Shown piece by piece: positions 1 through 64,000 of a DNA stretch of 64,000 nucleotides; position 1 is the first letter of the stretch, and each line of letters opens with the position of its first letter. A program made the translations under genes and the position numbers. The DNA comes from Candidatus Methylomirabilota bacterium (GTDB lineage Bacteria; Methylomirabilota; Methylomirabilia; Rokubacteriales; CSP1-6), in contig JBKPAK010000020.1 in NCBI GenBank assembly GCA_046726415.1, positions 1,995-65,994 of the forward strand, written 5' to 3'. Under the pieces are notes generated by a model. The model was given only the letters and a program-made list of their open reading frames with translations, did no database searches and was not told where the DNA came from.

Positions 1-1
1 C

Positions 2-1600
2 GCGGCGGCCCAGAAACCGACGCGGACGCCAATCCTCTCCGGGCCGTTCGCCAAGCTGGATATCAAGGACGCGCAGATCGAGCCCGCGCGGGGCAAGGCC
101 AAGGGTACATTGACCATCGCCCAGCACTTCGCCCTGGACCCCGGATGGCTCGATCCGCTGGAGCACTCGTATGCCCTCACGCAGCAGACGTATGACTACC
201 TGGTCCACGACGCCCTGATCAAGCCCATGCCGCAAGGCGAGGTTACCTACAGCCTGGCCGAGCAGGCGGAGGTGTCGGCGGATTTCCGGAGGGCCGCCTT
301 CCGGCTGCGCCCGGGGCTCAAGTTCCAGGATGGCCATCCGCTCACCACGGCCGACGTGAAGTGGACCTATGAGAACTACAAGGGTGCCTATACCAAGCTC
401 TTCCGCGACAAGCTCGAGAACATCCAGCTCGTTGACGACCGCACCATCGTCTTCCACTTTCGGGAGCCCTTCCTCGAGTTCCTGGACCTCTATAACGGCG
501 GGGTCAGCGGCATCGGGTGGATCGTTCCCCGGCACTACTACGAGAAGGTTGGCCGGGACGGGTTCAAGGCCAAGCCACTCGGCGCGGGTCCGTACAAGTT
601 CGTCAGCCAGGAGGCTGGCGTCCAGATGGTGTTCGAGGCTTGGGAGGAGTACTGGCGGCGCACCCCCGCGACCAAGACCATTGTTGTCAAGGGCATCAGT
701 CAGCTCGCGGCGCGGGTGGCGGGGCTGCAGACCGGCGAGCTGGACCTGGCCTTCGGTATGACGGGGAAGCTCCTGCCCCGGGTGATGGCGGACAAGTCCC
801 TCCGATGGGTCCCCAACTTCACGAGCGTCTGGTGGGTGATGTTCCCCGGGTATAACGAGCCCGACAGTCCCTTCCACGACAAGCGCGTCCGTCAGGCGGT
901 GAGCCTGGCCATCAACCGGCAGTTCCTGGCCAAGCAGGAATCGCAGGACATCGGCATCCCGTGGGGCAACTGGATCAGCCCGGAAAACCGCGACGCCCTG
1001 AAGGGAGATGGGAAGGATCTGCCGGTGCCGGAGTACAACCCAGAGAAGGCGAAACAGGTGCTGGCGCAAACCAAGTTCCCCAACGGCTTCGAGTTCGAGT
1101 GGTTCGTGCCCTTCGTTCCGTACCTAGACATGGGCGAGCGCATCGTCACCGACCTTCGCGCGGTCGGCATTCGCGGCAAGCTCCAGGCGGTGGAGGGGCC
1201 GGCCTTCCGAGCCAAGATCGGTCAGGGCCGCAAGGGATATCAGGGCAACCGGACCATCGTGCAGAACATCGACCCGAGGCCGGGCGGCGCCAAGGCGCCC
1301 ATCAGCGTGTACGCCGTCTGCGGGAGCCCTTCTTCCTTCGTGTGCGAGCCGCACATTGAGGAGCTGTGGACGAAGCACCAGGCGAGCATCAAGCCGGAGG
1401 AGCGGGACCGGCTGATCAAGCAGATCCAGCGGATCCTCATCGAGGAGTATTACTTCGTGCCCATCTACTGGAACCCCTTCGTGCCCGCGGTGGGTCCGCG
1501 AGTGCTCCCAGAGGGCAAGGGGTTCGAGCGCTACTGGGACACCCTGCACGCCCCCTATCCGTGGCCCTGGGAAGTCTGGGAAGTGAAGGCCGATCGCTGA
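2..1600 (+). CDS. ABC transporter substrate-binding protein, family 5 (peptide/nickel/opine type); 5'-partial
   Basis: The frame is open from base 2, with no stop before the TTG at 110 used by the ORF track, so the N-terminus and signal peptide lie upstream of the window. '..KGTLTIAQHFALDPGWLDP' looks like the start of a mature SBP_bac_5-type fold. Length is ~500 aa, and two permease and two ATPase genes follow directly. Confidence 0.85.
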   Translation, partial: AAAQKPTRTPILSGPFAKLDIKDAQIEPARGKAKGTLTIAQHFALDPGWLDPLEHSYALTQQTYDYLVHDALIKPMPQGEVTYSLAEQAEVSADFRRAAFRLRPGLKFQDGHPLTTADVKWTYENYKGAYTKLFRDKLENIQLVDDRTIVFHFREPFLEFLDLYNGGVSGIGWIVPRHYYEKVGRDGFKAKPLGAGPYKFVSQEAGVQMVFEAWEEYWRRTPATKTIVVKGISQLAARVAGLQTGELDLAFGMTGKLLPRVMADKSLRWVPNFTSVWWVMFPGYNEPDSPFHDKRVRQAVSLAINRQFLAKQESQDIGIPWGNWISPENRDALKGDGKDLPVPEYNPEKAKQVLAQTKFPNGFEFEWFVPFVPYLDMGERIVTDLRAVGIRGKLQAVEGPAFRAKIGQGRKGYQGNRTIVQNIDPRPGGAKAPISVYAVCGSPSSFVCEPHIEELWTKHQASIKPEERDRLIKQIQRILIEEYYFVPIYWNPFVPAVGPRVLPEGKGFERYWDTLHAPYPWPWEVWEVKADR

Positions 1601-1610
1601 CGGGGCCGCC

Positions 1611-2585
1611 GTGAGGAAGTACATCCTCGTCCGGGGCGCCTACAGCCTCATCACGCTCTGGCTCCTGGTCACCATCATCTTCGGACTGGTTCGGCTCACC
1701 GGAGACCCAGTCAAGATGAAGGGCGAGACGGGCGCGGATGCGGCTTACCTGCAAGCGCTGAGGAGCCGATGGGGTCTGGACCAGCCCCTCCCTCAGCAGT
1801 ACGCCAGCTTCATCGGGAATCTGCTGCGAGGAGACTTTGGACACTCCTTCGAGAAGTCGCTGCCCGTCCGGGACATCTACTTCGAGCGGTTGCCGAACTC
1901 GCTCAAGCTCGGGTTCGCGGCGTTCGTCATTTCCATCGTCCTGGGCGTGCCGCTCGGGATGCTGTCGGCGTTGAAGGTGAACAGCTGGTGGGACAACTTC
2001 GGCAAGATGTTCGCGCTGCTCGGGCTGTCCTTCCCGGGTTTTTTCGTTGGCCTGGTCCTGATCATCGTTTTCGGGATCGAGCTGGGCTGGCTTCCCGTCC
2101 TGGGTAAGGGCCGCAGCGCCTTCGCCTGGACAGCCCCGTCGACGTGGGTCTCCTTCTGGTTCACGGACTGGCGGTACCTGGCCATGCCCGCCTTTGCCCT
2201 GGGCTGGTATTTCTCCGGAGCGATGCTCCGGATCACCCGCTCCGGCATGCTAGACGTCCTGGGCAGCGACTACATCAAGCTCGTGCGCCTCAAAGGCGTG
2301 CCCGAGCTCATGGTGGTGGCCAAGCACGCGCTGAAGAACTCCATGATCCCCGTGCTGACCCTGGCGGGGTTGAACCTCCTGGTCATGGTGAACGTCGCCG
2401 TGGTGATCGAGGTCATCTTCAACTGGCCGGGGGTCGGCCAGTTGCTCTACGACGGGCTGAGCAACCGCGACTTCCCGATGGTGCAGGGCGTGGTGCTGAT
2501 GTCCGGGGTGATGATCGTGGTGCTGAACTTCGCCATCGACGTCCTTTACGGGTACGTCGATCCACGCATTCGGCTGTCGAGGTAG
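1611..2585 (+). CDS. ABC transporter permease (DppB/OppB-like)
   Basis: 324 aa with several hydrophobic TM stretches. The N-terminal 'YILVRGAYSLITLWLLVTIIF' and 'WGLDQPLPQQY' resemble DppB/OppB-type permeases. GTG start lies 10 nt after the SBP stop. Confidence 0.9.
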   Translation: MRKYILVRGAYSLITLWLLVTIIFGLVRLTGDPVKMKGETGADAAYLQALRSRWGLDQPLPQQYASFIGNLLRGDFGHSFEKSLPVRDIYFERLPNSLKLGFAAFVISIVLGVPLGMLSALKVNSWWDNFGKMFALLGLSFPGFFVGLVLIIVFGIELGWLPVLGKGRSAFAWTAPSTWVSFWFTDWRYLAMPAFALGWYFSGAMLRITRSGMLDVLGSDYIKLVRLKGVPELMVVAKHALKNSMIPVLTLAGLNLLVMVNVAVVIEVIFNWPGVGQLLYDGLSNRDFPMVQGVVLMSGVMIVVLNFAIDVLYGYVDPRIRLSR

Positions 2586-2603
2586 GGACGGGGGGCCGAC
2601 CGC

Positions 2604-3551
2604 ATGGCGACGATCTTGGAACGCGCGCCCTCGATCGACGCGGTTTCGCGGGCGGCCAGGCGCGGCTACAGCCTCGCGCTCGAGATCCCCTCTGTTCCTC
2701 TCGTGATGCTGGCCATCCTGGCTCTCGTCGCCATCTTCGCTCCCCTCCTCGCCCCGCATAGCAAGCTCGATCCGGTCCCGCCGACGCGCGAGCAGTGCCT
2801 GGCGCGATATAGCGCCCCCAGCTGCCCCTACCTCGACAACGTGCCTCCCTTCTGGTCGAGCGCGGGAAACCTCTCCACGCCCCTGGGCACCGACTTCCTG
2901 GGCCGGGACGTGCTGAGCCGGCTCATGTATGGGGCCCGCATCTCCCTCGTGGTGGCCCTGACCGGCACGCTGGTCGCCGGCGCCATCGGAACACTGCTCG
3001 GCGTCCTGGCCGGGTACATGGGGACGTGGTGGGACCAGATCATCATGCGGATTACCGACGCGTGGCTGACTCTGCCCTCCCTCGTCTTCGCGATCTTGTT
3101 GTCGAGCGTGCGCGGCCCCGGCCTGTGGAACATCGTCCTCATCTTGGCCCTGGTGTTCTGGAGCCGGTACGCGCGTGCGGCGCGGGGCGAGGTCCTCGCG
3201 CTGCGAGAGCGCGACTTCGTGAAGCTGGCGGAGATCAATGGCGTCCGGACGCTTCGGATCATTCGCCGGCACCTGCTTCCCAACGTCATGAACACGGTGA
3301 TGGTGGTGTTCAGTCTCCAAGTGGGGGTGGCCGTCATCATCGAGGCGTCCCTCAGCTTCCTGGGCGTCGGGGTTCCCCCGCCCGAACCGTCGTGGGGGCT
3401 CATGATGGCCCAGGAGCGCGAGAGCCTGATGGAAGGGAACGGGTGGCTGGCTGTCTTCCCCGGCATCTGCATCACCATGCTCGTGCTCTCCGCTAACATG
3501 CTGGGCGATTGGCTGCGCGTCCGCCTCGACCCCCGGCTGCGCAATCTATAG
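2604..3551 (+). CDS. ABC transporter permease (DppC/OppC-like)
   Basis: 315 aa. 'PLGTDFLGRDVLSRLMYGARISL' is the typical DppC/OppC motif. Multiple TM stretches, and operon context fits. Confidence 0.9.
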   Translation: MATILERAPSIDAVSRAARRGYSLALEIPSVPLVMLAILALVAIFAPLLAPHSKLDPVPPTREQCLARYSAPSCPYLDNVPPFWSSAGNLSTPLGTDFLGRDVLSRLMYGARISLVVALTGTLVAGAIGTLLGVLAGYMGTWWDQIIMRITDAWLTLPSLVFAILLSSVRGPGLWNIVLILALVFWSRYARAARGEVLALRERDFVKLAEINGVRTLRIIRRHLLPNVMNTVMVVFSLQVGVAVIIEASLSFLGVGVPPPEPSWGLMMAQERESLMEGNGWLAVFPGICITMLVLSANMLGDWLRVRLDPRLRNL

Positions 3552-3565
3552 GTTGCCCTCGCTTT

Positions 3566-4549
3566 GTGACTCCGCTGCTGCGGGTCGACGATCTGCGGGT
3601 CTTCTACTTCGGCTTCCGCGGCACCCGCGTGGTGAAGGCGGTGGACGGGATCAGCTTCAGCCTGCACGCCGGTGAGACACTCGGCCTGGTGGGAGAATCG
3701 GGCTGTGGCAAGACAACGACCTGCCACGCCATCGTGCGCTTGCTCTCTCCCAGCGGTCGCATCCTGGGCGGCCGCATCGTGCTGGAGGGCGAGGACCTTT
3801 TGACCAAGAGCCCGTCGGAGATGCGGGAAGTCCGTGGCCGGCGGATCGCCACGATCCTTCAGGATCCCATGGCCTCCCTGGACCCGCTCTTCTCGATCGA
3901 GAACCAGGTGGCCGAGCCGGCCTATTATCATCGATCGCTGCGTGGACAGAAGCTGCGCCAGCGGGTCCAGGAACTGCTTACCGCGGTGCGCATCCCCTCG
4001 CCGGAGCGGCGGATGAGGGAGTTCCCCCATCAGATGAGCGGCGGCATGCGCCAGCGCATCGTCGGCGCGATTGCCCAGGCGGGGGGGCCTCAAGTCATCA
4101 TTGCCGACGAGCCCACCACCAACCTGGACGTGACTATCCAGCTCCAGTACCTGAATCTGCTCAAGGACCTTCAGCGCGCCACCGGAGTGGCCCTCATCTT
4201 CATCACCCACAATCTCGGCATCGTGGCCAAGATGTGCGACACGGTGGCGGTGATGTATGCGGGCAAGATCGTCGAGATGCAATCGGTGCGCGGCCTCTTC
4301 TACACCCCTCGCCATCCCTACACGCGGGCGCTGCTGGACTCCATGCCGAAGCTGGGCGTCCGGGAGCCGCTCTACGTCATCCCCGGCCAGCCACCGGACC
4401 TCTCGCGTCTGCCCCCCGGCTGTAGCTTCCATCCGCGCTGCGCGAGGGCGATGGAGCGCTGCCGCGCCGAAGAACCACGCGAGGTCAACTTCGGCGACGG
4501 GGCGACCGCGAGGTGCTGGCTGGCCGCCGAAGAGGGCGGGCGTGGGTGA
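3566..4549 (+). CDS. ABC transporter ATP-binding protein (DppD/OppD-like)
   Basis: Walker A 'GESGCGKTT', signature 'MSGGMRQR', Walker B 'IIADEPTT', and an oligopeptide-type C-terminal extension ('HPYTRALL', 'GCSFHPRC'). I trimmed the start from 3509 to the in-frame GTG at 3566 ('VTPLLRVDDLRV') because the earlier part overlaps the permease. Confidence 0.9.
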   Translation: MTPLLRVDDLRVFYFGFRGTRVVKAVDGISFSLHAGETLGLVGESGCGKTTTCHAIVRLLSPSGRILGGRIVLEGEDLLTKSPSEMREVRGRRIATILQDPMASLDPLFSIENQVAEPAYYHRSLRGQKLRQRVQELLTAVRIPSPERRMREFPHQMSGGMRQRIVGAIAQAGGPQVIIADEPTTNLDVTIQLQYLNLLKDLQRATGVALIFITHNLGIVAKMCDTVAVMYAGKIVEMQSVRGLFYTPRHPYTRALLDSMPKLGVREPLYVIPGQPPDLSRLPPGCSFHPRCARAMERCRAEEPREVNFGDGATARCWLAAEEGGRG

Positions 4550-5507
4550 GCCCCTGCTCGAAGTCCGCGACCTCAGAAAGCACTTTCCCGTCGGAGGCTC
4601 CCTGCTCGCCGGTGTGCAGGGCTGGGTCAAGGCGGTCGATGGCATCAGCTTCGCCATTCACGGCGGCGAGACCCTCGGTCTGGTCGGGGAGTCCGGCTGC
4701 GGCAAGACGACCACCTCGAAGCTGATCCTGGCCGCCGAGAAGCCGACCAGCGGCGCCATCGAGTTCGAGGGGCGGAGTATCGCCAGCCTCCACGGCAAGG
4801 AGTTGATGGACTACCGACGCAAGGTGCAGGTCGTCTTCCAGGATCCGTTCAGCTCGCTCAGCCCTCGCATGCGGGTGGGGGAAATCATCGGGGAGCCCAT
4901 CGAGACCCACGAGCGTATCTCCCGGCGCGAGCTGCAGTCGCGCGTCCAACAGCTGTTGGAGCTGGTCGGGCTCCGACCCGACATGGCCCGGCTCTTTCCC
5001 CACGAGTTCAGCGGCGGGCAGCGCCAGCGACTGGCCATTGCTCGAGCCCTCTCCACCAACGCGCGACTCATCGTGCTCGACGAGCCGGTCTCGGCGCTCG
5101 ACGTCTCCATCCGCGCCCACATCATCAGCCTGCTGGAGGAAATCCAGGCCCGGCTCGGCGTGAGCTACCTGTTCATCGCGCACGATCTGGCCGCGGTCGC
5201 GCATCTGAGCCACCAGACGGCCGTGATGTACCTCGGCAAACTCGTCGAGGTCGCCGACAGTTTGCAGCTGTGCGCCACGCCGCTCCACCCCTACACCAAG
5301 GCGCTGTTCGCGGCCTCGCTTCCCTCCCACCCGGATGAGCCGCGAGAGGAGATCGTCCTGGCCGGCGAGGTCCCCAGCGCGCTCAACCCGCCGCGGGGCT
5401 GCCCCTTCCACCCTCGCTGTCCCTTTGTCATGCCGCGCTGTTCGGAGCAAGAGCCCCCGCTGGTCGAGCGGTCACCGGGCCGCTACGTCGCCTGTCATTT
5501 GTATTAG
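4542..5507 (+). CDS. ABC transporter ATP-binding protein (DppF/OppF-like)
   Basis: Walker A 'GESGCGKTT', '[15 protein letters not shown]', '[12 protein letters not shown]', 'HPYTKALF', 'GCPFHPRC'. I trimmed the start to the GTG at 4542 ('[15 protein letters not shown]'), which overlaps the stop of the preceding ATPase gene (4547-4549). Confidence 0.9.
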
Positions 5508-5700
5508 ACGGGGGGCCCCGAACAGGCCCCCCCAAGCCCCCCAACGCTCGGGGCGCCCCGGCGCAGCCGTGACGCCCCTCGATATCGCGCGGGGCTTGGG
5601 AGGCCAACCACGCGCCAGTCGAACGTCCCCGGGCGCCCCGGGGCAGCCGTGGCGCCCCTCGATACTGCGCCAGGTTGGGGCGGCCTGACCCTGGTCCCCA
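5508..5700 (+). repeat. Intergenic repeat element, copy 1: GC hairpin plus ~115-nt conserved tail with its distal part tandemly duplicated
   Basis: The hairpin GGGGGGCC(5510-5517)/GGCCCCCC(5525-5532) starts 3 nt after the TAG stop. It is followed by 'AAGCCCCCCAACGCTCGGGG'. Two 40-nt direct repeats follow at 5551-5590 and 5631-5670, identical at 36/40 positions by hand alignment. The whole element recurs inverted at 21701-21810. Confidence 0.7.
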
Positions 5701-5710
5701 AGTTCGCTCG

Positions 5711-6523
5711 TCAGACCCTCGCCCGCGGACTCTCCCGCAGGGCGCGCTCGAGCTGTTCGAGGCGCGCTCGGCAGTCCTCGATCGATCGCAGAAAACCGTG
5801 GTGTGGCCTGCCGCGGTCGGCCTCCGCCTGCTCCTCCAGCTTGACCGTCTCCAGGTTGTTGATGACGACGGCGATGAAGAGATTGACCACCACGAATACC
5901 CCGATGAACACGAAGCTCGCGCAGTAGATCCATGCCCAGGGATAGGACTCGAGGACACGGTCCTGGATCTCCACCCACCCCTCGAGCGTCAACATCTGGA
6001 ATAGGGTCAACAACGCCATCCCCAGGCGGCCCCAGCGCTCGGGGTCCTGGTCGCGGAACACCGCGACGCCCAGCACGCCGTGCACGTAGAGCAGCAGCCC
6101 CAGCATGATGATCACGTGCCCCATGGAGGGGATCGACCGCAGCATGGTGCTCACGACGAGCCGGAGCTCCGGGAAGACCGAGACCAGTCGCGTGACCCGC
6201 AGCAGTCGCGCGAGCCGCGCCACCATCGCGAAGGTCCCGGACTGAGGAAGGAGCGAGGCGGCCACCACGGCGAAGTCGAACACGTTCCAGCCGTCGGTGA
6301 AGAAGCGCAGGGGGCGCGGCCAGAAGGCCACGAGGCGAATCGCGATCTCGAGCACGAAGAAGGCCTGGATGGCTACGTCGAACCACCGGAACGAGGCCTG
6401 GTAGCGGTCGACCAGGTCGTCGTACGTCTCGAGCCCCACGACCATCGCGGTGAGGAGAATCACCACGAGCACGAAGTTCTGAAAGAGCGGACTCTCGGCA
6501 ATGCGACGGGCGAGTTGCGTCAC
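5711..6523 (-). CDS. Voltage-gated ion channel, bacterial NaChBac/BacNav family
   Basis: 270 aa with six hydrophobic segments. S4 carries Arg at every third residue ('ARLARLLRVTRLVS'). The pore 'LFQMLTLEGWVEI' matches the BacNav 'TLESW' filter except for Ser->Gly. The C-terminal tail is heptad-rich ('LETVKLEEQ...RARLEQLERALRE'). Confidence 0.8.
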   Translation of the reverse strand: MTQLARRIAESPLFQNFVLVVILLTAMVVGLETYDDLVDRYQASFRWFDVAIQAFFVLEIAIRLVAFWPRPLRFFTDGWNVFDFAVVAASLLPQSGTFAMVARLARLLRVTRLVSVFPELRLVVSTMLRSIPSMGHVIIMLGLLLYVHGVLGVAVFRDQDPERWGRLGMALLTLFQMLTLEGWVEIQDRVLESYPWAWIYCASFVFIGVFVVVNLFIAVVINNLETVKLEEQAEADRGRPHHGFLRSIEDCRARLEQLERALRESPRARV

Positions 6524-6576
6524 GAGGGCCTCCTGGGCGACCTGGGATCACTGCGCGATGCCGGGCGGCGCAACCG

Positions 6577-7557
6577 TCACGGGAAGGCGGGCATCACCTC
6601 GCGGGTGAAGAGATCCAGCGAGGCCCGCGCGGCCTCCCGCGGGATGCCAGGTGCCGAGATGCGGCCAATGAAGTGCGTGAGACCGAGGGCCGTCTGGAAG
6701 CGCTGCATCTGGCTGATGCATTCTGTCGGATCGCCCACGATGATGCGATCGTCGCTCAAGCGCTCGATGGTCAGTGGCCCGGCGGGACGCTTGACCACCG
6801 GGTGCGGCCACCGAAAGTAGGTCTCCTCGAAGGACCGGATGAACGCGGCCCCCGCGATGGCGCGCGCGCGTTGGGCGGTGTCGGCCACGAACACGTACCT
6901 CATCAACGCCATGGGGCCGGCCTGGGGATCCTTTCCCGCAACCTTTCGTGCCTCGCGATACAGCCCCGCACAGGCCACGAGCTCGTCGAGCTTGGCGGAG
7001 GGTCCGCCCAGCCACGCGTCACCCAGGCGACCGGCCCGCCGGATGGCCGATTCCACCCAGCCGGCGAACCAGATCGGTGGCCGAGGCTGTTGGAGAGGAC
7101 GCGGTGCCACGGTGGCATTCATCACCCGATAGTACCGGCCATTGTGGGTCACGTTCTCCTCGGACCAGAGCTGGTGGATCAGGGGGACGGCCTCGTCCAT
7201 TCGGCGGCCACGCTCCTTGATCGATACGCCGAACGCGGCGAACTCCTCTGGCGCATACCCGGCGCCCACCCCAAGGATCAGGCGGCCGCCGGAGATCACG
7301 TCCACCATCGCCGCTTCCTCGGCGACGGCCAGTGGGTGGTAGAGAGGGAGAAGGAGCACCGCGGTCCCTAGGCGGAGCCGACGCGTGCGGCTGGCGATGG
7401 CCGCCAACCCGATCAGCGGCGCGGGGTAGAGCGTGGCGCTGTTGTGATGCTCGCCCAGCCACACGGAATCGAACCCGGCGGCCTCGGCCCGTTCGCACTC
7501 CTGAATCGTCTCCTCGAAGTTGCGGCCCACCTGGAGCGGGCTCAGCCCGAGTTTCAT
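6577..7557 (-). CDS. LLM-class flavin/F420-dependent oxidoreductase (luciferase-like monooxygenase family)
   Basis: 'MKLGLSPLQ..AEAAGFDSVWLGEHH', 'LRLGTAVLLLPLYHPLAVAEEAAMVDVISGGRLILGVGAGY'. The start is set at the internal ATG (MKLGLS); the track ORF starts 10 codons upstream at 7587. Confidence 0.85.
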   Translation of the reverse strand: MKLGLSPLQVGRNFEETIQECERAEAAGFDSVWLGEHHNSATLYPAPLIGLAAIASRTRRLRLGTAVLLLPLYHPLAVAEEAAMVDVISGGRLILGVGAGYAPEEFAAFGVSIKERGRRMDEAVPLIHQLWSEENVTHNGRYYRVMNATVAPRPLQQPRPPIWFAGWVESAIRRAGRLGDAWLGGPSAKLDELVACAGLYREARKVAGKDPQAGPMALMRYVFVADTAQRARAIAGAAFIRSFEETYFRWPHPVVKRPAGPLTIERLSDDRIIVGDPTECISQMQRFQTALGLTHFIGRISAPGIPREAARASLDLFTREVMPAFP

Positions 7558-7930
7558 ATGAGGCCTCGTCTTCCGCCGGGCGATCACCTGACCGCGAGCC
7601 CGGCGCTTTGTCGATGTTGTCTTTCACCAACTTGCGCTATTGTTGCCGTCCCGATGATAGCGGATCGCGCGCGCTCGCCCTCGATGGCCGGTCAATGAGA
7701 TGCAAAGCCCGCCCAAGCCCGCGCCCATCGGTGGTCGTGTTTTCGCAGAAGCGTCCGATTCCCATACCATGGCCGCTCATTGATCGCATGGTGATGCCGA
7801 CCAGATTCTGGGCAGTCGGACCCCGGCGGGTGCCGTGATTCCAGCGGTGTCCCTGGCGACGGAAGCTCTCCGGCGTGTCACTAGCCGGTTGCCCGGACTC
7901 GGCGCCGGACTCCGCCGGGCGGCCGTGACA

Positions 7931-10231
7931 ATGTGGCGATGGAAATGGCGCGCCGTCGCCGGGGCGGGCCTGCTCGTGCTCGCGACCCTGACGACCTTGG
8001 GGGTCTGGGCGTGGCGAGTGGTCGAACGCATCGACTTGAGGTCCCTGGCCGCTCCTTCGTTGGTCTACGCGATGGGTCCGAGCTTGCGTCCCGGGCTTTC
8101 GACAACAGCGGCGGACCTGGCCGGCACCCTCGGTCGACTCGGGTACGCAGAGGTGAACAGCCAACCAGAACGTCCAGGCCAGTTCCGGCGTGAGACGGGC
8201 GCCTGGGAGATTTTCCTCCACGCTCGCGACGATCCCCAGGGACGGCGTCCGGCACAGCGCGTTCGCCTCGCGCTCGAGGCAGATCGCATCGGGGAAATAA
8301 TGAACTCCATCGACGGGACGCGGCTCGACAGCATCGAGCTGGAGCCCGAGCTCCTGGGCGATCTCGGCGAGATGGCCAACCGCGTGCGCCGACCCGCGGG
8401 CCTCGCGACCGTCCCCGCGCATCTCGTCGCCGCGGTCCTGGCCGCCGAGGATCGCCGGTTCTTCGAACACATGGGGCTGGACGTCAGGGCCGCCCTCCGC
8501 GCCTTCTGGGCGAACCTGCGTCACGGCAAGGTCGTCCAGGGCGGCAGCACCGTGACGCAGCAGCTCGTGAAGACCCTTGGTTTGAGCTCCCAGCGGTCGT
8601 GGGATGCCAAGCTGCGCAAGCAGGCGCTCGCCGTGGTGTTGGAGTGGCGCTTTGCCAAGACGGAAATCCTCGAAGCCTATCTCAATACCATCTACCTCGG
8701 CCGGGATGGCCCGGTGGCCCTCTATGGTGTGGACGCCGCCTCCCGTCGCTACTTCGGCAAGGGTGTCGAAGACGTCGACCTGGGAGAGGCGGCCACATTG
8801 GCCGGCATGATCCGCGCGCCGAACGAGCACTCCCCGATTCGCCACCCCGATCGCGCCCGCCAGGGTCGCGATGCCGTGCTCCTGCGCATGCGCGATCTGC
8901 GCGTCATCGATCAGGCGGCCTTCGTCCATGCCACGGAAAAAGAAGTGCGCGCGAGCCCGAACGTCTCGCGCCGACTGCTCGGCCCCCACTTCTTCGACTA
9001 CGTGTACTCCCAGCTCGAGCGAGCTCAGGAGCGACAGGGGGTTCGGCCCGGAGGGCTGCGTGTGTACACGAGCCTGGATCCGGTGTTGCAGCGCACCGCC
9101 GAGACCGTGCTCGTGGGAAGCCTCGAGCTCCTGGAAGCCCGGTTCCGACATCTGCGGCGCTCGAACGCTGACGAGCGGGTCCAGGGAGCGCTCATCGCCC
9201 TGGATCCGGTCACCGGCGAGATCCGGGCACTCGTGGGTGGCCGCGACTACGCGCTGAGCCAGTTCAATCGAGCGACGCACGCCCACCGTCCGCCGGGCTC
9301 GACCTTCAAGCCGTTCGTGTTTCTCGCCGCCCTGCGCGTCGGCGCGCACGGCGAACCACCCAGACTGACCGCGGCCACCGTGTTGGACAACCAAGGCGTG
9401 ACGGTCCAGGTGGGCGACGAAAGCTGGACGTCGCGAAAGGTTGGGCGCTCTTTCCTGGACCGGGCGACCGTGGGCCGGACCCTGGAGCTATCGCTGAACG
9501 CCCCGACGGTACAGGCCGCGGAGACAGTCGGCTTCGACGCGGTGATCCAGATGGCCCGCGACGTCGGCTTCACGAGCCCAATCGCGCGAATCCCGACGCT
9601 CGCGCTGGGGGGTTCGGAGGTCACCCCGCTCGAGCTCGTCGCGGCGTACGCCCCGCTCGCGAATGCGGGGCGGCGCGTGGACGTCGGTGCTATCCGCGCG
9701 ATCGCGGACAGCGACGGACGGGTCAGCAGGCCGCCTCGCCCGCGGAACGACCCGGCCGTCTCGGCCGAAGCGGCGTTTCTCGTGACCCATCTTCTGACTG
9801 GCGTGATCGAGCGCGGGACCGGCGCGATGGCCAGGGCGCTCGGGGTCGAGGGGACGGTGGCTGGGAAGACGGGGAGCACGAAGCGCGATGCCTGGTTCGT
9901 AGGCTACACGCCGCGCCTCGTCACCGTGGTGTGGGTGGGTTTCGACGGGCCGGATGAGCTACGGCTCTCCGGGGCCTGGGCCGCGCTGCCGATCTGGGCA
10001 AATTTCATGCGGACAGCGATGGCCGTCGTTCCCGGCGGGACATTCTCGGTGCCACCGTCGGTCGTGTTCCGCGACGTCGACGCGACGAACGGGAAACTGG
10101 CCACGCCTTTCTGCCCGATCGTTTTCAGTGAGGCTTTTCTCTCCTCGGCCGTCCCGACCGAGGTCTGTCTGGAGCATGGCCCCACTCTGAGCGGGGTTCC
10201 CGGGTGGCCGTCCGGATATGAGACCCGATGA
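7931..10231 (+). CDS. Class A penicillin-binding protein (bifunctional glycosyltransferase/transpeptidase, PBP1A family)
   Basis: GT51 motifs 'EDRRFFEHMGLD' and 'GGSTVTQQLVK'. Transpeptidase motifs 'STFK' (SxxK), 'SLN' (SxN) and 'KTGST' (KTG). An N-terminal TM anchor follows 'MWRWKWRAVAGAGLLVLATL'. ATG at 7931 is preferred over the upstream start at 7835. Confidence 0.9.
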   Translation: MWRWKWRAVAGAGLLVLATLTTLGVWAWRVVERIDLRSLAAPSLVYAMGPSLRPGLSTTAADLAGTLGRLGYAEVNSQPERPGQFRRETGAWEIFLHARDDPQGRRPAQRVRLALEADRIGEIMNSIDGTRLDSIELEPELLGDLGEMANRVRRPAGLATVPAHLVAAVLAAEDRRFFEHMGLDVRAALRAFWANLRHGKVVQGGSTVTQQLVKTLGLSSQRSWDAKLRKQALAVVLEWRFAKTEILEAYLNTIYLGRDGPVALYGVDAASRRYFGKGVEDVDLGEAATLAGMIRAPNEHSPIRHPDRARQGRDAVLLRMRDLRVIDQAAFVHATEKEVRASPNVSRRLLGPHFFDYVYSQLERAQERQGVRPGGLRVYTSLDPVLQRTAETVLVGSLELLEARFRHLRRSNADERVQGALIALDPVTGEIRALVGGRDYALSQFNRATHAHRPPGSTFKPFVFLAALRVGAHGEPPRLTAATVLDNQGVTVQVGDESWTSRKVGRSFLDRATVGRTLELSLNAPTVQAAETVGFDAVIQMARDVGFTSPIARIPTLALGGSEVTPLELVAAYAPLANAGRRVDVGAIRAIADSDGRVSRPPRPRNDPAVSAEAAFLVTHLLTGVIERGTGAMARALGVEGTVAGKTGSTKRDAWFVGYTPRLVTVVWVGFDGPDELRLSGAWAALPIWANFMRTAMAVVPGGTFSVPPSVVFRDVDATNGKLATPFCPIVFSEAFLSSAVPTEVCLEHGPTLSGVPGWPSGYETR

Positions 10232-10360
10232 CCACCGGGCCCGTCGCTCGCGCGCACGCTGTCGTCGCGCCCGCGCGCGCTCCACCGCGACCCGCATCGC
10301 GCAACGTGACGACCTAGCGCGGCAGCGCCCGAACAAATGTCGCCTAACGACCGCTGAATC

Positions 10361-10684
10361 ATGAGGTGCGCCATGACCGTCTCGAGCAAGAAGGTGAGAG
10401 CACTGCTGAAGATCGGACTGACCCTGACCATGCTGGTGGTGGTGATGCTAGCGACCGTCGGGGCCTGGGAAATCTACAAGGGAACCGTGACACTGGTCGG
10501 GAGCGCCCACGCCGATGGCGTCTTCGACCTCCTCAAATGCTACACTATCAAGGCTGTGCCGGGTCTGGGGAAGGCGCAGCAGAGCACGATCGTGCTCCTC
10601 GATGAATTGCATCCCAAGGGACAGCACGTGTTTGTTCTGTCCCCGCACTCCGTCTGCACGCCGGCCAGGAAGCTCCTGCAGTAA
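10361..10684 (+). CDS. Hypothetical small membrane-anchored/secreted protein
   Basis: 107-aa ORF with one N-terminal hydrophobic helix ('IGLTLTMLVVVMLATVGAW') and a TAA stop. Codon third positions are less GC-biased than in neighbouring genes. I recognised no family motif. Confidence 0.4.
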   Translation: MRCAMTVSSKKVRALLKIGLTLTMLVVVMLATVGAWEIYKGTVTLVGSAHADGVFDLLKCYTIKAVPGLGKAQQSTIVLLDELHPKGQHVFVLSPHSVCTPARKLLQ

Positions 10685-10696
10685 GCTTGCTCAGGA

Positions 10697-10738
10697 GCCG
10701 ACGTCCCGGCGGCCGACCCTGGCCGCGGGGACGTCGGC
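10697..10738. terminator. Long GC hairpin between convergent genes (candidate bidirectional terminator)
   Basis: GCCGACGTCCCGGCGGCC (10697-10714), loop GACCCT, then GGCCGCGGGGACGTCGGC (10721-10738): an 18-bp stem with one mismatch. It sits between the stops at 10684 (+) and 10781 (-). There is no clear U-tract. Confidence 0.45.
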
Positions 10739-10780
10739 CATCGGGGCATGCCGCTCGACCGCTCTCGGTGGCCCGGCGCC

Positions 10781-12040
10781 CTAGAACGAGGTGACGGTGA
10801 TGTGCCCGCCGGCCTCGACATACCACCGCTCGCTTGGAAACGAGTTGCCGTTCAAGGTCGCCGCCATCCAGTCGGCCATCAGGATGGGCGGAAAGGGTCC
10901 GAGATTCGCGGCCGGCACATTGCCGACCGAGTGTCGCGAATCCTGGTACACCACCAGGCGCTTGGGGCCACCCAGCGCTCGCATCAAGTCTTCCGTGTGC
11001 TCGAGCGGCGACAGCTCGTCAAACTCGCCCGCCACGCAAAGATAGGGCGCGCGGATTCGCTCGGCATGCCCCTCCCAGGTCATGCTCTGGCGGAACTCGT
11101 CGAACTTCGCCTCGTCGGTGATCCCGGACATGTACATGAAGCGCATCTTGAAGGTCGGCGAGGCCTCTTCGAAGATGGTGTGAAAGCCCGGCTCGTGACA
11201 CACCGCGGACACGGCGATCGCGCGCAGGCGTGGCTCGTGGGCGGCGGCGACGGTCGCGAAGAAGGAACCAAAGCTGTTGCCGCTCACGCCAATGCGGTCC
11301 GGATCGGTCTCCGATCGCGTTCCGAGCCAATCCACGATCGCCTTCCCGGTGTCGATCCAGGCCGCCATGCTGAAGTAGATGTCGAGGACCGGGCTCTCGT
11401 ACTGGCCAGGACCGTCGACGGCGAGGACGGCCATGCCTCGGGATAGCCAGCGGTCACCGTACAGGGCCACGCCCATCTCCTTGAAGCTATCCATGCCAGG
11501 GATTGAGACGACCACCGGGATACGCCCGTCGCGATAGCCCGGCGGCAGGTGAAACCAGGCGGGCAGCGCCTGTCCGCTGGGGAGGGGAATCCACGCCGGC
11601 TCCACGCGATGATCGGCCAGTGCGGCATACTTCGCGTAGCACTCGCGCTTCTTCCGGTTGTAAAAGCGGTTCTGCTCGTTGTTCTCGTCGATCGGCCACT
11701 GGGCCGCGGCCCAGTGAACGGCCGCCATGTAATAGTTCTCGCGCGCGGTGACCAGGTGGCGGCCCTGCTCGGCCGCAGCCGCCTTGCCCTCGCGGCGGCG
11801 GGCGACGGCCTCGAAGGCGGGGGAGGCGTCGGCCAGCTTGACAATGCGCTGGCGAAGGGCGGCAAAGTCGGCATTCGCTTCGGGACCGCAGGGCGCGGAC
11901 AAATAGATCGAGCGGGGCTGATCCCAGTCCATGCCGATCGAGCGGATGGTGTTGTCGAGCAGCCAGCGCTGCTCGGTCCACCGGCGGGTGACGGGCGCGC
12001 CATGCAAAAGTTGGCGGCGATCGCGAGAGGGCTTGGTCAT
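10781..12040 (-). CDS. Alpha/beta hydrolase (FrsA / dihydroxypseudooxynicotine-hydrolase-like)
   Basis: ~419 aa with nucleophile elbow 'GNSFGS' (GxSxG) and a C-terminal 'SRHSVGN'. The start is set at ATG 12040 ('MTKPSRD'), which is preceded by AGGAGG. The track ORF begins at 12103. Confidence 0.75.
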   Translation of the reverse strand: MTKPSRDRRQLLHGAPVTRRWTEQRWLLDNTIRSIGMDWDQPRSIYLSAPCGPEANADFAALRQRIVKLADASPAFEAVARRREGKAAAAEQGRHLVTARENYYMAAVHWAAAQWPIDENNEQNRFYNRKKRECYAKYAALADHRVEPAWIPLPSGQALPAWFHLPPGYRDGRIPVVVSIPGMDSFKEMGVALYGDRWLSRGMAVLAVDGPGQYESPVLDIYFSMAAWIDTGKAIVDWLGTRSETDPDRIGVSGNSFGSFFATVAAAHEPRLRAIAVSAVCHEPGFHTIFEEASPTFKMRFMYMSGITDEAKFDEFRQSMTWEGHAERIRAPYLCVAGEFDELSPLEHTEDLMRALGGPKRLVVYQDSRHSVGNVPAANLGPFPPILMADWMAATLNGNSFPSERWYVEAGGHITVTSF

Positions 12041-12221
12041 AGCGTTCCTCCTGCTGCTGAGATCGAGGCGAGCTGCGCGCCGGCCGTCCGTGTTCTCTGA
12101 CACCTTCTATAGCCCATCTCGGGGTGCCCCGGGGAGGAACGTCGTCTATACTGGCGCGTATCGGCGGGGCAGCATTCACCGGAGGGGCGGAGGCGCCACG
12201 GCGCCGGGAGGGACAGGACGC

Positions 12222-12707
12222 ATGATTCAGGCGCGCAAGCTCGGTCACGTCGTGCTGAAAGTTCGCGATGCCCGGAAGTCCAGGGAGTTTTACACTCGCG
12301 CGCTCGGGCTCAAGGTGGCCCACGAGGATCTTGAGCGTGGGACGGTGTTCCTGAGCTTTGGCGAGCAGCACCACGAACTTGCTCTCTTCCAGCTGGCCAC
12401 CGGCGAGGCACCGCAAGAGAAGCAGCCGGGGCTTCACCACGTGGCCTGGCAGCTCCGAAGTTTCGAGGAACTGCAGGCGGCGTACCGCGAATTGGGTCAG
12501 CTCGGGATCGCCGTCGAGTCCACCGTCGAACACAACGTGACGCGCAGCGTGTATTTCCCCGACCCCGATGGCAACCGAGTGGAGCTCTACTGCGACATGG
12601 TCGAGCACGGCTTCGAGGCCATGCGTGCCATCGGGCCCAGGAGGGCGCTGCTCGACATGGAGACGGGCGAGGTCGCCGCGGCCCACGAGTCGCGCGCCGA
12701 CCGGTGA
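12222..12707 (+). CDS. VOC family protein (glyoxalase / extradiol dioxygenase-like)
   Basis: 'LGHVVLKVRDARKSREFYTRALGLKV', 'HHVAWQL', 'YFPDPDGNRVELY'. The start is trimmed to ATG 12222; the track ORF extends upstream, antisense into the hydrolase gene. Confidence 0.8.
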   Translation: MIQARKLGHVVLKVRDARKSREFYTRALGLKVAHEDLERGTVFLSFGEQHHELALFQLATGEAPQEKQPGLHHVAWQLRSFEELQAAYRELGQLGIAVESTVEHNVTRSVYFPDPDGNRVELYCDMVEHGFEAMRAIGPRRALLDMETGEVAAAHESRADR

Positions 12708-12780
12708 CCAGCGCGTAGAGGCTCGGCGCAGGCCGCCGCCCGCGTCGAGCCGTCGCGAGCCTCGTCCCGCCACTCCTGCG

Positions 12781-13584
12781 TCAGGCGTGGGGGACCCACG
12801 GCCAGTACTTGGCGACCGCGCCGGCGTCGATGCGCAGATCGAAGCCGGTGATCATCTCGGCATCATCCGAGGCGAGAAAGGCTGCGGCGCGGGCGTAGTG
12901 GCGCGGGCTGGGCAGCTGCCCCATGGGCACCATCTTCTGAAAGTCCAGCATACTGCCGCGCGGCTCTGGCCGCGGTCGACCCCAGGCGGCACCCCGCTCG
13001 ACGCTCTCCTCGCGGTCGGTCGCCGTGGGCGTGAGGCTGTTGACGCGGATGCCGTGCTTGGCCAAGTCCATGGCCGCCGCCCGGGTGAAGTTGAGCAGGC
13101 CGCTCTTGCTCGTGCAATAGCCGATGTTCCCGGCCTGCCCCTGATGGCCGGCGGTGGAGACGATCACGATGATGCAGCCCCGGCGTCCTTGGGCGACCAT
13201 GAGCCGGGCCACGTGCTTCGTGCAGAGGAACGTGCCCGTGAGGTTGACGGCGAGCTGGCGGTTCCAGCGTTCGAGCGGCATGTCCAGCACACTCACCCCG
13301 CCGAGGATGCCCGCGTTGTTGACGAGGATGTCGACACCGCCGTATGTATCGCGGACCCGCGCCACCATCGCTTCCACCTGCGCTTCGTCCGTGACGTCGC
13401 AGGCGATACCGAGCGCGATGCCCCCTCGGCCCTTGATCCAGTCGGCGCACTGGTGCGCGTTCTCCGGCACCACGTCGGCGCACACGACTCGAACCCCCTC
13501 GTCGGCGAGCCCCTCGGCAATCCCGCCGCCGATGTTGGGACTGGTCCCCGTCACGATTGCGATCTTTCCTTCGAGTCGAGCCAT
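12781..13584 (-). CDS. SDR family oxidoreductase
   Basis: 'GKIAIVTGTSPNIGGG' (TGxxxxxG), 'NNAG', 'YCTSK' (YxxxK). The start is trimmed to ATG 13584 ('MARLEGK'); the 560-aa track ORF is a read-through artefact over the permease gene. Confidence 0.9.
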   Translation of the reverse strand: MARLEGKIAIVTGTSPNIGGGIAEGLADEGVRVVCADVVPENAHQCADWIKGRGGIALGIACDVTDEAQVEAMVARVRDTYGGVDILVNNAGILGGVSVLDMPLERWNRQLAVNLTGTFLCTKHVARLMVAQGRRGCIIVIVSTAGHQGQAGNIGYCTSKSGLLNFTRAAAMDLAKHGIRVNSLTPTATDREESVERGAAWGRPRPEPRGSMLDFQKMVPMGQLPSPRHYARAAAFLASDDAEMITGFDLRIDAGAVAKYWPWVPHA

Positions 13585-13673
13585 CGGCGTCCTCATCCAA
13601 GCGCCGGCGGAGCCGGCGCTGGCGCAGGGGACATTGCCACGCGAACGGGGAGGTTTGAAAGGGGCACCCGCGC

Positions 13674-15416
13674 TCAGCCTACGCTGCCCCGTATCCCCAG
13701 CATCCGCGCGAGCAGCGCACCGGCCAATGAGATCAGCATGATGATGCAGGCCACGACAACCGCCTCCTCGAACTTGCGCTGGGCGATGTAGTCGAGCTGC
13801 AGGATGGACAGCGGCCGATTGGCGCTGGTGGCCAGCAGGGCGAAGTTGCCGATGTTGCGCGCGGCCCCCACGAAGGTAATCATTCCCACCGCCATGAGCG
13901 TGGGGGCCATCAGCCGCAGCACGATGCGCCGGTAGGTGGCCCACCACGAGGCTCCCACGATGCGCGAGGCTTCTTCCAGCTCGCCCCCGAGTTGCATGAG
14001 CCCGCTCTTGATGATCTGCACCCCCAGCGGCATACCGGAAATCACTCCCGCGATGATCAGCAACGCGGTGGTGCCGTAGAGCGGCTTCAGGATCTCCACG
14101 CCCAGGAACAGCCACAAGAGCGCCAAACCCAGGATGATGCCCGGCACGGTGAAGGGCAGCCAAGAGATGAAGTCGAGCGCCCGCCGCCCGGCGTAGCGCG
14201 TCCGGACGGCGATGTAGGCGATGAGCGAATGCACGAAGATCGTCGCCACCGCTGTGCCGACGGCGAGGACCAGTGTGTTGTGGAGGGAGCGCAGGAACAG
14301 CTCGTCGGTCAGCACCGTCTTCCAGTTGGTCAGGGTCCAAGGATCGGCGATGTTGAAAAAGCCGAACAGCTTCATGAAGGTGCCGAGCAGGGCGAACAGT
14401 ACCGGCACCCCCAGCACGATCAGCACCAGGGCCAGCACCAGGCCGAGGGCCGGGCCGCGCCACCGACCGAGCTGGTGTGGCTGGTTCTGGAACTGCCCGG
14501 TGAGCGTGGTGTAGCGGCGCCCCCGCGTCAGCCCCTGCTGCATGAGCACGAGCGGCAGCATGGCGGCCAGGACCAGGACGGCCAGCGCGGTGGCCGCGTC
14601 ATAGCGGGGCACCCGGGTGACGATGAGGTCGTAGATCATCGTGCTGAACACAAAGAAGCGGAACGGCAGACCGAGCACCTGCTCCACCTCGAAGGTCTGC
14701 AGCGAGACCATGGTGCCGAGAAGCAACACGGAGAGGATGACCGGCGCCATCACGGGCAAGGTGATGCTGAGGGCCGTGCGCAGCGTGCTTGCCCCGGCCA
14801 CGCGCGAGGCTTCCTCGAAGGAGGCGTTCATGTTGCGAAAGGCCGGTGTCAAGAGAATGACCTTCACCGTCAGCGACCCGGTGACGAGATGGACCCAGAC
14901 GATGCCCCAGAACGAGTAGATGTTGAACGGGCCGGCCCCCACCAGCGGCAACGTGGCGAGCCACGTGTTGACCAGACCGTACTCGGGATCGAGGAGGAGG
15001 ATCCAGCTCAACGTGACGGTGAAGGTGGGCAGGAAGAAAGCTGCCCAGAAGGCGAACTCGATCCAGCCGCGGCCAGGGAGGTTGGTGCGGGCGAGCAGCC
15101 AGGCGATCAGCACGGCGAGCGGCAGCGACAAGAGCTGGCGGACGAACGTGACCGTAAGTGTATTGAGGAGCGCCGCGCGCAGTCCTGGCTCGCCGAGGGC
15201 GGCACGCCAGCCGTCCAGTCCGTACGCCGAGGGTTGTCCCGGGGCCGCCACTTGAAAGCTCTGGATCACCACGAGGAGCACGGGAAAGACGACGCAGAAC
15301 GCCACGACCGCGAGGACAACGGTGCAGAGCACGGCCTGCATCTCGATCCTGCGTGGGAGGGCAAAACGCGCGGGATGGACGACCTCCCGTTCAAGTGCCG
15401 ACCTCGCCGGCGTCAC
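13674..15416 (-). CDS. ABC transporter permease, fused two-domain type (FbpB/ThiP-like)
   Basis: 580 aa, ~12 hydrophobic segments, and two EAA-type loops ('FEEASRVAGASTLRTALSITLPVMAP' and 'LEEASRIVGASWWATYRRIVLRLMAP'). The start is uncertain: 15416, or the internal ATG at 15341. Confidence 0.85.
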   Translation of the reverse strand: MTPARSALEREVVHPARFALPRRIEMQAVLCTVVLAVVAFCVVFPVLLVVIQSFQVAAPGQPSAYGLDGWRAALGEPGLRAALLNTLTVTFVRQLLSLPLAVLIAWLLARTNLPGRGWIEFAFWAAFFLPTFTVTLSWILLLDPEYGLVNTWLATLPLVGAGPFNIYSFWGIVWVHLVTGSLTVKVILLTPAFRNMNASFEEASRVAGASTLRTALSITLPVMAPVILSVLLLGTMVSLQTFEVEQVLGLPFRFFVFSTMIYDLIVTRVPRYDAATALAVLVLAAMLPLVLMQQGLTRGRRYTTLTGQFQNQPHQLGRWRGPALGLVLALVLIVLGVPVLFALLGTFMKLFGFFNIADPWTLTNWKTVLTDELFLRSLHNTLVLAVGTAVATIFVHSLIAYIAVRTRYAGRRALDFISWLPFTVPGIILGLALLWLFLGVEILKPLYGTTALLIIAGVISGMPLGVQIIKSGLMQLGGELEEASRIVGASWWATYRRIVLRLMAPTLMAVGMITFVGAARNIGNFALLATSANRPLSILQLDYIAQRKFEEAVVVACIIMLISLAGALLARMLGIRGSVG

Positions 15417-15492
15417 GGCGTGGCCCCCTCATGGTGGAGGGGGCCTGGACCCCCTCCAAACCTCCCCATTCGCGCGAGGTGCCACACTGACC

Positions 15493-16632
15493 TCACGCCG
15501 GCCACACGCTCACCGTATCCGGCGGGAAGGCGAGCTGCAGGCGCTGACCCTCTCGCCAGTCGCGCGCACGGGGCAGGAGCAACAGGATGCTGTGTTCCCC
15601 TCCCACGGCCACGCGCGCCTCGTATCGGTCGCCCACGAAGAGGAGCGTCTCGATCACCCCGGTCAGCGCGTTCTCGGGTGACTCTCGACGGTCGCCCAGC
15701 GCCACCTCGATGTCTTCCGGCCGGATAGCGAGGTGTGCGTCCGCGCCCGGTGCAAGGGTGGCGCTCGGCGCCGCCCGGCCCACCAGGGTGCATCCGGCCA
15801 GCGCTCCATTCATCTCGACGGCGACGGTTTCCGGATGGCCCGAGGCGGGATGGCCGACGCGGCCGCGCAGGATCACCGTCTGGCCCACGAAGTCGCGGAT
15901 GAACGCGGACCCGGGCTGCTCGTACAGGCTGCGCGGCGGTCCGACCTGCTCGACGCGTCCGCGCTGCATCACCGCGATGCGATCCGAGAGGCTGAGCGCC
16001 TCAATCTGGTCGTGCGTGACGAAGAGGACGGTAATGCCGAGCCGTCGCTGGAGCAGCTTCAGCTCGACCCGCATCTGTTCCCGCAGCTTGGCGTCCAGGT
16101 TGCTGAACGGCTCGTCCAGCAACAGGAGATCGGGCTCGTACACCAGCGCGCGACACAGGGCCAGGCGCTGCATCTGACCGCCGCTGAGGAGCGTGGCCGC
16201 TCGTCTCTCCAGTCCGGTGAGTCCCACCAGGTCGAGCACGCGCGCCACCTTCTCGCGGATGACGGCGCGCGTCACGCCTCGGAGCTCGAGCGGGTAGGCG
16301 ACGTTCTCGAACACGGTCATGTGGGGCCAGATCGCATACGATTGGAACACCATGCCGAGGTTCCGCTTGTGCGGCGGCACGAACAGGCGCCGCGACGCCG
16401 ACGCCACGACGCGACCGCGCAGGGTGATCTCGCCAGCATCGGGATGCTCCAGGCCGGCGACGAGGCGCAAGGTGGTGGTCTTGCCACAGCCGCTGGGCCC
16501 GAGCAACGTGAACACCTCGCCCCGCCCGATCTCGAGCGAGGCCTGGTCGACAGCGGGCGCCTGACCGAACAGCTTGCATACGCGGTCGAGGGTGAGGACC
16601 GTACCGCCGGTACCGGGCTCCGTCGCCCCCAC
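15493..16632 (-). CDS. ABC transporter ATP-binding protein (PotA/FbpC-like, with C-terminal TOBE-like domain)
   Basis: Walker A 'GPSGCGKTT', 'LSGGQMQRLALCRAL', 'LLLLDEPFSNLD'. The start is trimmed to GTG 16632, 14 nt after the SBP stop; the track ORF reads through the SBP gene. Confidence 0.9.
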   Translation of the reverse strand: MGATEPGTGGTVLTLDRVCKLFGQAPAVDQASLEIGRGEVFTLLGPSGCGKTTTLRLVAGLEHPDAGEITLRGRVVASASRRLFVPPHKRNLGMVFQSYAIWPHMTVFENVAYPLELRGVTRAVIREKVARVLDLVGLTGLERRAATLLSGGQMQRLALCRALVYEPDLLLLDEPFSNLDAKLREQMRVELKLLQRRLGITVLFVTHDQIEALSLSDRIAVMQRGRVEQVGPPRSLYEQPGSAFIRDFVGQTVILRGRVGHPASGHPETVAVEMNGALAGCTLVGRAAPSATLAPGADAHLAIRPEDIEVALGDRRESPENALTGVIETLLFVGDRYEARVAVGGEHSILLLLPRARDWREGQRLQLAFPPDTVSVWPA

Positions 16633-16646
16633 CTTACGGCCTCGTC

Positions 16647-17753
16647 CTACTTGATCACCGCTTTGGCGATGTCCTGCGTCTTGACGACTTCCGGCAGGTT
16701 CTCCTCCGAGTCCACCTGGAAGAGCTTGGCGCCCCTCGGCACCACGAGCTGAGGGTTCCCCGGCTCGACGCCCACACGGCGGCTGTTCGTCTCGACGTCC
16801 TTTGCCCAGAGCACTTGGGCCTCCTTGGTGAGCAACCAGTTGATGAAAACTTTCGCCGCGTTCGGGTGCGGCGCCCGGTTGATCAGCCACAGGGTGGAAC
16901 TGAAGTTGACGGTGTCCATCTCGGGGAAGTGCAGGAGCTTGAGGTTCTTGCCGAGCCCCTGGCGCTGGAACTGGCCGAGGAGCAGGGGGTTGATGCCGAG
17001 ACCAAGGGGATAGCGCCCCCGGACCATGAACTCAGCCATCTGGCGGGTATCTCGGCTCAGTACCGGTTCCTGGTCCACGAACAGGCGCCTGATGATGTCG
17101 TCGCCGAGATTGAGGCGCGCGCTGGTCATCGGCCAGAAGGCGTCGCCCATCACGCGCACGTCCGGCAGCAACAGCTTGCCCTTCCACTTCGGGTTGAGCA
17201 GCTCGGTGAACCCCTTGATCTCTTCCTTGACCAGATCGGTGTTGACCGTGATGCCGCCCCCGCGATTCGCCACAAAGCCGTAGGTGAGCGCGCGGTCCTT
17301 CGCGAGAGAGAACCCTCGCTCGAACCCGCCCTCCCAGCCGGCGTCGTCTTTCGCCTCGGGCAAGACGATCGCCGGCCGAATGGGATCCCACACACCGGCC
17401 GGCCGCAGTACCTGAAAGGCCGTGCTGGTGGGGATCGTGGCCACGTCCCAGGTGTAGAGGCCGGCCTGACGCTCCTGGAGGATGCGCGGGGCAAAGTTCT
17501 GCGAGTGGAGCTGGGTGTGCTCCAGCTTGATCTCGGGATAGGCCTGGGTGAAGGCCTTGAGGGCGCGACCGAAGCCCTCGCCCGGAAAGGTGTTGACGAC
17601 GACCTTGCCTTCTTTCTTGGCCGCCGCCACCGCCTGCGCCCACTCGGGGGGCGTGGACGCCACGGCTACCGTGGGCGCGGCCATTGCGCCGGCCGCGCCT
17701 CCCAGCACCGCCGCTCGCAGCAGGTCGCGGCGGCTCATCCGCTCATCGGGCAT
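16647..17753 (-). CDS. ABC transporter substrate-binding protein (family 1, Fe3+/polyamine-like) with twin-arginine signal
   Basis: 'MPDERMSRRDLLRAAVLGGAAGAMAAPTVAVA' is Tat-type (RRDLL). The mature part is ~330 aa with periplasmic-binding-protein character. ATG 17753 is preceded by GGGAGG. Confidence 0.85.
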   Translation of the reverse strand: MPDERMSRRDLLRAAVLGGAAGAMAAPTVAVASTPPEWAQAVAAAKKEGKVVVNTFPGEGFGRALKAFTQAYPEIKLEHTQLHSQNFAPRILQERQAGLYTWDVATIPTSTAFQVLRPAGVWDPIRPAIVLPEAKDDAGWEGGFERGFSLAKDRALTYGFVANRGGGITVNTDLVKEEIKGFTELLNPKWKGKLLLPDVRVMGDAFWPMTSARLNLGDDIIRRLFVDQEPVLSRDTRQMAEFMVRGRYPLGLGINPLLLGQFQRQGLGKNLKLLHFPEMDTVNFSSTLWLINRAPHPNAAKVFINWLLTKEAQVLWAKDVETNSRRVGVEPGNPQLVVPRGAKLFQVDSEENLPEVVKTQDIAKAVIK

Positions 17754-17803
17754 GTCGGTGCCTCCCGTCGACACGGCGTTTGCGGTCGTCGGCGCGCCGG
17801 CGA

Positions 17804-19141
17804 TTACCGCGCCGCGGCTTTGGCCCGGGCCTGCTCCTGGAGGTACCGCACCGACACGCGACTGACGGGGACATCCTCGGGCGCCATCCCGTCGGGGTTG
17901 CGGTACTCGAACGGGGCGTGGCGGCCGCCGAAGTGCTTGCTCACCACCAAGCGCCGCCACTGGATCACTTCGGCATCAGTCCCCGACAGCTTCTCGGGCG
18001 TGTCGTAGCGCTGATTGAGCATCACGCGCTCGTCCTGGCGCGAGAAGTTGTACTCGATGATCCACCGGTGCATGGCCGCGTAGAGAAACCGTTGCCAGAC
18101 ACTCGCGAGCGCGCTCTGGGGTCGGAGGTAGTGGTAGTACCACACCCGCGTCAGGTTCTCCTCGACGGGCACGCACATGCGGGTGTAGAGATCGTAGGCG
18201 AACTCGGCGCGGAACATGCCAGGGAGGTGGTGGCCGCTGCACCACCGCGAGGATCGCGGGGGCGGGATGTTGCGCCGCGCCCGCTCCGCGAGCGGCCGGA
18301 GCAGCCAGGTCCAGGCGCGGCGATAGTTGGTCTTCGGCCACCGCCAGCCGTTGGCATACACGTCGTACGAGGGGTTCCGGCGCAGGTAGTTGCTCTCGGA
18401 GACATCGCCGCCGAAGCCGTTGCCCACGTAGATGGGGTGCTCGCCCTGGGCCCCGCGCGCGATGAAGCCGGTGCGGGCCACCACAAGGGCGTTGCGGTGC
18501 ACGTAGTTCACATGAGAATCCATCGAGTTCTCGAGGGCCACTTCCCAGTTGCACCGCCAGTACACCTGGCCGGTGAGGACGAGGGCGTCCGCGTCGAAGA
18601 ACTCCTCGGGAACGTCCTCCTCGATGGGCGCGGGCTCCTCGTCGCCGATCCAGACGAACACCAGACCCTTCAGGGTGCGCGTCGGGTAGACCTTCGCCTC
18701 GGTGCCCGGCTTGCCGCACACGCCCGAGTCCGGACCTTCGGAGAGGACGGCCACGTTCTTCCCGGACTCGTCGTACACCCAGCCGTGGTACGGGCAGGCC
18801 ACCGTTCCGCGGTAGTGACAATCGCCCTCGCTGAGGCGCGCTCCCCGATGCGGGCACACGTCTTGGATGGCCGCGACGTCGCCGTTGGCCCCGCGGAAGA
18901 AGCAGATGTCCTCTCCCAGCATGGAGACCTTCACCGGCTTGCGCGACCCCACCGTGCGGGCGTTCAGCGCGGGGTACCAGTAGTTGCGCAGACCGAGCTT
19001 GGGTATGAAATGCCGGATGTCCCCACTCAGCTTGGGGATGCCGCCGTTGACCGGCCGCGGAGGCTCTTGACCGGCCACGCGGACGCGCGGGGCTCGCAGG
19101 GAGTCGTGGTTCAGCACGCCGGTCTCCTCGTGGGCGCTCAC
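17804..19141 (-). CDS. Rieske [2Fe-2S] non-haem-iron oxygenase, alpha-type subunit
   Basis: Rieske motif 'CPHRGARL...CPYHGW'; candidate mononuclear-iron region 'ENSMDSHVNYVHRN'. The start is set to GTG 19141, which overlaps the upstream stop (GTGA). Confidence 0.85.
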   Translation of the reverse strand: MSAHEETGVLNHDSLRAPRVRVAGQEPPRPVNGGIPKLSGDIRHFIPKLGLRNYWYPALNARTVGSRKPVKVSMLGEDICFFRGANGDVAAIQDVCPHRGARLSEGDCHYRGTVACPYHGWVYDESGKNVAVLSEGPDSGVCGKPGTEAKVYPTRTLKGLVFVWIGDEEPAPIEEDVPEEFFDADALVLTGQVYWRCNWEVALENSMDSHVNYVHRNALVVARTGFIARGAQGEHPIYVGNGFGGDVSESNYLRRNPSYDVYANGWRWPKTNYRRAWTWLLRPLAERARRNIPPPRSSRWCSGHHLPGMFRAEFAYDLYTRMCVPVEENLTRVWYYHYLRPQSALASVWQRFLYAAMHRWIIEYNFSRQDERVMLNQRYDTPEKLSGTDAEVIQWRRLVVSKHFGGRHAPFEYRNPDGMAPEDVPVSRVSVRYLQEQARAKAAAR

Positions 19142-20190
19142 GGCCTGAAAACCGCGAAGCACTTGTTGGAGTTGAACGACCACGTCTCGATGAATTCACA
19201 CGCATCGGGGGTGCGACCCAGCTCTTCCATGGCGCCGGCGAGCATGTACCAGTTGAGCATCTCCTGCTGGCCTGAGGCCTCGATGGCGGCGAGCGGCGTG
19301 GCGCGCCAGGTCGCGTAGTCGCCGATCCGGAGCGCCTCGTAGAGCCGCCGGTCCGACTCGATGTCGGGGTAGAGCTGGTGGTTCTTGTCCGTGAGGAAGG
19401 CGTGCGACCAGCTCGACGACGCGATCAAAGCCGTGCGCCAGGGACTGTCGCGCATGGCCCGGACCGTCGCCGCCCCGACCTCCATGCACCGTTTCGGCGT
19501 GGGCGACGGCGGGTCCAGATCGGCCTCGGCGAGTGGACGGGAAAGACTACCGCGACCGCCTCGCTGGGAGATGACCCGCCGGCCGTAGCAGTTCACCTGG
19601 AAGGCAAGCACGGGGTAGGGAAACCCGACCCGGTCGTAGTCCAGGTACAGGATCGTGTTGAGGAAGGCGTGCGCCAGCCCGGTGTGATGCAATGGCTGGT
19701 AGGCGTATGCCATGTCGACGCCCGCCTCGAGCAGCTGCCGCGCGAGGTACTTCCCGGCTTCCCGGTGTCCGGCGATACGGAAGACTGTGTCTGGCCCTTC
19801 GCCCCAGATGTTGGCGGCGGCATCGCGCTGACGGTGCCGCGCCTCGATCCGGTCGTAGGCGAGGATGCAGAAGGGCGGGATGATGTCCTCCGTAAAGTTC
19901 TCGTGCTGATCGTCGCCCCAGATCACCACGACATCCGGGCGGAACTCGTCGAGGATCTTGCGGGCATCGCGGAAGTGGGAGACGAGACTCTGGCGATGCA
20001 CGGCGGCGGACGCGGTGCCGCCATCCTCCCCGTACTCGCGGCGCATGGGCTCCGGCCAATTGGCGGAGTCCCGGTAGCGCTCCGGCAGGCCCGGATCCCG
20101 GAGTACGGTGCGCAGGATGCCGGCCATGTCCGTGTCCGCTCCGATGAGCGGCGGATAGTGGGTGACGCCCAGTCCGAGGATTTCGCCCAT
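19138..20190 (-). CDS. Extradiol ring-cleavage dioxygenase, class III (LigB family)
   Basis: 'ILGLGVTHYPPL', 'VVVIWGDDQHENF' and 'SSSWSHAFL' resemble the LigB/gallate-dioxygenase-type His/Glu metal-site pattern. This is a family-level call made by eye only. Confidence 0.7.
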   Translation of the reverse strand: MGEILGLGVTHYPPLIGADTDMAGILRTVLRDPGLPERYRDSANWPEPMRREYGEDGGTASAAVHRQSLVSHFRDARKILDEFRPDVVVIWGDDQHENFTEDIIPPFCILAYDRIEARHRQRDAAANIWGEGPDTVFRIAGHREAGKYLARQLLEAGVDMAYAYQPLHHTGLAHAFLNTILYLDYDRVGFPYPVLAFQVNCYGRRVISQRGGRGSLSRPLAEADLDPPSPTPKRCMEVGAATVRAMRDSPWRTALIASSSWSHAFLTDKNHQLYPDIESDRRLYEALRIGDYATWRATPLAAIEASGQQEMLNWYMLAGAMEELGRTPDACEFIETWSFNSNKCFAVFRP

Positions 20191-20386
20191 GCTGAGTCCC
20201 TCCCTGCGCTCGCCAACGCGTTGCCGCCGCCCCGGTGAGTTGGCGGCAGGGCTCCGCGCAAGCGCTTGCTCGGACCATAGCCAGCCGAAGCCGAGTTGTC
20301 AAAGGTCAGGTTGGCGCGTGCTGGTTGGCTCGGGAAGGGTCTAGAATCCGGAGGGCGGACCTCGTCTTCGAACCCGGAGGGCATCC

Positions 20387-21622
20387 ATGGGAGCATATCG
20401 GCGCATCAACGTCGCCTCGGGCAGACCTCTGGAGAAGCTGGCGCACTACTCGCGGGCCCTGAGGGCCGGCGACACCGTTCTGCAGTCGGGCACGACAGCC
20501 ATCGATCGGCAGGGCAACGTCCACGGCGTTGGAGACGTGGCCAAGCAGGTCGACGCCATCATGCGCATCGCCGAGTGGAGCATGGGCAAAGCGGACGGTC
20601 GGCTCGCGGACGTCGTGAGGAGTCGCATCTACGTGACCGACATCTCCCTGGCCGACCAGGCGGCCCGCGCCCTGGCGAACTACTTCCGGGACGCGCGGCC
20701 GGTCTCCACCCTGGTGCAGGTGAACCGCCTGGCCCGGCCCGAGCAGCTCATCGAGATCGAGTTCGACGCCGTGGACGGCGCCGGGGGGAAGGCGCAGCGC
20801 ATCTCATCGGGACGGACCATCGAGGATGAGTATGCCTACTCCCGCGGGGTACGGGTGGGGGATCGCGTCTTCATCGCCGGCACCACCGCGCTGAGCCCGC
20901 GGGGCATCGTCGAAGGGCCCGGTGACATGTATCGGCAGACTCGCGCGACGATGGAAACGATCCTCTGGGCGCTGGCCCAGGCCGGCGGCACGCCCGGCGA
21001 TGTCGTCTATACGAAGACGTTCTTGACCGATCTCAGCAAGGCGCCCGACTACACCCGAGCCTGGCTGGAAGCGCTGGGCGACGTCCGCCCCACGTCGACG
21101 TTGCTCGGCATCCCTGGCCTGGTGCGCCCTGAGATGCTCATCGAGATCGAGGCGGAAGCGATCATCGGTGCTGGCGGGTCGCGTCGGGACATCTACACAG
21201 AGCGCCAGCGGGAGAAGCCGCGCGGCTACGCCCGCGCGGTAGAGGTCGGCGACCGAGTCTACGTGAGCGGCTGTACCTCGTTGAACCCGGCGGGGGAGGT
21301 CGAGGCCCCGGGCGACTGGGCAGCTCAATCCGATGCGGCCCACAGGGCCATCCAGTGGGCGCTGGCGCAGACCGGCGCCACGCTCGACGACGTGATCCGG
21401 CGGCGAACCTTCACCGTGGAAACCGCCGAAGTGAACCGACCCCACGGAGAAGGGCCGGCGTGGTTTGCCAGGAGCCATCCGGTGTCCCTTGGGTGTCGCA
21501 CCGCTGGCCTGGCCCGTCCGGAGCTCCTCGTCGAGGTCGAGGTCGCTGCCCTCAAAGGCGCCGGCGCCGGCATCGAATGGATCCCGCCCGACGACATTGA
21601 CCCGCTCGAGAGAATCACCTGA
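20387..21622 (+). CDS. Triple-domain RidA/YjgF/YER057c family protein (three tandem Rid domains in one chain)
   Basis: 411 aa split into three ~135-aa units. Each unit has a '..Y(S/A)R(A/G)(L/V)..GD.V...G' start and a '(R/H)P..(S/T)....L..PE.L(I/V)E(I/V)E..A..GAG' end. ATG is preceded by GGAGGG. Confidence 0.8.
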   Translation: MGAYRRINVASGRPLEKLAHYSRALRAGDTVLQSGTTAIDRQGNVHGVGDVAKQVDAIMRIAEWSMGKADGRLADVVRSRIYVTDISLADQAARALANYFRDARPVSTLVQVNRLARPEQLIEIEFDAVDGAGGKAQRISSGRTIEDEYAYSRGVRVGDRVFIAGTTALSPRGIVEGPGDMYRQTRATMETILWALAQAGGTPGDVVYTKTFLTDLSKAPDYTRAWLEALGDVRPTSTLLGIPGLVRPEMLIEIEAEAIIGAGGSRRDIYTERQREKPRGYARAVEVGDRVYVSGCTSLNPAGEVEAPGDWAAQSDAAHRAIQWALAQTGATLDDVIRRRTFTVETAEVNRPHGEGPAWFARSHPVSLGCRTAGLARPELLVEVEVAALKGAGAGIEWIPPDDIDPLERIT

Positions 21623-21700
21623 GCCGGACAGCGATCTCGAATGACGGACGATGAAGGACCTTCAGAACCCTGCGCAGCGTCGGAGGGATGAAGAGACGGT

Positions 21701-21810
21701 TCGAACGCGATCACGCACCTCCATACGCGGGGCAGAATCGAGGGGCGGCCCGGCTCCGCCGGGCTGGCCCGAGCGGTGGGGGGTTTGGGGGGCCCTTTCG
21801 GGGCCCCCCA
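21701..21810 (-). repeat. Intergenic repeat element, copy 2 (inverted relative to copy 1), including a GC hairpin
   Basis: The reverse complement reads 'TGGGGGGCCCCGAAAGGGCCCCCCAAACCCCCCACCGCTCGGGCCAGCCCGGCGGAGCCGGGCCGCCCCTCGATTCTGCC...TCGAA' and aligns with 5508-5625. The hairpin GGGGGGCCC(21787-21795)/GGGCCCCCC(21801-21809) begins 2 nt after the P450 TAA stop. Confidence 0.7.
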
Positions 21811-22998
21811 TTAAAAACAGACGGGCAGGGTGCTCAGTCCGCGCAAGGTCAGGCTTTCGCGGTACTCCGGCTTGTCGGTGGCCAGTGCGAGTTTCGGCAA
21901 CCGCCGCACGAGTGTGTTGAGCGCGATCTGACCCTCCAGGCGCGCGAGGGGCGCGCCCAGACAGAAGTGGATCCCCCACCCGAAGGCGATGTGGCGGTTG
22001 TCGGTGCGCGCGATGTCGAGGCGGTCGGGATCGGGAAACTGCGCGGGGTCGCGGTCGGCCGCGCCGATGAACGGCATCACCAGCTCGCCCTTGGCGATCG
22101 TCCGACCGGCGATCGCCACGTCCTCGCCAGAGACGCGCGCCGTGCGCTGCACCGGGCCGTCGTACCGGAAGAGCTCCTCCACCGCGCTGGCGATGAGCCC
22201 GGGGTCCTTGCGCAGCCGGCGGAGCTGGTCGCGATGGCGGAGCAGCGCCAGAGTCCCGTTGCCGATGAGATTCACGGTCGTCTCGTGCCCAGCCACGAGC
22301 AAGAGGATGCACGTGGCGAGCAACTCGTCCTCGCGGAGCCGGTCGCCGACCTCCTCGGCGGCGATGAGCCCCGAGAGGAGGTCGGCGCGCGGTGAAGCCC
22401 GCCGCTCGGCAATCAGCTCGCGGAAGTAAGCAGTGAGAGCGCTGCGAGCGGCGTCGCTCCGTCGCGCCACATCCGAGTCGGGCGGCAGCAGGATCGAGTC
22501 GAGTCCCCGCGCGATGTCGAGGCCCCACTGCTTGAAACGCTCGTGATCTTCGAAGGGGACGCCGAGCATTTCGCAGATGACGATCACGGGGAGGGGGTAG
22601 GCGAAGTCCTCGATCAGATCCATCGCGTTGGCCCCCGCGACGCGGTCGAGGAGGCTGTCGACGATCTTCTGAATGTGGGGTCGCAGCGCCTCCACGACGC
22701 GGGGAGTGAACGCCTTGCTGACGAGACTGCGCAGCCGCGTGTGGTCCGGCGGATCGCGGTCCAGCATCGACAGTGGCGCCGCCGGCGCGCGACCGAGGCG
22801 GGCGGCCACCACGGCAGCGATCGCCTCCTTGGCGAAGCGCGGATCGCGCAGCACTGCCACCACGTCCTCGTACCGCGTGAGGACCCAGAAACCGAGCGGA
22901 CTGTGATGAACAGGATCCTCGGCGCGCAGCCGATGGTAGGTCGGATAGGGATCCGCGACGAAAGCCGGATCCATCGGATTGAAAGCGACACGGCCCAT
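21811..22998 (-). CDS. Cytochrome P450
   Basis: Haem-binding loop 'FGWGIHFCLGAPLA' (FxxGxHxCxG), I-helix 'LLVAGHETT', K-helix 'EELFRY' (ExxR). ATG is preceded by GAGGAGG. Confidence 0.92.
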   Translation of the reverse strand: MGRVAFNPMDPAFVADPYPTYHRLRAEDPVHHSPLGFWVLTRYEDVVAVLRDPRFAKEAIAAVVAARLGRAPAAPLSMLDRDPPDHTRLRSLVSKAFTPRVVEALRPHIQKIVDSLLDRVAGANAMDLIEDFAYPLPVIVICEMLGVPFEDHERFKQWGLDIARGLDSILLPPDSDVARRSDAARSALTAYFRELIAERRASPRADLLSGLIAAEEVGDRLREDELLATCILLLVAGHETTVNLIGNGTLALLRHRDQLRRLRKDPGLIASAVEELFRYDGPVQRTARVSGEDVAIAGRTIAKGELVMPFIGAADRDPAQFPDPDRLDIARTDNRHIAFGWGIHFCLGAPLARLEGQIALNTLVRRLPKLALATDKPEYRESLTLRGLSTLPVCF

Positions 22999-23377
22999 CC
23001 ACCGGCCTCCTCGAGCACGTCGCTTCGCTCACTATACAGCGCGCCGGCGGGTGCCGTCGGTTTGCACTGGACGGACCGTCTTAACCGGTCTAGCGTACGG
23101 GGCGAGCAAACAAAGCGGCCTCATCGAGGCGATGGGGCACGACCACGGCAACGTGCACCAGGAAGTGTGAACGCAAGGGCGACCGGCTCGTCAACACGAC
23201 GATCAAGACCTATTCAGAACGTGAGCCAGTTCAGGACCTATGACGAAAAGTAGTTCCTCGCAGCGCCCGTCCACGCTCGCGACTATCCGCCGTTGAAGAG
23301 CTGAGGTCGAGCCCGGGCGGCGGCCTTGCCGCGGCAATCCTCGCCTGGGGGACGTCGGCCGGTGGCAGTCCAGCTCC

Positions 23378-23625
23378 CTTCTGGTGAGGGGAACCCTGCT
23401 CGGTCCCGTCGCCGGCGCCGCGCTGGTCGTCATCATGAAGAACGTGGCGAGCGCCTACATCGAGCGCTGGAACTTGTCCTCGGCGCCATCTTCATGGTCA
23501 TCGTGGTGTTCATGCCCGAAGGGCTCGTGCCGGGCACCGTGCGCCTCGCCCGCTGGGCGACGGCGGCGCTGCGGCCACGAATCACACCGCCCACGGAGCG
23601 GGCCAGAACCACACACGGAGCGTGA
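23378..23625 (+). pseudogene. Remnant of a LivM-like branched-chain amino-acid ABC permease (C-terminal ~80 codons, frameshifted)
   Basis: 'RGTLLGPVAGAALVVIMKNVASAYIERWNL' lies in one frame and continues as 'VLGAIFMVIVVFMPEGLVPG' in another frame after a 1-nt shift near 23470-23480. This resembles the conserved LivM C-terminus. No upstream part of the gene is present. Confidence 0.5.
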
Positions 23626-24331
23626 TGGTTGCCCGCGCGGCGACGGTGCCCTGGTACCCCGGGGGAAGCGGCAGGGGGATCAACGTCCACTCCTCCGGCC
23701 GTCCCAGACCGGGATCGGCCGACAGGATTGCCGCGTGCCCAGGGTCGACCGATACGACGAAGCTCGCCAGAGGAAGGGCCATGCCGTCGCCGGTGGCCTT
23801 GATCACCGCTTCCTTACGCGTCCAGCAGGTGAAGAAGGCGGCGCGAGCCAGGGGCGGTGGCACCGCGGCCAGGCTCCGGACCTCGTCCCTGGCGAAGAAT
23901 CGCGCCGCGATGTGCGCGTAGTCCACATCCTCGCGCATGTACTCGACGTCGATTCCGACTTCCTGGTCCAGCGTGACTGCGCAGACCATCAGGTCATTCG
24001 AGTGGGCGACATTGAAGCGAAGCCGCCCACGGCTGTCGTCGTCGAGCCGTGGCTTTCCGCCCGCCGCCACGCTGAAGCGGACACCCTCCGGAGACCGTCC
24101 GCACAGCGGACCGAGGAGTTGCCGCAGCCGGCCCCGCCCCACGACAAAGCGATCTCTGGCGCGCTCGGAGATGAGGCGGTCGGCACGGCCGCGCTCGTCC
24201 GGCGACAGGTACCCCCTCATTGCGTCGATCTCGTCACGCGAGAGGTCGAGCCGGCACAGCACGACATCGACGAAGGATGGGGCAACCCGGGGTCCGACCG
24301 CCCCCTCACGCTTCGGTCGTGGTGTCGTCAC
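23582..24331 (-). CDS. 4'-phosphopantetheinyl transferase, Sfp type (orphan copy)
   Basis: 'GGKPRL', 'FNVAHSNDL', 'GIDVEYM', 'FFTCWTRKEAVIKATG'. The start codon is uncertain (GTG 24331). Confidence 0.85.
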   Translation of the reverse strand: MTTPRPKREGAVGPRVAPSFVDVVLCRLDLSRDEIDAMRGYLSPDERGRADRLISERARDRFVVGRGRLRQLLGPLCGRSPEGVRFSVAAGGKPRLDDDSRGRLRFNVAHSNDLMVCAVTLDQEVGIDVEYMREDVDYAHIAARFFARDEVRSLAAVPPPLARAAFFTCWTRKEAVIKATGDGMALPLASFVVSVDPGHAAILSADPGLGRPEEWTLIPLPLPPGYQGTVAARATITLRVWFWPAPWAV

Positions 24332-24464
24332 ATGAGGTCACGGGCCTCACATTTCGCCGTCGCTCGCGCGGCGCCGCGTTCGGTTTGCTGTCAGGCGTCT
24401 CCCTGGCTGGTTTACCATGGCTTCCCAACAACCTGGAGCGCGCTCCACGCATGGGAGATTCGGC

Positions 24465-25598
24465 ATGAGTCGATCCCACGTCATCGTGCTTGGTGCCGGA
24501 GTCGTCGGCGCTAACGTCGCCTATCGCCTCGCGGCCGAGGGAGCGCGTGTCACCGTGGTGGACGCCGCGGCACCTGGCCGCGGAACCTCGGGGGCGAGCT
24601 TCGCCTGGGTCAACTCGTTCAACAAGGAGCCCCGCGCATACCACGAGCTCAACGTCGCCAGCCTGGACGAGTATCCGGCGCTGGCGGACGAGCTGGGGGG
24701 CGATTGGTTCAAGCGCGTCGGCAATCTCCACTGGGAGGAGGAGCCGGACGCGGTCGCTCGCCTGGGCCAGACGGTTGAGCGCCTGCGCGACTGGTCGTAT
24801 CCAGTCGAGCGGCTCACGCGCAAGGAGGCCCTCGCGCTCGAACCTGATCTCGTCATCGCGCCGCAGATCGACGATGTCGTATTCACGCCCGGGGAGGGCT
24901 ACGTGGAAGTCGTTCCGCTCGTCGCGGCCCTGATCGCAGGGGCTTGCCGCCTGGGCGCCTCGGTGCTTTCGGGACGTCGTGTCACCGCCATCGTTCGCGC
25001 GGGCCACCGCGTACGTGGGATCGAGATCGCGGGCGGCGAACGTCTCGAGGGCGACGTCGTGGTCGACTGTGCAGGCCCCGCCGCGGGGGAGATCGCACGG
25101 TACGCCGGCCTCGAGATTCCCGTGGGCGGCGAGCCAGGTCGGCTGGTGTACACGGCGCCCGTGGCCACGACCTTGCGCCGGGTCGTACACGCTCCCGGCG
25201 CGTACTTTCGCCCCGATGGGGCCGGGCGCATCGTGCTCGCCGAGAAGGTGCACGACGCCGTGGTGGAGGGAGCTCCGGCCGAGCCGATCTCCGGCTGGGG
25301 GCCGGCCGACTCGGTGGCCACCGCGGCCCGGCACCTTCCCCCTCTCGGAGTGGCCCGCGTCGAGGCAGTGCGCGTCGGGGTGCGCCCGATGCCGAAGGAT
25401 CGATTGCCGATCGTGGGCGCGGTGCCCGATCTGGAGGGCTTCTACGTCGTCGTGTCCCATAGCGGCGTGACCCTCGGACCGCTGTGGGGTCGAATCGCGG
25501 CGGCCGAGCTGATCCACGGCGCGGCCGACTTGCGCCTGGCCCTGTTCCGTCCCTCCCGATTCGCGGGCCACTCGAGCCAGACCAGCCAGCCGCGATGA
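24465..25598 (+). CDS. FAD-dependent oxidoreductase (DAO / glycine-D-amino-acid oxidase family)
   Basis: N-terminal 'HVIVLGAGVVGANVAYRLAAEGARVTVVD' (GxGxxG) with 'GTSGASFAWV'. Length is ~377 aa. The start is trimmed to ATG 24465. Confidence 0.85.
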   Translation: MSRSHVIVLGAGVVGANVAYRLAAEGARVTVVDAAAPGRGTSGASFAWVNSFNKEPRAYHELNVASLDEYPALADELGGDWFKRVGNLHWEEEPDAVARLGQTVERLRDWSYPVERLTRKEALALEPDLVIAPQIDDVVFTPGEGYVEVVPLVAALIAGACRLGASVLSGRRVTAIVRAGHRVRGIEIAGGERLEGDVVVDCAGPAAGEIARYAGLEIPVGGEPGRLVYTAPVATTLRRVVHAPGAYFRPDGAGRIVLAEKVHDAVVEGAPAEPISGWGPADSVATAARHLPPLGVARVEAVRVGVRPMPKDRLPIVGAVPDLEGFYVVVSHSGVTLGPLWGRIAAAELIHGAADLRLALFRPSRFAGHSSQTSQPR

Positions 25599-25602
25599 AC
25601 CG

Positions 25603-26919
25603 CTACTGGCGCAGCTCCCAGAGGGTGCCGTTGGGCGTGTCGTGCAACTCGATGCGCGCCGCCGCCAGCTGCGCGCGCAGCCGGTCGGCGAGCGCCCATG
25701 CGCGCTCGACGCGAAGTTCTGCCCTCAGCGCCAAGAGGTTCTCGACGAGGGGAGCGAGAAGCTCGCGGGGATCTCGGAGCCCTTCTCCCGCCGCTTCGCC
25801 GAGTCGATGAACCAGCGAGCGCAGGACGGCGCGCGCCTGGTCGGGGTCATCCGTCTGCAGGCTGTCCGTGGCCCACTCCTGTATCGTCCGGTCGAGGTGC
25901 AGGATGGCTTCGGCGGCCCCGGCCGCGGAGCGCCCGGCCAGCGCCGTCTCGAAGACCTGCTCCAGACGGGTGACCTCCGCGAGCAGGGGTGATCGCTTCG
26001 GACCGGAGGATGATGTCTCCGTGGGTGGCGAAGTCCCCTCTGGGGAAGAGCCGACTGAGGCGAGGGGGCGGTCGCTCGCCACCGTCTCCCCCCGGGCGGC
26101 GGCGAGCAATGCGTCCAGGCGCACGCGCTGGCCAGCGGGAAGTCGCCAGGAGGCCCCCTTCCGGCGCACGGTGACGGTGCCTCGCCCGGTGACGGTGGCC
26201 ATCCGCGCGTCGAGATCGATGATCAGCGCGGTGTGTTCGTCGATCCCCAGCACCCAGCCGTCGTCGGGCAGCATCGCCTCCATCGCCGCGAGGCGCCGCT
26301 CACCGAGATAGCAGAACCGCGTGTCGTGCGTACCCCCCTCGGCGTTGTCGAAATGGGGAATGACCGCGCATGGGCCGCCGAAGCCGCCGATCCGCCCCAG
26401 GAGATCGAGGCCCTCGAGCCAGTGGACGGCCTGGCCGACCTTGTAGACCTCGTAGACGGGCACGCTGAAGCGGCCGAGCGTGAGGGCCGCTGCGCTGGCG
26501 AACACGACGGCGCCGCCCTCGACGAGCTTGCTGGCGAGCGTCTCCGGCACCGGCGAGGTGCGCCAGACCGACAGCGCATACGAGGGACTGCCTGGCCCGG
26601 CGAAGATCAAGTCCGCCGTGCGAAGACGTGACAGGGCCGCCGCCTCGGCGAGCGGCGTGCGCTGCGCGGGATCCACGGCGAGCGGTCCCGGCAAGCCGGC
26701 GGCCTCGATCACCAGCTGCACGCGGTGGGCGAAGTACTCGATGGCCCGCTGCGTGATCTCGGCGGCGTTTTCCTGGAAGCCATACGGGGTGTCGAGCAGG
26801 ACGGCCCGCGGAGGCGTCTCGCCGAACCGCGCGACTACCTCGCGATGCGTCGTCACCATGGTGGGCGCCGTCTCGCCCGAACCCATGAGCGCCAGCAACC
26901 GCAGAGCCCGTGCGCTCAC
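25603..26919 (-). CDS. Fusion protein: peptidase S51/cyanophycinase-like N-terminal domain plus CysRS-C-terminal-like helical domain
   Basis: The N-terminus has 'LLALMGSGE...', 'LIFAGPGSPSY' and 'VVFASAAALTLG'. A Ser/Pro-rich linker follows. The C-terminus 'LRAELRVERAWALADRLRAQLAAARIELHDTPNGTLWE' resembles the extreme C-terminus of cysteinyl-tRNA synthetases. The GTG start overlaps the upstream stop (GTGA, 26916-26919). Confidence 0.6.
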   Translation of the reverse strand: MSARALRLLALMGSGETAPTMVTTHREVVARFGETPPRAVLLDTPYGFQENAAEITQRAIEYFAHRVQLVIEAAGLPGPLAVDPAQRTPLAEAAALSRLRTADLIFAGPGSPSYALSVWRTSPVPETLASKLVEGGAVVFASAAALTLGRFSVPVYEVYKVGQAVHWLEGLDLLGRIGGFGGPCAVIPHFDNAEGGTHDTRFCYLGERRLAAMEAMLPDDGWVLGIDEHTALIIDLDARMATVTGRGTVTVRRKGASWRLPAGQRVRLDALLAAARGETVASDRPLASVGSSPEGTSPPTETSSSGPKRSPLLAEVTRLEQVFETALAGRSAAGAAEAILHLDRTIQEWATDSLQTDDPDQARAVLRSLVHRLGEAAGEGLRDPRELLAPLVENLLALRAELRVERAWALADRLRAQLAAARIELHDTPNGTLWELRQ

Positions 26920-27860
26920 GCGAAGAACCCGTCGCCCACGGCGTCCGCGAGAACGCCCGCCACCTTCGCCGGGAACTGCAGGTGCAGGTCGTGATGCCCG
27001 GGCGCGAACCAGTGAGAGCGGATCTTCGCGCCCGCAGCGAGCGCAGCCGCCTCAGCCCGACGCTTGGCTGCGGTCCGCGCGGGGTCCCCCGTGTCGGCGA
27101 GGAGCAGCACGGTGGGAGTGGTCAGCGTCGAATAGCGGCTGGAGGGGCGGTGCTCCCAGAGCGATCGCAAGATCTCGAGGTGCCGGCCTCTCACCAGGCG
27201 AGGCTCGATGGTGCCGTCGGATCGAACGCGGAAGCAGTGCTCATAGGCCGCCAGGGCGCGATCGGAGAAATCCGGATTCGATTGCCGGAATCGGGCTCGA
27301 AGCTGGGCCATCGTGAGGTGGTCCAGCGACGGTGGGGTCAGCGCGGCCAGGCAGCCCGCCCACTCGGGAAACGACTCGGCCAGCTCGATGACTCCGCCGT
27401 CGACGCAGGCGATGCCGCGCACCGCGTCCGGTCGGCGCCAGGCCAGCTCCAGAACCACGTTGCCCCCCCAGGACTGCCCCGCGAGCACGGGTCGGTCCAG
27501 GTCCAGGACGCCGATCAGGGCCAGCAGGTCGGCCACCGCGGTGTCGAGATCGTAGCCGGTCTCGGGCGCGTCGGAGCGGCCGTGGCCCCGCTGGTCGAGC
27601 GCGACTACCGTGTGGCCCAGCGCGTGAAGGTGCTCGGCCACGCCGTCCCACAGCCGGAGGTTTGACGCGAGGCCGTGGACGAGGACGAAGGGGACAGCCC
27701 CGGGAATTCCGCGGCGCCACTCGACGTGAAGGGCGACGTCCGCCGCCACCGGCACACGATGGTCGAGCGCCCTCGCCGCGCGATCGGATCGTTGGCTCAT
27801 CGGTCTCCCGGGGTCATGAGCAGCCGTGGCCATCGTAGTCCAGCGCCTGCGCGGCCTCAA
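26916..27860 (-). CDS. Alpha/beta hydrolase
   Basis: 'FVLVHGLASNLRLWD', 'ALDQRGHGRSD', nucleophile elbow 'GQSWGG', C-terminal 'PGHHDLH'. The start is uncertain: 27860, 27833 or 27800. Confidence 0.85.
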   Translation of the reverse strand: MRPRRRWTTMATAAHDPGRPMSQRSDRAARALDHRVPVAADVALHVEWRRGIPGAVPFVLVHGLASNLRLWDGVAEHLHALGHTVVALDQRGHGRSDAPETGYDLDTAVADLLALIGVLDLDRPVLAGQSWGGNVVLELAWRRPDAVRGIACVDGGVIELAESFPEWAGCLAALTPPSLDHLTMAQLRARFRQSNPDFSDRALAAYEHCFRVRSDGTIEPRLVRGRHLEILRSLWEHRPSSRYSTLTTPTVLLLADTGDPARTAAKRRAEAAALAAGAKIRSHWFAPGHHDLHLQFPAKVAGVLADAVGDGFFA

Positions 27861-27940
27861 CCCACTCCCCTAGAATCGACGTGGAAGCGAAATTCGGGTC
27901 AGCGTCCGGTCCAGAGACGCGACCGCGGGGAGGGACGGCG

Positions 27941-28327
27941 ATGGCGAGCGGAGCGATCACGGGGCTGGCCGGCGTCCTCATCTGGACAGAGGCTGGTCGT
28001 TTGGGTGAGATGGCGCGGTTCTACTGCGACACATTGGGGCTCACGCCGCGGTCGATGCGAGAGGACTTCGTCAACTTCGATTGGAACGGCGTGCGGCTCA
28101 GCATCGGTGTCCACGACCGCCTCCAGGGCGCTGCGCGGGATCCGCTGCGCATCATGATCAATCTGGCTGTCGTGGACATTCGCGCGGTCTACGCGCGGCT
28201 GAGGGCGGCCGGCGTACCCTTCAGCCGTGTGCCGGAGCAGGAGGACTGGGGAGGGTGGGTGGCCAGCTTCGCCGATCCCGATGGGAACACCCTGCAGCTC
28301 ATGCAACTGCCTCCGGGGCCGCCCTGA
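27941..28327 (+). CDS. VOC family protein (glyoxalase/bleomycin-resistance fold)
   Basis: 'LAGVLIWT..FYCDTLGL', 'FADPDGNTLQLMQ'. ATG 27941 is preceded by GGAGGG. Confidence 0.8.
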   Translation: MASGAITGLAGVLIWTEAGRLGEMARFYCDTLGLTPRSMREDFVNFDWNGVRLSIGVHDRLQGAARDPLRIMINLAVVDIRAVYARLRAAGVPFSRVPEQEDWGGWVASFADPDGNTLQLMQLPPGPP

Positions 28328-28428
28328 GGGGCCTGTCGGCGCGTCCCCCGTGCGGGCGGCAGTCCGGATAACGGCGCACAGGCCGGTCCCGTGGCTGTCG
28401 GTCGACGCGTCATCCAAGGTCGGCCGCG

Positions 28429-29187
28429 TCAGTGGGGATGGCGGTGCTGAAGGATGTGCGGTCGCTCGAGCCCGTGCGCCAGCATCAGCGGCTCGTCGGC
28501 CAGAAGCTCAATGGGCGGGCCGGCCGCGACCACTTTCCCCCCATCTAGCACGACCGCGCGCGAGCACATCTCGGCGACCAGCTCGAGATCATGCGTGGCG
28601 ATGATCTTCGTCGCAGGGATACCTCGCAAGAGGGCCTTCAGCTCCCGCCGGCCGCGGGGATCCAGATCGCTGGTCGGCTCGTCGAGCACGAGGATGCGCG
28701 GCGCGCAGGCCAGCACGCCAGCCAGGCAGACGCGCCGCTTCTCGCCACCGCTCAGGTGATGGGGAGACCGGTTCTCGAACCCGGTCAGGCCAACCCGGGC
28801 CAGCGCGTCGGCCACCGCACGCTGCACCTCGGCCCGACCGAGCCCAAACTGCTCGGGACCGAACGCGACATCTTCGAATACGGTGGGGCAGAAGAGTTGG
28901 TCGTCTGCATCCTGGAAGAGCAGACCGACCGTCCGCCGGATCGAGGGGAGCGTGGCGGACGTGACGGGCTGGCCGAAGATGAAGACGGCGGATGCGGGCG
29001 AGCTCCCGCGTCCGCCCTCCGGGAGGATCCCGTTGAGGTGCAGCAGCAAGGTCGACTTGCCGGCGCCGTTGGGTCCGATGATGCCGACGCACTCGCCCTC
29101 CTCGACCTGGAGGTCGAGCCCCCGCAGCGCTTCCGCGCCGTCGGGATAGCTGAAGCGCAAATCTCTGATCTCGAGCGCAAGCGTCAC
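28429..29187 (-). CDS. cbiO: ECF-type cobalt/nickel transporter ATPase (CbiO/NikO)
   Basis: Walker A 'GPNGAGKST', 'LSGGEKRRV', 'LVLDEPTSDLD'. GTG 29187 overlaps the cbiQ stop (GTGA). The track ORF reads through upstream genes. Confidence 0.9.
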   Translation of the reverse strand: MTLALEIRDLRFSYPDGAEALRGLDLQVEEGECVGIIGPNGAGKSTLLLHLNGILPEGGRGSSPASAVFIFGQPVTSATLPSIRRTVGLLFQDADDQLFCPTVFEDVAFGPEQFGLGRAEVQRAVADALARVGLTGFENRSPHHLSGGEKRRVCLAGVLACAPRILVLDEPTSDLDPRGRRELKALLRGIPATKIIATHDLELVAEMCSRAVVLDGGKVVAAGPPIELLADEPLMLAHGLERPHILQHRHPH

Positions 29188-29795
29188 TTCCAACCCCGGG
29201 CCGCCATGGCGGCGTAGATCCGCTCGGCGCGTTCGGTCGATCGCACGAACAGCTGTCCGATCACGGTGGCCAGGATACGCCACGTCCACCAGCGCCCGGG
29301 GCGAAACGTGCGACTCGCGCGGGCGCGCCGCATGCGTTGCGCCTCGTCGGTCAGCACGAACAGGTACCGGTACATCAGGGCCAGCGTGCTGACGAGAAGA
29401 GCGGGCATCCGGCCGCGCCGCATCACGCCGAGCAGCGCCGAGAACGACGTGGTGTTGGACAGGAGGATCATGACGAGGAGGCAGAGTGACGTCTTCGCGA
29501 GCAAGGTCGCGAAGATCGCGCCTCCGTCCGGCTGGAAGATCGCCAGGCCGGCGGTGCCGAGGGCAAGCGGCTCGAGCGCGATGAGGCGCCACAGAATGAA
29601 GCGAATGGGGATGTGGCTGACGGCGGCCACTCCGGCCATGAGCACCCCGACCGCGAGAAACGCGTCCCAGCGTCCACGAGGAAGGGTCGCAATGACGAGG
29701 ACCACGGTCAGGGCGGCCAGGAGCTTGAACCATGCGGGCAGCCGATGCACGGGGCTGTCGAGGCGGCTGTAGCGATCGATGAAGTCGGGACGCAT
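29184..29795 (-). CDS. cbiQ: ECF transporter transmembrane (T) component CbiQ/NikQ
   Basis: 203 aa and hydrophobic, with 'MRPDFIDRYS..SPVHRL' and 'EAQRMRRARASR'. It sits between the M and O components. The start is trimmed to ATG 29795. Confidence 0.85.
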   Translation of the reverse strand: MRPDFIDRYSRLDSPVHRLPAWFKLLAALTVVLVIATLPRGRWDAFLAVGVLMAGVAAVSHIPIRFILWRLIALEPLALGTAGLAIFQPDGGAIFATLLAKTSLCLLVMILLSNTTSFSALLGVMRRGRMPALLVSTLALMYRYLFVLTDEAQRMRRARASRTFRPGRWWTWRILATVIGQLFVRSTERAERIYAAMAARGWK

Positions 29796-29800
29796 TGGGA

Positions 29801-30769
29801 TTAGCGCGACGGGGGATCCGGTCCTCTGCCCTGACGCTTCCTGGCGACGACAAGCCGGGCCACCCCGAGTGCCAGCAGGAACACAAGACCGGTGCCCAGG
29901 GCGCCGGCCACGGCGGTGGCCCAGGCCGCCGAGCTGATGCCGCGCACGGCATAGTCGATCAGTGGCGATGGCACCAGCGGCGTATCCGCAGCGCGCTCCT
30001 GGAAGCCCAGCTGCGCGGCGACCTTCTCGAGACCGTCGGGCCACTCTGATGCCAGCGGCGAGGCGAACAGGGCAATCCCCAGTGAAATCAGCAATCCGAA
30101 GGCGAGCACCTCGGTGGCCGCGCGGGCGGTGCCTCCCAGGGCCCTTTCGCGGAGGATCTCGGGCCGCGCCCGTCGAATCGCGAGCAAGACCATCGTGGTG
30201 ATCAGTGCCTCGCCCACCCCAATGAGCATGTGTACGCCGGTCATAGCCAGCAGGGCGACCCGCCATGGCACGACACCCGACACACTGAGCTCTCCGGCGG
30301 TGACGATCGCCGCCATCACGGTGGCACACCACGCCGCGACCGCGGCGGCCACGAGCTGGCCCCGGTCGCCCCGGAGCAGGCGGTGAATCGCGCAATAGAC
30401 ATAGAAGCTGCCGACCGCGCTGACTATCGCCATGTTGAAGACGTTCGCCCCGAGCGCCAGCAGGCCGCCGTCGGCGAAGATCAAACACTGCACGATGAGC
30501 ACGGCGGTCATGACGAGGGCGGCGCCACTCGGGCCGAGCAACACGGCCGCCAGCGTCCCGCCAATGAGATGCCCCGACGTCCCTCCGGCCACCGGGAAGT
30601 TCACCATCTGCGCGGCAAAGATGAAGGCGGCGGTCAGTCCCAGGAGCGGAACGCGCCGCGGCGGCAGGTGCGCCTGGGCCTGCTTCACTGCGATGGCGAC
30701 ACCGGTCGCGGCGAGGACACCCGTCGCGACGAGCGTCTTGGCGTCGAGAAATCCGTCGGGAATGTGCAG
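29801..30769 (-). CDS. cbiM: ECF transporter substrate-capture component CbiM/NikM fused to a PDGLE (CbiN/NikN-like) domain; apparent CTG start
   Basis: 'AAFIFAAQMVNFPVAGGTSGHLIGG' forms the core and the C-terminus carries 'WPDGLEKV'. The conserved N-terminus 'HIPDGFLD' lies in frame 27 codons upstream of the track start. It is preceded only by CTG (30767-30769), with GGAG 7 nt upstream. Confidence 0.8.
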   Translation of the reverse strand: MHIPDGFLDAKTLVATGVLAATGVAIAVKQAQAHLPPRRVPLLGLTAAFIFAAQMVNFPVAGGTSGHLIGGTLAAVLLGPSGAALVMTAVLIVQCLIFADGGLLALGANVFNMAIVSAVGSFYVYCAIHRLLRGDRGQLVAAAVAAWCATVMAAIVTAGELSVSGVVPWRVALLAMTGVHMLIGVGEALITTMVLLAIRRARPEILRERALGGTARAATEVLAFGLLISLGIALFASPLASEWPDGLEKVAAQLGFQERAADTPLVPSPLIDYAVRGISSAAWATAVAGALGTGLVFLLALGVARLVVARKRQGRGPDPPSR

Positions 30770-30794
30770 GACTGGCTCCGAGCCTACGACGACG

Positions 30795-31775
30795 TCAGAG
30801 CGTCGCTCGACACGAGGTGGCCTCGCGCAGGCGGTCCAACACGGCCAGCAGGGCGACCGCGTCCGCGAGCGTTCGCCTGGGCCTCGCTGCGCCTCGTACG
30901 ATGGCGTGGAAGTGCTCGATCATCGCCCGATACGGATCACTGCCGCCGGTGACGATTTCCTCCAGGCGGCCGTCGCGATGGCGAAGGACAAATGTGACAT
31001 CCTGGGGGCCGGGAGTGTGGGCGCGGTCGATAATCACCGCGGTCTCAGTCCCGACGATCTCTAGGAACTGCCGCTCCGGGGCCTCGAACGAGCACTCGAT
31101 GGCTGCCGTGAACCCCTCGCCAAAGTCTAGCCAGCCAGAGAACGATGAGTCCACCCCGGCCGCGGTGCTCACGGCTCCGGCTTCCACGCGCACCGGCGGG
31201 CGGCCGGCCACGGCCAGCAGTGGCGCCACGCAGTAGATCCCGACATCGAGCAGGGCACCGCCGCCCAACTCCGGGCGCCAGCGGTGATCGTCCTGGCGGC
31301 CGAGAACCCCCGTGAAGGCGGCCCGGGCGAAACGAAGGGCGCCAAGCCGGCCGGATCGCACCAGCGCGGCGACCGCGTCCGTGCGGGGGTGGAACGGCGT
31401 CATGTACGCTTCGAACAGCAGCACCCCCGCCGCAGCACAGGCGGCGACCATCGCCTCCGCGTCGGCGGCCGACGGGGCCAGCGGCTTCTCGCAGAGGACG
31501 TGCTTTCCGGCCGCGGCGGCACGCTCGGTCCACTCCCGGTGGAGGCCGTTGGGCAGAGGAAGGTAGATCGCCTCGACCTCAGGATCCTCCAGCAACGCCG
31601 CGTACGAGCGGTAGACGCGCCGGGCACCGCTGCCGTTGCCGACGCCGCCGCTCTCACTAGCCACGGCCACGAGCCGCGCGCTGGGGCTCGCGGCAATCGC
31701 CGGCAGCACCGCCAGCCGGGCCACCCGCGCGGTCGCCGCGAGCACGCCCCAGCCGAGCGGCTTCCCGTCGCCCAC
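30795..31775 (-). CDS. Gfo/Idh/MocA family oxidoreductase
   Basis: N-terminal Rossmann region 'LGWGVLAATARVA...LVAVAS', 'AIYLPLPNGLH' and 'GKHVLCEKPLA' (EKP motif). 326 aa. Confidence 0.85.
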   Translation of the reverse strand: MGDGKPLGWGVLAATARVARLAVLPAIAASPSARLVAVASESGGVGNGSGARRVYRSYAALLEDPEVEAIYLPLPNGLHREWTERAAAAGKHVLCEKPLAPSAADAEAMVAACAAAGVLLFEAYMTPFHPRTDAVAALVRSGRLGALRFARAAFTGVLGRQDDHRWRPELGGGALLDVGIYCVAPLLAVAGRPPVRVEAGAVSTAAGVDSSFSGWLDFGEGFTAAIECSFEAPERQFLEIVGTETAVIIDRAHTPGPQDVTFVLRHRDGRLEEIVTGGSDPYRAMIEHFHAIVRGAARPRRTLADAVALLAVLDRLREATSCRATL

Positions 31776-31776
31776 C

Positions 31777-33465
31777 TCACGCGCCCCCGGCGTCGATCAT
31801 GACCATCGCGCCGCCTTGATCAGTGGATCGACGGGCCGCTTCGAGGACGGCGATGACCTGCCGCACCGAGGCCGGCGTGACGGCGAGCGGCTCACCGAGA
31901 TGCAGGTGATCCGCGAGATTCCGGTGGAAGGCGAACGGCTGCTCGGGGGCGGGGGGCAAGCGCGTCTCGCTGATTCCGTAACCACTTTCGTAGCGAGCCA
32001 GCAAGAGGTCGGCCGGCGCCTCGGCGTGATGGATCTGCTGGGCGACGTACCCGCGACCGGGCTCGATGCGCTCGAGCCTCACCACGCGGTAATGACCGAC
32101 CAGCGTACCGGCAGTTCCCTGGACCCAGAACTTGGGACGTCGGACCGCGGCAACATCACTCTGGAAGAACTCGGCTTCCCGGCCGTCGCGCCAGGTCATG
32201 CGCACGCGAAGCTGGTCGAGATTTGTGACGTCGTGCCAGACGCGCTTGTGGCCGTGGGCCTGCACGACATGCGGGCTCTCGCCGAGAAGCTGCAGGATCC
32301 AGTCGATGTGATGCGATCCCCAGTCGTACACGGCGCCGCCGGACAGCGTGCTATCGGAATGCCACGTGCGGCAGGGATGCGCGTAGCCACCCACGAAGGT
32401 CTCGATGTTGAAGAGCGCGCCGAGGACGCCGGCGTTGACTGCCCGCCGCACGGCCACGAAGTCGGGATCCCAGCGCCGATTCTGGTGGACGGTGAGCACG
32501 CGATGGTTCCGAGCCGCGGCGGCCATGACCTGATCGGCCTCGGCGAGGGTGAGGCAGAGGGGTTTCTCGCAGGCCACGTGCTTGCCGGCTCGCAGGAGGG
32601 CGAGGGTCAACGCCACATGCTGAGCGGGTGGCGTCGCCACGAAGGCCACTTCGACATCATCGTCGCTCAGGAACTCGTCGATCGATGCATAGGCGCGCAC
32701 GCCGGGAAAGTCCGCCTCGGCGGTCTTGCGCCGGTCGACGCTGGGATCGGCGACGGCCACGAGCTGGAGGCCGTCGGTGCTGGTCACGCCGAGACCATGG
32801 TGGTAGCCCATGCCGCCCAGCGGGCCGTAGCCGACCACGCCGACCCCGATCATCCGTCCACAGCAGCTGAGGTCCGGGCGCAGTGCCCGCGCGAGCAACT
32901 GGGCGACATCGGGGATTAGCAGCGCATCGTCGGCGTTCCCGAAACCGCACGCCACCACCCGGCCCACCCCGACCGTACTCTCCACGACGGCGGCGAGGTC
33001 GCGCAGGGCCACGCTCACGTCCACGATGATCTTGGCGTCGGCGAGCGGAACGAGGGGGACGAAGCGATCGACCACAGTGAACTCACGGGCCACGCGGGCG
33101 GTGATGTGAGAGTGCGCGGAGGTCAGCCGGGCTAAGTATTCACCTGCTGGTGGCTCCGGGCCGGCGATCACCCCGAGCAGGTCGGCCCAGAAGCCGCTGC
33201 TCTCGGCCGGCGCGGCGCCGATCGCTACCAGCGCCGCGCCGCGCTCAATGGCCGCGCGAAGCGCGCCGAGCGTCTCCAGGGACTGTGCCGGCTGGGGGCC
33301 ATCGACGAGGAACGCGTCGAACTCCCCGGGGTCCGGCCGCGTGTCGTCCGGTGAGACGAAGAGGAGGTCGGTCGGCCCCTGAGCCAGGGCCTGGAGGGCG
33401 TCTCGGCGGCGGTCGGTGAGACGCGCGGACAGGACGAGGACGCGCATCGGGCCCAACGGTATCAC
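31777..33465 (-). CDS. Gfo/Idh/MocA family oxidoreductase with ~210-aa N-terminal extension of uncertain fold
   Basis: The C-terminal ~350 aa carry 'IGVGVVGYGPLGG', 'AFVATPPAQH' and 'GKHVACEKPLC'. The N-terminal part ('MRVLVLS...ALVAIGAAP...VVACGFG') may be a ThuA/class-I-GATase-like flavodoxin fold, which is tentative. The start is 33465 or 33447. Confidence 0.75.
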   Translation of the reverse strand: MIPLGPMRVLVLSARLTDRRRDALQALAQGPTDLLFVSPDDTRPDPGEFDAFLVDGPQPAQSLETLGALRAAIERGAALVAIGAAPAESSGFWADLLGVIAGPEPPAGEYLARLTSAHSHITARVAREFTVVDRFVPLVPLADAKIIVDVSVALRDLAAVVESTVGVGRVVACGFGNADDALLIPDVAQLLARALRPDLSCCGRMIGVGVVGYGPLGGMGYHHGLGVTSTDGLQLVAVADPSVDRRKTAEADFPGVRAYASIDEFLSDDDVEVAFVATPPAQHVALTLALLRAGKHVACEKPLCLTLAEADQVMAAAARNHRVLTVHQNRRWDPDFVAVRRAVNAGVLGALFNIETFVGGYAHPCRTWHSDSTLSGGAVYDWGSHHIDWILQLLGESPHVVQAHGHKRVWHDVTNLDQLRVRMTWRDGREAEFFQSDVAAVRRPKFWVQGTAGTLVGHYRVVRLERIEPGRGYVAQQIHHAEAPADLLLARYESGYGISETRLPPAPEQPFAFHRNLADHLHLGEPLAVTPASVRQVIAVLEAARRSTDQGGAMVMIDAGGA

Positions 33466-33613
33466 GATCGAGCATTTTCAGCTTGCCATGACGGCGGGCG
33501 GGTGGTGCGATGACTGGCCTCGGATCCGAGCGTCTGGCTATCGTGCAGACGTGGGACGTCCGCGGGGCGGGGGTCCCGCCGTCCAGGTCGAGCCGGTGAA
33601 CAGGAGGACCGCG

Positions 33614-34978
33614 ATGCTCTCCAGAGAAGACAACGACCTGCTCTGTCGCGTCGGACCCGGCACTCCGATGGGCGCCTTGCTGCGCCAGTACTGGATTCCC
33701 GCCCTCATGTCCACCGAGTTACCGGCCTCGGATGGCCCGCCGGTGCGCGTGCGGCTCCTCGGCGAGAACCTGATCGCCTTTCGCGTCACCTCGGGCAAGG
33801 TCGGGCTGATCCAGAATCACTGCCCGCATCGCGGGGCGTCCCTGTTCTTCGGCCGCAACGAGGAGGACGGCCTGCGCTGTGCGTATCACGGCTGGAAGTA
33901 CGACTGCGAAGGCGTCTGCGTCGACATGCCCAACGAGCCGCCGGAGAGCACCTTCAAGGCGAAGATCCGGGCCACGGCCTACCCATGCCTCGAGCGGAAC
34001 GACATCATCTGGACCTACATGGGGCCACGCCCGACACCACCGCCGCTGCCCGACATCGAACCGAACATGCTGCCGCCGGGGGAATACACCATCCAGAAAG
34101 TCCTGCGGGAGTGCAACTGGTTCCAGGGACTCGAGGGCGACGTCGATACGAGCCACCTGGGGTTCCTCCACCTCGGCGCCGTCAGGCCCGAGGACACGAC
34201 ACCGGGGACATTCGATTACTACAACGTCGCCGACCGCGCGCCGAAGTACGAGGTGGTCGACGCGGAGTTCGGCACCTCGTACGGGGCCTACCGCCCGGCC
34301 GAGGCGGATACGTACTACTGGCGCATCGCCCACTTCCTGTTCCCGTTCTTCACGATGATCCCTACCGGCATTCTCGGCGTGCAGATCCTCGTCCGCGCCT
34401 GGGTGCCCATCGATGACGAGCACCTGATGTTCTGGAGCATCGGGGCACCGCGCTCGCGCGAGGGCCGAGCGGCCACCGGCGGCGCCAACGCCCTCGCCCC
34501 CGGCGGCCGGCCGGTGGCCGCCGCCGGCTCCAGAGCGGGAGGCTTCGAGTTCCTGGCGGACACCACGGACTGGCTCGGCAAGTTCCGCCTCACCCAGAAC
34601 AAAGACAACGACTACCTCATCGACCGCGAGGCCCAGCGCACCGAGAGCTTCACCGGCATCGCCGGGATCCATCAGCAAGACCAGGCTGTCACCGAGAGCA
34701 TGGGGCCGACCATCGACCGGACACAGGAGCACCTGGGGACCTCGGACGCGATGGTCATCCGGACGCGACGCCGGGTCATCAGCGCCGCCAGGGCGCTTCG
34801 CGATCGCGGCGTGGTGCCGCCCGGGGTCGACAACCCGGAGATCTATCGCTGCCGTTCAGGCGGCGTGATTCTCCCCCGCCATGCCAACTGGCTCGAGGCC
34901 ACGCGGGAATTGCGCCGGGCCTTCGCCGAGCCCACACTCGCCGCGCTCGCCGCGCTGGCGACCGACACCGGCCGATGA
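33614..34978 (+). CDS. Rieske [2Fe-2S] oxygenase, phthalate-dioxygenase-like family
   Basis: 'CPHRGASLFFG...CAYHGWKY'; iron site region 'NWFQGLEGDVDTSHLGFLH'. ATG 33614 is preceded by AGGAGG; the track ORF starts earlier at 33416. Confidence 0.85.
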   Translation: MLSREDNDLLCRVGPGTPMGALLRQYWIPALMSTELPASDGPPVRVRLLGENLIAFRVTSGKVGLIQNHCPHRGASLFFGRNEEDGLRCAYHGWKYDCEGVCVDMPNEPPESTFKAKIRATAYPCLERNDIIWTYMGPRPTPPPLPDIEPNMLPPGEYTIQKVLRECNWFQGLEGDVDTSHLGFLHLGAVRPEDTTPGTFDYYNVADRAPKYEVVDAEFGTSYGAYRPAEADTYYWRIAHFLFPFFTMIPTGILGVQILVRAWVPIDDEHLMFWSIGAPRSREGRAATGGANALAPGGRPVAAAGSRAGGFEFLADTTDWLGKFRLTQNKDNDYLIDREAQRTESFTGIAGIHQQDQAVTESMGPTIDRTQEHLGTSDAMVIRTRRRVISAARALRDRGVVPPGVDNPEIYRCRSGGVILPRHANWLEATRELRRAFAEPTLAALAALATDTGR

Positions 34979-35074
34979 CCGGCGCCGACCGCCGAGGGAA
35001 TTGACCATGACGGCGACCGGCTCCGAGCGCCGAGCCCTTCGAGGGCAACGCGGCCCCAAGGCCTGGATTCCCCG

Positions 35075-36106
35075 TCAAGCCAGCCGAGGGCCTCCCAGGC
35101 GGGCGAGGCGCGCTCGCCACCGGGGCAGAGCTTCGCGATTGCGGACATAGAGAGGCTCTTCGCCCCGAAGCGCCCGGGCGACGTTCTCCACCGCCGCGCC
35201 TGGCAGTCCCGCGTAGAGCTCCTCGGAATGCGCCACATTGTGGGCGGTCGCGATCACGCGGGGATGGGTGCGCAGCGGGTGCCCCGGAGGGCACGGCTCC
35301 TCTCGCCAGACGTCCAGAGCCGCGCCCCCGAGATGGCCGTCCAGGGCTGCGATCAGTGCATCTTCGTCCACCACCCCGCCGCGGCTGGTGTTGATGAGAT
35401 AGGCCCCGGGCTTCATGAGCGCGAACTCTTTGTCGCCGAGGAGGTGTCTGGTCTCGCGCGTCAGCACCACCTGGATCGATACCACGTCGGCCGTGCGCAG
35501 CAACGTCTCCAGATCCACCAGCTCCACGCCCAGCTCCGCCGCGACGTCCTTTGACACGTACGGGTCGGTGGCCGTGATCCGGCATTCCCAGCCGGCGAGG
35601 CGGCGGACGACCGCCTGGCCCACGTTCCCCAATCCGATCATCCCAATGGTGCGGTGCCGGACCATGTGGCCTGTCTGGGCCACCCGGTAGCCTCCCTCGC
35701 GCATGGCGGCCCACTTCTGCGGAAGCCGTTTGACGAGGGCGGCCGCCAGCATCACGACCGCCTCCGCCACGCCGAGATAGTTCTCGGGAGTGGCTCCGAA
35801 GGCGATGACGATGCCGAGCTCCGTGGCTGCGTCCACGTCGATGTTCTCGGTGCCGATGATCGTGCTGCACCCGACCGTGAGCCGCGGGGTCGCTTGCAGC
35901 AGCTCCCTCGGGTACCGCTCGCGGATACCGGCGATGAACCCGTCGGCATCGCTGAAGTACTCCTCGATTTCGGTTCGGCTGAAGATATGCACCGCTCCGG
36001 GAAGCGACACGGGGCCGAGGACCGGCGCACAGCCGGCGGCCGTGAGTCCTCCCACGACGTCTTCGACCCTTGCCAGTTGACGAGACACCACGACCTTGGG
36101 CGCCAT
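35075..36106 (-). CDS. D-isomer-specific 2-hydroxyacid dehydrogenase family protein
   Basis: 'IGMIGLGNVGQAVVRRL' (GxGxxG), 'INTSRGGVVDEDAL', 'ALDVWREEP', 'TAHNVAHS'. ATG 36106 is preceded by GGAGG. Confidence 0.85.
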   Translation of the reverse strand: MAPKVVVSRQLARVEDVVGGLTAAGCAPVLGPVSLPGAVHIFSRTEIEEYFSDADGFIAGIRERYPRELLQATPRLTVGCSTIIGTENIDVDAATELGIVIAFGATPENYLGVAEAVVMLAAALVKRLPQKWAAMREGGYRVAQTGHMVRHRTIGMIGLGNVGQAVVRRLAGWECRITATDPYVSKDVAAELGVELVDLETLLRTADVVSIQVVLTRETRHLLGDKEFALMKPGAYLINTSRGGVVDEDALIAALDGHLGGAALDVWREEPCPPGHPLRTHPRVIATAHNVAHSEELYAGLPGAAVENVARALRGEEPLYVRNREALPRWRARLARLGGPRLA

Positions 36107-36209
36107 CTCGTTCCTCCGCTTGAAAGCAGGCGCCAGTAAGTATACTTTCCGCAAGCCAGCTGCCTGTCTCCCCGGAAAGGCGCCGCGCACTAGCACCAAG
36201 GAGGGCGTT

Positions 36210-37265
36210 ATGCGGGACGGCATCTTCATCGTCGACGGCGACGGCCATGTCATGGACCGGCCGCACCGGTGCTATCAGAAGTACCTCCCCGAGCAGTACC
36301 GACATCGGTCGGCGTTCTTTCCCGGCCCCTACTGGGACCGCCGGCAGGCTCCCAATGGCGAGCTGGGCCGCGACCCCGACACGCCAAGCGAAATGATGGC
36401 CGACATGGATCAGGAGGGCATCGATCTCGCGATCCTGTACCCGACGACGGCGCTCGGGATCGGGCAAATCCGCGAAGTGGACTATCAGACTGCGCTCTGC
36501 CGCAGCTACAACAACTTCATCGCGGATTGGTGCCGCGCCGACCCCCAGCGTCTGAAGGCTGTTGCTCTCGTGCCCTATCTCGACCCTCCCGAGGCCGCCC
36601 GCGAGCTGGACCGGGCGGTATCCCATCTCGGCCTGGTCGGCGTCATGGTTCCGACGTTCATTCCGGGCCGGAACGCCGCCGATCCTTTTTTGTGGCCCAT
36701 CTACGAAGAGGCCGAGCGGCTCGGCGTGCCGGTGGCCATGCACGCCACGGGCAGCGAGACCGGGGATCTCTACCGTTTCAGCAACTTCCTGGCTGTGCAC
36801 ACGTGGACCCACGCCCCTGAGCAGATGATCTCCGTGATTAGCTGCGTCTACGGCGGGATCTTCGAAAAGTTCCAGCGGCTCCGGGTGGGCTTCATGGAGT
36901 CCGGCGCGGGCTGGGTGCCGTTCTTCATGGAGCACCTGGACGGCGAGTTCGAAAAGCGCCCTTGGGATGCGCCCCTGTGCAAGGCGAAGCCCAGCGAGTA
37001 CATGACGTGCGGCCGCGCGTATTTCGCCTGCGAGCCCGAGGAGAAGACGATCCCCTACGTCGTCCAGTGGGTCGGTGAGGACAACATCCTGTATGCGTCC
37101 GACTATCCGCACTGGGACAGCGAGTGGCCTCACACGGTTGACGAGCTGCTCAAACGGGGCGATCTCGGCCGGGGCCTGAAGGCGAAGATCCTCGGCCAGA
37201 ACGCGCTGGCATTCTACGGTTTGAAGGCGGCGGTGGCGGCGCGGTTGCCCACCGCACGAATCTGA
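36210..37265 (+). CDS. Amidohydrolase family protein (amidohydrolase_2 / ACMSD-like)
   Basis: 'IVDGDGHVMD', 'GVPVAMHATG', 'LYASDYPHWD'. ATG 36210 is preceded by AAGGAGGG. Confidence 0.85.
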   Translation: MRDGIFIVDGDGHVMDRPHRCYQKYLPEQYRHRSAFFPGPYWDRRQAPNGELGRDPDTPSEMMADMDQEGIDLAILYPTTALGIGQIREVDYQTALCRSYNNFIADWCRADPQRLKAVALVPYLDPPEAARELDRAVSHLGLVGVMVPTFIPGRNAADPFLWPIYEEAERLGVPVAMHATGSETGDLYRFSNFLAVHTWTHAPEQMISVISCVYGGIFEKFQRLRVGFMESGAGWVPFFMEHLDGEFEKRPWDAPLCKAKPSEYMTCGRAYFACEPEEKTIPYVVQWVGEDNILYASDYPHWDSEWPHTVDELLKRGDLGRGLKAKILGQNALAFYGLKAAVAARLPTARI

Positions 37266-37291
37266 ATCCACTCAGCCGAGACGGCGGGCCC

Positions 37292-39094
37292 ATGAACCCG
37301 CGAACCGAGGACGAACCCATGGCGACGCACCTCGAGACGCTCGACACCGCAACGGGACAACGCCGGGAGTACGGCATGCAGGCCCACCAGGCCGCCGAGG
37401 CCCTGATGGCCTCCATGCAGCTGAATGGCATCGAACGGCTGTGGTTCGTCTCCGGCACCGAGCTCGCCTTCTTTCAGGAGAGCGCCATCAAGCACCGGGC
37501 CCTCGGAAAGCCCACTCCGCAGCTCATGACGATGACTCACGAGAACGCCGCGTTGGCCGCCGCTTGCGGAGAGACCGTGATGACCCGCCGGCCCTCGGCC
37601 ACCGCCTTTCACGTCGAGTGCGGCCTGATCAACGCGGGTGGTGCGTTGCACAACGCCGATCGCGGCCGCTATCCGGTGCTGATAATGTCGGGTTACCCGC
37701 CCTCGTCCGAGGCGCGCAAGGTGCCGGGCGGGCGAAACAGCTACATCCAGTGGTATCAGCAGATTCGCGATCAGGGCGAGTTGCTTCGCCAGTACGTGCG
37801 CTGGGATCACAAGTTGGCGACCTACGACAACGCCGGGCTGGTGATCAGCCGCGCCGTGCAGGTGATGACCAGCGAGCCGCGAGGACCGGCCTACCTGGCG
37901 GTGCCCCGCGAGTCCGCCATGGCGCCCATCGAGGCGGCTCGGTTTCCCCTGGCCGAGCACCTGCGTCCGGCCGGTACGCCGGCGGCCGACCCCGCCGAGC
38001 TGCGCCAGGCCGCTCAGTGGCTGCTCGCGGCGGAGAACCCGCTCATCTGCGTCTCGCGCAACGGCGACAACGCCACCGCCGTCGCGGCGCTCCAGGAGCT
38101 CGCCGAAACGCTCGGCGCCCGTGTGATGGCCGATTCCTTTCGGATGAATCTCCCGGATCGCCATCCACTGCAGCGCGGGGCGCCTGGCATCGCCCCGACG
38201 CCGCCGGACACCGATTGTCTGCTCGCCGTCGAGACGGTGGTGCCCTGGCAGCCGTGGGCGTTCGATCCCGACGGGGTGAAGCGCGTTATCCGCCTCGCCA
38301 TCGACCCGATCGAGCGCATGACGCCGATCTATGAGTTCCCCTCTGACCTGTCGATCACCGCCGATCCCGCCAAGGCGATTCCCGCGCTCCTGGAGGAGCT
38401 GCGCTCGCAGATGACGCCGGAGCACCAGCGCCGCTGTCGGGCTCGGCTGGACCGCTATCAGACGGAGGGCCGGCAGCGGTTCGAGGCCGTGCTCAACACC
38501 GCGAACGCGGACCAGGCCCGGGGGGTGATCTCTCCATTGTGGCTCAGCTATCAGATCGGCCAGACGCTCGACCCCGAGACCATCATCGCGCACGAGCTGG
38601 TCGAATCGTCGATGTTCAACCGCTCACGCCCGGGAACCCTGGTGGGCACCGGTGGCTCGAGCATCGGGTGGGCCGCACCCGCGGCCGTCGGCGTCAAGGT
38701 CGCCGCGGGGGATCGCCCGGTGGTGGCCTGCATCGGGGACGGGTCGTGGATGTTCGGCAATCCGCAGGTGACGGTCTGGGCCTCGGCGTTTCACCGGGCG
38801 CCCGTGCTGTTCATCGTGTGGAACAACCGCGGTTATCGCACCGGAACGGCCGAGGTGCTGCGAACCTACCCAGAAGGCTACGCGGCGAAGGCCCGCGATC
38901 TCACGGGAGGCTGGTTCGACCCCTGCCCGAACTACTCGGGCGAGGCGGCGGCGAGCGGGGCTCACGGCGAGAAGGTCACCGATCCCAACGAGGTCGGCCC
39001 GGCCATTCGACGTGCCCTCACGGCCATCGAGCGCGACGGGGCTCCCGCCGTTCTCGACATGTGGATGCCCAAACTCGTGACCGGTGACGTGTAG
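37292..39094 (+). CDS. Thiamine-diphosphate-dependent enzyme (acetolactate-synthase-like fold)
   Basis: ~600 aa with a three-domain layout. The ThDP motif is 'IGDGSWMFGNPQ...WNNRGY' (GDG...NN). The start is 37292 or ATG 37319. Confidence 0.85.
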   Translation: MNPRTEDEPMATHLETLDTATGQRREYGMQAHQAAEALMASMQLNGIERLWFVSGTELAFFQESAIKHRALGKPTPQLMTMTHENAALAAACGETVMTRRPSATAFHVECGLINAGGALHNADRGRYPVLIMSGYPPSSEARKVPGGRNSYIQWYQQIRDQGELLRQYVRWDHKLATYDNAGLVISRAVQVMTSEPRGPAYLAVPRESAMAPIEAARFPLAEHLRPAGTPAADPAELRQAAQWLLAAENPLICVSRNGDNATAVAALQELAETLGARVMADSFRMNLPDRHPLQRGAPGIAPTPPDTDCLLAVETVVPWQPWAFDPDGVKRVIRLAIDPIERMTPIYEFPSDLSITADPAKAIPALLEELRSQMTPEHQRRCRARLDRYQTEGRQRFEAVLNTANADQARGVISPLWLSYQIGQTLDPETIIAHELVESSMFNRSRPGTLVGTGGSSIGWAAPAAVGVKVAAGDRPVVACIGDGSWMFGNPQVTVWASAFHRAPVLFIVWNNRGYRTGTAEVLRTYPEGYAAKARDLTGGWFDPCPNYSGEAAASGAHGEKVTDPNEVGPAIRRALTAIERDGAPAVLDMWMPKLVTGDV

Positions 39095-39277
39095 ACATGC
39101 CCCATCAGCCGCATCCTCAAGATCTGCCAGGACCACAACGTCCCGTGCGGCCATCCGCACCCCGACGCCCGCAACATCGAGCGCTTGATCGCGAGCGGCT
39201 ACCGCTTCCTCATGCCCAGCGCGCCGCGCTCGTTCGCCGTGCTCGAGCAGGGCCGCAAGCTCGCGGGCCGCAGTTGA
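39095..39277 (+). pseudogene. C-terminal fragment resembling an HpcH/HpaI aldolase / citrate-lyase-beta family protein
   Basis: The frame continuing directly after the TAG of the ThDP gene reads 'TCPISRILKICQDHNVPCGHPHPDARNIERLIASGYRFLMPSAPRSFAVLEQGRKLAGRS*'. Its pattern is like the last ~55 aa of HpaI-type aldolases. There is no start codon and no N-terminal part. Confidence 0.4.
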
Positions 39278-39290
39278 GATGGGGCGCGAC

Positions 39291-40448
39291 ATGACACTGC
39301 GATTCGGGGTCTTCGATCACATCGAGCCGGTGCCGGGGCTGCGACTCGATCAGATCTATCGCGAGCGGTTGCAGCAGATCGAACGTTTGGACGCGGCGGG
39401 GTTCTATGCCTATCACCTGGCCGAGCACCACACCCCGGCCATCCACAGCCTGGCCCCGTCGCAGAACGTCTTCCTGGGCAGCGTGGCCCAGCGCACCCGG
39501 CGCCTGCGATTCGGTCCGTGCGTGTATGTGCTGCCCCTGCATCATCCGCTCCGCCTGATCGAAGAGATCAGCATGCTCGACAATCTGAGCGACGGGCGCC
39601 TGGAGATCGGAGTCGGCCGCGGCGGTGTCATGGAAGCCTATTTCTGGGGTCAGGAGGCCGACTCCGAGACGAACTATGCGCGGTATCTGGAGACCCTGGC
39701 CATCGTGCGGGAAGGGCTCAGTCACGACCAGCTCACCTATGCCGGCCGCTTCCATAGCTTCGACCACCTCCCCATGTACTTGCGCCCGCTGCAGAGGCCA
39801 TATCCGCCACTCTGGTACATGCGCAACCCGGTCACCGCGGCCATGGAGGGCATGCACACCATTCTCGTCGGCTCGCTCGAGACCCTGGTGGCGGCGGTTC
39901 CGCGCTACCGGAGGGCCTGGGACGAGCATCAGGGGGCCGGTGCGTTGACCGTCCAGGGCGACGAACCGATGATCGGGCTCGTGGTCCACCTCGTCGTGGC
40001 GGAGAGGGATGAAGAAGCGATCGAGATCGCCAGACCGGCGTGGGAGAAGTACCGCTGGAACCTCGCCGCTCCGCGCCGTCTGGAAGCGGAGAAGCGCGGC
40101 CTGACCCAGTTCATGCAGAGCAAGGACGGCTCCTTCGGCTTCGTCGGAGAGCGCCCGTCCGGATTGCCGACCCGGGAAACGCGGCGGGACATCGACGCCG
40201 AGCTCGAGCGCTTCGACCAGCAGAAGCACCGCGACCATCCCAACCGCTTGGGGGGCGTAGCCCTAGCCGGCTCCCCGCGGGCCGTGCAAGAGTACATGGA
40301 CGAGTAACTGGCCACCGGGGCCAATTACTTCGTCTGCTCCTTCCAATGGGGCGATCTCACCCACGATCAGGCCATGCGATCGATCGAACTCTTCGCCACC
40401 GAGGTGATGCCCCGTTACCTGACGGCTGCTCCCGTGGCACATGGGTAG
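39291..40448 (+). pseudogene. LLM-class flavin-dependent oxidoreductase interrupted by an in-frame TAA (40305-40307)
   Basis: 'MTLRFGVFDH..YHLAEHH..LEIGVGRGG' runs to '..AVQEYMDE*'. The same frame then continues 'LATGANYFVCSFQWGDLTHDQAMRSIELFATEVMPRYL' to the TAG at 40446-40448, which is the conserved LLM C-terminus. Confidence 0.7.
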
Positions 40449-40579
40449 CGGCGAGCGGAGGGCGATTGCCTGGAGGAGGAATGGGCGATGAGCGACCCGA
40501 AACTCTGCGTCCGGTAGACCGCCGGGAGGTGAACGGTCGGCCGCACGGGACGTCGCCGGGACGCTCATCGGGTCGCCGT

Positions 40580-40608
40580 TTGTCCGATGCAGCGCATTGC
40601 ACTATGAT
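40580..40608 (+). promoter_or_regulatory. Candidate sigma70-type promoter for the CoA-transferase gene
   Basis: TTGTCC (40580-40585), a 17-nt spacer, then TATGAT (40603-40608), ~43 nt upstream of ATG 40651. AT-rich hexamers are rare in this GC-rich DNA. There is no experimental support. Confidence 0.3.
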
Positions 40609-40650
40609 CCCCCCGGCTGTCTCACTCCCTCTCATCGGAGACTAACGACG

Positions 40651-41838
40651 ATGGCGGACAACGGATCACTGCCCCTGGGACGCTTCTCGGTGCTCGATCT
40701 CACGCGGGCGCGGGCGGGCCCCACGTGTGTGCGGCAGCTCGTGGACTGGGGCGCCAGGGCGATCAAAATCGAGATGCCGGGCGGTCGCTCGGGCGATGGG
40801 ATGGGCGGCAACCGCCGCGGGTTCGACTTCCAGAACCTGCACCGCAACAAGCGGGCCATGACCTTGAACCTCCGAGAGCCCGATGGGGTGGCCATCTTCA
40901 GGCGGTTGGCGCGGGATGCTGACATCGTCGTGGAGAACTACCGGCCGGACGTCAAGCGGCGTCTGGGCATCGATTACGAGACCCTCCGCCAGATTAATCC
41001 GCGCCTGATCTACGGCAGCATCTCCGGATTCGGCCAGAGCGGGCCCTATCGCGATCGGCCAGGGGTCGATCAGATCGCCCAGGGGATGGGCGGTCTGATG
41101 TCCATCACCGGCATTCCGGGGCAGGGACCGGTGCGGGTGGGCATTCCCATCGCCGACCTGTGCTCGGGGATCTTCCTCGCCCAAGGGATTCTCGTGGCGC
41201 TCATCGAACGGGAGCGCACGGGCGAAGGAAAATGGGTGCATACCTCGCTGCTCGAAGCGATGCTGTCCATGCTCGATTTTCAGGCGTCGCGCTGGTTGAT
41301 GTCCGGAGAGATTCCTCCCCAGGCGGGGAACAACCACCCGACGGGGATCCCCACCGGCGTGTTCGAGACGAAGGACGGTCACATCAACATCGCCGCCGCC
41401 GGCGATGAGATTTACGAGCGGTTCTGCCAGGCCATCGAGAGGCCGGATCTGCGGACCAACCCTCAGTTTGCCACCTCGCGGGCGCGCTCCACCAATCGCG
41501 ATCTGCTGATGGATGTCCTGATACCCGTCACCCGGCAGAAGTCCAGCGCCGAATGGGTGAAGATCCTGAACGACGCGGGCGTGCCCTGTGGGCCGATCTA
41601 TCGGATCGACGAGTCCTTTGCCGATCCCCAGGTGCGATATCTGGAAATGGCGCAACCGGTGCACTCGCCGGCCCTTGGGGATCTCACCATCTTGGGACAT
41701 CCCGTCTCCCACGGCGACAAGCGCCTGCCCATCCGGGCCTCGGCGCCCGAACTGGGGCAGGACAACGAGGAGATCCTCACCTCCCTCGGCTACACCAAGG
41801 CGCAGATCGCGGATCTGACGGAGCGCGGGATCATCTGA
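40651..41838 (+). CDS. CoA transferase, family III (CaiB/BaiF)
   Basis: 'FSVLDLTRARAGPTCVRQLVDWGA', 'NKRAMTLNL', 'DIVVENYRPDV', 'GIPIADLCSG'. The start is trimmed to ATG 40651. Confidence 0.9.
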   Translation: MADNGSLPLGRFSVLDLTRARAGPTCVRQLVDWGARAIKIEMPGGRSGDGMGGNRRGFDFQNLHRNKRAMTLNLREPDGVAIFRRLARDADIVVENYRPDVKRRLGIDYETLRQINPRLIYGSISGFGQSGPYRDRPGVDQIAQGMGGLMSITGIPGQGPVRVGIPIADLCSGIFLAQGILVALIERERTGEGKWVHTSLLEAMLSMLDFQASRWLMSGEIPPQAGNNHPTGIPTGVFETKDGHINIAAAGDEIYERFCQAIERPDLRTNPQFATSRARSTNRDLLMDVLIPVTRQKSSAEWVKILNDAGVPCGPIYRIDESFADPQVRYLEMAQPVHSPALGDLTILGHPVSHGDKRLPIRASAPELGQDNEEILTSLGYTKAQIADLTERGII

Positions 41839-42996
41839 TGAAGATCACTGCCCTCGAGACGTACTTCCTCTCGGCGCCCTTGCCGCAGCCCGTCCGCACG
41901 TCGACCCATACGATCAGCCGGGTCAGCGAGGTCATCGTCAAGCTCGCGACGGATGCTGGCCCCGTGGGGATCGGCGAGGCGCACGGGCCCTTCCTGTTCC
42001 AGGGCGCCGAGGGTCTGCGCACCGTGAACGACATTCTGAAGGCGATCACGCCGCTCGTCGTCGGAGGAGATCCCTTCGACGTCGAGCGGATCTGGCAGGA
42101 TGTATTCGCGCTGACGTACCGCACGGTGCGGGGGATCCCCGCGCTGGCCCGGCAGCAGCGTCCGCTGGTGACCGCCCTGAGCGCTATTGACATCGCGCTG
42201 TGGGACCTCATGGGGAAGGCGATCGGGCGACCAGTCTACGCCCTGCTGGGCGGGGCACTCCGCCGGCGCGTGCCCGCGTATGTGACGGGCTTTTACTACC
42301 GGGACGGCGAACGGCCGGACGACCTCGTGCGTGAGGCGGCGCCATGTACATGGAGCAGGGCTATCGCACGGTGAAGGTCAAAGTCGGCGGATTGACGCCG
42401 GAGGCGGATGCCGAGCGCGTGGGCCTGATCCGGAGGGCCGTGGGCAAGGGCGTGGCGATCATGCTCGATGCGAACCAGGGCTGGGATTACCCGACCGCGG
42501 TGCGCGCCGCCCAGTTGTGCGCCCCTCACGACATCTTCTGGCTGGAAGATCCCATGCCGTGGTACGACGAGCCGCCACACGCTGCAGAAGCTGAAGGCGG
42601 CGGTCAGCATCCCAATCGCGGCCGGCGAGACGGAGGCGAGCCCCTTCGGTCTGCGCACGATGGTCGCCGAGGGGTTGGTCGATTACCTGATCATCGACTC
42701 GACGTGGGCCGGGGGGGCTGACGACCTGGCGGAAGGCTGCGGTGGTCGCCGAGCTGTATCAGGTGCCTCTGGCCGCACATCACGATCCGCAGATCCACGT
42801 CCATGCAGTGGCGGCGAGTCCGACCGGATTCATCCTGGAGTCGTTCGCCGACCCCACCCGCGATCCGCTGTGGTTCGAGCTGTTTCGCGAGCGGCCGCCC
42901 ATCATCGATGGCTCCATGGCGCTTCCCGAGGCGCCCGGACTCGGGCTCGAGTTGCGCGACGAGACGCTGGAGAAATACGGTGTGAAGCTCGGCTGA
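41838..42996 (+). pseudogene. Enolase-superfamily (mandelate racemase / muconate lactonizing enzyme) gene disrupted by three frameshifts
   Basis: Homologous segments lie in three frames. 'MKITALETYF...DDLVREAA' shifts near 42340 to 'MYMEQGYRTVKVKVGG...MLDANQGW...FWLEDPMPWYDE'. That shifts near 42575 to 'HTLQKLKAAVSIPIAAGETE...IIDSTWAGG'. A shift in the G7 run at 42711-42717 then leads to 'LTTWRKAAVVAELYQVPLAAHH...GVKLG*'. ATG overlaps the CoA-transferase stop (TGATG). Confidence 0.75.
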
Positions 42997-43058
42997 CGGT
43001 CAGGGCCGGTGAAGCGAACGGTGAGCCGGGTGGCCGCCGGTGTGATCGAGGCCGCGGC

Positions 43059-44063
43059 TCACCGCTGGCGCACCGAGCAGGTCGGGGCCAGAGCGCGGTC
43101 GAGACACTGCCGAAGCCGGGCCCCCGTGACCGCGGCGTACGGCTCCTGGAGCATGATATCGGCTCGGCAGCTAGGTGACGCGGGGTGCACTTCGAGACCC
43201 GACCCGGCGAACGCCTCCCACTCCAGAGACCGGTCGTCGGCCAGGCTTACCTCGTCGGTGCTCGGCAGGAAGAGCGTGATCCGACCGGGGTAGACCCGCG
43301 GCAGGTACCGCCTGGCGGCCGCGGCGGTCGCCTGTTCCACGCGCAGCCGGTACACGCGCTCGGCACTCCCGCGCTCGATGCTTCGCCGCGCGACGAGATC
43401 TCCCACCTTGGTCCGCACGTATCCGGCGCGCTCGCCGCGCCCCAAGGTCATCAGGATCCGCCCGTGCCTCCTCAGCCGCTCCAACGCCAGTCGGACTTCT
43501 ACGCGGCTCCGATGGCGCCATCCCAGTGCCGTCGGAGAGGGCGTGGCGAATAGGGCGAGCAAGGCAACCTCGTGCGCCTGAGCTCGGAGCTGCTGAGCCA
43601 TCTCGAAAGCCACCACCCCGCCCAGGCAATAGCCGCCGAGCGCGTAGGGCCCTTCCGGCTGGAGGCCTCGCATCTCTGCCACAAAGTAGGCGGCAAGATC
43701 CTCGATCCGCTCGAGCGGAAGGCGCGTCCCGTCGAGCCCCGGTGGCCGCAAGGCGTAGAACGGCTGGTCGGTTCCCAGGTGACTGGCCAGGCGGACGTAG
43801 CAGAAGACGTCTCCATTGTGCCCGGGCACGGCGACCAGGCGGGGGCGGGAGCCGGCAGCCTGCATGGGAACCACCGCCGAGCTCTTCGACCATTCCTCAG
43901 CCGCCTGGAGAAACGCCACGATTTCGGGCTTGCGCAGGCCGAGCTCCTCGCGAAGCGCGAGGGTGAGGCCCCCCTGGGGTGCGTTACAGCGCAGGCGATC
44001 CCCTTCCACCCAGACCCGGATATCCCGGCTGCGCAGTTGGGAGAGGAACTCGGCCGTTGTCAC
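43059..44063 (-). CDS. Stand-alone thioesterase with N-terminal TubC-like NRPS docking domain; Cys in the nucleophile elbow
   Basis: aa 1-55 'VTTAEFLSQLRSRDIRVWVEGDRLRCNAPQGGLTLALREELGLRKPEIVAFLQ' is TubC_N-like. The alpha/beta-hydrolase core carries 'YALGGYCLGGVVAFEMAQQL'. The Cys146 codon TGC is at 43626-43628. GTG 44063 overlaps the NRPS stop (GTGA). Confidence 0.85.
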   Translation of the reverse strand: MTTAEFLSQLRSRDIRVWVEGDRLRCNAPQGGLTLALREELGLRKPEIVAFLQAAEEWSKSSAVVPMQAAGSRPRLVAVPGHNGDVFCYVRLASHLGTDQPFYALRPPGLDGTRLPLERIEDLAAYFVAEMRGLQPEGPYALGGYCLGGVVAFEMAQQLRAQAHEVALLALFATPSPTALGWRHRSRVEVRLALERLRRHGRILMTLGRGERAGYVRTKVGDLVARRSIERGSAERVYRLRVEQATAAAARRYLPRVYPGRITLFLPSTDEVSLADDRSLEWEAFAGSGLEVHPASPSCRADIMLQEPYAAVTGARLRQCLDRALAPTCSVRQR

Positions 44064-47000
44064 AGCTCGATCTCGTCTCGAGCCCCGATTGGTGCGGAGT
44101 GCTCTTTTCCCGAGGCCCACGTGAGGGTGTCCACGACCTCGGCCAGCCCGGCTACCGTGGGGGCGATGAAGAGGCTGCGCAGCGGCAGCTCCACGGCGAA
44201 TTGCTCGCGAGCGCGCGCGATCAGGCGGGCCGCCAGGAGTGAATGGCCGCCCAGGTCGAAGAAGTTATCGTGGATATCGACGCGATCCTGCTGCAGGACG
44301 TCGGCCCAGATGGCAGCCAGTGCCTTCTCGGTGTCGGAGCGAGGTGAAGCAGTCGGCCGATCGGCTCTCCCAGACTCGTCCCGGGCGGGAAGAGCCCGAC
44401 GGTCGACCTTGCCGTTGGGGGCTAACGGCAGCGCGTCCAGGACGACGAAGGCCGAAGGGATCATGTACTCGGGAAGCCGTCGGCGGAGGTGAACCCGAAG
44501 CTCGGTCTCGCTGAGGTCTGCTCCGGCTACGGCGGAGGTCACGTAGGCCAACAGCCGCTTGAGCTCAGGCGCGTCCTCCCGCAGCACGACCACACTCTCG
44601 CGAACGCCGGGACACCGGGCCAGGGCGTTCTCGACCTCGCCGAGCTCGATGCGGAAACCCCGGAGCTTGACCTGATGGTCGAGGCGGCCCAGGTAGTCGA
44701 GGGTGCCATCGGCCCGGTAGCGGGCGAGGTCACCGGTCTTGTAGAGGCGGGCGTTTGGATCGGCGCTGAACGGATGTCGGATGAACTTCTGGGCGGTGAG
44801 ATCGGGGAGGTGCAGATAGCCGTGGGCCAGGCCGCATCCTCCGATGTGCAGCTCGCCGGGAACGCCGACAGGTACGGGCTGCAAGTGGGGGTCGAGGAGG
44901 TAGATCTCGGTATTGGCGATGGGACGGCCGATGGGGACGGGATCGTCGGTGCCCGAGACGCGATGCAAGGTAGACCAGATGGTGGTCTCCGTGGGGCCGT
45001 AGAGATTCCAGACACTGACGCCGCGGCGGCAGAGCGCGGTGGCCAGGTCGGTCGAGAGGGCCTCGCCGCCGCAGAGGATCGCGAGGCCCGGCGTACCGGG
45101 CCAGCTAGCTTCCAGCATCAGACGCCACGTGGCCGGAGTGGCCTGCATGATCGTGACCTGGTGACGCGCGAGCAGGCCGACCAGCTGAGCTCCGTCGCTG
45201 GTGGTGTCGCGGCGGGCGATGATGACGCGAGCGCCCACGAGGAGCGGCAGGAACAGTTCCAATCCGGCGATGTCGAAGGACAGGGTGGTTACGGCCAGGA
45301 GGCAGTCGTGGGCGGTGACACCCGGCGTCCGGAGCATGCTGGCGAGGAAGTTGACCAAGGCCCGGTGCGGGACCTGGACACCCTTGGGCTGGCCGCTGGA
45401 GCCTGAGGTGTAGATGACGTAGGCAACGTCGTCAGCCGTAACCCCGCTGACGGGAGGGGCCTCGGGCTCGAGACTGATCAGATCCCAGTCGGCGTCCAGA
45501 TAGACCGTTTGGGCGTCGTGGTTGTCCAGCGTGTCCTCGAGCGCGCGCTGGGTGACAAGGATAGGGGCCTGGGCGTCGGCGAGCATGAAGGCCAAGCGCT
45601 CGGGGGGGTAGGTGGGATCCAGGGGCACATACGCTCCGCCCGCCTTGAGGATGCCCAGCACGCCGACGAGCATGTCGAGGGAACGCTCGACGCACAGGCC
45701 GACGCGGCAGTTGGGGCCGACGCCGCGACCGCGCAGGTGATGAGAGAGCTGGTTGGCGCGGCGGTGGAGCTCGCGGTAGGTGAGAGCGGCATCCTCGAAG
45801 ACAGCGGCGATCGCGTCGGGAGAGCACTCGGCCTGAGCCTCGAGGAGATCGGGCAGGGTGGCCTGCTGGGGATGGGCCGCTCCGGTGGCGTTCCAGTCGA
45901 CGAGGAGCTGCCGGCGCTCGTCGTCAGTGAGAAGCGGTAAGGCAGACAGGCGCTCGGTGGGACTGGCCACGATGCCTTCGAGCAGGACTCGGAAGTGGCC
46001 GGCGAGACGCGCGATGGTGGGGGGGTCGAACAGATCGGTGTTGTACTGCAGCGCGCCGCGCAGGCCCTCGCTGCTCTCGCGCAGGAACAGGGTCAGGTCG
46101 AACTCGGAGGCACCCGTTTCGGTGTCGATCGGCCTCGCGGTCAGACCCGGGAGGGCGAGGGCGATGGGAGCGGTGTTCTCCAGCACGAACATCACCTGGG
46201 CGAGCGGGGCGTGGCCGAGGCTCCGCTCGGGACGCAAGTCCTCCACGAGTTTCTCGAAGGGAAGATCCTGGTGGTCGTACGCGTCGAGGGTGACGCGGCG
46301 GACGCGGCCGAGCAGATCGCGGAAGGAGGGGTCGTCAGCTGCGGAGGTCCGGAGGGCCAGCGTATTGACGAAGACGCCTATGAGTGGCTCAAGGTCGGGT
46401 CGGGACCGCCCGGCAATCGGCGACGCCACGACGATGTCGCTCTGCCCGCTGAGGCGATGCACCAGGGTCTGGACGGCGGCGAGGAGGCACATAAAGAGGG
46501 TGACGTCCTCGCGGCGGCTCAGGGCAAGCAAGTCCGCGGTCAGCGCCGCGGGCAGGGCGAAGTAATGGTGGGCGCCGCGATAGCTCTGCACCGCGGGCCG
46601 GGGCCGATCCGTAGGGAGCTCGAGAAGCGGAGGAACGCCGGCGAGCTGCTGGATCCAGTAGGCCCGCTGGGCGGTCACCGCCGGTCCTTCGAGCATCTGG
46701 CGCTGCCAGAGGGCGAAGTCGGCGTACTGGATGGGCAGGGCCGGCAGAGGAGACGGCCGGCCGTGGGTGAAGGCTTCGTAGAGGGCAGCGAGTTCCTGGA
46801 AGAGCACGCCGAGAGACCAGCCGTCGGAGGCGATGTGATGGCTGACCAGGAGGAGGACGCACTCGTCGGCCGCCAGCCGAACCACGGCCGCCCGCAGCAG
46901 CAGATCGCGGGTGAGGTCGAAGGGGCGGCCAGCTTCCTGTCTGAGTAGCCGCCCTAGTTCGGTCTCGCGGGGAGCCGCAGGCCAGGCGCGCAAGTCGACG

Positions 47001-50000
47001 ACGGTTACGTCGGCTGGCCGAGACCCGGCGATGATTTGGACGGGGCTGCCGCGCTGAAAGGCGAAGGTCGTGCGCAGGGCCTCATGGCGCGCGACGAGCA
47101 AGTCCAGACTCTGCTGCAGGGCCGGGAGATCGAGGGCGCCCCCGAGGCGAACAGCGGAGGCGATGTTGTGGAGCGGGCTGTCGGGGGTGAGCTGGTTGAG
47201 GAACCACAGGCGCTGCTGAGCGAAGGAGAGCGGGCAGGGACCCGTATCGAGACGGCGCGGAATTGCCCCATTCTCTGCGCGCGGGGCGAGGTCGCTCGGC
47301 CGGCCGAAGGCAGCGCGGCCTGCGTCGATCAGCGTGGCCAGCTGCGCCACGCTGGGCGACTCGAACAGGGCGCGGAGGGACACGTCGGCGCCGAAGGAAT
47401 CCCGCAGTCGAGCCACCATCCGCATGCCGAGCAAGGAGTGGCCGCCCAGGTCGAAGAAGTTGTCATGGACGCCGACCTCGGGGAGGTCGAGCAGATCGCA
47501 CCAGATCTGAGCGATGAATCGTTCGGTCGCCGTGGTTGGCGGTGCGAGCCGCGGCACTGGAGCCCCGTCCGCAATGGCATCGGGCAACGCAGAGCGATCG
47601 ACTTTCCCGGAGGGCGTGAGCGGCAAGGTTGGGAGGGGCACGAAGACGGAGGGGATCATATAGTGCGGCAGCTTCTGCCCAAGGTAGGCGCGGAGGTCGG
47701 CCGCGGAGGGTTCAGCCCCGCCGCGGCCGACCACGTAGGCCACCAGGCGCTGGTCACCGGAGTGGCTCTCGCGGACGACCACGACTGCGTGGCCCACGAG
47801 CGGGTGCTGCCCCAGAACCGTTTCGATTTCCCCGAGCTCGATGCGGAAGCCCCGAATCTTGACCTGGTGGTCGAGACGGCCGAGGAAGTCGAGCTGTCCG
47901 TCGCTGCGGTAGCGGACGAGGTCTCCCGTCCGATAGAGGCGCGCGCCCGGGCGGCCGGCGAACGGATCCGCCACGAATCGCTCGGCGCTCAGGTCCGGTC
48001 GACCTCGGTAGCCGCGCGCCACCCCCGCGCCGCCGATGTACAGTTCGCCGGGCACGCCCACGGGCCGCGGTTGACCTCGCGGGTCGAGGACGTACACGCG
48101 GGTGTTGGCGAGCGGCCGTCCGATGGAAACGGCGCCGTCCCCGGGCGTCACTCGATGCGCGGTGGACCAGATCGTCGTCTCCGTTGGCCCGTACAGATTC
48201 CAGACCTCGCTGGCGCGGGAGAGGAGCTCCGCGGCCAAGCCGCGCGCGAGCGCTTCGCCCCCACACAGCGCCTTGAACGGCCGGCGGCCTTCCCAGCCGG
48301 CCTCGAGCAGGAGCCGCCACGTGGCAGGCGTCGCCTGCATCACCGTCGTTCCCGATCGCGTGATCCACTGCGCGAGCTGCCGGCCGTCCGCCGCCGCGTC
48401 CTGGCTGACCACCTCGACCTTGGCGCCGACGACGAGCGGCAGGATCAGCTCCAGCACCGCGATGTCGAATGAGATGGTGGTGACGGACAGCATCTGGTCC
48501 GATGGCGTCAGAGTCAGGATCTCCTGCATCGCGCCGAGAAAGTTCGCCACGGCTCGGTGAGGGATCTCCACGCCCTTGGGGCGCCCCGTCGAGCCCGAGG
48601 TGTAGATCGCGTAGGCCAGCGACTCCGGGTCGATCGGTCCCGAGGGGGGCCCGGCGCTGCGGTCAGAGAGTTCCGCACAGTCCGAATCCACATAGACGAC
48701 GGTGGTTGTCCCGGCCGGGACGCGATCGCGGAGCGAGGTCCGCGTCAGAAGAACGACCGCTTGGGAGTCCTCTAACATGAAGCCGAGCCGCTCGGTGGGG
48801 AACGTCGGATCGAGGGGCACATACGCCCCCCCCGCCTTGAGAACGGCCAGGAGCGCCACGACGAGATCTGCGGACCGCTCGAGACAGAGGCCGACCAGGA
48901 CGTCCGGCCCGACGCCGAGTTCACGAAGGCGATGCGCGAGGCGGTTGGCGCGGTGATTGAGCTGCTGGTACGTCACAGTTTCCCCGCCGCACACCACGGC
49001 CACGGCCTCCGGAGTCCGGCCCGCCTGGGCGTCGAAGAGAAGCGGCACGGTCGTGGCCGGATAGTCCCGCTCAGTGGCGTTCCACCGCCCTAAGATCTGA
49101 CCGCGATCCTCCGCTGACAGTACGCTGACGAACCCGATGTTCTGCTGCGGATCGGCGGCCAGCCCCTCCAGAACCGCCTGGTAGGAGCGAAGCCACTGCC
49201 GGATGGTATCGGACTCGAAGAGATCGATGTTGTAGTACCAATCCACCACCAGGTTCCCCGCGGACTGCGCGATGTTCACGTCCACGTCGAAGTTGATCGC
49301 GCGCCGAGGCGGGATGACGAGCTCGGCCTCGAGACCGGCGAACTTCGGCGCCACCGCGGGGGGGTCGAGATTGAAGATCACCGATGTGAGCGGCAGTCGG
49401 CTCCGATCGCGAGGGAGGCGGAGCTTCTCGAGCAGGCTGCCATAGGTGTAGCGCCGGTGATCGTGGACGTCGAAAACGATGGTCTTCAGCGAACTCAAAT
49501 AGTCCGCGAATGGCATGTCAGGCTCGAGGCGGCTCCGCACCGGCAAGAGGCTTGCGCAGTGTCCCACCACGTCGTTGGCGCCTTCTGCCGTCTGCCCTGC
49601 CACCACGATGCCGACGACGATGTCCTCGTGCCCGGTCAGCCGATGGAGCACCACCTTCAGTCCGGCCAGGAGCGCGGTGAAGAGCGTGCTGCCGCGCGAC
49701 GCGCCCAGGTGTCGCAGCGCACGGCCGAGCGCCGCCGGCAACGTGAGGCGTTCTCGGCCCGCCCGGTACGTCTTCACAGCGGGTCGCGGCCGGTCGGCCG
49801 GCAGCTCGAGGACGGGCACAGGGGCCGCGAACTGCTCGAGCCAGTACTGCTCGGTCGCTGTCCGGGCCGCGGTGCCCTCGAGCTCGCGCTCCTCGCGAGC
49901 ATAATCGGCGAACTGCCTGGCCGGACCCAACGGGGCGGTCCGACCCTGGCGGACGGCTGAATAGAGAGTCCCGATCTCCTCGAGCAAGATTCCGAGCGAC

Positions 50001-50503
50001 CATCCGTCCACCGCGATGTGGTGCACGGATACGAGGAGGACGTGGTGCTCCTCGCCGAGCCTCGCGATGCGGGCGCGCAGCACGGGGCCCCGACCGAGGT
50101 CGAATGGGTCCCACACGTCCTGCCGCGCGAGTTCGTCGAGCAGCCCCTCTCGTTGCGCGGGCGGTCGCGCCGACAGGTCGTCCAGGGGCACATCCACCGG
50201 CATGAACGCCTCCAGGATGCACTCCTTTCCATCCGCGCTGAATCGGCTGCGCAGGGCGTCATGTCGCGCAACGAGCTGCTGGATCGCCTCCCGGAGCGCG
50301 CTCACCTGACACGGCCCGCGGAGGTGTACGGCCACCGCGTCGGCGAACGCCCGCGATCCGTCCTCGCCCATCTGGGTGGCCAGCCAGATCTCCCGCTGCG
50401 CCTCGGTCATCGGCAAGGTGGTCGGGGCGGATTGCTCCTGTCTGAACGGATCGAAGTCGACCGGCGTCAACGTGAGGGAAGAGAGACGCGGCTCGGTGGT
50501 CAT
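44060..50503 (-). CDS. NRPS, two modules: C-A(Gly)-T-C-A(Gly)-T
   Basis: 2147 aa from ATG 50503. Approximate domains: C 49139-50416 (HHIAVDG); A 47549-49066; T 47318-47536 (GGHSL); C 45959-47242 (HHIASDG); A 44384-45886; T 44129-44341 (GGHSL). A-core motifs are 'YTSGS(T/S)G.PKG', 'NLYGPTE', 'GELxIGG', 'YxTGD', 'GRxDxQVKxRGFRIELGE' and 'GKVDR'. The first 184 codons of the track ORF are read-through over the PKS gene. Confidence 0.95.
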   Translation of the reverse strand: MTTEPRLSSLTLTPVDFDPFRQEQSAPTTLPMTEAQREIWLATQMGEDGSRAFADAVAVHLRGPCQVSALREAIQQLVARHDALRSRFSADGKECILEAFMPVDVPLDDLSARPPAQREGLLDELARQDVWDPFDLGRGPVLRARIARLGEEHHVLLVSVHHIAVDGWSLGILLEEIGTLYSAVRQGRTAPLGPARQFADYAREERELEGTAARTATEQYWLEQFAAPVPVLELPADRPRPAVKTYRAGRERLTLPAALGRALRHLGASRGSTLFTALLAGLKVVLHRLTGHEDIVVGIVVAGQTAEGANDVVGHCASLLPVRSRLEPDMPFADYLSSLKTIVFDVHDHRRYTYGSLLEKLRLPRDRSRLPLTSVIFNLDPPAVAPKFAGLEAELVIPPRRAINFDVDVNIAQSAGNLVVDWYYNIDLFESDTIRQWLRSYQAVLEGLAADPQQNIGFVSVLSAEDRGQILGRWNATERDYPATTVPLLFDAQAGRTPEAVAVVCGGETVTYQQLNHRANRLAHRLRELGVGPDVLVGLCLERSADLVVALLAVLKAGGAYVPLDPTFPTERLGFMLEDSQAVVLLTRTSLRDRVPAGTTTVVYVDSDCAELSDRSAGPPSGPIDPESLAYAIYTSGSTGRPKGVEIPHRAVANFLGAMQEILTLTPSDQMLSVTTISFDIAVLELILPLVVGAKVEVVSQDAAADGRQLAQWITRSGTTVMQATPATWRLLLEAGWEGRRPFKALCGGEALARGLAAELLSRASEVWNLYGPTETTIWSTAHRVTPGDGAVSIGRPLANTRVYVLDPRGQPRPVGVPGELYIGGAGVARGYRGRPDLSAERFVADPFAGRPGARLYRTGDLVRYRSDGQLDFLGRLDHQVKIRGFRIELGEIETVLGQHPLVGHAVVVVRESHSGDQRLVAYVVGRGGAEPSAADLRAYLGQKLPHYMIPSVFVPLPTLPLTPSGKVDRSALPDAIADGAPVPRLAPPTTATERFIAQIWCDLLDLPEVGVHDNFFDLGGHSLLGMRMVARLRDSFGADVSLRALFESPSVAQLATLIDAGRAAFGRPSDLAPRAENGAIPRRLDTGPCPLSFAQQRLWFLNQLTPDSPLHNIASAVRLGGALDLPALQQSLDLLVARHEALRTTFAFQRGSPVQIIAGSRPADVTVVDLRAWPAAPRETELGRLLRQEAGRPFDLTRDLLLRAAVVRLAADECVLLLVSHHIASDGWSLGVLFQELAALYEAFTHGRPSPLPALPIQYADFALWQRQMLEGPAVTAQRAYWIQQLAGVPPLLELPTDRPRPAVQSYRGAHHYFALPAALTADLLALSRREDVTLFMCLLAAVQTLVHRLSGQSDIVVASPIAGRSRPDLEPLIGVFVNTLALRTSAADDPSFRDLLGRVRRVTLDAYDHQDLPFEKLVEDLRPERSLGHAPLAQVMFVLENTAPIALALPGLTARPIDTETGASEFDLTLFLRESSEGLRGALQYNTDLFDPPTIARLAGHFRVLLEGIVASPTERLSALPLLTDDERRQLLVDWNATGAAHPQQATLPDLLEAQAECSPDAIAAVFEDAALTYRELHRRANQLSHHLRGRGVGPNCRVGLCVERSLDMLVGVLGILKAGGAYVPLDPTYPPERLAFMLADAQAPILVTQRALEDTLDNHDAQTVYLDADWDLISLEPEAPPVSGVTADDVAYVIYTSGSSGQPKGVQVPHRALVNFLASMLRTPGVTAHDCLLAVTTLSFDIAGLELFLPLLVGARVIIARRDTTSDGAQLVGLLARHQVTIMQATPATWRLMLEASWPGTPGLAILCGGEALSTDLATALCRRGVSVWNLYGPTETTIWSTLHRVSGTDDPVPIGRPIANTEIYLLDPHLQPVPVGVPGELHIGGCGLAHGYLHLPDLTAQKFIRHPFSADPNARLYKTGDLARYRADGTLDYLGRLDHQVKLRGFRIELGEVENALARCPGVRESVVVLREDAPELKRLLAYVTSAVAGADLSETELRVHLRRRLPEYMIPSAFVVLDALPLAPNGKVDRRALPARDESGRADRPTASPRSDTEKALAAIWADVLQQDRVDIHDNFFDLGGHSLLAARLIARAREQFAVELPLRSLFIAPTVAGLAEVVDTLTWASGKEHSAPIGARDEIEL

Positions 50504-53500
50504 CGCCTCTCGCCCACCTCTAGGTACTTGCCGGGCCGATCGGGGTCGGGGATGAACCAGGCCTCGCGCCCACTCGGGTCCCGCCCCCTTCGCGCCCCGG
50601 GCAGCGGTGGGGTGGCCGGCCCAGTGCTGGGTAGCAGACCGACCTCCTGCATCTCCGCCACCGTCTCGGCGAACGCCTGGACCACGCGATCGATGTCCTC
50701 GTCCGAGTGCGCCGTACTCAAGAAGGCCGGTCGCCCTTCCCAGACGTGGAGGCCTTTGGCCCGGAGCCACGCGAAGACCACCGGGGCGAACGGATAGTCG
50801 GGCGGCAAGCCTATGCAGAAGAAGGAGCTGAAATGCGTGAGGCGGATCGGGGCCTGCGCCCGCGCGACGACGGCCCTCAGCGCCTCGACCAAGCGCGTCG
50901 TCCGCTCGTTGAGCCGCCGCTGTAGCTCTGGCCCCTCTTCCTCGAGGTGGATCAGGCAGGCCCGGGCGGCGGCCAGGGCCAACGGGTGGCGCACGAAGGT
51001 CCCGGCGAAGAAGGTGACACCGATCTCTGGAAAGGTAAGATCGCCATACTGCCACATGCCCCCGTCGAGAGCGTCCATGAACTCGCGCCGGCCGGTCACG
51101 ATCCCGATCGGTAAGCCTCCGCCGATGACCTTGCCGTAGGTGGCGAGGTCCCCCTGAATGCCGAGCATGGCTTGGACGCCTCCAGGGTGGGCGCGGAAGC
51201 CGGTGACCACCTCGTCACAGATGAGAGCCGTGCCCGAACTGGCGGTGAGCTCGCGGAGCTCGCGCAGGAACTCCCAGGGCTGGAGGTCGGGCCTCCGGCT
51301 CTGCACTGGCTCGACGAGCACCGCGGCCAGCTCGCCCGCCTGAGCCCGCAGCAGGTCGAGGGAGGCCGACTGACCGTACTCGAGGACGATGACATTGTCC
51401 GCCATCCCAGCGGGGATGCCCGGGGCGATCGGGCGCGAACGCAGTACCCCATCGCTCAGGGTGGGGCGCACGAGCACTTCGTCGAACACGCCGTGGTAGG
51501 CGCCGGCGAACATGGCGATCCGGTCGCGCCCGGTCACCGTGCGAGCCAGCCGGATGGCCGCCATCACCGCCTCAGAACCCGTGTTGCAGAAGGCCGCGCG
51601 GTCCATCCCGGTGAACGCGCAAAGTCGCCGGGCCACCTCGCCGGCCAGCGGTGATTGGGGACCGATCTCAAATCCCAGCCGCAGCTGGGCCTCAACGGCC
51701 GCGGTCACGAACGGCGGGGCGTGGCCGAAGAGGACCATTCCGAAGCCGTTGGTCAAGTCGACGTACTCGTTCCCATCCACGTCCCACAGCTTCGAGCCGG
51801 CGGATCGGACGGTGACGATCGGGTAGACCGCTTCCTTCCAAGGCAGACGGAAGCCCGCCACCGAACGCGGATCGGCCAGGTGGCGACGGTGCTGTTCAGC
51901 CAGGCGCTTGGAGCCCTGGGTGCGCGCCGTGTAGCGGGTGATGAAGGCCTCCAGGCTTCTCTGCTGGGACGGTGTGAGGCCGCCACCCGTGCCCTTGTCG
52001 ATCGGCCGGTAGGGCCCGAAGGCCCGGGACTCTTGACTCGCGGAGTCGGCCAAGGCGGCTTGGTAGGCCGGGCTCACGGGCACGCCGTCAGGCGGCCGCT
52101 CTGGGGTTGCGCGGGCGCCTCCGCCGGCGGATGCCGCAGGGGCGCCACTGCGCAGGAGGTCGAGCTGTCTGGACATCAGCTCGAGCTGCTGGGCGACCAG
52201 CCATTCCACGGAACCGACGGCGGCGTCGGGTTTCTCGCGCCGCGGAACCTCGAAGCGAGAGCCATCCTCCTGGCTTTCCGGCCGGACAGCCGACCCTCGA
52301 GGTACAACCTCGCTCGACTCGGTCGTAGACGAGACGGGGACACGGACGGAGGGGGCCGGCGACGGGTTGGGCGGCAAGGTGCGATCCAACCAATCCGCCA
52401 ACGCTCCGGGCGACGCGAGATCCTCGAGGAGCTGTCGGAAGCTGATCTTCACGCCGAAGGCCTTCTGTATCGCCGCGCTGGCCTGAGTGAGGCTAAGGGA
52501 GTCCAGGCCGGCCTCCACAAACGGGGTGTCGTGGTCCAGCGCCGCGGCGTCGATGCCGGAAAGCTCCGCGAACAGAGCTCGCACGCGGCCCAGTAGGATA
52601 GCGTGCCGACCTGGCGTCGGGGTGACCTCGACAGGAGTGTCTGCCATGCTCTCCTCGCTCCGACTGTCGTCCGCGGCGGCCGTCGGAATCCCCGCCATCC
52701 CGACCGCCGTCACGGTTTCCGGCGACGCCTCCGGCGCTCGTTCGGCGCTGGTGGGCGGGTCGATCCAGAACCTCTGCCGCTCGAACGGATAGGTCGGCAG
52801 CGGCAGGCGACGGCGCCGCTGCCCGTCGTGGACCGCCGCCCAGTCGATGTCGGCTCCGGCGATCCAAAGACGTCCCAGGGCATCGAGAATCGATTCGATG
52901 TCAGGGCCCGCATTCTCGTCGAGCGGCAGCGAAGCGATCACTGTCTGGCCTGCGGACCGATCGGTGTGCTGTCGAGCCAGCGCGGTGAGGCTCCGGCCCG
53001 GGCCGACCTCGAGGAGCAGTTGGCTGCCTTCGCGCACGAGCAGAGCCACGCCGTCGGCGAATCGGACAGGTTGCCGGAGCTGTCGCGCCCAGTACGCTGC
53101 GTCCATTGCCTCTGCGGCGGTGATCCACTGCCCGGTCACGCCGGACACCCACGGCACCTGTGGAGGCTTGAGGCGGACACCTCGCATGACCGCCTCGAAT
53201 GGCTTGAGGACGGAGTCCATCATGGAAGAGTGGAAGGCGTGCGAGGTCGGAAGCCGGCGGAAGGCGACGCCGCGTGCGCCGAGTTCCGCCTCAAGAGCCT
53301 GAACCGCCTCCGCGTTCCCCGCCACGACCGTGACCGCGGGGCCGTTAAGCGCGGCCACCGATAGGGTGCCAGACAGAAGCGGCTCGACTTCAACCGCGGG
53401 GAGTCGCACGGCGAGCATCACGCCGCCCGGCATGCTCTGCATGAGCCTCGCCCGCTCGGCGACCACCCGCAGGGCATCCTCACGCGAGAGGACGCCGGCC

Positions 53501-55422
53501 AGGCACGCCGCCACGTATTCGCCGAGGCTGTGGCCAATCATCGCCTGGGGCTTCACCCCCCAGCGCATCCAGAGGTCGGCCAGCGCATACTCGATGGCGA
53601 ACAGGGCGGGCTGGGTGACGCGCGTTTCCTCGAGGAGGGCCGCGGCCGCCGCGGCGCCAGTGGCATCCGGATAGAGCACCGTTCGTAGGTCCAGCTCCAG
53701 CTCCGGCTGCAGAGTCTCCGCGCATTCGTCGACGGCGGTCCGAAAGGCCGCCTCGCCCTGGTAGAGTCCCCGCGCCATGTTCACCCGCTGCGCGCCCTGC
53801 CCGGGGAACAGGAAGACCACGGGCGCCGCGCGGGCATCGCACTGGGTGCTCACCAGGTGCTCGGCCTCCGGCCGGCGTAGCGAGGTGATGGCCTCGGCAC
53901 CATCACGGCACACCAGCATCCGCCGATGGGCGAATCGCCGGCGGCCGGCCTGGAGCGTGAAGGCCACATCGGCGAGGTCGAGTCCCGGCGACGTCTCCAG
54001 GCACCGGGCGAGGCTGGCCGTGGCCTGTTCGAGGGCAGAGGCCGTCCTTGCCGAGATCACCAGCAACTGCTCGCGCCGGGCCGGCGCCGGACCCGGCGGT
54101 GTTGGCGCCTCTTCCAAGACCACGTGAGCGTTGGTGCCGCCCACGCCGAAAGAGCTCACCCCGGCTCGGCGCGGCGTCCCGCCCGGCGGCCAGTCAACCA
54201 GCCTCGTGGCAACGTAGAACGGGCTGTTCTCCAATTCGAGCTTCGGATTCGGCGCTGTGAAGTGCAGACTGGGGGGAATCTTTCGATGCCGCAGGGCCAT
54301 CGCGGCCTTGATCAGGCCGACGATCCCCGCCGCCGCGTCCAAATGCCCGATGTTCGTCTTCACCGACCCGACGGCGCAGAAGCGAGTCGCGGAAGTACCG
54401 GCCCGGAAGGCCTGGGTGAGCGCGGCGATCTCTACCGGGTCCCCAAGGGGGGTCGCGGTGCCGTGCGCCTCGACCAGGGAGATGGTTTCCGGCTCCACGC
54501 CAGCGAGAGACTGGGCCAGAGCGATGCACTCGGCCTGGCCATCCACGCTGGGCGCCGTGAAGCTCACCTTGGTGGCGCCATCGTTGTTGAGCGCCGCCCC
54601 CTTGATTACCGCGTAGACGTTGTCGCCGTCGGCCAGTGCGTCGGCCAGGCGCTTGAGCACGACGATGCCGACCCCATTGCTGAATACGGTGCCCGCGGCC
54701 TCGACGTCGAAGGCCCGGCAGTGGCCGTCAGGGGACGTGATGGCGCCTTCCTGATAGAGATATCCGCGTTGCTGGGGGAAGGTGATGGACACGCCGCCGG
54801 CTAGCGCCGTGTCGCACTGATAGTCGATCAGGGCCTGCACGGCCTGACAGACAGCCACCAGCGAGGTCGAGCAGGCGGTGTAGACGCTCACGCAGGGCCC
54901 GCGCAGATCCAGCTTGTAGGCGACCCGGGTGGCCAGGTAGTCCTTTTCATTGCCCATCATGACAAGCAGACCGCCCGCCCGCTGGATCGCGACCGGATTG
55001 GGATACAAGTTCTCCAGGAAGTAGGTGTTGTTGCTCATCCCAGCCCAGACGCCGATCGCACCCCGGTACATCCTCGGGTCATAGCCCGCATCCTCGAGCG
55101 CGGTCCAAGCCGTTTCCAGGAACACCCGCTGCTGAGGATCCATGACGGCCGCCTCGGTGGGGTTGATGCCGAAAAACGCGGCATCGAACAGCTCGGCGCC
55201 GGGCAGGACACCCCGCGCCGGCACGTAATTCGGGTCCTTCCTCATACCGGGTGATTCGGCCCGACAGGGCTCTAGCTCGTCGGTCGCGAAGCGAGAAATC
55301 GACTCGACTCCGCCCTCAATGTTCCGCCAGAATTCCCCCACGTCCCGGGCACCGGGGAAGCGTCCGGCCATCCCGATGATGGCCACGCCGTCCATGGGAT
55401 CTCCGTGATCCGAGTGCGCCAT
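50500..55422 (-). CDS. Type I PKS module fused to a class III (PLP) aminotransferase: KS-AT-ACP-AMT
   Basis: 1640 aa. KS 54112-55392 ('YTACSTSLVA', 'EAHGTATPLGDP', 'KTNIGHLDAAAG'). AT 52933-53823 ('FPGQGAQ', 'GHSLGEY', 'SHAFHS', the malonyl-type HAFH). ACP 52387-52620 ('GLDSLSL'). AMT 50653-52020 ('DLTNGFGMVLFGH', 'NTGSEAVMAAIRLAR', 'LICDEVVTGFR', 'YGKVIGGGLP'). I recognised no KR, DH, ER or MT motifs. Confidence 0.95.
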   Translation of the reverse strand: MAHSDHGDPMDGVAIIGMAGRFPGARDVGEFWRNIEGGVESISRFATDELEPCRAESPGMRKDPNYVPARGVLPGAELFDAAFFGINPTEAAVMDPQQRVFLETAWTALEDAGYDPRMYRGAIGVWAGMSNNTYFLENLYPNPVAIQRAGGLLVMMGNEKDYLATRVAYKLDLRGPCVSVYTACSTSLVAVCQAVQALIDYQCDTALAGGVSITFPQQRGYLYQEGAITSPDGHCRAFDVEAAGTVFSNGVGIVVLKRLADALADGDNVYAVIKGAALNNDGATKVSFTAPSVDGQAECIALAQSLAGVEPETISLVEAHGTATPLGDPVEIAALTQAFRAGTSATRFCAVGSVKTNIGHLDAAAGIVGLIKAAMALRHRKIPPSLHFTAPNPKLELENSPFYVATRLVDWPPGGTPRRAGVSSFGVGGTNAHVVLEEAPTPPGPAPARREQLLVISARTASALEQATASLARCLETSPGLDLADVAFTLQAGRRRFAHRRMLVCRDGAEAITSLRRPEAEHLVSTQCDARAAPVVFLFPGQGAQRVNMARGLYQGEAAFRTAVDECAETLQPELELDLRTVLYPDATGAAAAAALLEETRVTQPALFAIEYALADLWMRWGVKPQAMIGHSLGEYVAACLAGVLSREDALRVVAERARLMQSMPGGVMLAVRLPAVEVEPLLSGTLSVAALNGPAVTVVAGNAEAVQALEAELGARGVAFRRLPTSHAFHSSMMDSVLKPFEAVMRGVRLKPPQVPWVSGVTGQWITAAEAMDAAYWARQLRQPVRFADGVALLVREGSQLLLEVGPGRSLTALARQHTDRSAGQTVIASLPLDENAGPDIESILDALGRLWIAGADIDWAAVHDGQRRRRLPLPTYPFERQRFWIDPPTSAERAPEASPETVTAVGMAGIPTAAADDSRSEESMADTPVEVTPTPGRHAILLGRVRALFAELSGIDAAALDHDTPFVEAGLDSLSLTQASAAIQKAFGVKISFRQLLEDLASPGALADWLDRTLPPNPSPAPSVRVPVSSTTESSEVVPRGSAVRPESQEDGSRFEVPRREKPDAAVGSVEWLVAQQLELMSRQLDLLRSGAPAASAGGGARATPERPPDGVPVSPAYQAALADSASQESRAFGPYRPIDKGTGGGLTPSQQRSLEAFITRYTARTQGSKRLAEQHRRHLADPRSVAGFRLPWKEAVYPIVTVRSAGSKLWDVDGNEYVDLTNGFGMVLFGHAPPFVTAAVEAQLRLGFEIGPQSPLAGEVARRLCAFTGMDRAAFCNTGSEAVMAAIRLARTVTGRDRIAMFAGAYHGVFDEVLVRPTLSDGVLRSRPIAPGIPAGMADNVIVLEYGQSASLDLLRAQAGELAAVLVEPVQSRRPDLQPWEFLRELRELTASSGTALICDEVVTGFRAHPGGVQAMLGIQGDLATYGKVIGGGLPIGIVTGRREFMDALDGGMWQYGDLTFPEIGVTFFAGTFVRHPLALAAARACLIHLEEEGPELQRRLNERTTRLVEALRAVVARAQAPIRLTHFSSFFCIGLPPDYPFAPVVFAWLRAKGLHVWEGRPAFLSTAHSDEDIDRVVQAFAETVAEMQEVGLLPSTGPATPPLPGARRGRDPSGREAWFIPDPDRPGKYLEVGERR

Positions 55423-55423
55423 G

Positions 55424-58400
55424 CTACGGGTTCCGGCCGATCCTTCGCGGTCGGGATTGCGCGTCCCGCTGGCGCCGAGCCCGATCTCGAACGTGGCTCA
55501 GGCAAGATGCCTCGTTCGGCTGGTGGCTGAGGTAGCCGGCCAGCGCACTGACGGTGGGGTATTGGAGCAGCGCCACGATGGGAAGGTTCAGGCCCAGCCG
55601 GGCCTGGAGCCGGGTGTGGGTCTCGACGAGCAGAATAGAGTGCCCGCCGAGATCGAAAAAGTTATCGTCGAGCCCGACCCGCTCTACTTCGAACAGCTCC
55701 TGCCAGATCGCGGCGATGGCCTGCTCGAGCCGCGTGCGCGGGGCGAGATACGCCGCGCCCTCCTTCGAGCGGTGATCGAGCCCCGCGACCGCCAGCTGCC
55801 CGTCTGGAGGTGGAGGCAGCACCGCCAGGATGTCGGCGATCGTCCGTCGCGTGGCGGTAGTCATGGCCTCGAGGACCGCGGCCAAAGCGGCGAGCGAGCG
55901 GCGGATCGCCGCGCCGTCGAACTGGTTGCGGCGGTAGATCATCTTCAGCCGGAGCTCAGGAGCCGGCGTCACCACCAGAGTCAACGGATAGTTGGTCGCC
56001 TCCGGCATCGAGACCGGAGCGATCTCGACGGTTGGTCCCAGCCGGCGCGCCTCCTGGCTGACGGCGTAGTTCTGGAAGACGAGCAGACTGTCGAACAGGC
56101 GAAGCCGCCACGGAATGCCCGTCCAGGCCTGAATCTCGAGCGGGGAGACGTACTGGTGGAGCACGGCATCGGCCTGCTTGTCCTGTGCCTCGGCGAGCCA
56201 GACCGGTACAGACATCTCCGGCCTGACCTGGAGCCGGATGGGGAGATTGCTCACGAAGGTCCCCACCATCGATTCGATACCGGCCACCTTAGGTGGTCGC
56301 CCGGAGAACGTGACCCCGAAGACCACGTCGGCCTGGCCACTGCGATGGCTCAGGAGTAAGCCCCATGCCCCTTGGACGAGCATGCTCAAGGTGAGGTGAT
56401 AGCTCCGCGCAAACGAACGGAGGGCCGCCCCAGTCCGCTCTGACAGCCTCACCTCTTCCTCGGCGTGCGACTGCCCTGCGCCCTCTGAGCGTCCCGCCGG
56501 CGCAGGCGGCAAGCCGAGCGGGGTGGGCGCGGTGAAGCCCGCGAGCCAGCGCCGCCAGAAGGCCTCGGTCTCCGTACTGTTCCGACCTTCCAGCCAGCCG
56601 ATGTAGTCGCGGTACGCGTGGGGGGGCGCGAGTCTGGCATCTCGGCCCGCGCGGAGGGCTTCGTAGCACTCCGACAGCTCGGAGAAGATTAGGGGCCACG
56701 ACCAGCCGTCGACGTGGAGGTGATGGGTGGTCCAGAGAAGGTGGAACGTTTCGTCGGCCAACCGGAGGAGCGTCACGCGCGTGAGTGGAGCCCGCGACAG
56801 GTCGAAGCCCTGAGCGGCGTCCGACTCCACGAGTTCGGCCAGTCGCGTGCTCTGGTCGGTGGCGGAGAGAGCACTCCAGTCGTGCTCGCTCCACGGCAGC
56901 GCCACGCGGCGGACGACGACCTGCAACTCCCGCTGGCCGTCGGAGACGAAGGCGGTGCGGAGAATCGAGTGCCGATTGACGACCAGTTCCCACGCGCGCC
57001 GCAGCGCCGGCGCGTCCACCGAGCCGTGCAGGCGGTACTGCCACTGCTCCAGCCCGGAGCCGGCGGCCTCCATCGAGTGAAACAGGCGCTGCATGGGAGA
57101 CAACGCGTATATGTCTTCCACCTCCTCGAGGTCGCAGGGAAGCCGGTCGAGAAGAGCCAGGTCGAACGCCGCCGGCGCGACGTGGGCCGGCCGTGCGTCA
57201 GTTGCCCCTCGCGTCTCACAGGCCAGGAGCACTTCGCGCACAGCCTCGACGAAGCTCTGGGCCAATCGCTCCACCGTCTGCCGGCGGTGGATGTTTTCGC
57301 TGTACGTCCACCGCATCTGGAGCCGTCCGTGAATGACCAGGGCCAAGAGGTCGATCAGGTGCCGCCGCGGAGCTCGTGGGCTGTGCCAGGGGCCGGCGGG
57401 TTCCGCGGCGAAGCGGAAGAGGCCGGAGCCGGCCAGAACCTGGTCGAACTGACCGAGGTAGTTGAACAGCACCGCGGGCTGGGGATGGTCGCCGAGGAGG
57501 GTGGCGGTGGTCGGATCGCCGAGGTAGCGAAGGACGCCGTAGCCAATGCCTCGGCCCGGGACCTGCCGCAGTTGCTCCTTCACCGCGTGGAGCACGTCGG
57601 CGAGGGGACCACGCGGGGGCTCGAGCCGCAGCGGGAAAATGCTGGTGAACCAACCCACGGTCCGCGAGAGATCCACATCGTCGAAGATCGCCTCCCGACC
57701 GTGGCCCTCGACATCCACGCAGAGGGACCCGCCCTTCGTCCATCCGGTGAGGCACCGCGCCAGCGCCGCCAACAAGACGTCGTCGACCTGCGCGCGGAAT
57801 ACTTGGGGCACCCGCTGCAGTAGCGCACGTGTCTCCTCGATCCCGATGGACCACGTCACGGTTCGAGCGGACATCTCGGTGTTGGCACCGCCCTCGAAGT
57901 CGACAGGGAGGCGGGCGGAGTCCACGTTCGCGGTGGCCAGCCAATGACTGAGCTGATTCCGGCAGGCTGGCCACTGCGCGTACTCAATGAGCCGCTGCGC
58001 CCAACGCCGATACGACGTCGTCCGGGCGGGCAGCCGCACCGTGTCGCCCCCATGCAGTGCTCGGTAGAGCGTGTCCACATCCCCCAAGAGGATTCGCCAG
58101 GACACCCCATCGATCACCAAATGATGGGCGATGACAAGGAGCCGGCCCGGGCGCCGGGGGCCGAGTCCGAAGTGGGCTATTCGCAGGAGTGGGCCATCGG
58201 CGATGTCGAGAGTGCGCTGGAGCTCAGTCGCCTTCGCTTCGATGGCGGCTGGCAATTCGGCGTCTGGCCGTCCAGAGAGGTCTATCTCCGCGACAGAGAT
58301 GGTCCCGCCATCGTTGCTATAGCGCTGCTCCCAGCCGTGGGCGCCGCGCCGGAACCGCAGCCGGAATGAGTCGTGGTGATCGACGACGTGCTGGCTTGCC

Positions 58401-61400
58401 GCTTCCAGAGCCTGTACATCCACGTCGGTCGGCACCTCGAACAGGAAGGCTTGGTTCCAGTGATCAGGCTCCGGTAGTTCCTGCTCGAAGAACCAGCGCT
58501 GGATCGGAGTGAGGGGAACGCACCCCTCCGCTCGATGGCCGTCGTCCTGCGGCGTCGCGACTGCCGTCACCGCAGCCAGCTCGGCGATCGTCGAGTGCTG
58601 GAACAGCTCCCGAGGCGTGAACGATAGACCAGCCTGACGGGCGCGCGCGATGATCTGGATCGCGAGAATCGAGTCCCCGCCCAGCTCGAAGAAGCTGTCG
58701 TGGACGCCAACCCGCTCGAGCCCGAGCACGGCGGCCCAGATGCCGCTCAGGGTCTCCTCGATGGCCGTCCGGGGAGCCACGTAGCCCCCACGCACGTCGG
58801 GACGCGTCTGATCGAGTGCGGGCAACGCCTTTCGGTCCACCTTCCCGTGGCCGGTTAGCGGGAGCCCGTCGAGCCGCACGAACGCGGCGGGCACCATGTA
58901 GTCGGGAAGCTTGGCCCGCAGGAAGCCGCGTATCTCGTCGGCCATGAGCGGCGCGTCGCGGTCAGCGACGTAGTACGCCACCAGCCTCTTGTCGCCCGGG
59001 ATGTCCTCACGGACGATGACCACCGACTCCCGCACCGCCGAGTGCTGGGCCAGCGCCGATTCGATCTCCCCCAACTCGATCCGGAAGCCCCGAATCTTCA
59101 CTTGGTCGTCGATTCGGCCGAGGTACTCGAGATCCCCATTGGGCAGCCGCCGTGCCAAGTCCCCCGAACGGTAGAGCCGCGCGCCCGGAGCGGCAGTGAA
59201 CGGGTCGGCGATGAATCGCTCGGCGGTGAGCTCGGGCCGGTTCAGGTAGCCACGCCCCACGCCGGCACCACCTATATAGATCTCCCCGGCCACTCCGATC
59301 GGGACGGGACGGAGCCAGCGATCCAGAACATAGACCTGGAGGTCTGGGATCGAACGGCCGATGACGCTGCCGCTGCCGGAAAGGACGTCGTTGAGCGCGA
59401 TCGGACGGTAGGTGACATGCACGGTGGTCTCGGTAATGCCGTACATGTTGATGAGCCGAGGCGGCCGATCTCCAAACCGCTCGAACCAGGGCCGCAGCGC
59501 TTGCAGGTCCAGCGCCTCGCCGCCGAAGATAACGTACCGAAGGGCGAGCCCACGCGACTCGCCCTCCAGTATCACCTGCATCAGCTGTCGAAATGCCGAC
59601 GGCGTCTGGTTCAACACCGTCACCTGCTCCCGGTACAACAGCTCGGCGAACGCCTCCGGCGAGCGACTCACCCAGTAGGGCACCAGCACGAGCCGGCCTC
59701 CGTACAAGAGCGCGCCCCACAGCTCCCACACGGAAAAGTCGAACGCGTACGAGTGGAACAGGGTCCATGCGTCCGCGGGGCCGAAGCGGAACCACGGGTC
59801 GGTGGCGTCCATGAGCCGGACGACGTTCCGATGGGTGATGAGGACGCCCTTGGGACGCCCGGTGGACCCTGACGTGTAGATGACGTAGGCCAGGCTGTCG
59901 GCCGTAGCGCCGCCGGAGACATTGTCTTCGGCTGCGCCGCCGTCAGCTGCCTCTTCGCCCGAATCGCCCTCGAGCAGGACCATCCGAGCTCGATGCGGGG
60001 GCAGTGCGGAGGCCAGTTCGCCCTGGGTCAGCAGAACGGCGACTTCGGAATCCTCCAGCATGAAGGCGAGGCGATCCTTGGGGTACCGGGGATCGAGTGG
60101 GAGATAGGCGCCCCCCGCCTTCAGGATGGCGATGATCGCCATGACCATGTCCACGGATCGCTCGACGAAGAGCCCGACCAAAACCTCCGGCCCCACGGAG
60201 AGCTCCCGCAGGCGGCGAGCCAGCCGGTTTGCGCCGCGGTTCAGCTGTCGGTAGGTCAGCGCCCGCCCATCATGGATCACCGCCACCGCGTCCGGCGTTC
60301 GCGCAACCTGCCGCTCGAATCGCTGGTGAATGCACAAGCCGTTGGCGGGGCCGATGGGGAGTGGGTTCGGGCTAGGCACCAGCTCGGCGCGCTCTGTCGC
60401 GGTGAGATACGGCACCGCCCGCAGCGGTTGGTCTGCGGCAGTGATCATCCCCTCGAGAAGGAGGCCGACATGATCCAGCATCCGCGCCGCGGTGTCGTCG
60501 TCGAATCGCCGGCGGTCGTACTCCAGGCGAAGGAGCAGCTCGGCGTCCGCATAGGCAATGAAGGTGAGCGGGTAGTTCGTCTGCCCGAGGTAGCGAAAGC
60601 GCCGGCCGGTCCACTCTCCTCCCTGCGCGCGCAACGCGGTGTTCAGGAGGTAGCGCTCGTAGACCACGAGACTCTCGAAGAGCGGCGTACCGCGCGGCAC
60701 GTCGCTCCAGTCCTGGATCTTGACCAGCGGTGTGTGCTCGTGCGCGCGCAGGGCCACCCCTTGGCGGCGAAGCTCTCGCAGCCAGGGCACGAGCGGCGCG
60801 TCGGATTTCACGCGAACCCGAACGGGCAGGGTATTGATGAACAGCCCCACCATGTCGTCGGCACCCTCGAGGGACGAGCGCCGACAAGCCCGGGTGGCCC
60901 CAAAAACGATGTCGTCCTCGCCGCTGTAGATGTGAAGCAAGAGCGCCCAGGCGCCTTGCAGCAGGGTGTTGACCGTGAGCTCATGCTTCTCGGCGAAGTC
61001 CCGGAGCCCGGCGGTGACGTCGGCGGCCACTCGTGCCTCGTGGGCGCCGTGAGTTCCCTGCGCGGCAGGTGCCGTGCGCGGGTTTTGCCCCACTCGCAGC
61101 GGCGTCGGTGTCGTGAAGCCTTTGAGCAGGCGCCGCCAGTACTCTTCCGCGCGGGCGGGATCCTGTCCATGCAGCCACTCGATGTAGTCGCCGTACGGCC
61201 GCGGCAGGGGAAGGTCGAGCTCCCGCCCGTCGCGGATCGCCTCGTAATAGGCGAAGACCTCCCGGAGCACGAGCGGGAAGGAGCGCCCGTCGAGCACGGC
61301 GTGGTGGAACGTCCACAACAACCGGGCCACTCGGCCGGGTAGCCAGACCAGGGTCAGGCGCATCAGCGGCGCCTGGCTCACGTCGAAGCCTCGCCGGCGA

Positions 61401-61753
61401 TCGGCCTCGAGCAGAGTTGACCACCGCGCCTGGCAATCCCCAGCGTGGATCGTGGACCAGTCCAGCTCGGCCACGGGGATTTCCACCGAGCGGTAGACCT
61501 CCTGCACCGACTGCGCGACCCCGTCGACGCGGAACCGCGTCCGCAAAATCGGGTGTCGGGCGACGACTCGCTGCCAGGCGGTGAAGAGGGCCGGCGCGTT
61601 CAGCACCTCGTCCAGATCGCAGATGATCTGCTCGATGTCGACGCCGGACGCATCGGACGAAAGACTGTGGAAGAGCATCCCGTGCTGAAGGGGCGAGAGC
61701 TCGTAGGAGGCTTCAACGGCTCGGTGGAGGCCCAACGGTGTCATGGGACACAT
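55424..61753 (-). CDS. NRPS: C-A(Thr)-T-E-C-T (terminal C-T has no A domain)
   Basis: 2109 aa. C 60419-61711 ('LSPLQHGMLFHS', 'HHAVLDG'). A 58829-60346 ('YTSGSTGRPKG', 'NMYGITE', 'YRSGD', 'GKVDR'). T 58574-58786 ('GGDSI'). E 57224-58522 ('PLTPIQRWFFE', 'HHLVIDGVSWR', 'EGHGRE', 'FNYLGQ'). C 55829-57121 ('LSPMQRLFHS', 'HHLHVDGWS'). T 55529-55747 ('FFDLGGHSI'). The alternative ATG at 61744 overlaps the PPTase stop (ATGA). Confidence 0.95.
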   Translation of the reverse strand: MCPMTPLGLHRAVEASYELSPLQHGMLFHSLSSDASGVDIEQIICDLDEVLNAPALFTAWQRVVARHPILRTRFRVDGVAQSVQEVYRSVEIPVAELDWSTIHAGDCQARWSTLLEADRRRGFDVSQAPLMRLTLVWLPGRVARLLWTFHHAVLDGRSFPLVLREVFAYYEAIRDGRELDLPLPRPYGDYIEWLHGQDPARAEEYWRRLLKGFTTPTPLRVGQNPRTAPAAQGTHGAHEARVAADVTAGLRDFAEKHELTVNTLLQGAWALLLHIYSGEDDIVFGATRACRRSSLEGADDMVGLFINTLPVRVRVKSDAPLVPWLRELRRQGVALRAHEHTPLVKIQDWSDVPRGTPLFESLVVYERYLLNTALRAQGGEWTGRRFRYLGQTNYPLTFIAYADAELLLRLEYDRRRFDDDTAARMLDHVGLLLEGMITAADQPLRAVPYLTATERAELVPSPNPLPIGPANGLCIHQRFERQVARTPDAVAVIHDGRALTYRQLNRGANRLARRLRELSVGPEVLVGLFVERSVDMVMAIIAILKAGGAYLPLDPRYPKDRLAFMLEDSEVAVLLTQGELASALPPHRARMVLLEGDSGEEAADGGAAEDNVSGGATADSLAYVIYTSGSTGRPKGVLITHRNVVRLMDATDPWFRFGPADAWTLFHSYAFDFSVWELWGALLYGGRLVLVPYWVSRSPEAFAELLYREQVTVLNQTPSAFRQLMQVILEGESRGLALRYVIFGGEALDLQALRPWFERFGDRPPRLINMYGITETTVHVTYRPIALNDVLSGSGSVIGRSIPDLQVYVLDRWLRPVPIGVAGEIYIGGAGVGRGYLNRPELTAERFIADPFTAAPGARLYRSGDLARRLPNGDLEYLGRIDDQVKIRGFRIELGEIESALAQHSAVRESVVIVREDIPGDKRLVAYYVADRDAPLMADEIRGFLRAKLPDYMVPAAFVRLDGLPLTGHGKVDRKALPALDQTRPDVRGGYVAPRTAIEETLSGIWAAVLGLERVGVHDSFFELGGDSILAIQIIARARQAGLSFTPRELFQHSTIAELAAVTAVATPQDDGHRAEGCVPLTPIQRWFFEQELPEPDHWNQAFLFEVPTDVDVQALEAASQHVVDHHDSFRLRFRRGAHGWEQRYSNDGGTISVAEIDLSGRPDAELPAAIEAKATELQRTLDIADGPLLRIAHFGLGPRRPGRLLVIAHHLVIDGVSWRILLGDVDTLYRALHGGDTVRLPARTTSYRRWAQRLIEYAQWPACRNQLSHWLATANVDSARLPVDFEGGANTEMSARTVTWSIGIEETRALLQRVPQVFRAQVDDVLLAALARCLTGWTKGGSLCVDVEGHGREAIFDDVDLSRTVGWFTSIFPLRLEPPRGPLADVLHAVKEQLRQVPGRGIGYGVLRYLGDPTTATLLGDHPQPAVLFNYLGQFDQVLAGSGLFRFAAEPAGPWHSPRAPRRHLIDLLALVIHGRLQMRWTYSENIHRRQTVERLAQSFVEAVREVLLACETRGATDARPAHVAPAAFDLALLDRLPCDLEEVEDIYALSPMQRLFHSMEAAGSGLEQWQYRLHGSVDAPALRRAWELVVNRHSILRTAFVSDGQRELQVVVRRVALPWSEHDWSALSATDQSTRLAELVESDAAQGFDLSRAPLTRVTLLRLADETFHLLWTTHHLHVDGWSWPLIFSELSECYEALRAGRDARLAPPHAYRDYIGWLEGRNSTETEAFWRRWLAGFTAPTPLGLPPAPAGRSEGAGQSHAEEEVRLSERTGAALRSFARSYHLTLSMLVQGAWGLLLSHRSGQADVVFGVTFSGRPPKVAGIESMVGTFVSNLPIRLQVRPEMSVPVWLAEAQDKQADAVLHQYVSPLEIQAWTGIPWRLRLFDSLLVFQNYAVSQEARRLGPTVEIAPVSMPEATNYPLTLVVTPAPELRLKMIYRRNQFDGAAIRRSLAALAAVLEAMTTATRRTIADILAVLPPPPDGQLAVAGLDHRSKEGAAYLAPRTRLEQAIAAIWQELFEVERVGLDDNFFDLGGHSILLVETHTRLQARLGLNLPIVALLQYPTVSALAGYLSHQPNEASCLSHVRDRARRQRDAQSRPRRIGRNP

Positions 61754-62571
61754 GAGTCAACCCCAGGACCTTCGTGGAGCCGCCTCTTGTGGCCCACCCA
61801 TGCCCCGCACACCAGACGTTCGATAGCGCCCTCGACGGCAATCGCCGCGACATGGCTCCGATCGATCGGCACCTCATGAAGGCTGAAGTGCTCGCTCTCG
61901 CCCGGACTGTTCTCGATGCGCAGCAATCGAGCCGGCTCCCCGGGCGCAAAGGCCACGTCAAAGTTCGCGAGAGGGTAGGAGAGCCCCTGCCCGAGGGCCT
62001 TGACGATTGCCTCCTTCCGCGTCCAGCAGCGAAAGAACGCGGAGAGCTGCTCGTCAGGTCGCAGCGACCGGAGCACTTGACGCTCCTGGGCCGAGAAGAC
62101 GCTGGCGGCTAGCTCGTCGAGGTCCTCTACCGCTCGGATCAGCTCGATATCGACGCCGATCTCTCGGTCGCGCGTCAGTGCGCACAGGGCAAGCCCATGT
62201 GAATGGGACAGGTTGAAGCGGAGCCCGTCCCCGCCCGCATCCCCGGATAGGGAGGGCTTGCCATGAGCGCTGTACTCGAACTCGAGCCGATCCGGGTCGA
62301 CGCCACAGTAGCCGGCCAAGACCTCCCGCAGGAAGCCGCGGCCGACCACAAACCGCTTCCGGTCCCGCTCGAAGTGAAACCTCGCCGCCCGTGCCGCCTC
62401 ATCCGCGGACAGCGCGCTGGCGAGCCGCCGAACCTCGGGCGCGAGCTGATCCAGATCCGCCACCCACACATGGATTTCGCCTCCGGGCAGCGGGACGCTG
62501 GCTGCCGGAGTCGGCAAGCATAGGGATCGAGGACCCGCTTGGACGTTGGACTCGAAGTGCACCACCGTCAC
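61741..62571 (-). CDS. 4'-phosphopantetheinyl transferase, Sfp type (first gene of the NRPS/PKS operon)
   Basis: 'EIHVWVADL', 'HGKPSL', 'FNLSHSHGL', 'GVDIELI', 'FFRCWTRKEAIVKALG'. The start is uncertain (GTG 62571 or a downstream TTG/GTG). Confidence 0.85.
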   Translation of the reverse strand: MTVVHFESNVQAGPRSLCLPTPAASVPLPGGEIHVWVADLDQLAPEVRRLASALSADEAARAARFHFERDRKRFVVGRGFLREVLAGYCGVDPDRLEFEYSAHGKPSLSGDAGGDGLRFNLSHSHGLALCALTRDREIGVDIELIRAVEDLDELAASVFSAQERQVLRSLRPDEQLSAFFRCWTRKEAIVKALGQGLSYPLANFDVAFAPGEPARLLRIENSPGESEHFSLHEVPIDRSHVAAIAVEGAIERLVCGAWVGHKRRLHEGPGVDSCVP

Positions 62572-63189
62572 GCCGGGCGATGGCTTGTTTCGGCGCCTCG
62601 GGCGAGTGGCCCGGGCGGCCCCTCGTGCAGCCGGGCCTCGGCCCCGCGCATATCCGAGGCGTCTTGCTCCATGGGCGGCTTCTTAGCAATTTCGCGGCCG
62701 AATCTGGCCCGGCGGTGTCGGAGGGATTTCGACACTGCCTGCCCGCAGCGCCATGCCAACGTTGCGTCCTACCCCGGGCTGGATCGGCGCTTGTTACCTC
62801 AGTTTCTTGGCCCTCCCGACGGGGGAGGAGCCGGTAATGGCATCGACCTGAAGACAATGGGCCGGTGCGCACGTTGTAGATATGACAATGACGAGATTTC
62901 CGGCGGCGGCGCCGGACTTTCCGGGCCGGAACCCGCGCTGCCGACGGGACGTCACATCGGGACCGATTCGCGCTTGCAGGGAGCCTATTGCGCGCCTACG
63001 CCGTGAAGCGCGCGATGGGCAGGGCGCGCTCGCTCGTGGCGCCGACCGGCGGTCGAGCACGCTCTCGCGGGCCCGCCGCTTGCTGGATTTGGAAGTACAT
63101 GCGGATAAAGGCAAATCGGAAAGCAGCTTCCGAAGGGGAGAAGGCGGCGACGCCGCCCTCTCTCTGGCTGAGAACAGGAGGAACTTGAG

Positions 63190-64000
63190 ATGCTGACACA
63201 GTATCGCGTGGCCTGGGCTCTGATGGCCGTGGCCGTTCTCCTCGGAACGGCCGGATGTGCAACGACGGCAACGACAGCACGTACCACCGGAGAGTACGTC
63301 GACGATGCCAGGATCGCCGGCGATGTCCGCACGAAGCTCCTGGCGGATCCGACCCTGAACGGGTCGAGTATCGCCGTCACGAGCTCGGACGGAGTCGTCT
63401 ATTTGAGCGGTACGGCCCCGTCGTCCAATAGCCAGACGCGGGCCACTCAGCTGGCGAGGGAGGTCGCCGGCGTTCGCAGTGTCGTGAACAACATGGTCGT
63501 CGCCACTTCGCCACCCGCGGTGGCGACGGCGACGGCGGCACCGCCCCCGAAAGCGGTGGTGGCCCCTCCGGTCAATATCGTTACCGGTCAACCGGCGATC
63601 GACGCCACCGGCGTCGTCGCTCAGTACGACCCGCAGACCGGGATCATCATTTTTCAGGATGGCCGAATGGTCAGGGTGACGACCGAGTCCGCCGTAGGCG
63701 CGCCGGCCAGCGTCGTGGCCTTGCAGCCCGGCACCCAGGTCATGCTGCGCAATGTGCAGCCGGTCGGGTATCAGCCGACCATGGTGCCCGCGCCCGGCTC
63801 ATGGCGAATGGCCACGGTGAGCCACGTGGATACAACGAACTCGTTGATCTTCCTCACCGACGGTAGCGTCGTCCACGCGGGACCTTCGACGGTGCTTCGC
63901 TCCGGCACGCAGCCGATCACGCTCGCCCAGCTCCAACCCGGCTCTCAGATCGCGATCAGCGTGCCCGCGACCGTCGCCGCGACGCCGGCTCCAATGACGG
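63190..64000 (+). CDS. BON-domain lipoprotein; 3'-partial
   Basis: ATG 63190 is preceded by AGGAGG. The signal peptide has lipobox 'LLGTAGC'. The BON-like segment is 'DDARIAGDVRTKLLADPTLNGSSIAVTSSDGVVYLSGTAPSSNSQTRATQLAREVAGVRSVVNNMVV'. By hand translation the frame stays open to the end of the window. This ORF is absent from the supplied track because it has no stop. Confidence 0.8.
   Translation, partial: MLTQYRVAWALMAVAVLLGTAGCATTATTARTTGEYVDDARIAGDVRTKLLADPTLNGSSIAVTSSDGVVYLSGTAPSSNSQTRATQLAREVAGVRSVVNNMVVATSPPAVATATAAPPPKAVVAPPVNIVTGQPAIDATGVVAQYDPQTGIIIFQDGRMVRVTTESAVGAPASVVALQPGTQVMLRNVQPVGYQPTMVPAPGSWRMATVSHVDTTNSLIFLTDGSVVHAGPSTVLRSGTQPITLAQLQPGSQIAISVPATVAATPAPMT

Follow-up and report, generated by a model that had tools for sequence, protein, structure and literature searches.

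How a carrier domain is charged when its own module encodes no adenylation (A) domain is the question raised by NRPS-1, a protein encoded in the window analysed here (the whole stretch of DNA, 64,000 nucleotides), in which the last condensation domain, C2, is followed almost directly by the last carrier, T2. A-less NRPS modules depart from the collinearity rule, automated structure prediction fails on them, and the product of the NRPS-1 cluster family is unpredictable until the cargo of T2 is established. The operon and the domains of NRPS-1 are arranged as follows.

61741..62571, minus strand: Sfp-type phosphopantetheinyl transferase (PPTase), first gene of the operon (Pfam ACPS and AASDHPPT_N)
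55424..61753, minus strand: NRPS-1, 2109 aa, C1-A(Thr)-T1-E-C2-T2 (open reading frame, Pfam and NCBIfam)
60389..61738, minus strand: C1, N-terminal condensation domain, DCL/starter-like (Pfam; motif HHAVLDGRS)
58829..60319, minus strand: A1, the sole adenylation domain of NRPS-1 (Pfam and NCBIfam; code DFWNIGMVH, Thr)
58544..58768, minus strand: T1, carrier of the pre-E type (FFELGGDSI, Ser1028)
57158..58519, minus strand: E, epimerisation domain, all motifs intact (HHLVIDGVSW, EGHGRE, FNYLGQFD)
55826..57121, minus strand: C2, DCL-type condensation domain of an A-less clade (Pfam aa 1545-1976, PDB ranking, tree and clade signature)
55751..55825, minus strand: C2-T2 linker of ~25 aa, TRRTIADILAVLPPPPDGQLAVAGLDHRSKEGAA, at the position held by the A domain (~500 aa) in canonical modules
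55529..55750, minus strand: T2, PCP-type carrier (FFDLGGHSI at aa 2032-2040; Ser2039 = 55637-55639)
55427..55528, minus strand: basic C-terminal tail after T2, …RDRARRQRDAQSRPRRIGRNP, kept in orthologues
50500..55422, minus strand: PKS, 1640 aa, KS-AT-ACP-class-III aminotransferase (Pfam and motifs)
44060..50503, minus strand: NRPS-2, 2147 aa, C-A(Gly)-T-C-A(Gly)-T (both A codes DILQLGLIW)
43059..44063, minus strand: stand-alone thioesterase (TE) carrying a TubC-type docking domain at its N-terminus; nucleophile Cys (GYCLGG)

The stop codon of the PPTase gene and a possible start codon of NRPS-1 at 61744 overlap (ATGA), and a PPTase also adjoins C1 in 17 related loci; the PKS starts 1 nt beyond the NRPS-1 stop, the start of NRPS-2 overlaps the PKS stop (ATGA), and the GTG start of the thioesterase gene overlaps the stop of NRPS-2. 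The KS motifs of the PKS are VYTACSTS, with the Cys, HGTAT and NIGH, its AT carries GHSLG and HAFH (malonyl), and its aminotransferase carries ATYGK. A cupin hydroxylase, a TE and a PPTase are present in many orthologues of the NRPS-1 cluster.

Pfam detected three Condensation-family stretches in NRPS-1 (C1, E and C2), the highest-scoring at aa 1545-1976, together with two PP-binding domains and one AMP-binding domain (aa 479-837) with its AMP-binding_C (aa 896-971). The NCBIfam model for amino-acid adenylation domains, TIGR01733, matched once, at aa 500-912, and regular-expression scans of NRPS-1 for the A3, A5, A8 and A10 motifs returned one match each, all inside module 1. When the excised C2-T2 segment was scanned with HMMs, no adenylate-forming match was obtained at E<=0.01. 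The A domain of ~500 aa that lies between C and T in a canonical C-A-T module is absent from C2-T2. The initial annotation had described 55529-57121 (aa 1545-2075) as an A-less C-T module with a ~25-aa linker directly upstream of a KS, and had spoken of a Thr A domain in the same protein and of Gly A domains; HMM and motif scans confirmed each of these points, with a Thr code in A1 and a Gly code in both A domains of NRPS-2, as well as the positions of HHLHVDGWS (aa 1677-1685), FFDLGGHSI and Ser2039, and the next gene encodes KS-AT-PP-aminotransferase.

T2 itself is an ordinary PCP, 56-60% identical to its orthologues, which retains a lead-in resembling an A-T linker (YxAPRTxxE; here YLAPRT, beginning at aa 2002, ~25 residues past the Pfam end of C2). 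The LPPPP of the C2-T2 linker was considered as a remnant of LPxP, the A-T motif, and rejected, since orthologues do not conserve it. A common surface for recognition by A was sought among T1, T2 and the remaining carriers, but the 31-47% identities of T2 to the others were uninformative. The basic tail after T2, with the consensus ERARRQREA, is also carried by L003 and P0225 and is probably a docking element toward the KS protein.

C2 is a DCL-type condensation domain, as had been proposed: it lies directly after an intact E domain (aa ~1080-1530, alignable with the PvdL E domain), its nearest known relatives are DCL domains, and it carries HHxxxDG. Among PDB structures it scored 375 bits against PvdL (C after E), 337 against McyB (C1), 273 against SrfA-C and 250 against TycB (C1), its closest solved relatives all being condensation domains located after E domains. 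The Cy structures BmdB and EpoB gave 46-87 bits, and C2 reads HHLHVDG without the Cy DxxxxD motif. C1 is 40% identical to C2 and has McyB C1 as its top PDB match (361 bits, with 204 bits for the SrfA-A starter C); an evident donor for C1 was not seen in the cluster.

To place the A-less module in a wider context, we compared 47 related loci from MAGs and soil metagenomes that contain the A-less C-T super-module. In none of them is C2 separated from T2 by an A domain, and the tblastn matches to the two domains lay 67-163 nt apart in all 47. Downstream of C2-T2 there is a KS in 44 loci, a TE in two and a C domain in one; E lies upstream of C2 in 43, the contig starting there in the remaining four. 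Since the same layout recurs in 47 loci, it is far beyond chance: the A-less C-T end of NRPS-1 is a conserved design in about 47 related clusters and not an error. The code of the upstream A domain is that for Thr or close to it in 32 of the 35 loci in which the code could be read (DFWNIGMVH, DFWNVGMVH, DFWCIGMVH or partial DFWNIG). A phmmer search against 1.84 billion representatives returned, among the best 150 matches, mostly very large multi-module NRPSs, placed high by the sum of their scores; the informative ones among these 150 were P0225, P0184, P0252, P0211 and P0178.

In the tree, C2 falls in a distinct A-less clade with a motif signature of its own, namely an N-terminal 2-aa deletion (SPMQRLFHSME), THHLxxDGWSWP, GPCVNNLP, HQ and VFQNY. 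The window C2 has HHLHVDGWSWP at aa 1677-1687 and VFQNY at aa 1892-1896, and reads GTFVSNLP where the clade has GPCVNNLP. The canonical DCL motifs SPMQEGMLFH, GLFINTLP and VFENY are absent from the clade and kept by its A-bearing canonical neighbours. The substitutions fall in the catalytic motifs C3, C5, C6 and C7, and they track A-lessness rather than acceptor identity, because the canonical DCL-A(Thr)-T-KS module of L076 has ordinary motifs. These clade-specific changes hint at altered chemistry. The L076 module was also considered as the ancestral full module and rejected, its C domain being canonical and outside the A-less clade. The A domains of the nearest canonical C domains had scattered codes and were uninformative about the specificity of the lost A domain.

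HHxxxDG is kept in all related sequences seen except L031 (THRL), L065 (THQL) and P0225 (LPDLQIDG), in which the catalytic His is damaged; the serine motif of T2 survives in ~45 of the first 50 homologues, and both are invariant in 20/20 aligned clade members. Thus, C2-T2 is under selection. Across phyla, at 40-54% identity, ~80 positions are invariant in addition to the catalytic motif and the serine of T2. A recent loss of the A domain, which comparison of orthologous clusters might have exposed, is not borne out: the A-less layout is old, crosses phyla and has its own signature.

The leading reading is that T2 needs a loader from outside its module. Neither the 64-kb window nor the core conserved among the 47 related loci contains a further AMP-binding gene or a stand-alone A or A-T gene, and NRPS-1 has one A domain for two carriers, with neither room nor motif for a second. 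The closest characterised layout is that of HMWP2 of the yersiniabactin synthetase (ArCP-Cy1-A(E)-PCP1-Cy2-PCP2, followed by the KS of HMWP1), the sole A domain of which loads PCP1 and PCP2 in cis (PMC9547227). HMWP2 has E activity on the first residue, and its A-less Cy2 is expected to set stereochemistry (PMC9547227). The initial annotation had pointed to HMWP1 PCP3, loaded by HMWP2, as a precedent; the closer match, however, is Cy2-PCP2 of HMWP2 itself, loaded in cis. Like HMWP2, NRPS-1 combines one A domain and two carriers, a C-terminal A-less domain of the C superfamily with its carrier, an activity that epimerises the first residue, and an inter-protein NRPS-to-PKS junction with the KS on the next protein. 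However, HMWP2 uses Cy domains and Cys where NRPS-1 has an HHxxxDG DCL domain and Thr, its E is embedded in A whereas that of NRPS-1 is a separate in-line domain, and double loading is established for HMWP2 and only proposed for NRPS-1. C2-T2 is at most HMWP2-like in its working and falls outside the Cy family.

Other known systems resemble parts of this arrangement. In capreomycin biosynthesis, the A-less C-T module CmnI draws iteratively on an A domain from a different module, CmnA-A1 (PMC12400406). Borrowing of an A domain is likewise proposed for the A-less C2-T2, although CmnI is a separate protein without an E domain or PKS junction and is distant from C2 (103 bits). A full-text literature search for matching domain layouts returned megapolipeptin MgpD only: MgpD is C-A-T-E-C-T-TE, MgpB is KS-AT-T-TA-C-A-T, and the cluster includes the cupin MgpG, a TE and a PPTase (PMC11411415), the role of the MgpD C-T being left open in that report. 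MgpD and NRPS-1 share, by domain layout, an E-C-T without A in which the second C is DCL-type, and their clusters share a PKS-aminotransferase-C-A-T unit, as well as the cupin, TE and PPTase found in many NRPS-1 orthologues; the A domain of MgpD is for Val, and a TE rather than a KS follows its T. The KS-AT-ACP-AMT unit followed by a C domain also recalls mycosubtilin/iturin MycA and microcystin McyE, where a C domain comes after KS-(AT)-ACP-AMT, a beta-amino acid is made within the peptide and the upstream carrier holds the starter for the KS. Unlike T2, which is located behind a condensation domain, the starter carrier of MycA is loaded by an acyl ligase.

Taken together, these comparisons suggest that C2-T2 most likely borrows the neighbouring Thr A domain, as in yersiniabactin synthetase. 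Specifically, C2-T2 would be a working elongation module that lost its A domain long ago, with A1 charging both T1 and T2 in the manner of HMWP2, a reading to which we assign a probability of roughly 0.45. Judging from domain order and specificity code, A1 activates L-Thr and charges T1; it would also charge T2 on the same polypeptide. C1 may N-acylate the Thr on T1, and E would equilibrate the T1-bound residue between its epimers. C2 would then accept only the D-allo-Thr-terminated chain from T1 and join it to L-Thr on T2, which would pass the (acyl-)D-aThr-L-Thr to the KS of the next protein via the basic C-terminal tail. At the PKS, malonate extension would be followed by beta-keto transamination, after which NRPS-2 would append Gly-Gly and the docked Cys-thioesterase would release the product. 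Several observations speak against double loading, namely the motif changes of the A-less clade, the damaged His in L031, L065 and P0225, three loci in which the C2 signature stands behind a non-Thr A domain, and L002, in which the A domain and C2-T2 are on different proteins. The C domain that follows T2 in L077 was considered as an indicator of chirality on T2 and rejected, since that C1-type domain also stands N-terminally after non-epimerised carriers (L007).

A different explanation, which we consider unlikely, is that C2 adds no residue and shifts only the D-chain held by T1 onto holo-T2, whose free thiol would be the acceptor. The KS, or the TE in relatives, would be blind to stereochemistry, and the module would ensure an epimer-pure chain on a carrier suited to docking, making it the NRPS counterpart of KS0-ACP in trans-AT PKSs. 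Such a gate fits the conserved set of the 47 loci, which encodes no loader, and the predominance of a KS or TE downstream. The active-site motif changes correlate perfectly with A absence, a non-Thr A domain upstream leaves the signature unaltered, and the three members without the catalytic second His keep the rest of it. Carrier-to-carrier transthiolation is chemically easy and spontaneous in pacidamycin (PMC8748450). However, a literature search for a C domain with a phosphopantetheine thiol as acceptor found no precedent, T1 could in principle pass its chain directly to the KS, and HMWP2 adds a residue. In addition, P0178 has a canonical-type A-less C-T that precedes an LCL domain, an order implying the loading of an L-amino acid there. 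A carrier that merely holds an acyl group has a parallel in the PKS-aminotransferase modules of the mycosubtilin type, in which the first carrier just holds the starter. The broader proposition, that C2 and its A-less clade make up a functionally new class of C domains which add no residue and serve stereochemical proofreading and the provision of a docking-competent carrier before KS or TE, is rather doubtful; if true, C2-T2 would be the first non-elongating C-T module and the NRPS equivalent of KS0-ACP.

It is also improbable, on present evidence, that T2 is aminoacylated by a route other than direct charging by A1, be it through one of the Gly A domains in NRPS-2, through an A domain from another locus, or through transthiolation of Thr from T1 to T2, either spontaneous or by the Cys-thioesterase in the manner of SyrC. 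A-less C-T modules loaded in trans by separate A-T proteins and shuttling enzymes are known for syringomycin SyrE/SyrB1/SyrC, zorbamycin and WS9326A (PMC8748450; PMC7539972): module 9 of SyrE is charged in trans, with SyrC shuttling threonyl groups (PMC8748450), and the A-less modules of WS9326A use trans A domains and a TEII shuttle (PMC7539972). Unlike the SyrE and WS9326A clusters, the present locus and its 47 relatives encode no dedicated A-T loader or shuttle, with the Cys-thioesterase as a possible exception. Its Cys nucleophile (GxCxG) is conserved in the window, L009 and L010, and SyrC-type aminoacyltransferases likewise use a Cys nucleophile; the separation of C2-T2 from A1 in L002 also agrees with loading from elsewhere. 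However, the thioesterase has a docking domain, its start overlaps NRPS-2 and it resembles chain-releasing type I TEs, and the specificity of the downstream A domains varies among loci (Gly, Thr, Ala-like, Ser, Asp) while C2-T2 is constant.

Two further ideas of the initial annotation have slimmer prospects still. There is a small chance that C2 modifies the Thr residue, for example by dehydration to dehydrobutyrine, and that T2 carries the modified chain: a Thr module with an alpha-proton-abstracting E domain is nearly always upstream, C domains of this kind exist, such as AmbE CmodAA (PDB 7r9x), and the active-site motifs of the clade are altered. Yet C2 scores only 104 bits against AmbE CmodAA and 134 bits against McyA, compared with 375 bits for a canonical DCL domain, and lies outside the CmodAA clade; the same signature stands behind Ala-like or other non-hydroxy A domains (L077 and others), and modification on T1 would require no second carrier. 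It is very improbable that C2-T2 is vestigial and skipped, the KS taking its chain from T1. Module skipping is known from other NRPSs and would suit the three relatives with a damaged HH motif, but it is disfavoured by the conservation of HHxxxDG, the T2 serine and ~80 other positions across phyla, by the position of the docking tail after T2 and not T1, and by P0042, a single 1005-aa polypeptide with Pfam matches to C-domain, carrier and ketosynthase families. Finally, the chance that the missing A domain reflects an assembly or sequencing deletion in the window, for which no support was found, is negligible, given the continuous reading frame and the same short C-T gap in 47 independent assemblies.

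The clusters form a widespread, uncharacterised soil-bacterial family composed of PPTase, C-A(Thr)-T-E-C-T, KS-AT-ACP-AMT, C-A-T, docked Cys-TE and cupin. SPMQRLF..ME, THHLxxDGWSWP and VFQNY together provide a simple sequence marker that sets the A-less clade apart from ordinary DCL domains. With one A domain and two carriers, the family is a clean test system, and it could reveal either an epimer-selective chain-transfer C domain or a second, non-heterocyclising case of HMWP2-type double loading.

The A-less module lies at the end of the second gene of a five-gene operon on the minus strand, in which the genes are tightly packed, with stop and start codons overlapping or 1 nt apart:

Genes of the NRPS-PKS operon
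61741-62571, minus strand: PPTase
55424-61753, minus strand: NRPS-1, with Pfam domains C1 (aa 1-450), A (aa 479-971), T1 (aa 1001-1061), E, C2 (aa 1545-1976) and T2
50500-55422, minus strand: PKS, KS-AT-ACP plus class-III aminotransferase (AMT), catalytic residues all present
44060-50503, minus strand: NRPS-2, C-A-T-C-A-T
43059-44063, minus strand: stand-alone thioesterase (TE) that carries a TubC/AerJ-type docking domain at its N-terminus and starts at a GTG overlapping the NRPS-2 stop

The adenylation domain of NRPS-1 (A1) carries the Thr code DFWNIGMVH, and both A domains of NRPS-2 carry the Gly code DILQLGLIW. Translational coupling extends over all five genes (61735-61760, 55415-55432, 50495-50510, 44040-44125): the NRPS-1/PKS spacer is 1 nt, the PKS/NRPS-2 and NRPS-2/TE junctions are ATGA and GTGA, respectively, and the PPTase/NRPS-1 junction is an ATGA overlap if NRPS-1 starts at 61744. 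Thus, the NRPS-1 start may be located three codons downstream of the longest-ORF start.

In NRPS-1, the C2 motif HHLHVDGWS occupies aa 1677-1685 and the T2 motif FFDLGGHSI aa 2032-2040 (Ser2039, nt 55637-55639), and YLAPRT, which leads into T2, starts at aa 2002, ~25 residues past the end of C2; in module 1, for comparison, the distance from the end of C1 to the T1 serine is ~578 residues. A motif scan matched each of the A-core motifs A3, A5, A8 and A10 once in NRPS-1, all within module 1, and the NCBIfam adenylation model TIGR01733 yielded a single match (aa 500-912). No adenylate-forming match was obtained in a profile search of the excised C2-T2 segment, and no further AMP-binding gene is present within the 64-kb window. 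The observation of an A-less C-T module in the initial annotation, including the positions of its motifs, is confirmed in full by the Pfam, TIGR01733 and A-core scans, and the check for an A domain between C2 and T2 that it had proposed found none by HMM or motif scan.

A genome scan, contig look-ups and a metagenome scan yielded 47 related loci, which were mapped by tblastn using the domains of the window's own proteins as queries. Three MAGs recovered by the genome scan, one of Rhodanobacteraceae (L001), one of Pedosphaera (L003) and L002, encode the same proteins, with C-A-T-E-C-T followed by KS-AT-ACP-AMT and C-A-T in every case. The best 50 database proteins (44-52% identity) contain Condensation and PP-binding domains and in no case AMP-binding; A-followed domains appear only lower in the list. 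A carrier follows the C2-like domain in 47/47 loci after a gap of 67-163 nt, with no A domain in between (0/47), and a stand-alone A domain is absent from the conserved gene set. An E domain lies upstream in 43/47 loci, the contig beginning there in the other 4. Downstream of T2, 44 loci have a KS, 2 a TE and 1 a C domain. Of 35 loci with a readable upstream A code, 32 have DFWNIGMVH, DFWNVGMVH, DFWCIGMVH or partial DFWNIG; downstream A specificity is variable (Gly, Thr, Ala-like, Ser, Asp). Frequent neighbours are a Cupin_8/JmjC protein (18 loci), PPTase (17) and docking-domain TE (14).

The Cupin_8/JmjC gene usually stands straight after the TE (L008-L010, L014, L015, L017-L021 and others); no homologue was found in window positions 40001-64000. 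Glycosyltransferase, polysaccharide-flippase and Asn-synthase genes lie beside several loci (L002, L003, L008/9). In locus L077 (10034-13126), a clade-type C2-T2 (49% identity) stands behind an Ala-like A domain; a C1-type domain (52% identity) comes next, with no KS between, and then a Gly module. The unit is therefore not strictly tied to Thr or PKS.

C2 is a DCL-type domain, as the initial annotation had it, yet no ordinary one. Among solved structures its sequence best matches the PvdL C domain after E (375 bits), followed by McyB C1 (337), SrfA-C (273), one domain of bacitracin synthase 3 (254) and TycB C1 (250), all of them established DCL domains. Scores are far lower for McyA (134 bits), dehydrating AmbE (104), CmnI (103) and the Cy domains. 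Neighbour-joining places the A-less domains in a single clade, with C-T-TE proteins adjacent to it and canonical C-A domains and the window's C1 apart. The clade is distinguished by five motifs:

Motifs of the A-less clade versus canonical DCL domains followed by an A domain
N-terminal: SPMQRLF..ME (2-residue deletion) versus SPMQQGMLFH
C3: THHLxxDGWSWP versus HHLLVDGWS(T/Q/R)
C5: GPCV(N/T)NLPVR (window GTFVSNLPIR) versus GLFINTLP
C6: HQ versus (Y/F)E
C7: VFQNY versus VFEN(Y/L)

This signature matches the absence of an A domain exactly: the 5 A-followed canonical DCL domains of the loci set (L048, L064, L076, L078, L079) retain the standard motifs, including L076, whose module is C-A(Thr)-T-KS. 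In an alignment of 20 clade members, HHxxxDG and the T2 serine never vary, and nearly all other members keep them. The HH exceptions, L031 (THRL; THRLCIDG), L065 (THQL..DR; THQLLVDR) and P0225 (LPDLQIDG), have lost the catalytic second His and retain the other clade signature and T2.

Domain order, specificity codes, catalytic-residue integrity, conservation and the lack of another loader nearby are read from the sequence. The most likely and simplest mechanism, needing no unseen component, would be one resembling that of the yersiniabactin synthetase HMWP2 (ArCP-Cy1-A(E)-PCP1-Cy2-PCP2), whose lone A domain serves three carriers, PCP1 and PCP2 within the same protein (in cis) and the HMWP1 carrier PCP3 in trans (PMC9547227). 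NRPS-1 has the same plan but differs in using Thr, a separate E domain and a DCL domain. The initial annotation, whose interpretation is supported in part, was right to invoke yersiniabactin; its precedent, HMWP1 PCP3, is nonetheless less close than HMWP2's own Cy2-PCP2, which is A-less and served by the A domain of the same protein. We infer that A1 reaches T2 and that C1 acylates Thr. By analogy with HMWP2, A1 would charge both carriers of NRPS-1, the T1-bound residue would be epimerised by E, and C2 would pick the D-allo-Thr chain for coupling with the L-Thr carried by T2. Transfer to the KS would be followed by malonate extension and beta-transamination (the fate of the beta-amine being likewise deduced), then by addition of Gly-Gly, and the docked TE would release the product. 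In capreomycin CmnI, too, an A-less module is served by the A domain of another module (PMC12400406).

Alternatively, T2 might be served by another loader or an aminoacyl shuttle. Syringomycin, zorbamycin and WS9326A synthesis relies on dedicated A-T loaders and shuttles for its A-less modules, and carrier-to-carrier transthiolation can even proceed spontaneously (PMC8748450). No dedicated loader gene is encoded in this cluster. SyrC-type aminoacyltransferases have a Cys nucleophile, as does the TE (GYCLGG, with GFCAGG and GFCLGG in the L009 and L010 orthologues), and in other systems Cys-TEs are associated with strained-ring formation or acyl shuttling. Nevertheless, its docking domain, position after NRPS-2 and similarity to releasing TEs argue that the TE is an off-loading enzyme.

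It is rather unlikely that C2-T2 is a non-elongating, D-selective transfer module, in which C2 would pass the chain to the T2 thiol, even though the active-site signature goes with A-lessness and not with the identity of the acceptor, the 47 loci contain no loader, the unit is nearly always placed ahead of KS or TE, and the catalytic His is missing in three members. A literature search found no precedent for such a non-elongating or transthioesterifying C domain, and in the related protein P0178 a canonical-type A-less C-T is followed by an LCL domain, implying that an L-residue is loaded there. Dehydration of Thr by C2, suggested initially as a Thr-modifying role, is disfavoured by weak similarity to AmbE-like CmodAA domains (104 bits to AmbE versus 375 to DCL) and by the same signature behind non-hydroxy residues. 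Vestigial or skipped readings are weak because C2-T2 is under selection, as conservation of HHxxxDG and the T2 serine indicates. Assembly deletion is excluded, and recent loss contradicted, by the same layout and short C-T gap in 47 independent assemblies.

Elsewhere in the operon, C1 (60389-61738, minus strand; HHAVLDGRS) scores 361 bits against McyB C1 and 204 against the SrfA-A starter C, and is nearer to DCL than to starter domains; no upstream carrier, acyl ligase or ACP for it was found in the cluster. Additional NRPS modules lie upstream of the C1 orthologue in L007 and P0225; L033/L034 instead have a second KS-AT-ACP-AMT-C unit upstream of the Thr module. C1-A-T1 (58544-61738, minus strand) matches solanimycin SolG strongly in NCBIfam, at 769 bits, though this is below the cutoff of 2200. 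The second Gly module of NRPS-2 (C4-A3, 44500-47500) shows strong strand bias, with a plus-strand GC skew of +0.13 to +0.21, against near zero in the first module and remaining operon. The two modules are 47% identical, most orthologous clusters have only one at this place, and the second seems to have been inserted later, from another source. Immediately downstream of the cluster (41553-43178, plus strand), mandelate racemase/muconate-lactonising-type N- and C-terminal domains are split between two ORFs with weak coding statistics (41553-42374, 42468-43178), which may be a frameshifted or decaying gene. The rest of the window is taken up by a block at 17800-37300, apparently unrelated to the operon, that encodes several ABC transporters and aromatic-compound catabolism (Rieske oxygenases, LigB-type dioxygenase, LigXa_C, amidohydrolase_2, P450, oxidoreductases).

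A-less NRPS modules also occur in enduracidin and ramoplanin synthesis. They are already a known kind from HMWP2 (PMC9547227), SyrE (PMC8748450), CmnI (PMC12400406) and WS9326A. The only published relative found by a literature search on domain layout is the megapolipeptin synthetase MgpD, C-A(Val)-T-E-C-T-TE, whose own cluster encodes KS-AT-T-TA-C-A-T, a cupin, a TE and a PPTase; its authors were unable to assign a role to the C-T, and megapolipeptin contains no Val (PMC11411415). The novelty lies in a distinct, widespread clade of DCL-derived A-less domains with a diagnostic signature, fixed in a conserved Thr-E-C-T/KS-AT-ACP-AMT super-module of uncultured soil bacteria, with no dedicated loader. 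Precedent can account for the layout, but new chemistry remains conceivable given the clade signature and the absence of a loader.
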